A stretch of DNA of 64,000 bases from Stylophora pistillata. Its lineage: Eukaryota. The stretch covers positions 1 through 64,000 of the forward strand of contig NW_019217845.1 of assembly GCF_002571385.2 (NCBI RefSeq), given 5' to 3'. A model generated the notes under the pieces. The model had not been told where the DNA came from. It worked only from the letters and a program-made list of their open reading frames with translations, and did not search any database. The position numbers were made by a program, and so were the translations under genes. Shown piece after piece: positions 1 through 64,000 of this stretch; position 1 is the stretch's first letter; every line of letters starts with the position of its first letter.

Positions 1-192
1 GGTGCAGCTTATCCACAGGTTTTTACGTTATTCTCATTACCCTCATGGTTGATTCAAGAGGTGATGCTACTGGGAGAAATAAGATTCTTGTCACTCGTAG
101 GTTGTGAAGGCTTAAGTACAGGGCTGTAGCCTTTTTGCTGCCATTTGAAAAATTGTCACAAAACCCCCTCAAAATGTTCTTGTCTCTCTCAG

Positions 193-1998
<1,806 letters not shown>

Positions 1999-3475
1999 GA
2001 ATTAGACTTAAACTTGAAAGAATGGCTCAACAATGAAGTTTCTAAGCTACTAGAGTTTAAAATTGTACCAGTGGTGTTCTGAAGCAGCTTGGTTGTTAAG
2101 TTTGTAAGCATGAGAACTGTATTTTTCCATTTCAAATAATTTTTATTAAAATGTTATTGCTATTGAATATGGTTATTACTGACCCGTTAGCCTTAACAAA
2201 ACCAGTTCGACCAGAGTCCTTTGCAGCTGCTCTTTGTAATGTCCCCTGTGTATGAACATTTCTTGTGACCCTGAGGAATGGCTATGAAGCATCCGCCCTC
2301 TAAAGCAGACTGTAATTTGGTCACAGTATGGTTTGCCCTTACAATCAAGCCCTCCCATCCCTTATCTACCTTTACTCATCCCCCCCCCCCATTTCCAGCT
2401 CATCCTTTACTTTTCATGGAGTCAGTTTGATGTGAATTCAAAACGGTTCAAGGAAATGTCATCTAGAGGTACAAGTATGCCACCTAAAGTTTCTTCTAAA
2501 AAAAAAATTGGAGTCTAAGAAATGCCTTTTAATCACTGGTTTAATTTCAAACACCACAAAGTCCTAAATGAACATCAAAACTGAATTCTTGCCCAAGGAG
2601 TAGAAGGGGGCTCATTGGATGTATAGAAGCATTTCATAGTTGGTGAAACTATTTCACATGTTCAAACAATTATCACTATGTTAGATAAACTGTATCTTTG
2701 TTGTCGATTGCAAAATCACACCATCTTGGACTAGGTAAATTAAACTAAACAATAAATGGCCAATTACAAATAATGCAATCATATTCCAATAAAAGCAGGG
2801 TTTCCTTTTTAAATGTGCATAGAGGGGGTGGACTTTAAGGTTAATGGTGCGGTAAGCAAATTGTGAAGTGGTTTATTTATACTGGCCAAATCACACAGTA
2901 CTTGCTCATCATCCAAGCAGTTCAGTTTCTTCACTAATATGAAAAAATAAAACCAAAAAGGCAGTTACAAACAAATCATGTCATAAGAGAGGGCTTGCTT
3001 CCATACTCACAGGAAATTATGTACCTTAATGAACAAAAAATTTCCAATATTAAACTTTTAAATACAACTTACGGTAACTATAAATTGGAACCCAAATGAA
3101 TACTTTAAACACTAGAACCACCATGTCTTGGAGGAAAAAAAGAAACAAAAAAATAACAATCCCCCATGGGTGGAAAACAAACTGAACAGCGGTTTTCAAC
3201 TTAAGTTTCAGCATCATGACAAAAGGAAAAAAAATGCATCAGAATTAAAACTATGAAAGCAAGGTAACCCCTTCATGACAATGACAACCAACTGTCTTGA
3301 CTTTATCTACACTTAAAGAATGCATAACATGAAAATATGGCTGACACTTTGGTGAAATACTTCTTCACCCTCAGTACCAAAAAAAAAAAAAGAGATGAAA
3401 ATGTACAGTTGCTATCTAATTTTACAAAACTCCTTTAAACAAGTGTCAAGTTTGAATGGAATGACTGAAGCTTCT

Positions 3476-6400
3476 TTAATGTTTACGCTGCCTCATAGCA
3501 TATGTATGTTGCTGTTGTTGCTGTTGCTGATCTTGCTGCTGCTGCTGTTGTTGTTGTTGTTGTTGAACTTGTTGTTGTTGTTGAACTTGCTGCTGCTGCT
3601 GTTGTTGTTGTTGTTGTTGTTGTTGTTGCTGCTGGTGTTTCTGAAGCAGTTGCACTGCTGCTGCTGTGTTCCGCTGCAGTGTGACAGTAGTCATCTGCTG
3701 GGGTTGCTGAGACTGCTGTGGTTGTTGCCGAATCTGTGGAGTGCCCAGCTTGACCAAGGACTGAGGAGTCACCGACTTCTTCTGAGCAGTACCTGCCGCC
3801 TGCTGTTGTGCCACAAGAAGCTGAGCCTGAGATGTCATTGGTGTTGTCACTGTAGCAGAGGCAGTAGCCATCTGGCCACCCTGTGCACCTTGAAGACTGG
3901 CCACCCCTCCCACTGCCTTTTGCGGTTGTTGCTGTTGCTGTTGCCTTATTGCCATCTTTTGCATCATCTGGCGTTGTTTAAGTTGTTGTTGTAGTTGCAG
4001 CTGTTGCTGAGGACTTAACTGTGCAATGTTTGGTGTTGCCAGGAGCTGCTGAAATTGCTGTGGGGTGAGTGCAGTAGCCTTCTTCTGCAAAAGGGTTGCT
4101 TGCTGCAGGTTTGCAATCTGCTGCTGTTTCTGTTGTACACCAGGTTGCTGCAATGTGCCTGGTTTTGCAATTGAGCTGGCAGTAGATGCAACAGCACCTT
4201 GTGTCACCTGACCTTGTTTAACTTGTTGAATCTGAAGATGTCGCATCTGATCTAGTTGCACCTTTTTCAATTGCGCCTGTTGTTGTAGTAGTTTTTGTTG
4301 TCGTTGTTTAAACAATGCAACCTGCTGTGGAGTGTACGTAATACCTTGTTGATTTACAAACTGCTGTGGTGATACCGGCAGATTATGACCTGAAATCAGA
4401 AAATGTAAATTATGTCATTTTGAAAACATAGGCAAGCTACACATTCAGGAGTTACTTTTTTTGGATATGTGGGTTGAAATTGTGAAATTTTTTACAGTGA
4501 GCTAGGATTATGTCATAAAATTCAAGTTGTTTACTGGAAAATGGCATTTCATCAAGGAAAGATTAGTCCATAGTCGCGAGTAAAAAGTAAACATGTAATT
4601 GTAGTGGGAAAGTACTGTTTTAATACAATATTTAATTCATGGAGAACTTTTAGAAGCAAAGAAATGGATATTTAACATGGCTGTCATCACAGAAAGTATT
4701 CTGCATTCTGATTGGTGCAAGAATACTCCTATGCTATGATCTGGTTGGTACCTAATAATACCCTAAAGCAGCAATCTGATTAGTTTGTGATGCACCAAAA
4801 AAGCAGCACTCTGATTGGTACATGATACAAACCCTAATGCGGCAATCTGATTGGTTTGTGGTTAATTGGTGCAAGCGACATACCACTCTACACTGACACA
4901 GAGTTATTAGTTTTTTTTTAAATACCTCAAAAATACAATGTCTTCGCCAGATTAACATGGGATAACGAAAAAGAAAAGAATGAGAGGATGTGAGGGAAAA
5001 AGAAAGGGAGAAACAATGAAGGCAGGGAATATATCTTAACATACAACTATACATGGATTATAAAAGTGTCAGTAAAGATAAAAACATACTTGCAGTGACA
5101 ACTGATGGAGTAGTCTGCCTTCCAATCTAAGAAAAAGACAAATAGAGCTGATAAAGAGGGGAGAAAGTTGCTTTTTAGCACAGTATATATACCCATTTGT
5201 TCGTCTGACACACACACAATGGGAATCTATTTGGGAATCACTGAACATGCTGAGTAGATTACAAGGTTTCCTACCTGACTGACCACAGCTGATGATGATG
5301 ATGCCGATGTCATGCTGGTTGTGGCACCTAGTGTAAGTGATGTTGCTGTGCTTGACGCCAGAGAACTACTCACTTGACGTGGCTGAGTCTGCAGTAATCT
5401 TGTTGTGGCTACACCAGCTGAAGACACCTTCTGGAAAACAACAACAACAAAAAATAATTTCAATTAAGGGCCAGGTTTCACTAGAGCTAATTCAGATATT
5501 TCCCCAAAAATTTGAAAAATGTTCACACTAAAATTTTGACAATGGTGGCATCAAACTAAAATCCTTTGATCAAAACTTCACTGATTGATTCATATGTCAT
5601 TCACAAACCCATCCCACTCTAAAAACTAAATAGAAAAAATAGTGCACGAATTGCTATGGATCAATGGATCTTTTTTCCAACTCCTCTTATGCGTTTTGGT
5701 TGCACGCTTCCAACAGAAGGAGAATTTCTCGTTCAAGCCATATGTTCTCTAAACTGTTGCCAGTATAACTGAAACCAGGGTATGAGTCACAAAGATTTGA
5801 ATTAAAGCAGTGCTCAGTCATTTCCCTCAAACGAAAAAGGGTCAGATGGATGACAAATGTGCTGCTGTTGCACACCAAACTAGATGAGCAGACTAAAACA
5901 TTTTTTGTTCCCAGTGAAACTTTATCCAGGCATATCTTACATATCATGACAGCTTAATGGTTAAAAGAAAACCTGATTGTTTGTTTTGCCAAAATATTAT
6001 TTGGATGCTCTGAGGCAGGACATCAGGCTCTTTGAGGATTGACAAAAATTTGGCAATTTGCAAATATTTGGTATGACTTTCAAATTGGGGGTTGCACTCA
6101 CTCTTGTTGACAAAATTTTTCACTAAAGATCTATTGCAGCCTGGGCCTAACAAACAGATTCTCTATTGCTGACTGTCTGTAAATTTTAGATCACATATAA
6201 TGTCAAAATGTGATAAGAACAAAAACGTGGCACATGACACCCACCTAAGTGTGTCTTTAATGTTCTTACCACATTTTGCCGTCTTATGTCCTCTATGATT
6301 GAACAGACCCACAATAACATGGGGTCTATTTGATATATTTTATACTATTTAAAAATGAGAACTGTCAGTGATAATGTCATCCAAAACTCACAGTTTGCAC

Positions 6401-9400
6401 TTGAACAAGAGGGGTTGGCAGTTTTCCTTGCATCCTTTTGTTGATGGTAGCAAATGAAGAAGATGCAATGGAGCTCAGACCTGCTGCATTACCCTTATGT
6501 GTATTAACCACAATGCTGGATGCAGTCCCAGTTGGAACCGTCTGACCTGTGAGCACAATACCAGGAGCTGTCAAATGAACAACAATCAGTAAGAAGTAGT
6601 CCTTGTACATGAGCCAGTCAGTTAGTTTAATGACTGGTTATTTTGTTAAACTAAACTCCCAGAAGTAATTAACCAGTAACTTCTCCCCATAATATCATTA
6701 CATTATCCAATAAACAGGTAAGGAGAATACTCAAACTTATCAGGTACTGTAGAAGTTGTTAACTTGATCAAACACCAAATTCGCCTAACAAGGAAACATG
6801 CAGCAGGTAGAGGGGATAATTAACAATGATCATATCTTACGAGTTGAAGCCACGAACCTGACAAGCTCTTCTAGTCAGCTAAACAGCCCACAATCTTTTG
6901 ATAATGACTTACAGAGCTAACAAAATTCCAAACTGTACCGACCTGATGTCTTGAGTAAAGTTGTTGCAGGTGTGGTTCCTGTAGCTCCCTGAAGAGTTGC
7001 ACTTTTCTGAAGTGCTGCTGCTGCCTGAAATATATAGTGTAATTCATATAATATTCCTCAAGATACATGCCATCAGTTTCATAAGAGTCCCTGTTGAAAG
7101 TGGATGGCACCATCCACTGAATAAATTGCCTCCTATAAAACACGGGTTTAGAAACTACAGGCCCATTAATTCAATAAAATTTAGCTGTTGTTTAACAGAA
7201 CAGCCTAAACTATATTGAATTTGGCTAAATCTTTACCCTGAATGTCTATTTTTTTTGTGAACAATGTCAAGGGGGCTGAAAGTAAGCAGTGTACGAAAAT
7301 CTATTTAATGACAACAGCCCGGGTGCCCTCTTATAGAAAATACATAAGGCGATCTGATTGCAAAAAACCGCAGTTTGGGTTAGACCTTGTTTAAATAAAC
7401 GACCCTACATGTACATGATTTATCCCAGATCTAGCAATTTAAATGTCTACGAAGATGTGTTAGAGGAATGAAATGTAACTTACTGCTACAGATGTGGAGT
7501 TCAGTTGAGTGGTAGTGGTCAATTTTTGCGCTGGCAGTGACTGCACACTGGCTGGCAACTGTTTGGTTGCAGTCTGTTGTGGAAGCTGGGAGCTCTGTGG
7601 TTGTTGTAATTGTGCNNNNNNNNNNNNNNNNNNNNNNNNNNNNNNNNNNNNNNNNNNNNNNNNNNNNNNNNNNNNNNNNNNNNNNNNNNNNNNNNNNNNN
7701 NNNNNNNNNNNNNNNNNNNNNNNNNNNNNNNNNNNNNNNNNNNAAAATGAAAAACACAGGTCTGATCAAAAACCAACTGTATCAAATCCAGGCCTTGATT
7801 CAGTGATCTGATATATGCTTTTCTCTTCTGAGAGAAATGTTTCCTTTGCTTTTCAAATCAACAATGCACACCCACACCCTCTTCCTCCAGTCCCTGTAAA
7901 TGGCTTTTCAAGGGACAAGGGACAAGTGACTAACACTTGATCAACAGACTAGACAATAAAAAGGTTATTGCACTATAGAATATTACAAATTCTAAAGTTT
8001 TTCTTCTCCCTTTCAAAAAAAAAATAACTGCAATCACTGCCTTTTATCTTCCAAGTCAGAGAAGTTTTCAGACCATGATTTTCACTCTCTTATTTGAAGT
8101 TTAAGATTACTCAGGAACATGAGGGAAAAATACTTTATTGTGATGTATTCTCACATGGAATAGTGCAAGACAATTGACAATTGGGCACGTTTATGTATAA
8201 GAAATACTGTAAACAAACAAGATGAAACAAACTACTATAGCTTTAAAACACTGCAGGAAAAAGCACCACAAGTTACTTACAGCATTTTGAGCAGCTGCTG
8301 CTTTTTCTCTGGCAATTCGTTCTGCTTTCAGGGTAGCCAACTGAACTGGGTTCAAAGTCTTCTCCTCTGATATACCACTTGGAGAGCAGAAAATAAGAGT
8401 CATCAACAATGAAATATTTTGTAACTGACTTGGATTTTTATTGCTCATACAGGATTCCTACAGGAACGGGGCTTAATTTCATCAAACAGAGCTGGTCAAC
8501 TTTTGTACAGTGCTTTGACAAATTAATCAAGAACTCTTTAACCCTTTGATCTCAAAGAGCAAGGCTGTGCTCTAAGGAAAACTGAATGGAGCCCAGTGCT
8601 TTGAAACTGTGAAATCCAGGGTGCCCAGCATATGCTTTGTATGAAAAAACTAAAATTCCTAAGGCACCAGGGGCCACCGGGCACTGCTAGACCAAAGCCT
8701 TGAAGAGTGACTAACATTTAATTTCTCTTTACAATTTCACCCCCCCCCCCCCAATCACACAGGTAGCAAGAATAAAGGAAAGGCTTGATACTCAAAGAAG
8801 CTCTTGATTGTTAAACAAATTCTCCTTGTCAGCACCTTAGAAACCATGTGGAAAACAGTAAGGAGAATAGGCACACTGATATTAGAGCATAAAGTGTTAC
8901 CAGATTAAAACTGTCAGAGTCACTCATTAAGTGGTAAAGTTGCTTTTTACCTGGCCCTTAATATAGCAGAATGTGTGAAATTCTTTAGTTGCGGATCCAC
9001 CAACCTAAGAGTAAAAAATATGACAATTTAACAAAAAGGGACACTTGATGGAAAAAAAAAATCGTGTCATAAAACTGCTGTAAATTCTGACTAAACAAAT
9101 TACAACATAAATAAGAAAAGATAGCATGACAGTGAAATGAGCCCAGACTGTTTGTTCAGAGATCATACCATCTGACAGAGTAACAGCATTCTACAACAAA
9201 GAGCTTAAGGTGCCTTGTAGCTTTGTCTCCCAAACTCACTACTGTTCCTTTTACCTTCACTTTTTCTTTTATCTCAGTCTATCTTTTTTTCAGCAACAGA
9301 ATTATAAATTACTTACCTATGTTTTTATCATTCTGTCTCAAGATCAGCTGAATAGTAAATGCTATGTAGAAGCTTTTTAATAAGCTGTTTGGTATCATAA

Positions 9401-12400
9401 AATTGTTACATGAATTTAAATGAAGGTCTGATTTGACTGATCAAAGGAAACTGTTCATTGAGTAAGGTGCTTTCCTATTGTAGATCACAGCTTATAACAT
9501 GCAAAAATTATTGACTGCTAGTATTAGATTCCTAAATTCACACACTTGATTTTTTGAAAAAAAAATATATATATATATACAGTCAACAGGGTTGATCTCA
9601 TAAAAAAAATGGCGATGAAATGTAATGAAAAATCAAGTAAGAGAATGAGATTCTCACATTTGCCTGAGAGGTGGTTTTCTCTTTTGTGAAGTGCGTTTCA
9701 CAAGTTCAAACACAGATGATCGTACAACAGTTGGTGAGCGGCCACCATCTTGAGCCAGTATATGATGTGTCTTGAATGATCTTCCATTTGTGCCTTTAAT
9801 CTGATGAATGAAATGAGAATTAATAGTGCCATAAAAAATTGACTTCTTGTTGGTACTGTGAAGGTCATGTGTACTAATTGACTCAAGTAGATCAGTATTA
9901 TAGGGAAGTGTATTAATTTTGTAATTTGGTGTAATTTGGATTGAAATCCTGTGCACACACAGCAAGATTGATTTGAGGCCTTGCAAATGATTTCAGAACA
10001 AAATTGCAGAACAAGTTCAACGTCCAGTTTGTAATAAATTGATGCACATTTTGAAATTGAACAATATCATAGCCTGAATTTAGGATTTCGATGAGTACCA
10101 CCGTTGTATTGATCCAAAAGCAAAAAAAAGACCAGATAAGAAAAAAAAAAAAAAAAAGGAAAAAACTCTGAGTTGAGAAAAAAAGGCATTCTACAAAATC
10201 TGAAATCTGACTGATTGTTTTGTTTGAGTGTTCCATTTCATTGGCCAGAAAAATACAAGATTTAGGGCCATATGAAATAAACTGAACTGTTGAGAGCCAA
10301 TCATATGGCTAGGATTACCACTGATTTTGCTGTGTATGTAATAACTTCACATAAATGACTGTGTTTGTTCACCTTGACTGGTAGACTGTGAGGTTGGGTA
10401 ATGTAAGGCTGAGAAAATGACTTCAACCTTGTCTTCAGCTTCTTCAAGCTCTCCTCTACTACAGGCTAATCGTCCGGTAACAAACAATGACAAAAAGTAC
10501 ATTATTAGACATTTCGTTAACCAAGCTAGAAAATAAATGATCCTTGTAAATTTCCAGCTTCTTTTTTGCAATAGCTAAAATCACAGTCCACCTTCCAGGA
10601 CCCCATTTTTTTATTTCATCCATGGGTCAAATGGAAATTATTTAATAATTAGTTGTGAACAAATTGCTCAGCAGGAATGAAGAACTCTTAAAACTTTATC
10701 TCACTCCCAACATCTGGTTTGGTGGCTCAGTTGATAGCAGGGCCCAACTAGTATCTCGGAGGCATGGGTTCAAGTTCCATCTAAACCTAATTTTATCAGG
10801 CTCCTCTTCAGCAATTTCTTAAATTGCATTCCTTTTACAAGGATCATTTCTTTGCTTAAGGGCTAAGGGCTTAAGGGCCAACGCTCGAAACGTCAGCTTT
10901 TCTAATGGTTACGGTGGCCAATTTACCACTTCAACTTTGTTGATATATCCAAATTATTTCTTTGCTTAGTTTTCATCTACAGGTCACATGAGAATTAATA
11001 ATGATAATAATAATGATCATAATAATTATAATAATAATAATAACAATTTAATAATTTACTGACTTATATTGTGCAATTATCAATACAAAAACTTTCAATT
11101 GCACATTACAAGTTGTTACCCTGAATTAAGTTGACCAGAATTAACCTACTTCTCTTTTGTTTTTACCAGGGTCCTTAGTTTCAGTTAAATCCAACTTTGG
11201 TCTGCTGAAATGAATAATAAGGAGAAAAAAGGAGAAAAAGGGAGACTGGCTCTTACCAAGGGAACTTTCCCCTCCTCTCTGGGAATTATCATGTTCATGT
11301 AGCGATCACGGCACTGAAAAAAATGAATTTAAAAGTTCAGCACAATGGCTGCTGTTGTACAAATGAAACTACATATAAAGGAAAAATCTAATATGGAATT
11401 AATCAAAAGACATATGACCTGTATGGATTTCCTCTCGCTCATGATGCACAGAGCTACTACTTACAATCAGTATGATAATTATTCTTTTTGGCATAATCTG
11501 CTAATTTTCCTGCCCAATTATAAAGTGAAATTTGATTCTCACAATCCAACAAAGTCACAAGGGCTTACCTGTCGAGCTGAGCGGAATGTTCGACTTGTGA
11601 GATTGACAATGTCGCAGACAATGTCCCAGTTGGGTGTTTGACTTGGAACATTTACGGCAAGATCCACTGGTAATTCTTGTAATGAATTAACAGCCTTTGA
11701 AATGAATTGGAGAGAAAAGGTTGGCAATTTGAGTGACTTCAGTCTGAAGCTGCTAAAAATGGCAATGGTGGATAGTTAATGTTACACATCAGAATAACAT
11801 TTCAAGGAAGTTACGGCAAATACCTGTAATAAAGCCCAGTCTTCATGGATTAACCATTCTGGAACTCCAGTACCCTTTAGAGAGATACTTAACAACTGTA
11901 ATACTCACTTACAAATGGTACTTAGGTTTGCATTAATTATGATGAAAGTAGCAACAAACTATTTAATAAAGCAATCTGGATAAATTGATCTTGGGTTGCA
12001 CCAATAATATCGAGGGAACAAGGAATGGCTGCAAAAACTTTGGTTCATACCTTGTCAAAACCACTTTATTGTGTTCTTAAGTCAGGCAACTTTATAGTCA
12101 CATTGTCCTTCCCCACCCAAGGGTATAATAGGGCACTGGCAAAAATCATCACTGAAAACTTACAAAATCTTGAAGGGTAACATGCAATGGGCAAGAGCCC
12201 CAGCAAGGGAATTAGAGGCAATTCTAGCTAGCTTCTTACAGTCACCACATTATGTACCTGGGAATAGTCTGCTTGTTTCACTATACTGGGTGCAACTTGC
12301 TGCTTCATGTGTTTCATTTTTGACTTCTTACTCAGTGAACTGCGACGAGCTCTGGCAAATGGATCATATCCATTTCTGTCAAATACTGATGTAGGTCGGC

Positions 12401-13909
12401 TGACACGATCTCTGTATCAGAAGGAGTAAAAAATTTATAAGGAAAAACATTTTCATATCATTTGAAACATGTTCTCACCCTTTGCTCCTTTGCAGTTGAG
12501 ATGAGAGGGGAGGGGGGGGGAGGGGAAACAAAGTAACAATTCTGAAAAAAAACAGCAAACAGGTTAAGTCTAAACAAGCTAAGTGGCCAACAAATGCCAG
12601 CAAAATCTTGTGTCTGTAGCAAACAATATACAGATTTAGCCAAGCCTAAAAGCAGAGCTTGCATTTTTTTTCCCCCCCTCACATCTCAAGGGCACAATGC
12701 CTTGCCTTATATACTGGGTAACTGTATTGCTGTAATAGCTTTATGTGTGTTTTAGCTTAGTATAATTCTATTTGTACTATATTAGGGTGTGTGTGTGTGT
12801 GTGTGTGTGTGCGTCTTTTTTTCTTTTTTATTATTTTCTATTTTTCCTCTTAATTTCTACTTTGAATGTAAACGTAAGAAAATGCTTTAAATAAATTTAT
12901 TAAAAAAAAATTAAACAAAAAAAAACACCTTGCCCCTGCCAGGACTTGAACCTGGGTCACGCGACCCAGAGCCCAGTGCACTGACCACTGGACTACTGGA
13001 CAAAGCTGTGGCATTTGCATACCCGCGGTACATTTGACAGCACATGCTAAAAGTAGCACCTTGTACGGACACCCGTACAGTCATAAGTCCAAATTTTTTC
13101 GGCTTGGTGGGTTATTACTACCATTTTGTTTAATTATGGGGCTTTGCTGCACACACTGTGTGTACTCCAAGCTCTGCTTTTACACTGAAAAAAGAGAGAA
13201 AGCTAACAAAGATGATCGATTCAAACTACTAGTAGTTTACCTCATAATAATGACNNNNNNNNNNNNNNNNNNNNNNNNNNNNNNNNNNNNNNNNNNNNNN
13301 NNNNNNNNNNNNNNNNNNNNNNNNNNNNNNNNNNNNNNNNNNNNNNNNNNNNNNNNNNNNNNNNNNNNNNNNNNNNNNNNNNNNNNNNNNNNNNNNNNNN
13401 NNNNNNNNNNNNNNNNNNNNNNNNNNNNNNNNNNNNNNNNNNNNNNNNNNNNNNNNNNNNNNNNNNNNNNNNNNNNNNNNNNNNNNNNNNNNNNNNNNNN
13501 NNNNNNNNNNNNNNNNNNNNNNNNNNNNNNNNNNNNNNNNNNNNNNNNNNNNNNNNNNNNNNNNNNNNNNNNNNNNNNNNNNNNNNNNNNNNNNNNNNNN
13601 NNNNNNNNNNNNNNNNNNNNNNNNNNNNNNNNNNNNNNNNNNNNNNNNNNNNNNNNNNNNNNNNNNNNNNNNNNNNNNNNNNNNNGGCAGGGACACCGCA
13701 ACAGCTTGCGCCAATTACTGCAGACCCAGAAAACCCACCCATCCCAACCCAGGGGAGGACATCCACCACACAGTAATCTCGTGCATGGGAAATTAACATC
13801 TCCTACCCCTAACTCTGCAGGAGATGCGGCCTACGGTTTATTCGTCCTTATCCGAGAAGACTAGAATATCTATCCATTTCTTGATATTATAGAAAGGTAG
13901 CAAATTCTT

Positions 13910-13941
<32 letters not shown>

Positions 13942-16900
13942 AGCTGGGCTTGAACCCTGGACCTCCCGCAAAACAGTCTGGCGTTTTGTTAATGTCGGGA
14001 GCTAGAGGCCATCTGGATTTAACTTGTACTGTATTCTATTGGTTAAGATTTCGAAAGCACCCAAGAGAAGTTGCCTTCACTGCTAATAAACTTGCCTGGT
14101 GCCCAGCCTTTAAAAAATAAACCCATTGTGCGATGTACTTCAGTCTCATAACTACTTACTTGGTCAAATAAAGAGGTGGGAGACGGTTTGTTGCCATAGG
14201 TGATGTCTCGTACAAGAATGCCAAGGTTGGGTCCACATATATTTCATCTTGTCCATCCCGGGGAGGGGTGGGTGGGGTCCAGATCTGCAAGAGAGAATTC
14301 ATGGTGGACTCACTTACCCCTGATTGGTCATCATAGGAAATTGTTTTTGTATGTTACTTTATTGGAAGAACTCTTTCTACACTCTATGTAAACACTGTGT
14401 TTATAATGCAAAAGAAAATCCACACAGCAGAAAGCATTTAACCCTTTGACCCCAAAGAGTGACCAGCATCTAATTTCTCCTTACAATATCACCCATCAAT
14501 CCCTTATTTAGGTCATGAGAACAAAGGAAATGATCACCAACTAAAGAAGCTCTGATTGTTGAACAAATTCTCCTCACCAGCTTCTTAGGAAATGACTTGA
14601 GAACAGTATGGAGAATATGCATACTGGTGTTCAGGTGTAACGGGATAATGGTGAATTTAATACTTCATAATCAAGCAGAAAGTATAAGTAAGAAATATGT
14701 TTATGCCACGAAAGGCTCCCTTCTCTGTGCATGCCATAGGCTGTGATCAGTTGCATAATCTCTGATTTTTGATGACATTTACAAAGTTGTACGAAAGTTG
14801 AGGCAATACAACTCCATCATGCTTACAATAGGTCATTTTACAGTTGTGTACTTTGTTGCCAAGCCTTTGATTCAGAGTGAGGCTGAAGGTGACCTTGTTG
14901 TGATAGAGACCTGTATCTACTTAGCATGATAACAAAGTGATTTACATTTGAAAGGCAGCAAGGTTTGTATCATAACAAGGTCACCCCTAGCCTCACTCCC
15001 ATTCAAAGGCTTGGCAACCAAGCACACAACTGTAAAATGGACTATTATCTAACCACTTTCCTTACAGAGCTGTCTTTATCTGCTAAATGAGTGGTGCATA
15101 CAAATTCTAAACGATTCAATACTTACTGGCATCTCTTCGCCAGTAGCATCATTTACATACACCTGATGAAAACAATGATAAGACCCCACTAATCAATCAC
15201 TCTCCAACTGATACTAAACTCATCTAATATTATCACCAATTTGCCAATTATTAAAGAGTGGAGAATGCTAGCAATTGGATAAGTCTCTGTCAGGGCCCAG
15301 TTTTTCAAAGAGCAGCTAATGCTATCCAACAGATAAAACACTCTCCAGTGGATATGTGTTTAAAGATGTGCTACCCTCTCCACTGGATAGAGATTTCTCC
15401 AGTGGATAGTGCCATCCAACCTTTGAACAACTGGGGCCTGGTGGAGAACACATGATTAACTACACTGGGTAGCAAGTTATCCCTTGAATAGTGTTATATA
15501 CCATTGAATAACTGGGCTCAGATTGATAACAACAAGTGGTCCAATTAAATTGCAGCAGCTCGATTCGTGTGTGCATACACAAGTGTGAAACAGAGGGAAT
15601 TTCTCTCTATACAATATTCAAACTATCCCACTGAAAATGTTACAAAACTACTGATTCACAAGCCAGCTGTGGGTTCAAGAAGATAAGAAGCACTTGTGAA
15701 CTTTGGGGAGTGCTCAAGAAGCTAGAGTTGCTCTTAGCTGTAACTCCACCAACTCTCATGTATGTTTGTCTTCAAAATTCCCACATGCTTCATATCTTGA
15801 TAGATGCATGTTGAGGTATGAGCCCATTGTTACCCTTAGCAGAGTACATCAAATTGCTCTGGTCAATAAGCAAGTTGTTCTTAAAAGAAATTCTATAGTC
15901 TACACAACACCAAATCAAAAGACAGAGCAATTTGCAAAATTTCATGTGAAAAAGGACTGGTTCATTAAGGGTGCTGCTCCAAATAGGAGCACTCTTTAGG
16001 AATTTCTTCCCCTCCCCCCCCCTTGCACAAGGTCTCTGTTTCATCCTCCATGACATCACAGACACCTCTTCCACTTCTGAAGCTCAATTCCTCTTTGACA
16101 ACCAAACAAAGGACAAGGACATTAACATCCACATACTGAAGCTGTAACTTTACCTCCAAACACTGTTCAAGATGTGTGAAAGAAAAGAAATGCTTTTGCT
16201 ATTATATAGACATTAATGAAATACCATGTGGGGTTTTGCACACCATGATATCTTCCACACATCAAAAGAACACCCCTGTTATGGTTGCATAATAAATTGC
16301 GCCTTTCACAAATTGAAATGGTTTGGTTTGGTATTTCATTATTGATATAACAAATCAGATCCTTACATGAATGAGCAGGATACCAAATTTCTTTCATCCA
16401 GTTAAATCTTTCACTTGTTTTCTGCACTCACTTGGAGAAAAATTTCATATCTCCCCCTCCCCCCCCCCCCCAAACAAATGTAAAATCCTCTACCAACATA
16501 AAATAGGGAAAGGGAAGGAACAGAGGAGGGGGGGAGGGAGTTAAGGATAAGCCAGTAGCTCTGTGTGGCTGTTCAGCAGATTTGGTTCCAAAGTGCCTTG
16601 AAATGCCTGTCACTTTTCTACCTTCTCTTGATTGGATGGATGGCGTAAGGCTAGCATGCAGTAACAATGAACCGCAGAGTGCTACTCCTACAAGACCACA
16701 GAGATGTATTATTAGGCTTACTCTGGTGTCAACAAGTTTTGAGAGCCAGTGGAAAGAGTTCACATGACTCAATGTTGAAAAGTAATTTTAGACACACAGT
16801 TATAAGTCTGGTCGGTTAGGTGTTATAACTGTTGCTGTTACTGCAAACCAAAGAATCAAATGCCACATTAAAAAAAAAAAACAAAAAAATTCCATCAAAG

Positions 16901-19900
16901 CTACTTCACAAAAAACAGTTTCACCAAGGACAATGCAAAAAATGGTACAGCAGTTTATTTACATTCCCTCCAGAAAAAGCACAAAGTTTTGCACCATGAA
17001 AGAAAGTGGGGAAAGGTATGTTTTTACTAACAAACACTAACACAACTGCATTAAACAAAACTAGCAAACAAGCTAGCCAAAGCCCCATCAAAGAAGTAAT
17101 GAAAAGGATTTGATGAAAATATGGACAAGATAAATTTCATCTTGGGAAGTCCAAGACAACTTTGAACACCAAAAATATAACACTGGCAATGCTAACACTG
17201 TACAGCCATCCAAAACCACTGGCGAACATTGAACTAACAAGCAAACTAGGGCTGGTTAATCCAAAAGTTTCAAAATATGATACAAATGCCAGCAATCAAT
17301 CAAGAGAAGATACAAAAAAATGACAGACACCCTTAACATTCAAAGATATTTTTTTATTTGAAAGCTTTGACAGCACTTTTCTTCCACAAAAGTACCAAAT
17401 CCATACAGTTCTCTTGTCAGGTACCTTCTTTTAAATTCAATAATTTTGGCAAATGCTCTCTATAAATAATTGCCTACAATAAATGCCTTGTAACCAATTT
17501 TCTCATAGATCTCTTTTACAGGGAATTCCTTAACAAGAAAGATGGAAAATTATGAACCACCCTTCCATAATTTTTAACCAGAAAACTGACAATTGAATAA
17601 GTATACCTTACCTTTAAGTAATTTCTTTTACATTTGGGAACAAATGGTCTGTGATTTTGTCAAGAACTAATTGGTTTCATTTTCACCAGCAGGGAGACTG
17701 CAAATTTCAAAGGGTTATTCTCACAGGACAATCTCCCATGTAACAAGCTAATTTCCTTTAACAGTCAATTTCTTCTTGCACTTTTTCTCGAGCTACTACA
17801 ACTACTACTTCTACTGCTTGCTCTGGATGAAGTACGACTGGTACTGCGGCTGTTCCTGACAGCCACTTGAACCTCATCACTTTGGGCTTCTGATTTTAAG
17901 TTCTTTTTGGCTCGATTAGATGTTAGGGAATTTCTACTAGAGCACTTGCTATTTAGTTTTGATCTACGCGATTTTGACTTATTCTTTTTAACCTGCAAGG
18001 ATTCCTCTCGTGTGTATGTGTACAAGATTTCATCCTCCTCTTCAGCAACTCTTTTTTCTTCTTCTTTCTTCAAAGCCTGCAGGTGGCCAAGCTCCCAGTC
18101 CTTCTTTGCCATTTCGACTTCATCCTGTGAATTGTAAGTTTAGACATGAAGAATACACAATCTTTTCCCACTAAACAACAATCCAAGCCTCAACCACTTC
18201 GTCCCTGTGTAACTAGAACAATTTTGGCCACTAGTTTTGCAGTGTCATGGGTTTCATTAAATGGGGGTTACTGTTGGTCTGCTATTGTCTAAAAGACCTT
18301 TTACCTCTGTCTGTTAATTAAGCTTGTGAGCAGGCTCTTCTTTTTGGGTTTAACCCTTTTGGACAAAACCACCCATGACACCATCCACAGCCACTTGTGG
18401 AAAAAGTTATGGAAACCCCTGGATGAAGCTCCCCAATTTTGTCACCCATGTTTGGTTGTAACATTTTTATATCTTATTGTTTATAGTTTGAAGTTCAAGT
18501 GAGATGCCTATGCTCCTTACCTTAGCTGCTTTGATTTGTTCCAGTGTGATGTAAGCACCAGACGATTCCAAGAATCGAATTGCGTATCTTTCCACAGCAG
18601 TCATCTTTGATAAGAATTCAAAAGAAAGTTAAAATAAGACATGTCTATTACAGCGAGGACTGTAAATTCTCCCATAAAATCCATGGAAAAATTTGCTTGC
18701 TTTGCACTTTTTCCTTTGTTCACTCCTTTTGTGAGCACAATTGTTCTCACCTGGCTCTCCAGAGCAGACAGTTCCTCCTCCACTTTAGATTGCTCTTCTT
18801 CCTAAAGAATTTAAAAACATTTGTAAATTTATTCTAATTTTACCTGTAATTAAATCCAGATACAATTAAATCCAGATACAGCCAACACAAGCAATGGACT
18901 GTTGCTGACAGGGTAAACCCTAAAAGGAGCAAAGTGCTCCAGTAACCACCTCCAGTAACTGCCTACCGGTTAGCTCAATCGATAGAGCGCTGGACTGTTG
19001 TGCAGGAGGTCGAGGGTTTGAGCCCCGGCCGGACCAACACTCAAGGTCTTAAAATAATTGAGAAGAATATGCTGCCTTTCTATAACGTCAAGAAATGGTT
19101 AGATATTCTAGTCTTCTTGGATAGGGACGAATAAATGGAGGTCCCGTCTCCTGCAGGGTTAGGGGCAGGAGACGTTAATTTCCCACGCACGAGATTACTG
19201 TGCGATGGATGTCCTCCCCTGGCTTGGGATGGGTGGGTTTACTGGGCCCGCAGTAATTGGCGCAAGCTGTTGCGGTGTCCCTGCCTGTCGGCAAAGCTAC
19301 ATAAATCAATCAAAACCAAAAGACTCTGACAAAGAGATCACACTTCAACTCGCACCTTCGCAAAAAATCACAAAAGCCAGTAATCTGCCCTCATCGCATT
19401 CAAAATGATACCCAAGTGTTATGCTTGCCTGCCAAAATGGCAGCACAACATTTCTAGAAGCAATTTCATCATCTCCCTTCCTCAGAGATTATAACTCTTT
19501 TTTGCCTGAATGCAATGTAGCCATTACTGCATGTTAGATGAGGGAATCAAAAGAAAATGACTCTTTCAGACTAACCTTTCCATCTTCACTCAGAGGGATT
19601 CCTTCATCAAATTCAGCCAATTCTGCTGCCTCTTCAGCCTTAGCTCTTGTAGCAGCACAAGCATCCTGTTCATCTTCAGCTTTGAATAATGCCTGAAAGA
19701 GGTGTTTTCAAAGGAACTTAACTTAAACTGCCTCTCTACGTGTAAACAAAGCAGGTGTAATTTACCTGCTCCAGCAAGCTCTGAGACACTTTTCCACCTC
19801 CTGTCTTCGTTCTACCAACTTCTGCAGTTGTCTCAGGCTCTTTTTGAGATTCTTCTGTCACAACTTCATCAATGGGCTCTGTCTTGGTAATGCTAGGCTG

Positions 19901-22900
19901 GGTGTTGACAGCTTCAGAAGATGGTTCAATGGTGAAGAGATCCTTTAGTGTAGTCTGCAAAGTGAAGAACAAAAAATTAAACATGAAACGCTGTTCAGAT
20001 TGTGATACAACTCTACATAAATTTCAAGGTTTGTACAGATTTCAAACTTATAAGATGTCACGACTTTCCAGAAACTTTCATGACTTGTTATCCACATGGT
20101 CAAGATACTGTTTGCAATATGTTGCGAAAATAATCAATCCAGGTATTACATGTTCTGTTTTTTTGCATAAGTCACTCTCAGACATTTCCAATTATTTTTC
20201 ATGACCAAAATACAAATTCTGTGACTTTCCAGGCCAGGAATATGATACCGCAACATTCCAAAACTTTTCAAGTTTTCTGTAAGATGGATAACTCCCTGAA
20301 GTGATCAACATGTGACTTCTCCCTATAATATCTACACATCATCAAGCAAACAGCTAATGAGAATACTCAAGCTTATCAGGTAGAGGTTGTTATCTTGATC
20401 TAACACAAATTATTGGAACTAATTCACTAGGAGATGTGTAGCAGTTGGAGGGGAGAATTAAAAATCACATCTTGGGAGTAAAAAGGGTTAAACCCTGCAG
20501 GTGGCTCTAGAACTTAGCAGCATATCACAACTACAAATTCTGTCTGTGTTGGCAATGTTTACCCTTAGTTTCTTACTTTCATACTTTCAAAGAAAATCCA
20601 TTAAAACATCGTGTATTAGGCCCGGGATATTTGCCGATTTGAACAATGTTGTGGATGGTATAACAAAGTTACAAAATAATACAATGCCTTCAGGTGGCGT
20701 ATTTCAACTAACCTCTTTGAAAAATGCTGTGGTAAAGTTTCCACCCTCAATAGCAATATCACCCAGCATTCTTTTCTGATTTGCTTTCTTCAGGATGTTC
20801 TCCTCAATTGTCCTCTCACTAATCAGTCTGTAGATGTGGACATCTCTGGTTTGACCAATGCGATGACATCTGTCTTGTGCTTGGGCATCCATTGTGGGAT
20901 TCCAGTCACTGTCGTAAAAGATGACCGTGTCTGCGCCAGTGAGATTGACACCTAGTCCGCCACTGCGGGTGGACAGGATGAAGCAGAATATGCGAGTATC
21001 AGCATTGAAGCGCTCCATCAAGACCTGTCTTTGCTCCACTCTTGTTGTACCATCAAGCCTCAGGTAGATGTAACCATGGTAATTTAAAAAGCTCTCTAGA
21101 ACATCCAGCATCTTAGTCATTTGGGTAAAGATCAGAGCTCTGCAAATATCAAGTGGAAGATTAACAAATTAATTGTAACTATCAGTATCAAGTTAACTAT
21201 TTGACCATAGCTCAAATGTCAACTTATTTGCTTTGTAAAATATGAAGAATAAGTTAACATAATAAAGATCCACATCTAGACTTACAATAACAAAATATGT
21301 TACATCACAACTGACTGATTGGTTTTCACAAAGCTTTAGACTAAACTAGACATGTTGCCAAGGTTGATTTTAATTTTTTTTTTTACCTGTGCTTTCCAGC
21401 TTTTAGTCTTCTTAGAAGTAGATCAAGAGTTTGAAGCTTGCCTGCAGTAAAACAAACCACAATCACTGATCTTATGCACTAGCTAAAATCAATACAAAAA
21501 AATTCATGGTGCTGATACACAAGTACCACATTTTAAAACAGCCCTTGCATTAATGCTTTTGTTCAGCTCTAGGCATACGTTCTTACCACAATCATACTGA
21601 ATAAGCCGCACTTCTGGAAACTGCATCTTCAAGCCTCTAGCAATTGGATGCATAAAAGATGTCTTGGGCATCAGTTCACCATGAAGTGTCTCCTCGAGGT
21701 TCTGCATCTTTGACAAGTAGGATGGCGGAGGATGGGACATATGTAGTTTGATGGGAGGAGCTTCCACAGATGGAATAGCAAACACAAACCTGACAAGAAA
21801 CGATTAGTTCTTAACCATTTGACCCCTAAAAGTGACTAACACCTAATTTCTCCTTGCAATATCACCCCAGAAGTCAAACATTAAGGTCATGAGAATAAAG
21901 GAAATGATCACCAACTCAAGGTCATGATTGTAAACAAAAATTCTCCTTGTCAGCACCTTAAGAAAAGTATAGAGAACAGTATGGAGAATATGCATACTGA
22001 TGTTAGTATAGAGACTATGTATCTTGTGTTGGGGTATAAGGGTTAATAATGGTTGAATAAACTATGACAGCATTTTGCCACATTTAATGCTGACAGCTCA
22101 GAACTTCTACATTTATCAGGGTCAATCAAAAACACGGACCTCGAAGTATAGAACTCATCACACGCTGTCCCTTCATCAAAAAGATTTTTTCTTGAATAAC
22201 TCAAGTAATGGCTATGCACGCACAAATTTGTGTATTTCTCCTAAAATTAATGAAGCTGTCCAGGAGTCTCCTTGATTTCTTTAACTGCAATAGTCCATTT
22301 TACAGTTGTGTGCTTGGTTGCCAAGCCTTTGAATGGGAGTGAGGCTAGGGTTGACCTTGTTATGATACAAACCTTGCTGCCTTTCAAATGTAAATCACTT
22401 TGTTATTATGCTAAGTAGATACAGGTCTCTATCATGACAAGGTCACCTTCAGCCTCACTCTGAATCAAAGACTTGGCAACTAAGTACAACTGTAAAATGG
22501 CCTATTGCTATAAGTAAGGCAGATAATAAACTGCTCAAAAACACAATCAAAAAGTGAACAGAAAAAAGTCTTATTACAAAGTAATCTGGGTTATTTTTCA
22601 AGATATCTTTAATCCAATTCTGGTATCATAATATTGGTGAGCCAGAAAAATAAAAACACACATTAATTTTTTACCTGCTAAAAATATCCTTCATTTCTGT
22701 CACTCTGTCTTCTGGGGTCTTGAAAATACTTGTCAAATATTCAGAACATCTCACTGTACTCCACACATCCTTAACAACAGACACAGCCTGCACCAAATCC
22801 AGCCCATAGACTGGTTGTGCTTGAGAATGACGATTGTTGACTCGTAAAATGCGCACAAGCTTCTGCTTTCTTTCCTTGAGCCTCTTCTCTGAAAGATTCT

Positions 22901-25900
22901 CCTAGCAGAGCATATTCAACTAAGTTAATTCCAGTTCTGTCTTCTTATTTTCTCCAGTAAAACTATCCTATTGATCCTTGCCAGCTCAGAACTTCAAGTT
23001 TTATCACAGATTTACTCTCAACAACACGGACCTGAAGTTTCACTCATCACATGCTGACAAGAAACCCCTAGTCACTCCCCTTTTTTAACCCTAACACTGC
23101 TCCCAGGGAGGGACTAGCATCTATGTTCTCCTTACACTAGTGTATCTAAAAGATATAGTGATGCTGCAGCACGTTCTGTTGCTAGTGACATAATTTATAC
23201 AGTGATTCATCTACCTGTGTGTTCCAAGAATTACATTGAAAAACCTTATAATATCACACCTGGGTCAAAGACTGCTAACTATCAACTTTAACAGTACCAT
23301 AGGAAATTTACAGTTCAAAATGTTTGAAGAATATGCATACTAATGAGTGAGCCTGAAGGAAAACAAGAGACTGAGAGTCTTCAAGGTCTAAAACTGACAA
23401 AGATAACATTTTGACTTAACATTTACATTGCTATAAAGGCGATAACAAGTCAACAAAAACATTGACAAAGTCTGACTAAAATATTTGCAGGTAAATTCAT
23501 ATTTCTGAACCAGTGCCTTTCATGTCTTTTGTAGGGATGAATGACTACATGCAGCTTTGACATAGAAACATACCAAGAAAAATGGTGAATCTTTGTTGGC
23601 TTGGGTGACAGCACGAGCAGGAAGTGATGTTTTACTTTCCAAGGCAATTCGCTTGGTTGGAGACACTGGTTTTGATTCAGGATGGGGAAGTCTAATAGCT
23701 ACACCATCTTGAACAGTTTGTCCTACTGGTGCTCGGTTTTGAGCTGCTGGAAAGCTTGCGCTACTTGGAACAGACTGATGCGACTCTACAGCAACACCAG
23801 TGGCAGAGGGAACAGAAGCTGACCAGGGCGACTGCCCAGCTGCCAAATGTTGACGCTGAGATTCATAGCCTGCTCCAGGTCCTGGATAGGGTGGAGGTGG
23901 GGGCATTTCCCTTCCAAATCCCGACAGAAGTATCCTGGATGCAGGAAAGCCGGTAGGAGCACCAGAACTGTGCCGTGTTGAGTAGCTGTGAGGCTGTTGC
24001 CCTTCAGGAGTTCCAGGCGGCATTCTTCCAGGTAATGATCCACCAAAACTTGGGCGTTGCGAATGGTCCTGAGACCACCCTGGAGGAATTCCATAAGGAA
24101 TAGCACCAGGAGTGTATGTGGGGTGCACTCTGTGTTGTTGATGAGCAGAGTAAGGGGGAGGGGGTACATGTGGCATGTGTTGTCCACTTGGATGAATACT
24201 GTTGGATATATCTGTCTTGACACTGCCTAGGGGAGGCACAGGATGCCCAGAAAGTGAAATCCTGCGAGGTTTCACTGGAGGAACCAGCCTCCTGGTTGGT
24301 TCAGGGTAGGAGTCTATTTCTACAATCATTTTTGCAGGTGTCTGAAGAGTCTGTGAACGATAAGCTGCATAGCTCGTTACTGTCCTTTCTATGTCTGCTA
24401 CACACAAGTTCAAGTAACCAAAGCTGACATGTTTAAGGGGGTTATAATCAAGAGCTCTAAGCACCAATGACGCAGTGTAAAACTCAATGCCCTCCATGTA
24501 GAATGGTGAAACTGTTGGTCTTGGTTCAAACAAGTCGGGATGATTACAAACCTGAAAGAGTATATATTTATTTATCTATTCTACAATAAGAACCAGTAAG
24601 TAGCAGGCATGCTCTTAGAAAGGGCATAAACTTCGTACAACTTTGTGTTTGCTTTTGATTATGCAGTTGGCTTGTCCTCGCGAGAGTAATCCTGAAAAGG
24701 ACTTTAGTGGATGAAATTTGAAGTCATAATCAGAGTCAAGTGCCTCTGTGATTGTGTGACTTCCACACAGGTTGTCCATATGTCTGTCAGAGACAATGAC
24801 AACAGTCTTTTAAAGACTACATATGAATAAAGGCTGATAGTTTCGAAAGAAACTATTTGGGGCTGCGTCGGTGGGAGTAACGAAATAATTTGGATATATC
24901 AACAAAGTTGAAATGGTAAATTGGCCACCGTAACGATTACAAAAGCTGACGTTTCGAGCGTTAGCCCTTCGTCGGAGCGAATAGAGGAATTGTGGGTTGT
25001 GTGTGCTTTTAAAGGCAGAAAATGGAGCTACATTATTGGTGGGAACATGGCAACGAGAAAAACAAGAACAAATTAGTGGAATGAAAAGCGTTCGTTGATC
25101 CCTGTGGGATTTAAACTGCCAGTTTGAAAGATGAGCTTTTGTTCAAGATTTTTACGGCTTTCCGTGCTACCTAAGTGTAAGGAAAGACTGCAGATTGCCA
25201 TATGTTGCTTGGAATGATTAGGTAAATTAAAATGTTTAGTGACTTTTCACAGCCTCCGCTCATTTCATTCAAACGCGACAAAAACATAGGCAATTTTTTG
25301 GTCAGAAGTTCTTTTCAGACTAATGATCAACCAGGCACTTTTAAATGCGCTCGTGCACAATGCAAAACGTGTCCTTTTATTCACAACACTGATAAAATAT
25401 CGGGACCTAAACGATCCATTAAGATCACCGATCACTTCACGTGCACCTCCGCCAATGTAATCTATTGCATAACTTGCATGTATTGCCAAAAGATATACAT
25501 CGGTGAAACAGGTAGAAGACTAGGTGACCGATTCCGAGAACACCTTTGAGACGTGGAAAGGAATGACAAGGACACATCAAAACCAGTCGCTAGACATTTT
25601 AATTTACCTAATCATTCTAAGCAACATATGGCAATCTGCAGTCTTTCCTTACACTTGGGTAGCACGGAAAGCCGTAAAAATATTGATCAAAAGTTCATCT
25701 TTCAAACAGGCAGTCTAAATCCCACAGGGACCAATGAACGCTTTTCATTCCACTAATTTATTCTTGTTTTTCTTGTTGCCATGTTCCCACCAATAATGTA
25801 GCTCCATTTTCTGCCTCTAAAAGTACACACAGCCCACAATTCCTCTATTCGCTCCAACAAAGGGCTAATGCTCGAAACATCAGTTTTGTAATCGTTACGG

Positions 25901-28900
25901 TGGCCAATTTACCATTTCAACTTTGTTGATATATCCAAATTATTTAAAAACTACATACTCTACCCTCTATGATCAACTGTTAAAAAAAATGTATACACTA
26001 ACTACTGATTTCATTGTTTTTTCCCCCCTCCCTGGACATTTTATGCTAAATAGTTTGTTACCTTTCTCAGCTGCATGAGAATGTTAATAACACTAAGAAA
26101 GTGGCCAGACTCTAAGGTTTCCTTTGTCCTGAAACAAATGTGAATAAAACAAATTTTACAATGATGCCCCTCTTACAAAATGATGTGTTGCAAATGCAAT
26201 TATACTGATAGTATGTAACACTGTTGCTTCTGACAGGAACCATTAACACTTGAGAAGTAGACATTAATGGGTTTTATAGCAGCTTCTTCTCTTGGCCATG
26301 AATGACAAAACCAAACGGTTAGCAGTAAACCTTGGCTAAAGAGCAACTGGCCGTATAGAGATATTAAAACGACAACCAAAATAATTCTTCCACTCATAGG
26401 AAATACATGCAACAGTCCAACCCTTGCCACAATTGACCCTTGTAGGTAAACTGGAAGGAAAACCAATGTTAGGTCTGAGTTCAGGACTCCACAGCACTTC
26501 AACCCATGCCTCTCAGATGTTGAACACCAACACCCTTCACCCATTAACTCCCAAGAACTGACTGTAAATTCTACCCCCTTGCTGCTGCACATTTCCTTGG
26601 GAATGAGTATGAGAATTCCATGTTAGATCAACACAACTTATACCTGTTAAGTTTGAGTATTCTCATAACCAGTTTGCTGATAATGTATGGATAACATAGG
26701 GAGAAGTTATATGTCAATCACCTCTGGGAGTTAAAGGGTTAATGCCAGGTACAAGCCTAAAATCTTCTTTCAGTTACATTTTTTTTTAACTAAACTTCCA
26801 GTCACAATTCAAGAACTAAAGGATAACATAATCCTTCATTACCCAAAAGGTCTTGTAGGCAAATATATTTTTTTCTATTACATTGCAGAACTCACTTAGT
26901 CCTAGACATGAAGTCATCATAAAGGTAACGCTGTCTCTTAGACAAGCGGCATCGAATCAAGTGTTCATATTTCTTGGGCATCTGTGTTTCCACCTCCAGC
27001 TTAAGTCTTCTCAGCAGAAAGGGTCTCAGAACCTACAAATGTAAATGGAGAATCAATACATCTAGTCCACAGTTCTACAAAAACAAACCCACCCACAATG
27101 CAGGTTCTCCTGCAGTGTAGAGTATGTACCTCTCGACAGGAACCACTGAATGTTTGAGTAATACCTTCCAGTGGGTTTTATAAGAGTATCATGCTCTTGG
27201 CCAAGTGAAATTACCACATAGCAACCAAAGCTATGCAATATTGGATTGGATGGCCACTTACTAATAAAAAAATCAAATGGATCAGGCTTAATTGCAACAA
27301 ACAACCTTTAATACTTACAAGTATATTCACCTAACACCTGTCTACAGTACTGCTTATGAGTAAGTCGACAGTCCTTTGATCCTCAGTCCTTGATCCTTAA
27401 TTTTTGATCCTCAATTCTTAATACACAAATCTCATCTGTTGATTCTCAAAAGTTTTGAGGATGAAGAATCAAGTTTTGTGTTGAGACTGTCAGCTTACTC
27501 TTGAGTGGTACTGTACAACTTGATGCAACAGGCAACACTAAATCAAGACTGTAAACACAAGTGTTTTTTTGGCCATGGATAACAGCTGACAGGCCACTGT
27601 ACAATACTTCTAATCAGTACATGCTACTGATCTTACAATAGCAAAGTCAAGCCTTGCATGGTAAAGGTAAATATCAATGTTTCTAACTGGTTACTGGTAT
27701 TAATATCTGATAACTGTCCTTGGTTTCAAGGCATCTATGCTTGAGCTTGTTTATCAAAGTTCATAGACACCAGAAGTAATTGAATTCACACCAGGTCACT
27801 ACCCATGGCTTCATGCACAATTGCATAAGCCTGCTAATAACAGTTTAGAAAAACCAACCTTATGAAGCCTTTTGATTAGTCCTTCATTGTACTCTCTGCT
27901 CCCTTCAATCATGCCAGACAGAGGATTGGAAAACCATTCTTTGAAATCCTTATGAGACTGGAAAACATGTGGCATAAGGAAGTGCATAAGTGACCATAAC
28001 TCCATCAAACTGTTCTGCAGGGGAGTGCCTGTCAAAAGTAGTCTGCAGTGGCTATTGAAGTTGAGGAGATACTGCCACCTTTGGGACTTGAAGTTCTTGA
28101 TGTTTTGGGCCTAAACCAGGATTACAATGAAGGTAATAAACTATCAGTTACTATAACAAACAGTGACTGTTTTGAGCCATGGAATAGCATTGGATAGTGT
28201 TGGATTGTGTAGTTTGATCCTCAGCTCTGATGACTTCTAAGATTGTTGAAAGGTCAGTCACTACATATNTTGCGCGATGCGAGAAAACCTGTTTAACCGG
28301 TACTACAATAGACGAGTACAAATACCGTGTGATATTTGTACTCGTCTATGGTGTTATTTGTACTCGTCTAGGTGTAGTTGGATAATAATATGGAAAACAG
28401 TCCTTCTTGGGTCTACTCTCAACCCAACAATCAGAATACATCATTAACTTTACAATGCTGTTTGGGTACAACAAACAACAATGACAGTCTTCCAGAGATA
28501 AAGGACAATTAAACTAAGGTTTACATCCTAATCACCTCGTCTAGAATGAAGTATTTCCACTTCTTCCTGCGGAAAGCCTGATGATCTTGAATGACCAGCT
28601 TGTAGGATGTGATACATACATGAAAAGCGTTCGGTTTAGTCCAACCCTGAAGAAATGAAAAATTTTCAAAACCTTACTTGTATGCAATAATAAATCACAA
28701 AAGAATTTAACAGAACATTAATTTAAGCACGGAGAACTCTGTCTCTACTACTCAGCCCTAGTGAATTTGGTCTATAGAACACAACCACCTCTGACAACTC
28801 AAAGTAGGGTGCTGTGTACAAAAATAATTAATTACCACAAAAGTAATTACTTTGTAAAAAAGGTTGTGCTTGTTCATCACGGTGAAGTACAATAATAACA

Positions 28901-31900
28901 AAGTATTATTGTTTTTCATGATGTGGTCACTTGTGATGTGAATCACAATGTTTCACCTGCATACTGAAAAGGAATGGTTATAAGATGTTGAAATACACAC
29001 CTGTCTCTTAGCTTTCCTCTCTTTTTGATTGCCGTAGTAAGTCAAGATTTTGAACCCAGGACACCATTTCTTGAACTCCAATTCCCAGTTCAGCATTACA
29101 GAAGTGGGAACCACAACCAAGTGAGGACCCCAGACACATTTCTCACAAGCCATGTGAGCAAGCAGTGCAATTGTTTGAATAGTCTTTCCCAAACCCATCT
29201 CATCTGCGAGGATGCCATTCAGGTGCTTTTCATGCATTGTCACCAGCCAGTCAAGGCCGATCAGCTGATATTCTCTAAGAACACCTCGCAGGAGGAATGG
29301 CACTTTGGTCTTGATCTGGAACCAGAGGAAAGTCCCGCAAGCAATCAGCATAGGCAGGTTATTTACACAAAGTCAAGCTGTTGTTTTGCAAAACTGTGTA
29401 GCAACTTATCTTCAACTGCTTCAATGAAACATCTATTTTGTGACTAAGGGGCTTATAGCTACAACTAACCAGTCATATTTTTACTTCACACAACTGAGTC
29501 ATAGACAAATCTTAAGACCACTGACTGTCTTAAAACTGCACCTGAAGAACGATTTATTCAAAATACTGCCCCTATGTTTCTTGGTCTTCATGTAACATTG
29601 AAGAGCTCATTCAACAACAGTTCGATGCTTACATCAGTTGTTTCTAAAGTGAATCCTCGAGGTTGTAAGCTCTGTGCTGTTGCTGCTGCATCTGTCAATT
29701 CTTGGTCTGGATCAGAATCTGCATTCTGTTGAATACAACGAAACAAATTCAGCAACTTGCATTTGCATGGTCGCTCAGATAGCAATAGTTGAGCTCCACA
29801 TGCGAAGAGACCCTTTTGTAAAGAAAAGCATTCCTTTAAATATTGCTGCAAACCCCACATTTGAGGAAAAAACACACCTGTGATTCACTAGCTCCATCTT
29901 TCTCTTGTTGCACAAGGTATTCCATCCCCTCAGCAGCACTCAACTCTACAAAGCACAAAAATATCAACTATTTAGGGGCTGCACTGCTTGCAAATTTTAC
30001 AAACACTTACACACACCTTCATAAGATGATTCTTGTGAACTCTCTTCTTCAGTCTGCAAATCTGTAGATTCATTGTCGGCAGCACTATACATCTTCATCA
30101 ATTCCTCAATGGGCATGTCACCTGAGATGAGAAAATTTTCAGATATTCTTACATAGAGACAGCAGAAGTACATAGACAAAAGATTTAACCTGCCTTGAGT
30201 GATAATTTAAAACAGGGAAACATACAAATTAAAGTCCCTAGGACCACATGTGACAAGTATGGCATTAATTTTAGGTCAGTCCAACCCTTTTTTTCCAGCT
30301 TCGCTCACAGTTTCACGAATTAATAACACTAATCACTCTTTTTTTCTCCTTTTAAAAGTTGTTTTCACATAGTTATTTCCACTTAATGGAAACTTTCTCT
30401 GGGTGTAAAGTCAAAGGATTGGGTACAATGATTAACACCTCCTCTTCCGATTTTGTTGTCAATTTTAAGCTATGTTGACGTCATGTAGCTACCGACAGGA
30501 ACCACTAACACGTGAGTTAAAAATGCCAATGGGTTTTATAGCAGCATTTAATTTTGGCCATTATAAGCAAAACCTAAGGTGAAGAAAAAACCTCAGGAAA
30601 CAAGCAAATGGCCATTTAAAAAATTGTAAACATTTCACGTGGAAAAAAAAAAAAATGAAAATGACACCCTGAAAAGAATTTCAACTCACAAAAGCTTAAA
30701 ATATTTGGCAGTAATTCAAAACCGTGCTCTCACTGAGACTGAAGATCAACAAGTGAAAAACTTTTGTCTTCAGCCACTACTATAGCTTTTAATTCCCAGA
30801 AGTGGTTAAAATGTGACTTCTCCTTAATATCTATACATCATCCAGCAAATAGGTAATGAGAATACTCAAACTTCTCAAATGTAGGTTGTTAACTTGATCT
30901 AACACCAAATTCTGGTCACTAGCTTCCAAGGAAATAATTATATTGTAGCTACAGGGGAGAATTAACAATCAGATCTTAGAGCCCTGCACCTAGGATTTCT
31001 GGGATCTATATCAGTATCTGAGCAACTGCACACCCACCCCTCCCTTAGCCCAACAACAGTCAGCTGATAACAAGTTAGGATCAATGTTGGGTTAGGGGAG
31101 GGGTAAGTGCACAGTTACTTAGATACCGACATTAATACAATTGTCAAAGTATAGTGTGATCATCTGGGTGAGTGTAGTCCTGAGAAGGACTGCTGTCGGT
31201 GGTAGTGACTGACGTTTTGACAACCTGTGCGGACGTCACTTGACTCTGATGATGACTTCTGCGCATGTTGTCGAAACGTCAGTCACTACCACCGACAACA
31301 GTCCTTCTCAGGACTACACTCACCTGGACAATCACATTATACTTTCACCTGTTACCCCCGGGTTCAAGCCATTTACTGCACAAACACAATTCCTGCAACA
31401 CAAGCCTTCAGAAACCTGTGTTTCTTCTCAGACCTAGGGAACATATGTATGTTTTGATAAGCTCCTGACAGTTTAGGATACCTTCCTTCTGGAGATTATC
31501 AATTTCACTTTTGTGATCATCTCCTTCTTCCAGCTGTTCTTCTTCTTCTAATGTTTGTTCATCATCATCTTCTGTGCCTCCTTCTGTCATCACAAAGTCT
31601 TCGTCAGCTTCAGCAACTTCTACACTTCCACTGGCTTTCCTGTTATGGTTTCAAATTGAATCATGTCAAAACAGAGTTGGAAGAATCTTTATGAACACAA
31701 CTTCCAATCCATTGACAGTACATTACTTTATATCTAGGTTGAATACAAATTTGAAGAAACTAAATTAGAACTAGGGTGTCTGAGAGTGTAGGGGGGAATC
31801 AATGAAAAGGATCTATTTTAACGCTAATCAATAAAACAAGAGAAAGTTTCTGGAAAAAATTGTGTCAGGAGGGGTTTTATTTGGTTTATCAACTGAGCTG

Positions 31901-34900
31901 ATAATGTAAATTGGCCACTATAAAAAGTTTATAAAGCTGATGTTTCAAGTATCAGCCCTTTGTTGGAGGTAGAATGGCTGATACTTGAAATATCAGCCAA
32001 TTTACATCACCTCTGTTGATAAACTAAACCAAATTATATGAAGCTACTCAATGTCCTCTGTGCTCCTCTTTGGTGGTTACACATTATCACAAGCATGTTT
32101 ACTGCTACAAATTCATCTTAACAAATGAAACACTACTGGATGTACCAATATGTCAGAGAAGACAACTTAACGCAGTGTATGGCAAGTTAGTATTAATTGC
32201 AGACTGAAAGTTTTACTTGATCTTTGTTGTATTCTGGTTTTCTAAAGATTCTTCCTCTTCATCATTGTTCCCTTCAACATCCACTTCTACATCACTATCA
32301 TCACTTTCTTTGCTGAAATTTCAAAAGAGGAATGTCACTGCAAGAGTACTTTTTGATTGAATGAGTGGCCTGATCCTGAAAAGAACTTTTGTTGCTAGTA
32401 GTGATTGAAGTGTTGACAACTTAGTATAACACTTCACAAAAGTCAAATTAGTCTTGAGGTTACATATCCAAGAGTTTACGTTAGACTGTGGGAGCCATAT
32501 TGGCATATGTGGACAAGGCTGTTTCATTTACCTCTTAAAAAAAAATCTTCAATGGGAAAGGACAAAAAAATAACACTTTTTGAAAAGTCAATTGTGCCTG
32601 TTTGTCCTTTTCATTGAATCTCATCTATGAGTTACTTTTTACCTTGACCCCTCACTTTCATCCTCAGCTGATGAATCTCCACTTTCTTCATTTTCATCAC
32701 TTCTCTCTTCTAGCATCTCTGGTGGCAGGCTCTCCAGAAGTTTCTCCAAGGGAATCTCACTTTCTTGTTTTAACAAGTTAAGCTCGTTTTCTCTGGAGGT
32801 GGATTCTTCATGAGCCTCTTCAATGTCAATTGTTTCTTCATCATCAGCTTCCTCAGTAGGTTCAAATTCACTATCACCACCTACTTCAGGTTTGGATGAG
32901 ACTGGAGAAGAAGGACCAGTGGACCCTACAGAGGCAGGACCACTGGATGGTGGAACAGCAAGACTTTCTGCTAACCAAGAAGAATATTTCTCCGTCTGAT
33001 CTACGATGAAGTTAAGCTGCAGGTCAAGAGCTTTCTTTCTGTTTTCCTCCAATCTGCTCTGAACCTTGTACTGAACAACCTAAAAGATCAAAATTCTGGG
33101 AATAAGAAAACTATTTGCTTGCCCTTTGTAATGTAAGTTGATGTTGACATAAAGGCTATAAGCAGGCTCTATGGATGTAGCACACAGTAAAAAATGTGTT
33201 TCATTTCATGGTAAATTGAAAACACACAGATTGTTGAAGAGAAGTTTGCTCAAACCTGGAGAACCTTTAACATAAATTACTTTGTTACAAATGAATTAAA
33301 CAAAAAAAACCTTTTCGACTGAACCCCAGAATTGTTTGATTTCCTTGGCAATGCTTGCTGCAATCTTTCGAAGACGAACAGATTCCTCCTTTTCCGCTTT
33401 CACTTCTTTGCTTCTCTGCTCTTGGTGGTATTTGAGGACTGCTCTCGAGAGCTGGAAGAAGAGGTGTTTATTAAAGTTGCACTGGATAATGATTTGTCTG
33501 AAAACCACCAACCAGCTGAAGTCCCACCCCAGATTTTCATGCTCAAATCCAGAGGGTAAAATCTCTGCTAGGATATGATAGAACTAAACAAGGTCTGACA
33601 AATAGATTCTCTCATTACCAACAAGAAAGTTGCTTAATATTATAGGTTAATTTGTCAATCAAGGTACATCCTAAAGTAAAGTAACACTGCTGGTTTGATT
33701 TTCATCTGGATTGACCTTTCCCACTGATATACACATTAATTGGTAATATGAAAGTGAGAGGCTAAGGACTGCAAACAAGACTTCTAATAAGAAATGTCTG
33801 TGCAAGGAACATACATAAAAGCTACTGTAAAAGTACAAATTTCAAGACAACAAAAACTCCTTAATTTTTATATTAAATGGGACTATTGAAGATCACAGTC
33901 TTGATAAGCATACCTTCTTGCAAATGCCTCTCTTCCATCTTCTTTCTTGTGCAAAATCAGTTGCTAGCCACTGCATTTCCTCCAGGAGATAATCCCAATG
34001 TGCTTTGCACCGCGTCATTTCCTGGACTTTAGGAAGGCGAGATAAAGCCCAGAGACCTTCCTTACGAAGTTCAGAAACTCTCTTGAGCACCTCAGCTTCC
34101 TTCTTAGCTACGACTGCAATATCCTCTTGAGAGCTAAATGAATGCTGCTCAAGTACAGATGTCAATGACTGACTTCTTGTGTTCAAAGTTGATTTTGCTC
34201 CATGAGGAAAAGAAGTAGGTCCGTTAGGAATTGTTGGGTTAGATACTCCTGCAAGTGGCACATTTAACCCTGGTGTGTGATTAGGTGTTGGTGCAACATT
34301 AGTAGATTCACTTCCAAAATGATTGCTGCTATGACCCGGTGTAGCATGCGGTTCTAATGGGGGATTTGGTAAAGAAAGTGATCGTGAAAATGGTGGAACT
34401 GAACTGCCCATGGTCGGCCTAGCAATAGATTGGTTTCCAGTAAAAGGAGAAACATTGGGTGCAATTCCTTCAGTAACTGAAAGCTGTGATTTGAAACTGG
34501 GATTTCCACTAAAATTACCGGGAACTGCTTTTCGTGGATCAAGACCAGCTTGCTCATAAACCTGTCTCTGCAGTGAGGAATAGTTGGTTGCACCAGGATT
34601 AGTAGAATCAGATTGTTGTTGTGGCCACATGAATAGTCTCGACGGTGACACTGTCATTGTTGATGGTGTAGGATTTGTAGCAGATGCATCATCCAAGCGA
34701 TGTGAATTCAAAAATGCAAGAAACTGTTGATCTGGTCTTTTCTTCCACTGTAAGAAATCCATCATATGTCCTCCAGATTGAAGAAAATAGAGCTCTTGGA
34801 GCTTCTCACGATAGTTAGCTTTTAATGTTTCAAGTTCCCCATTGTAATAATTAACAACAAACTTGCGTAAATTTGTTATTTCTGGAAAGTCCCCTGATGG

Positions 34901-35740
34901 CACAGTAGATTTCTCTCCTACTCTGCTCAGAACTCCATGAGATCTACTAACATTCAGAGCATTATGAGGATTCATTGAACCCTGGGGACTTGCTATAGAC
35001 TGATTTCGAGATGTGGCTGCACTGGGTGATAACTGATTTGGAAATGCTGTTGGACTCTGAAGGGGTGGGGTTCTGCGAGGGGTATTATATCCAAGATGAT
35101 GGATGGTTCCACCAGGAGAATGTCCACCTCCACTATAAACAAATTGCTGTTCTCTCGGGCTTGCAAATTCTGGAAATTTAGGTTCAGAAGAATATGGTAT
35201 TGGAAAGTTTGGATCTGCAGGACTTAACTGTGATGCATCAGCTGAGCCAGGATAAAAGTCAGGAGTTTTTAATGCCGCACCTCGTGGGCTTACTGAACCT
35301 GGTCCATGAGAAAGGGTGTATGTAACACTGCTGGGTGTCGCACAGGAAGGTGTAGAGGGTGGCGCTGAAGGAGAAGGTGCTGGAGATACATACATAGGAG
35401 ATGAAGACTGGTAATGTGAAGGCGAAACTACTGAATGAGGAAATGGAGATCTTGGAGAGAGTTCTCCTGTTGATCCTACAGGTTGACTAAAACTTCTCTG
35501 GAAATGGTGAGGGTAATTTCGATGAGGACTAACAGGTTGAGTGGAGCGCGTTGGACTGGGAGCTGTTCCGCCTCCATGAGGTCCCATATAGTGGAATGAC
35601 CTTTCCGAATATGGTGAGGTTGGTACATTTTCTGTCACGTTGCTGTGAAGTCTTTCCGAGTCGTGAGAGGGTGTCCTGCGAGCTTTTCTGCGAGGAGTTT
35701 CATCGTGATATTGCGATGATTCGCTCGTTCGTCGCATCAT
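3476..35740 (-). CDS. dom (SRCAP/EP400): Domino/SRCAP/EP400-type SWR1-family SNF2 helicase (long, EP400/DOM-A-like isoform)
   Basis: Approximate exons: 33914-35740 (EP400-like [14 protein letters not shown]; HSA start [25 protein letters not shown]), 33311-33451, 32643-33079, 32217-32312, 31482-31639, 30017-30121, 29878-29948, 29632-29725, 29001-29315 ([12 protein letters not shown]), 28536-28646 and 27859-28110 (LDE|AQN, TGTPLQN), 26898-27032, 26061-26128, 23574-24551 (Pro-rich insert), 22675-22901, 21587-21789, 21387-21441, 20713-21139 (HELICc: [27 protein letters not shown]), 19767-19954, 19576-19692, 18751-18801, 18520-18601, 17993-18124, 15127-15162, 14160-14284 (IWTPPTPP), 11824-11874/11569-11694/11257-11313 (SANT: [30 protein letters not shown]), 9658-9800, 8951-9004, 8281-8378, Q/T-rich exons ~5089-7615 and the poly-Q last exon 3476-4389. 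Some exons may sit in the N-gaps. Confidence 0.95.
10859..10955 (+). mobile_element. Short Penelope 3'-end fragment inserted into a tRNA-derived SINE
   Basis: Matches the same pLTR (GCTCGAAACGTCAGCTTT...GATATATCCAAATT). 13-bp TSD ATTTCTTTGCTTA at 10846-10858 and 10956-10968. Confidence 0.8.
13686..13985 (-). mobile_element. tRNA-derived SINE, tail type 1 (runs into the N-gap)
   Basis: Reverse-complement match to 18957-19290. Confidence 0.75.
15292..15520. mobile_element. MITE with GGGCCCAGTT(G)TTCAAAG TIR plus a partial tandem copy
   Basis: AGGGCCCAGTTTTTCAAAG...CTTTGAACAACTGGGGCCT, with repeated CCAGTGGATA motifs inside. Confidence 0.6.
17765..17992 (-). CDS. Candidate alternative terminal exon extension of domino (75-aa basic Ser/Arg-rich tail; DOM-B/SRCAP-like short isoform)
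   Basis: The frame stays open through the weak donor CAG|GTTAAA at 17993/17992 and encodes [16 protein letters not shown]...SRKSARRN*. Minus-strand AATAAA occurs at 17353-17358 and 16954-16959. Confidence 0.6.
   Translation of the reverse strand, partial: VKKNKSKSRRSKLNSKCSSRNSLTSNRAKKNLKSEAQSDEVQVAVRNSRSTSRTSSRASSRSSSCSSSRKSARRN
18957..19313 (+). mobile_element. tRNA-derived SINE (Deu/Nin-like core), tail type 1
   Basis: A box TAGCTCAATCG, B box GGTTTGAGCCC, core GGATAGGGACGAATAAATGGAGGTCCCGTCTC, ending ATAAATCAATCAA. A reverse copy is at ~13686-13985. Confidence 0.8.
21811..22046. mobile_element. TTAA-bounded non-autonomous DNA element, piggyBac-like ends (relatives at 14438-14648, ~8537-8900, ~23087-23360; related subfamily at ~6652-6846, ~20289-20491, ~26543-26742, ~30789-30981)
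   Basis: TTAACC(C)...GGGTTAA termini and a shared internal sequence (ATTTCTCCTTACAATATC...GGAGAATATGCATACTG). Confidence 0.7.
22289..22506. mobile_element. ~218-bp MITE with long TIRs (further copies at 14827-15046 and 52320-52537)
   Basis: Ends AATAGTCCATTTTACAGTTG...CAACTGTAAAATGGCCTATT, with ~80-bp imperfect inverted arms. The three copies are highly similar. Confidence 0.85.
24824..25942 (+). mobile_element. 5'-truncated Penelope-like retroelement (Neptune-type) with an inverted copy of its 3' end
   Basis: 25232-25756 encodes a Cys-rich linker ([12 protein letters not shown]) and a GIY-YIG endonuclease ([26 protein letters not shown]) broken by one TGA (likely CGA>TGA). 24824-25235 is an inverted copy of ~25594-25945 plus tail. 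Flanking 15-bp TSD with one mismatch: TTTAAAGACTACATA 24809-24823 / TTTAAAAACTACATA 25943-25957. Confidence 0.9.
31002..31138. mobile_element. Palindromic MITE (second, interrupted copy at 62921-63015)
   Basis: GGATCTATATCAGTATCTGAGCAACTGCAC...GTGCACAGTTACTTAGATACCGACATTAATAC inverted ends. Confidence 0.65.
31148..31343. mobile_element. Second Penelope-like hairpin family (inverted arms of ~85 bp)
   Basis: 31148-31231 is the reverse complement of 31262-31343 with few mismatches. Degenerate relatives lie at ~24680-24820 and ~28225-28435. Confidence 0.75.
31241..31285 (+). ncRNA. Minimal type-I hammerhead ribozyme motif
   Basis: TGACT-CTGATGA-T-GAC(ttctgcgcatgtt)GTC-GAAAC-GTC^AGTCA: stem I TGACT/AGTCA, intact CUGAUGA and GAAA core, stem II GAC/GTC, GUC cleavage triplet, palindromic ACGU minimal stem III. 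Confidence 0.7.
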
Positions 35741-36434
35741 TTTAACTCCGTGAAGTGCTTGTTTGACATAATATTCCTATTCCTTGAGAGAGGTGCCGAA
35801 AAGATCCTGCAAGAGGAAATGCGATTTTCTGTCAATTTCATACGAGGTAGAGCATGCGCGATTCTGCCGCCATATTGTTTTCTGTAACCGACAACGGCTT
35901 TTGCTTCATTTACAAAATTAGTGAACTTAACTAAGCCATCCACTTAAAAGTTACTTACACCTTCCTCCATCATATTTCTTTTGATAATTTCATGTGGTTT
36001 TGGAGGCGTATTTTGACCTTTTTCGTTTCAAAAATTTCGGAAATTACCCTCACAAGTCTCATAAAATTTTCCTTGCAACGACAGCCTTGATATGCGCTTA
36101 AGCATCACACCACTCTACTGCATTATGGGTGCATCATCATAAAGGAGGCTCGGTGCCAAGGCAATTACGCGCCGAAAAATGTCACTAATACGGAATAAAT
36201 TTAGCAACGGCGAAATATCTGATATAGTCTTTGATTTCATGCATCGAAATCACAAAGAGATCTGACAATAAAATTTCAAATTCTAGCCATGTTTCCGCGT
36301 AAAATTACGTAACATTGCTTTTTACACGTAAACTGAAGAGCGGTCATAACACCAAAGTGAGGCTGCCTCTCAGTGGCGCGAAGGACGAATAATTTACAAA
36401 CATGGCAGGCTAAATTCACGAAAATTTAGCGATA
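35741..36434. promoter_or_regulatory. Bidirectional promoter/5' UTR region shared by domino and RAD54B
   Basis: The ATGs are ~695 bp apart head-to-head and the region is locally CpG-rich. It has a ZNF143/Staf-like element (CCCATAATGCA on the minus strand, ~36119-36129), E2F-like GGCGCG elements (~36168-36179, ~36373-36382), and a probable domino 5' UTR intron (donor ~35958, acceptor ~35808). Confidence 0.7.
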
Positions 36435-54439
<18,005 letters not shown>

Positions 54440-55613
54440 ACCCTATTTGTGATTTAGTAGGATATTGTTAATTTAGCTTCGCTCAAATGTGACAAATTCA
54501 TTAAAACCTTTTTTTTTTAATTGGATTGTGAATCATAATATGCCTCTGCTTTGTTCCAAGAGAGCATAACCACTTATTTTACTACTCCAAAGACGATTTA
54601 AGGTGGTTCCAGTGGGTTTTAGTTGTTTTTACTTGATATTTCGGTAAGAAATATCGAGTTCAAGTTCTGGTTTGTAAGCTGACTTACTATCACGACTTGA
54701 TCCCAAAAAACATTTGTTCAGTTTAGGTAATGAGGTGGTTCATCGATTTGATTTTGTGGATTGCATCGCCGCCTACCATGAGAAACTACCAGCCAATGTC
54801 AAAATCCTTTTTTTATCCTGTCCTGTTATATCCTGTCACTTTAAACAAACGTTTGACCTTTTTCCACTTGATTGCTGTTTTGAGGGAATGGTTCAAATTC
54901 AAGACCGCTGTCGTGTTCTGCTCGGGCTCATCTACCAAGTCTGATATTAGTTAAAAACAACAGCGTCATGTAATTTTAAAGAAATCACATGATAGAAATT
55001 AAAAAAAAGAAGTTAAGTTAAATCGATGAATCGTTCGACACGTGTTTGATTTGTCATACCAAAGGTCATTTTTCGTTCTGGGACATCGCACTTTGTGAGC
55101 TCGACCTGCTACAGGCTCTCTTAATATTCAGGCTTGTCTAACAACAATTACGTGCCTAGTGACCCAACAAACCTGCGCTTATCGACCTTGTTCCAGTAGA
55201 ATGTGGTTAAGAAACCCGCCAATAGATGTGTTGATCAAACGTTCTACACAGCCTACGATCAATCGTCCTTTTTTAAATGTCATGCATTATTTTCAAGAGC
55301 TCTACTTCATAAAAATCACTTTTTACTCTCGATCTCATCACGGAACATTTTACTGCTCGTTTACCTGCTCATGAGAAACGCCCTGTTGGCTGGGGGGCGT
55401 AGCAAAAGCGTACCTCTGCTCCATTGGTGGCGCTTTGACAAGGCGGTCGAGTAATTTGAAGTTTTAGCCGGGTTTTGTCGCTGGTGGGTTGACCTCGCTA
55501 CGCCCTTGTCTTCTGATGTAATATTTGCGAATTCTCAAGTGGAATAAATTACGGTTTTTTTTCACGAGGGACGTGCCTGTTTGACGCACTTCTCCACAAG
55601 CGCCTTTTGGAAC

Positions 55614-58600
55614 ATGAAGATGAAAAGACATGTTTTTGGCTGTTGTTTATTAGGCTTGGTAGCCATTGTCTCGGTGTTTGCAGGTAAATGCTTAATTTGG
55701 TCGCGACTAACTTACTATCACATGTTTCTTTGACATGGAAACCCCTATCTGACTAACTTGACAGTGAGAAAGATAAGATAGTCTTTTACTCGTCCGAGCG
55801 AAACATCTTTTTTATTCATCGAGTGTTATTTATCACAGAAAACGTTTACCAAATGCTTTGATTCAAATCCCAAACCGATTTTGTTTTTCATCACCGGTTA
55901 TGTGTCAGTGATTTTTTCGGTTGTGGAAAATCATAAAAGTACGGTTTTAGACAGTTAGATTTTGGACTTTTTCCTTGCATGACCGACTTTATGATTATAA
56001 CCTGTTTAATTGTCAGATTCGAACCTGTTTTACTTTTGATGTTTTTACTTTTGATTCATTATTATAATTACAGTGATAAATAAAAAGGAAAATGTTTAAT
56101 CTGCAGAAAGCCAGTTTTTTATTACTCTACAATTCGATATTTGGTTTTTTAATCTGGATCATGTGTATTTTGTTGTGTCAAAGTTGGTAATTAGAACGCT
56201 TTTCGAATGAGAGTGTCGTAACACAAAAACCAAAGCTATCTTAACAATCAGTCAGACCAAACGAAAATACCCCACAGAGACAATGAAAACTGAAGGTATA
56301 AGCAAGCTTAATATGTAAAGCGCGGGAAAACGCGCGTGACCAGCCCGGTTGTGATTGGTTTTAATTTTGCTTCTGATTGGGTAAGGGATTACTGAAAGTT
56401 GCCGAACCAATCACAGAGCGAAGTAAAGAAAAACCAACCCAATCCCAGATTACTTTCGACACAATTGAAAATTGTTCTTTCACCAGATCCACCATTTTCG
56501 TTTCATTTTGAGGATGATACGTTCCTGGCACCCATGTCTTGCTCGTGTTTAGCTGTTAAACATTAAAAGCCACGGTTTAAAGAACCATAGTTTCTAGGCA
56601 TTTTTTTCATGTAGTGTGTGAAGCGCAGTTTTCGATTGACTTACTCCTCGGCCATTATTCGATTTGTGCGCTAAACGTGTTGTTTTGAAGAAACTGATAA
56701 AAATTTGTAATGAAATCATGAAATTCCTTCTTAAATTTCCTGGAATAGCACTATATCATGCAGATTTATTTGAAATACAACAAAAGAGAGTATTTATTAG
56801 AGGTTCTAATAAATGCCATGACTATTTTCATTCTACCCAGATAATGACGACGATAACTCAGATAACTCCATAGAAAGTGACTCCAATGGCCGCTCAAATG
56901 CACCCTCCCCGGGTCCATGGTTCGACCGAATCTTAGGTAACGTTTACAGCCTGTTTGTTCTTCTCTTGTTTTAAACGTTTGCAAAGCAGTTGGGCCAATG
57001 ATTAATTTGTTTCACTAAAAAGGAACCAGTTTTATCTCGTACCCAGGTCCTGCCGTTCACTGTAACTGAAATCAACCTTTGGCCGTTAAAGGTCTGATTA
57101 CGAGACTAGAAACAATCATCATTTATGGTAAGGGGGAGGGGGGTCGGAGGGTTTTTAGGGAATCACGTGGTTTTCAGAGGTAGGGATGGGGATCAGTCGT
57201 CGCTAACAGAATATAAAGGGGGGGACAATAGAATATTGCTATGCAAGGAGGGAGAATCATAAGAATACTACAGAGCCTCAAGCGAGGGGGCGGAGGGGGA
57301 GAGGGGAAATCAAGAAAATCTTATTATGACACAACAAAAATCCCACGACCCCCTCCCCTCCGGCGATATTCAATATCCATATTCAATATCCATACGAAAA
57401 TCTGAAGAAAATATCATCAGTGAGTTAAGAGTTGGAGGGTTAAAACTCCAATCGAATGCATTAAGGTAGCGAAAACTGCAGTATTTCTTTTAAACGAAAT
57501 CCCTGATTTATCATTCTATATCATGCTTACTTTTCCAGGTCTCATACATTCTAAGAACTTCCAAGGTGCCTACAAGACGTATATGGATAACATGAATCAG
57601 CCAGAATCCGCTGACATTTCAACCGGTGAATTAGCAAGGCGTGACTTTGCCCCTGGCCCCGTGAGTAAGGTTTTCGTGAAAGAGTCCCGAGGTAAACGCC
57701 ACCATCGCCATCATCATCCTCATCATGATCATCATCATCATCATCAACAACGTCACCATGATCAGAAGAGTAGTAAAAGTAAGACTTACATTTTAAGTTA
57801 CCCCTTAACTCATGCGATCTAATCTCTAATTCTCCCTTCTGAATTTGGAAAGTAACAAAACAAGCCGTGCCAGGAAGCTGAAAATGTACGCAAAGTTTCA
57901 TTGCTTTTCAGAGGCGAGGAAATGGTTGAACGTGAAAGTTGTAAATCAAGTAGGTACACGAGTCAAAATAAAGGCCGACAAGATCCTACCGAGCGCCGTA
58001 CTGAGCAGCGGAGAAATCTTTGTCTACCATCAGCTCTTGAACGAGACTGACCGAAAGGCTACGATCACTCTGAAGGCTGTCGACGAGTATACAGATAAGC
58101 CGCTGATCATCAACGGAGACCAAAAGTTCTACGTCACGCCAACTACTTATGATGACACACAAGAGGCGTACGTGTCACGCGAAGGTAACCTTTCTGCATG
58201 CGAGATAATATGATATGATGCGTGATGTTGTATGCGAGAACTTCTCACATGCCATTCCTTTCACGTATCGACGTCTTTTTCCACCGTCCATGACAATTTA
58301 TTTCCGCCATAAAAGAAAACATCATCGCATATTAAGAAACCAGTCATTATCGCCTGGAGAAGGAGGGGGCGGGGAGGATTGTGGGAGAAATCACATGGTT
58401 TCTTGGGGGCAAGGAGAAGGGATCAATCGTCGCCAACAGGTTTTAAAGTTAGGACTAACTAACCGTCAATAAGGAGGGAGGGGAGGGAGGGTAAATGGGA
58501 ATGTTACTAAGCCTTATAGGGGGATCAGGTAGACTATCGTGACACACTCAAAATTCTCCGACCCCTTCCCCCTTCCCCGCAGGTCGACAAACAAAGACTG

Positions 58601-61600
58601 GTTCCTAGATGGGGAATTTTATTATGAGGGCATTTTGATTTCCTAGGGAAATAACGCCGGGATCATAATGATGAGTTTAAATTGCAAAAACAAAAATTTC
58701 ATTTGCTGGAGGGGAAGAGGTGGCTTAATATGGTTGGTTCCTTATACTCGGAACTGGTCAGCTCAGACGACCATCACAAACCGTATACTATTATCCAAGC
58801 TTTAATAATTATTCGATCTAAGAGAAATACATTTGTAATTCGAAATCTGAAAAACGCAAATTAAGTCTTAATCTCGTAGCAAAATTGAAGAAAAACGTGA
58901 TTGGAAACTTACTTCTATGGCGGGTCGTAAAAACAAGTTTCTCACTTCAGGTTAGCAGATTGGGGTAAGCGAACAGATTATAAACATGATAAGCTAACAC
59001 TTTTAAATTATTGTACGGAATTAATGTCAATCACGAGTCGTGTAATTAAAATATATCTATCATCAAAGGCAACGCCCATTTACTAAACGAAACAATGCTC
59101 TCCTCGTGGCAATGGTCTATTGTACCTTAGACTTTTGTAGACAATTTCTCTTTGTGTTGATGCCACTACTGGTATATTCTCTTTGACTGTAGACTCAAGG
59201 AGTGGTATCCTGCATGGAAGACACGGCCACATTGTCAAGAGTCAAGGCAAGTGCTTCATTTTGTTATCACTCAAATTTCCATCCAAACAACTAAGTCACA
59301 AAAAACCTCGCAACAGCTGACAAAACTGAACATACAGCAAACTGAACGCTTGTCTTTCTGTACAATGGATGGCTCCCTAGTCTTAATCTGTGTGATTTCA
59401 GTTTTATATATCACGCATGTATTGACTCCAAAAAACTTTTTTAATGGTCACAACTTGGTTCGCGTCATATTTTTTCATAACCTTTGTTAAGGTGTCAGTA
59501 TAATGCTTGAGCAGTAAGTCAACCAAAGTGTGGTTACGTCAGTTTTCCGTAATTCTTAAAGTCAAATATAAGGAAACTTCAAACGTGTCCCCTTCATTTT
59601 AATTGGAAATCGTGAAAAGAATAACTCACTTTCGTATATTCTTTGTTTTCTGCCTTGTGAGAGTTAATCACTACTGGAAGCTGAAAGCTAGTTTCCTACT
59701 TGTTAGGAGAGCAATTTTCAACTAAAAACAAATACTAAAGTAACCATTATAGCCAGACAGAACAAAGGTTAGAATAACTACCAGCCAATTGGAATTTAAA
59801 AAAAAAAAAAAAACAAGCAAACCTTCAGCGCAGGAAAACGCAAACGACTAAATCGAGATTGGTTTCAAATTTGAATCTGATTAGTTGAGAAAGTGGCGCA
59901 AGATTTCTGGACCAATCACAGAGCGATTAGGGTAAAAACAAAGCAATCGCCGATTACTTTCGACACTCAGTTGAAAATTGCTCTAATGACGGAGCAAAGT
60001 AAAGGAAAACCAAAACGATTCCGTCTTCATTTCAACACTTAGTAGAGGTCTGCTTTACATTCAGCACCTTGTTCATCGTTTATGTGCAATGTTCACTCTA
60101 TCAGGGGCGGGTAACAGATGGTTCTACGTAAAGCTCATAAACCACGCCGGCGGCCACGTGAGAGTCAGTCCGGATCAGATTCTCCCGGCCACCACATTGG
60201 ATGTGGATGAATCTCAAGTAGAGTACGCTCGCCTGGAGCCTGGGGATGAGTACAAGAGAATCGTCCTGAGAGCTGTGGATGTTAAGAATGATGAGCCACT
60301 GAAGTTAAACGGGGAATTTACGCTGGCTCTGAGGCCTGATGATGCGGGCGATGTTGCAAGGGTGAAGATGACACGAGGAGGTAAATGGAAGGGAGGAGTG
60401 GGTGGGGAATGAAATAATCGTCGTTATTACCCACTTCACCATCGCCATGTTTTGTTTTTGTTTGTTCTTATCAGACGTCATTTATGCGAAATGCGATAAC
60501 TTTGTCCCAATGGATGGAGAAGGCAAGTTTGAATACCAGATCGCTACAGATGAAACAAAAAGTTGGTTTGACTCTGTCAGAGCCTGCAAGGTAAACGCAA
60601 TTTAGGTTGTAAAGTCTACTCCAGGTGTTCAGTTAGTAACACCGAGAAAATAGTTAACGGTGCGATGGTAGCGGCGGTACATTCTCACGCATGCCACTCC
60701 GGTGCCCGTGATTTCCCGGAGTCGTGCGTCTATTCCCGAGGTCCCTTGGGTCTAATGAACCTGGGATTCCATTTTGAGCGCGGTGGCATGCGTTACGGAG
60801 AAGTGGCATGCGTGAGAACAAGTCTCCCCCCTTCGTTTGCACAGGAGCCTCAGAGCCTAGGGGGCACATTCTCACGCATGCCACTCCGGCGCCCGTGATT
60901 TCCCGGAGTCGCGCGTCTATTCCCGAGGTCCCTTGGGTCTAGTGAACCTGGGATTCCATTTTGAGCGCGGTGGCATGCGTTACGGAGGAGTGGCATGCGT
61001 GAGAACAAGCCTCCTCCCTTCGTTTGCACAGGTGCCTGAGAGCCTAGGGGGAGCGGGGCGGAAACGAGGGAGACTTAGTCGGCTTGGGTTACTCAACTCG
61101 ACCCAGACCTCCCTCGCTTTTTCCCCCCACCGCTGTATCGCTTCTTTTACCATCGCACTTAGTCTTAGCAATTGAAAGCCCAGAGCAGGCTAAGGTTGTA
61201 GATCTTTTCGGCCTCAGGCTTTTGAATTAAGCAGAAAAAGTTTTTCAAAATTTCCAGGGTCGTCCACTTTTTAGAGCAAAGTTCAAAAGTGGTTCCCTCG
61301 AAATGATATCAGTGTGAAAATTGATCTCAACAATTCTTTGTTTTTGAAATTTTTAAGCTTTGTAATTCTGAACTGCTAAGTGTCCACACTAAAGAAGAAA
61401 ACGAGTTTATCACAAGACAACTGCGCAAGTCTTCTGATGTAAACAAACTGTGGATCGGAATGTCCTACAAAGAGAAAGTAAGAATGTGGTCCTGGATTGA
61501 CGGTTCCAGATACAGGTATCTGCTGCTTTGAACTGCCTTAAAATTTAAAATATGTTATTAGAGCGTTTTTCGAATGAGTGTATGTATCAACTTTGTTGGT

Positions 61601-62532
61601 GTCGCGCCGTTTTCCTTTTTCTCTACCGAACGCAGACAGTAGAATTGTAATTGGACCTTAAACTTTTCTTCCGTTTGCAGATACCAAAATTGGAAGGAAG
61701 GCCAACAATACGACGGCAAAGACGAACAGTGCGGTATAATGTACCAGCGGTATGACTGGGGACGATGGGATGATGACAACTGTTATAAACCACTTGGCTT
61801 CATCTGCAAAAGACGTGAGTGAATCAGGAATGTGTGTCACTCAGTATGTAATTCAGTTGGTAAAGCAGTTAGCCAGTCAGCCAGCCAGTCAACCAGTCGG
61901 TAGAGCGATCGGTGGGTCAGTCTGTCGGTTGATCAGTTAATAAGTCCATCTGTTGCATGCAAACAGCCACTGTGAGCTACTGATGAGAGTCGGGTGCAGG
62001 TGAGGACCAAAAGCGTAAGAGCTACTCAAGAAAGCATTACTTGTCCTTTCGTCAGAGGTACTACTCTTCCCTCACACCCCATACACCCCAGTACCAAGTC
62101 TGTCAGTCAGTCAGTTAGCCAGTCTTCTGGTTGGTCGGTTGTTTGGTTAGTCCGTCAGTCAGTCTCTCCATCAGTCAGTCGATCAATTGGTCAGTCAGTC
62201 AGTTCGTCAGTCGATCGGTCGGTTGGTCGGCCAGTCGATCGGTCGGCTGGTCTGTCAGTCGGTCGGTTGGTCGGCCAGTCAGTCAGGCAGTCGGTCAGTT
62301 AGTCAACAAATCGGTCAACCTGTCAGTCAAGAATCTTTTTATTGGAACGTCAGTAAGCCGGTCTGTAGGTCAGTCGACCAGTCAGGTGGTTAGTCTGCTG
62401 TCATTTCAAATATAATCAACTCGTCTTACACTGACGATATTTTTCTCCATTTTAACAGATCGAACAAAGGTTACCGATCAGTTGAAAAGAAAAAACAATT
62501 CGACAACAGCCAAGAGTGGTAAGGCGCAATAA
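55614..62532 (+). CDS. Secreted His-rich protein with two tandem ~90-aa unassigned domains and a C-type lectin domain
   Basis: Exons: 55614-55683 (signal peptide MKMKRHVFGCCLLGLVAIVSVFA), 57539-57778 (RGKR then poly-His), 57912-58184 (repeat 1), candidate 59193-59246 (GC donor), 60105-60380 (repeat 2), 60475-60590, 61358-61515 (LWIGM, WSWIDGS), 61681-61814 (NW..G..., QCG, GRWDDDNC..LGFICK), and 62459-62532 (stop, or an alternative donor at 62519). All phases are compatible. Confidence 0.85.
59708..59986. mobile_element. MITE family with AGAGCAATTTTCAAC TIR (relatives at ~46998-47253, ~56192-56478, ~63700-63970)
   Basis: TIR pair AGAGCAATTTTCAACT / AGTTGAAAATTGCTCT. Shared internal GCGCGGGAAAACGC and CCAATCACAGAGCG. 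Confidence 0.7.
60612..61192. mobile_element. GC-rich hAT-like non-autonomous element with an internal ~187-bp tandem duplication
   Basis: 8-bp TSD AGGTTGTA at 60604-60611 and 61193-61200. Imperfect TIR (AGTCTACTCCAGG / CCCAGAGCAGGCT). Two units at ~60679-60865 and ~60866-61051. Confidence 0.7.
61855..62400. repeat. Degenerate (GTCA/GTCG)n tetranucleotide microsatellite in a lectin-gene intron
   Basis: Runs of gtcagtcagtc / ggtcggtcgg, interrupted at ~61945-62095. Confidence 0.85.
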
Positions 62533-63017
62533 ATGGAAACAATATAAATATAATCCGACAACAAGCACCAAATTTCACTTTGAATATTTAGATGAAAGCC
62601 AAGCTTTCATTCAGTATTTTCGGAAAAACTATTGTTTGTTCCCATCGAAGACTGCTACGTGTCTAAAGGCTTTAATTACGATGTTCTCGACTACCCCTTA
62701 ATCTGACATTAAATAACTGGCAGAATACACATTGTTCGCGGGGCATTTACTTGTAGAGGAGCGAAAATTAGAGATCTGTAATACTGGTAGGGAATCATGA
62801 ACAAGATAAATTTTACAATAATGTTTAGCAGATATAAAACAAACAAACACTTTACAAAGCTTGCTTCTACAGTTAGACAACTTCCGATATTTTCAAAGAT
62901 ATAAAATTACCAAGAATGTTGGATCGATATTAGTATTTGAGCAACTGCGCACCCCCCCCTAACCTAACAATATTCAACTGATAACAAGTTAGGGTTCTTG
63001 TCGGGTTAGTGGAAGAG

Positions 63018-63305
63018 CCCCCCGGTTAGCTCAATGGATAGAGCGCTGGACTGTTGTGCGGGAGGTCGAGGGTTCAAGCCCCGGCCGGACCAACACTCAA
63101 GGTATTAAAATAAATGACAAGAATATGCTACCTTTCTATAACATCAAGAAATGGTCAGATATTCTAGTCTTCTCGGATAGGGACAAATAAATGGAGGTCC
63201 CGTCTCCTGCAAGGTTAGGGGTAGGAGACGTTAATTTCTCACGCACGAGATTACTGTGTAATGGATGTCCTCCCCTGGGGTGGGATGGGTGGGATTTATT
63301 GGGTG
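63018..63305 (+). mobile_element. tRNA-derived SINE, 3'-truncated, interrupting a MITE (62921-63015)
   Basis: Same head and core as 18957 and 52936. Confidence 0.75.
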
Positions 63306-64000
63306 GACTACTCGCATGGTTCGCAAATGTTCCGTTCTAGTCCTACCCTACTGCGGTAATGCAGTAAAAATGGTTAGAAAAAAGAAAAGAGCAGGTGCGC
63401 AGTTGCTCAAGAACCTTTTTGCGCACGGGAAATCTACGATAAGGAATAACAAATAATGATAACAGTATTAGGGATAATTGCATTTGAACGCACTACCCTA
63501 AAGTGTGTGAGTTTCAGTGACGATTCATGACTATGAACTTTAATTAACACTTATTACTTTAAAATGATAGCAAACTGATAATAACCATAATTTAATAATG
63601 AATGAGAATGCAAATAAAATGATTACATTAACCAACTTCGTCGTAAGAGAGATGAATCAACTTTGTTTATGCAAAGATATTAAGTACAATAATATATCAT
63701 TAGAGTAATTTTCAACCACTTGTCGAAAGTGATCCGGGATATCGTTACTTTTAATTTACCTTGCTATGAGATTGGTCTAGAAAACCTGCATCATTTCCAG
63801 GACCAATCAGATTCAAACTAAAACTAATCATGACCAGATAACTCACATTTTCCCGCGTATTTATTTCTTTATCGTCTCATTGGTTCCTTGTGATATTTTC
63901 TTATGTTCTGGTTGGCTGTTGTGGTTTTGTTTGGTTTAGCTCTACGACATTCAATCGAACTGCGCTTTAGTGTAAAGTAAACGGGTTAGTTTAGACAGCT

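What the first reader, a model, noticed from the sequence alone, without database searches (positions are those of the whole stretch)
14160..18124. One domino gene, two remodellers: donor read-through would give a DOM-B/SRCAP-like isoform, splicing gives DOM-A/EP400
Seen: after ...[11 protein letters not shown] the weak donor (CAG|GTTAAA) either splices to [12 protein letters not shown]|IWTPPTPP..., leading to SANT and poly-Q (EP400-like), or reads through in frame for 75 K/R/S-rich codons to a stop at 17765. Beyond the stop lies ~1 kb of minus-strand T-rich, 3'UTR-like sequence with AATAAA signals. Established: Drosophila domino makes DOM-A (EP400/Tip60 complex) and DOM-B (SRCAP-like, H2A.Z deposition) by alternative C-termini, while vertebrates use two genes. 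From memory the fly isoforms diverge at the equivalent TY[ST]R...Q point; this needs an alignment. Inference: the isoform switch could predate the cnidarian-bilaterian split.
Basis: partly seen in the sequence, partly recalled or inferred. Interest (0 to 1): 0.8.

Follow-up and report, generated by a model that had tools for sequence, protein, structure and literature searches.

The report
Coral domino gene makes two remodellers
A stony-coral genome has one domino-type chromatin-remodeller gene that can end early by reading through a splice site (a short SRCAP/DOM-B-like form) or splice on to an EP400/DOM-A-like tail, and the same switch point occurs from sponges to insects, so the fly's two-isoform trick looks ancestral to animals.

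Summary
Exon 18124-17993 (minus strand) ends ...TYTREESLQ at the donor CAG|GTTAAA. Unspliced, the frame stays open for 75 K/R/S-rich codons to a TGA at 17767-17765. Spliced, it joins microexon 15162-15127, exon 14284-14160, an EP400-type SANT exon and a poly-Q exon.

- **Conservation.** The read-through frame is open in at least 14 other coral sequences. Neighbouring intron is unalignable, tail dN/dS is about 0.1-0.3, and the stop position and an AATAAA about 400 nt downstream are conserved.
- **RNA evidence.** A 7,084-nt Montipora-like transcript contig encodes a complete 2,191-aa protein. It is spliced upstream, unspliced at this donor, and ends in the tail.
- **Gene number.** This assembly shows only one SWR1-class gene. 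Its ATPase is SRCAP-like and its C-terminus EP400-like.
- **Distribution.** Mollusc, echinoderm, chelicerate, insect and sponge proteins diverge at the same ...Q|V point.

Three things are not shown:
- Complex composition.
- Sequence homology of the tail to bilaterian tails.

Published work reports the switch only in arthropods. I rate this a new member of a known kind, with evolutionary weight.

The parts
3479..35740 (-). The single domino-type (SWR1/SRCAP/EP400-class) gene, from the start ATG (35740/35737) to at least the poly-Q exon
   Evidence: tblastn of the Montipora RefSeq isoform X1 (P0234) maps about 33 exons co-linearly.
33359..34024 (-). HSA domain, split over two exons
   Evidence: Pfam HSA hits at 33911-34024 and 33359-33460. 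The only other HSA gene in the assembly is the BRG1-like gene on contig C430.
28980..29315 (-). ATPase N-lobe exon
   Evidence: Best PDB match is human SRCAP (180 bits) against EP400 (135 bits).
20713..21141 (-). Helicase-C exon
   Evidence: SRCAP 288 bits, yeast Swr1 246 bits, EP400 149 bits.
17993..18124 (-). Branch exon (44 codons, phase 0/0), the last exon shared by both isoforms, ending ...TYTREESLQ
   Evidence: It aligns weakly to EP400 at about 2184-2230 (E 0.05). Mean pairwise nucleotide identity among five corals is 81-86%.
17987..17992 (-). Suboptimal 5' splice site GTTAAA. The same bases encode V-K, the first residues of the short isoform's tail
   Evidence: CAG|GTTAAAAA is invariant in five coral genomes, and CAG|GTTAAGAA occurs in a more distant contig.
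17765..17992 (-). Read-through coding tail (75 codons, K/R/S-rich) plus the TGA stop
   Evidence: Open in at least 14 coral ORFs. dN/dS is about 0.1-0.3 with dS 0.6-1.3. It is present at the end of the complete 2,191-aa transcript ORF P0286.
17330..17764 (-). Inferred 3'UTR of the short isoform
   Evidence: Conservation falls to 37-44% just after the stop and rises to 53-68% towards the poly(A) signal. The Montipora-like transcript covers at least 323 nt of the homologous stretch.
17353..17358 (-). AATAAA poly(A) signal, invariant across corals
   Evidence: It lies 368-416 nt after the stop in all five coral genomes and aligns in one column.
17297..17313 (-). Invariant U/GU-rich 17-mer, 40-56 nt past the AATAAA, in the position of a downstream element
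   Evidence: Identical in five corals. Its function is inferred.
17147..17215 (-). Two further invariant non-coding blocks (17215-17198 and 17163-17147) of unknown role
   Evidence: There is no Rfam match, no covariation, and the indels are not in threes.
15127..15162 (-). 36-nt microexon [12 protein letters not shown], the first exon specific to the long isoform
   Evidence: It is conserved in four other coral genomes and present in the Montipora RefSeq protein.
14160..14284 (-). Exon IWTPPTPP..., specific to the long isoform
   Evidence: It matches EP400 2247-2285 at E 3e-7 and is unique in the assembly.
11569..11694 (-). Second half of the EP400-type SANT domain (a TRRAP-contacting region in human TIP60)
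   Evidence: It matches EP400 2379-2420 at E 7e-8. The TRRAP contacts are described in bioRxiv 10.1101/2024.07.30.605802.
3479..4414 (-). Q-rich C-terminal exon
   Evidence: A 312-aa open frame rich in Q runs, matched by the Montipora protein at residues 2667-2847.

Best explanation
The window carries the only SWR1-class remodeller gene found in this stony-coral assembly. It has an HSA domain, a split ATPase most like SRCAP/Swr1, and a C-terminal half like EP400/DOM-A.

Two mRNAs are made at the exon ending at 17993.

- **Long form.** If the suboptimal donor CAG|GTTAAA is used, the transcript continues through a 36-nt microexon into the exons for the SANT/TRRAP-binding region and the poly-Q tail. 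This gives an EP400/DOM-A-like protein of roughly 2,950 aa, judged from the Montipora orthologue.
- **Short form.** If the donor is not used, the exon extends as a composite terminal exon. It adds 75 more codons of basic, serine-rich tail and a stop, then a 3'UTR of about 410-440 nt, with cleavage after the conserved AATAAA at 17358-17353. This gives a protein of roughly 2,200 aa. It keeps HSA and ATPase but lacks everything that in human EP400 contacts TRRAP.

Shown:
- the anatomy of both paths;
- purifying selection on the tail;
- the conserved stop and poly(A) signal;
- a full-length short-form mRNA in a Montipora-like coral;
- a single gene in this assembly;
- the identical branch point across animal phyla.

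Inferred:
- **Use in this species.** That the site is used here.
- **Mechanism.** That the choice is a competition between splicing and intronic polyadenylation.
- **Function.** That the short form scaffolds a SWR1/SRCAP-type H2A.Z-exchange complex while the long form scaffolds a NuA4/TIP60-type complex. I put this last step at about 0.55.
For: - **Conservation profile.** Across five coral genomes with saturated synonymous divergence, the upstream intron is 24-36% identical, the exon 81-86%, the tail 56-79%, and the stretch after the stop 37-44%. Identity then rises to 53-76% around an invariant AATAAA.
- **Selection on the tail.** dN/dS is 0.1-0.3. All indels are in threes. Frame 0 has no stops, against 0-3 and 12-19 in the other frames.
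- **Breadth.** 15 coral-like ORFs share the tail, and most end in one motif...SSCSSSKRITRRTKFPDEI.
- **Transcript.** P0286/L032 is a 7,084-nt contig. It aligns to genomic L029 as six blocks at 98-100% identity, with five introns removed. It runs unbroken through the donor, the tail, the stop and 323 nt of 3'UTR. A marine metatranscriptome contig, L031, shows a similar short-tail mRNA.
- **Long path.** It is confirmed by RefSeq Montipora isoform X1 and by EP400 matches to the downstream exons.
- **Single gene.** HSA is found only here and in a BRG1-like gene. The next-best ATPase hits are CHD, ISWI, ERCC6, HELLS, SMARCAD1 and ATRX types.
- **Same branch point elsewhere.** It occurs in other phyla, including same-species A/B pairs that are nearly identical upstream.
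- **TRRAP contacts.** EP400 residues 2312-2523 contact TRRAP, and all lie after the branch point.
Against:
- The transcript contig stops about 50 nt before the AATAAA, so no poly(A) junction was seen. A late-spliced intron could in principle give a similar contig.
- The coral tail is short, lacks AT-hooks, and lacks the protostome motif SNPNLVIRTRRAS.
- A tail-only profile finds no bilaterian tail above shuffled controls. Homology of the switch therefore rests on position, phase, the leading V(K/H/N)K and composition.
- RefSeq annotates only long isoforms for Montipora.
- In this window's lineage a TGA removes the last 7 residues of the tail motif shared by most of the other corals aligned.
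- Conserved blocks continue beyond the presumed cleavage site and are unexplained.
Confidence: 0.82

Rival explanations
1. The read-through is intron retention with no protein role. On this reading it is a slowly spliced or deliberately retained intron that lowers output of the long isoform, through nuclear retention or decay. The transcript contig would simply capture that intermediate.
For: The intron is long (2.8 kb here, 2.5-4 kb in other corals) and its donor is suboptimal. The Montipora-like contig ends without a poly(A) tail. RefSeq lists no short isoform for Montipora.
Against: Retention alone does not explain the following:
- an open frame kept in at least 14 lineages, with dN/dS of 0.1-0.3;
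- indels always in threes;
- a conserved stop position and C-terminal motif;
- an invariant AATAAA 370-415 nt downstream.

In addition, the contig ends near that signal instead of running on into the intron.
Confidence: 0.07
2. The tail region is conserved as RNA or DNA, for example as splicing enhancers or silencers for the weak donor and the microexon. On this reading its open frame is a by-product.
For: Strongly conserved non-coding blocks do exist in the same intron (17313-17147). Tail dS is somewhat lower than exon dS.
Against: Substitutions concentrate at synonymous sites. Length changes keep the frame. The two other frames are full of stops. No Rfam family and no covariation were found.
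Confidence: 0.04
3. The short coral isoform is real but arose independently of the bilaterian DOM-B/SRCAP-type tails. The same phase-0 intron would have been exploited more than once, so the switch would not be ancestral.
For: No significant tail similarity exists between corals and bilaterians, or between sea-urchin tails and vertebrate SRCAP. Coral tails are about 75 aa against 200-2,000 aa elsewhere. A leading V is forced by any GT read-through.
Against: The same intron, phase and read-through mode occur in a sponge, cnidarians, molluscs, a brachiopod, an annelid, echinoderms, chelicerates and insects. Tails are basic and serine-rich everywhere. Coral-like tails end in R(I/V/T)TR(R/H)(T/S), which faintly resembles the protostome VIRTRRAS motif. 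Disordered tails lose detectable similarity quickly.
Confidence: 0.2
4. The 115-aa ORF from the ATG at 18112 is a small independent gene. Prokaryote-style gene callers list it that way.
For: The ORF starts with ATG in most corals and was called as a separate product on genomic contigs.
Against: Its first 40 residues are an internal exon of the remodeller, with a canonical acceptor at 18126-18125. The transcript joins that exon to all upstream exons. The ATG codes a conserved internal Met.
Confidence: 0.01

Closest known systems
Drosophila domino isoforms DOM-A and DOM-B (Ruhf 2001; Boerner & Becker 2016; Scacchetti et al. 2020, PMC7239659)
   Same: One gene gives two forms. They share the N-terminus with HSA and the SWR1-type ATPase. 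The long form has SANT plus a Q-rich tail, and the short form has an unstructured tail. The insect forms sampled here (Glossina, beetles, Hymenoptera, a cricket) diverge right after ...TYSREDATNQ. That is the column where the coral forms diverge.
   Different: The coral tail is about 75 aa against about 490 aa in fly DOM-B, with no detectable similarity. The D. melanogaster protein itself was not among the sequences retrieved. Complex composition in the coral is untested. The paper reports the switch only for arthropods, and its digest frames it as convergent with the two-gene solution.
Human SRCAP (PDB 6IGM and others)
   Same: The coral ATPase lobes match SRCAP best. The short isoform, like SRCAP, lacks the SANT/TRRAP-binding part and ends in a basic, serine-rich, presumably disordered tail.
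   Different: SRCAP is a separate gene with a C-terminus of about 1,000 aa bearing AT-hooks. The coral tail has none. SRCAP's copy of the branch exon has decayed (RKDLDQAKEE...).
Human EP400 in the TIP60 complex (PDB 8QR1, 9CAE; bioRxiv 10.1101/2024.07.30.605802)
   Same: The branch exon, the WTPPTPP exon and the SANT exon of the coral gene match only EP400 in the PDB. A Q-rich C-terminus is also shared.
   Different: EP400's own ATPase is much more diverged from the coral one than SRCAP's is (149 against 288 bits). EP400 is a separate vertebrate paralogue with no known read-through form.
RefSeq helicase domino-like isoforms X1/X2 of Montipora capricornis and M. foliosa
   Same: These are orthologues with the same exon chain and the same two junctions after the branch exon.
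   Different: Only long isoforms are annotated. The short form appears only as an unannotated transcript ORF, P0286.
Invertebrate 'helicase domino / SRCAP-like / DOM-like' short forms in RefSeq and GenBank (Biomphalaria, Mytilus, Mya, Octopus, Lingula, Owenia, sea urchins, sea stars, Limulus, spiders)
   Same: They branch at the same point by reading through the same donor (...Q|V...). Same-species long and short forms are nearly identical upstream.
   Different: Their tails are 200-2,000 aa. Many carry AT-hooks and, in protostomes, the motif SNPNLVIRTRRAS. Both are absent from corals.

Membership tests
Domino-type single gene with A/B isoform switch | One SWR1-class gene per genome, with HSA plus a split Snf2 ATPase | tested here: met
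   HSA is found only in this gene and in a BRG1-like gene. The HSA-flanking exon and the WTPPTPP exon are unique in the assembly. The other ATPase hits belong to CHD, ISWI, ERCC6, HELLS, SMARCAD1 and ATRX types. Limit: one draft assembly, searched exon by exon.
Domino-type single gene with A/B isoform switch | A long isoform with a SANT domain and a Q-rich C-terminus | tested here: met
   The SANT exon 11694-11569 matches EP400 2379-2420. The Q-rich exon is at 4414-3479. The chain is confirmed by the Montipora RefSeq protein. Pfam itself calls no SANT domain at E below 0.01.
Domino-type single gene with A/B isoform switch | A short isoform that diverges after the ATPase at the same residue as in insects | tested here: met
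   Coral forms diverge at ...REE(S/A)LQ|V. Insect, mollusc, echinoderm, chelicerate and sponge forms diverge at ...(N/S)Q|V. D. melanogaster itself was not retrieved, so the dipteran Glossina stands in.
Domino-type single gene with A/B isoform switch | The short-form mRNA is actually made | tested here: inconclusive
   A full-length short-form transcript exists in a Montipora-like coral, and a similar one exists in a metatranscriptome.
Domino-type single gene with A/B isoform switch | The short form builds an ARP6-containing H2A.Z-exchange complex and the long form builds a TIP60/TRRAP acetyltransferase complex | not testable with these tools
   There is only the structural argument that all TRRAP-contacting segments of EP400 lie after the branch point.
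SRCAP / DOM-B-type C-terminal tails | Sequence similarity of the tail, AT-hooks (KRGRPRK-type), or the protostome SNPNLVIRTRRAS motif | tested here: not met
   A tail-only HMM scores no bilaterian tail above shuffles. The coral tails have no AT-hook and no such motif. Only the basic, serine-rich composition and a faint R(I/V)TRR(T) resemblance are shared.
Composite terminal exon by intronic polyadenylation | A conserved poly(A) signal inside the intron, downstream of an in-frame stop | tested here: met
   AATAAA lies 368-416 nt after the stop in five corals and aligns in one column. An invariant U/GU-rich block follows it.
Composite terminal exon by intronic polyadenylation | Poly(A) junctions at that site | not tested
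The transcript contig ends about 50 nt short of the signal.

The most novel reading that the evidence does not exclude
The choice between splicing and reading through this one phase-0 donor is ancestral to animals. A single fused Swr1-Eaf1-type gene in the first metazoans already produced both a SWR1-type and a NuA4/TIP60-type scaffold. That state persists in sponges, cnidarians, lophotrochozoans, echinoderms and arthropods. Vertebrate SRCAP and EP400 would then be the two isoforms frozen into separate paralogues after duplication (subfunctionalisation). On this reading the fly arrangement is the ancestral state and is not a convergent solution.
Probability: 0.65. Interest if true: 0.75.

Novelty: new member of a known kind. 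Interest (0 to 1): 0.68.

Why it matters
How cells separate H2A.Z deposition (SWR1/SRCAP) from H4/H2A acetylation (NuA4/TIP60) has been told as three independent solutions: two genes in yeast, two paralogues in vertebrates, and splice isoforms in flies.

A conserved, selected short isoform in corals shares its branch residue with insects, molluscs, echinoderms and a sponge. That points to the isoform solution as the ancestral animal state and to the vertebrate paralogues as a derived partition of it.

It also gives a compact, testable case of regulated intronic polyadenylation in an early-branching animal. The parts are defined: a suboptimal donor, a conserved poly(A) signal, and invariant flanking elements.

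Finally, it flags a systematic annotation gap. The short form is missing from coral RefSeq, and in at least one sea urchin the locus is split into two gene models.

Tried and rejected
- **RNA family or structure.** Rfam on 16700-17800 gave nothing. RNAalifold on the conserved intronic blocks gave no compensatory pairs and an unfavourable covariation term.
- **Tail homology.**
  - A tail-only HMM against 193 bilaterian post-branch segments gave nothing above shuffles.
  - blastp of a 1,250-aa sea-urchin tail against vertebrate SRCAP and other tails gave no hits.
- **Other blanks.**
  - The PDB search of exon 12413-12258 found nothing.
  - Cluster look-ups gave no names for the short cnidarian-like ORFs.
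  - The search of earlier findings gave nothing relevant.
  - Literature searches for cnidarian domino isoforms, or for SRCAP/EP400 subfunctionalisation, found nothing.
- **Second-paralogue candidates rejected by their motifs.** C36 is CHD6-9-like and C5 is ISWI. C216 is ERCC6 and C461 is ERCC6L-like. C31 is CHD1, C577 is HELLS and C133 is CHD3/4. C78 is SMARCAD1, C382 is ATRX and C430 is BRG1. INO80 itself was not located.
- **Joined model.** Exons were searched one by one by reference. Natural proteins returned by the tools (Montipora RefSeq, the transcript ORF P0286) served as proxies. Junction peptides of 42 aa were computed locally only, to place splice sites.
- **'Exceptionally weak donor' toned down.** Several other donors in this gene also deviate from consensus.

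Full report
**What is in the sequence**

A large gene runs on the minus strand from an ATG at 35740/35737 to at least 3479. It has an AG acceptor at 18126-18125 and 44 codons, is phase 0 at both ends, and ends ...[11 protein letters not shown]. The next bases are GTTAAA.

Read through, the frame stays open for exactly 75 codons to a TGA at 17767-17765. The tail has 24 Ser, 22 Lys+Arg and 3 acidic residues. The other two frames carry 3 and 14 stops. Only 0.5% of shuffles of these bases stay open.

Spliced, the exon joins a 36-nt microexon (15162-15127, [12 protein letters not shown], donor GTAAGT) and then 14284-14160 (IWTPPTPP...).

**What the gene is**

Searched exon by exon against solved structures:
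- The ATPase lobes match human SRCAP best: 288 and 180 bits, against 149 and 135 for EP400.
- The WTPPTPP exon and a SANT exon at 11694-11569 match only EP400, at residues 2247-2285 and 2379-2420.
- The branch exon matches EP400 only weakly (E 0.05), at about residues 2184-2230.
- A 312-aa Q-rich exon lies at 4414-3479.

This mix of an SRCAP-like motor and an EP400-like C-terminus is the Drosophila domino architecture.

The 398-Mb assembly shows no second gene of this class.
- Pfam HSA hits only this gene and a BRG1-like gene on C430.
- The WTPPTPP exon and the exon that follows the HSA region are unique.
- The next-best ATPase hits are CHD, ISWI, ERCC6, HELLS, SMARCAD1, ATRX and BRG1 types, judged by their motifs.

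The limit is one draft assembly, searched exon-wise.

**Is the read-through real?**

A word search with the 124-aa open frame returned 15 coral-like ORFs of 110-170 aa that carry the tail. Most of them share an ending...SSCSSSKR(I/V)TRRTKFPDE(I).

Four other coral genomes (L025, L026, L027, L029/L030) have the same anatomy. They show a branch exon, a 70-78-codon tail, a stop, 2.5-4 kb of intron, the microexon and the WTPPTPP exon.

These genomes are deeply diverged, since synonymous sites in the exon are saturated. The conservation profile is informative:

| Region | Mean pairwise identity |
|---|---|
| Upstream intron | 24-36% |
| Branch exon | 81-86% |
| Tail | 56-79% |
| First ~150 nt after the stop | 37-44% |
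| Towards the AATAAA (17358-17353) | 53-76% |

The AATAAA is invariant and lies 368-416 nt after the stop in all five genomes. An invariant U/GU-rich 17-mer follows 40-56 nt later (17313-17297).

Nei-Gojobori estimates give tail dN/dS of about 0.1-0.3 at dS 0.6-1.3, and all length differences are whole codons. The donor CAG|GTTAAAAA is identical in all five. This is the signature of a translated alternative last exon with its own poly(A) site.

**RNA evidence**

The protein collection nevertheless holds P0286, a complete 2,191-aa ORF on a 7,084-nt assembled contig (L032).
- It starts at the same Met as the RefSeq Montipora protein and runs through HSA and the ATPase.
- It ends ...SREDALQVKKNK...KRITRRTTFTDKI, then a stop.
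- Against genomic L029 it aligns at 98-100% identity as six blocks, with five introns removed.
- It is continuous from the branch-exon acceptor through the donor, the tail, the stop and 323 nt of 3'UTR.

It is therefore a mature, fully spliced short-form mRNA from a Montipora-like coral. The contig ends about 50 nt before the conserved AATAAA, so the poly(A) junction itself is not seen.

A marine metatranscriptome contig (L031) likewise joins helicase-C-to-branch-exon sequence, which spans several exons in corals, to a roughly 115-aa basic tail and a 3'UTR.

RefSeq Montipora isoforms X1 and X2 are long forms.

**Comparison across animals**

A profile of the coral ORFs, followed by two region-restricted searches, retrieved about 300 proteins. 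They fall into two classes that part immediately after the conserved ...TY(S/T)R(E/D)..(N/S/L)(Q/K).
- **Class A** continues (V/I/M)(F/Y/W)...MP(M/I)W.PPTPP. This is the microexon followed by the EP400-type exons.
- **Class B** continues V(K/H/N/S)K... into a basic, serine-rich tail. The leading V is what a read-through GT gives.

Named class-B proteins come from these groups:
- **Molluscs:** gastropods, bivalves and Octopus.
- **Other lophotrochozoans:** Lingula and Owenia.
- **Echinoderms:** sea urchins, sea stars and a sea cucumber.
- **Chelicerates:** Limulus, a scorpion and a spider.
- **Insects:** a cricket, lice, beetles, Hymenoptera and the dipteran Glossina.
- **Sponge:** an Oscarella pearsei transcriptome protein.

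Long and short forms from the same species are nearly identical for 600 aa upstream and split at that residue. The mismatch counts are 1/600 for Biomphalaria glabrata, 3/600 for Mytilus galloprovincialis and 7/600 for S. purpuratus.

Vertebrate EP400 is class A. Vertebrate SRCAP shares the preceding ...PIERYAMKFLE... exon, has a decayed branch exon, and continues into a basic tail with AT-hooks. AT-hooks also occur in mollusc and echinoderm class-B tails.

The D. melanogaster sequence itself was not retrieved. The literature gives only 'identical for the first 2008 residues'.

**Limits of the homology**

Beyond position, phase, the first residues and composition, I could not show that the coral tail is homologous to bilaterian tails.
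- A tail-only HMM scores none of them above shuffled controls.
- A sea-urchin tail finds nothing in SRCAP.
- Coral tails lack AT-hooks. They also lack the motif (W/F)SNPNLVIRTRRAS, which 45 class-B tails share; all the named ones are from protostomes.

The coral-like endings R(I/V/T)TR(R/H)(T/S) resemble that motif only faintly. Independent recruitment of the same intron therefore remains possible. I put it at about 0.2.

**How it most likely works**

The pre-mRNA faces a choice at a suboptimal donor, which has T at +3 and no G at +5. The bases of that donor are also constrained as codons.
- **Splicing** removes the in-frame stop and the intronic poly(A) site. The result is the long, EP400/DOM-A-like protein.
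- **Failure to splice**, followed by cleavage after the conserved AATAAA, yields the short protein.

In human TIP60, EP400 residues 2312-2321, 2366-2433, 2443-2475 and 2494-2523 hold TRRAP (bioRxiv 10.1101/2024.07.30.605802). All of these map after the branch point. The short form keeps the RUVBL/ATPase/HSA body but cannot tether the TRRAP-acetyltransferase lobe. That is the DOM-B/SRCAP condition.

This last step, and the idea that the invariant blocks at 17313-17147 tune the choice, are inferences. The donor is not uniquely weak in this gene.

**Novelty**

The DOM-A/DOM-B switch is established in Drosophila. Scacchetti et al. 2020 note two-C-terminus isoforms in several insects and a spider and suggest spread 'throughout the Arthropoda'. 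The paper's digest calls the fly and mammalian arrangements convergent.

I found no paper that extends the switch to cnidarians, or that proposes SRCAP and EP400 as partitioned isoforms. The library searched is not exhaustive.

The coral case is a new member of a known kind. Its value is that, together with the sponge and bilaterian data gathered here, it makes an ancestral origin of the switch the simplest reading.

Exons were searched singly by reference, and natural proteins returned by the tools were used for whole-protein comparisons.

Noticed in passing
window 17313-17297, 17215-17198, 17163-17147, 17081-17072 (minus strand): Blocks of 10-18 nt just beyond the conserved AATAAA, inside the intron, are invariant or nearly so in five deeply diverged corals. 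Indels between them are not in threes. There is no Rfam hit and no covariation. The role is unknown; a downstream element or a splicing/polyadenylation regulator is possible.
   Followed up: partly
window 17767-17765: This lineage ends the tail at ...RKSARRN with a TGA. Most other corals aligned read on for 7 more codons (...TRRTKFPDEI). The closest relative, P0001, has TGG there and ends ...ARRNWLW. The extreme C-terminus is therefore dispensable or evolving in this clade.
   Followed up: partly
proteins P0131, P0173, P0181, P0218, P0227, P0228, P0233, P0235 and about 35 unnamed ORFs: Class-B (short-isoform) tails of molluscs, a brachiopod, an annelid, chelicerates and a cricket share an almost invariant motif, (W/F)SNPNLVIRTRRAS. 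It fits an RxRxxS kinase-type consensus. As far as I could find it is undescribed, and it is absent from corals, echinoderms and vertebrate SRCAP.
   Followed up: partly
P0221 and P0158 (Lytechinus pictus, same 70.6-Mb chromosome record): RefSeq names one model 'helicase SRCAP-like' (ending in the read-through tail). It names another, on the same chromosome, 'E1A-binding protein p400-like' (the long-isoform-specific part). This looks like one domino locus split into two gene models.
   Followed up: no
P0184 (Magallana gigas isoform X5): This oyster isoform joins ...AYNQ directly to MWAPPTPP and skips the 12-residue microexon. The microexon is therefore itself alternative in at least one mollusc.
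   Followed up: no
window 13255-13685 and 13108-13070: A 431-N gap sits in the intron after exon 14284-14160. About 24 residues of the Montipora protein (2168-2191) have only a weak, partial match near 13108. One small exon of the long isoform is unresolved here.
   Followed up: partly
L029 and L030 (ENA ERZ25067889, contig ctg49358, 429401-441757 and 465586-477942): The same Montipora-like locus appears twice, in opposite orientation and about 24 kb apart, on one assembled contig. This is probably an assembly fold-back or haplotig and not a true duplication.
   Followed up: no
window 49270-50318 (+ strand): A second, unrelated Snf2 helicase-C exon pair is hit weakly by the domino queries. Other notes of this scan place a RAD54B gene there.
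   Followed up: no
L024 (Logan SRR29297744, 959 nt): In this more distant cnidarian-like contig, three exons that are separate in corals are contiguous and run into an 81-codon tail, while intron-like sequence lies upstream. These are the exon before the ERYA exon, the ERYA exon itself and the branch exon. The explanation is either intron loss in that genome or a partly spliced transcript; it is undecided.
   Followed up: partly
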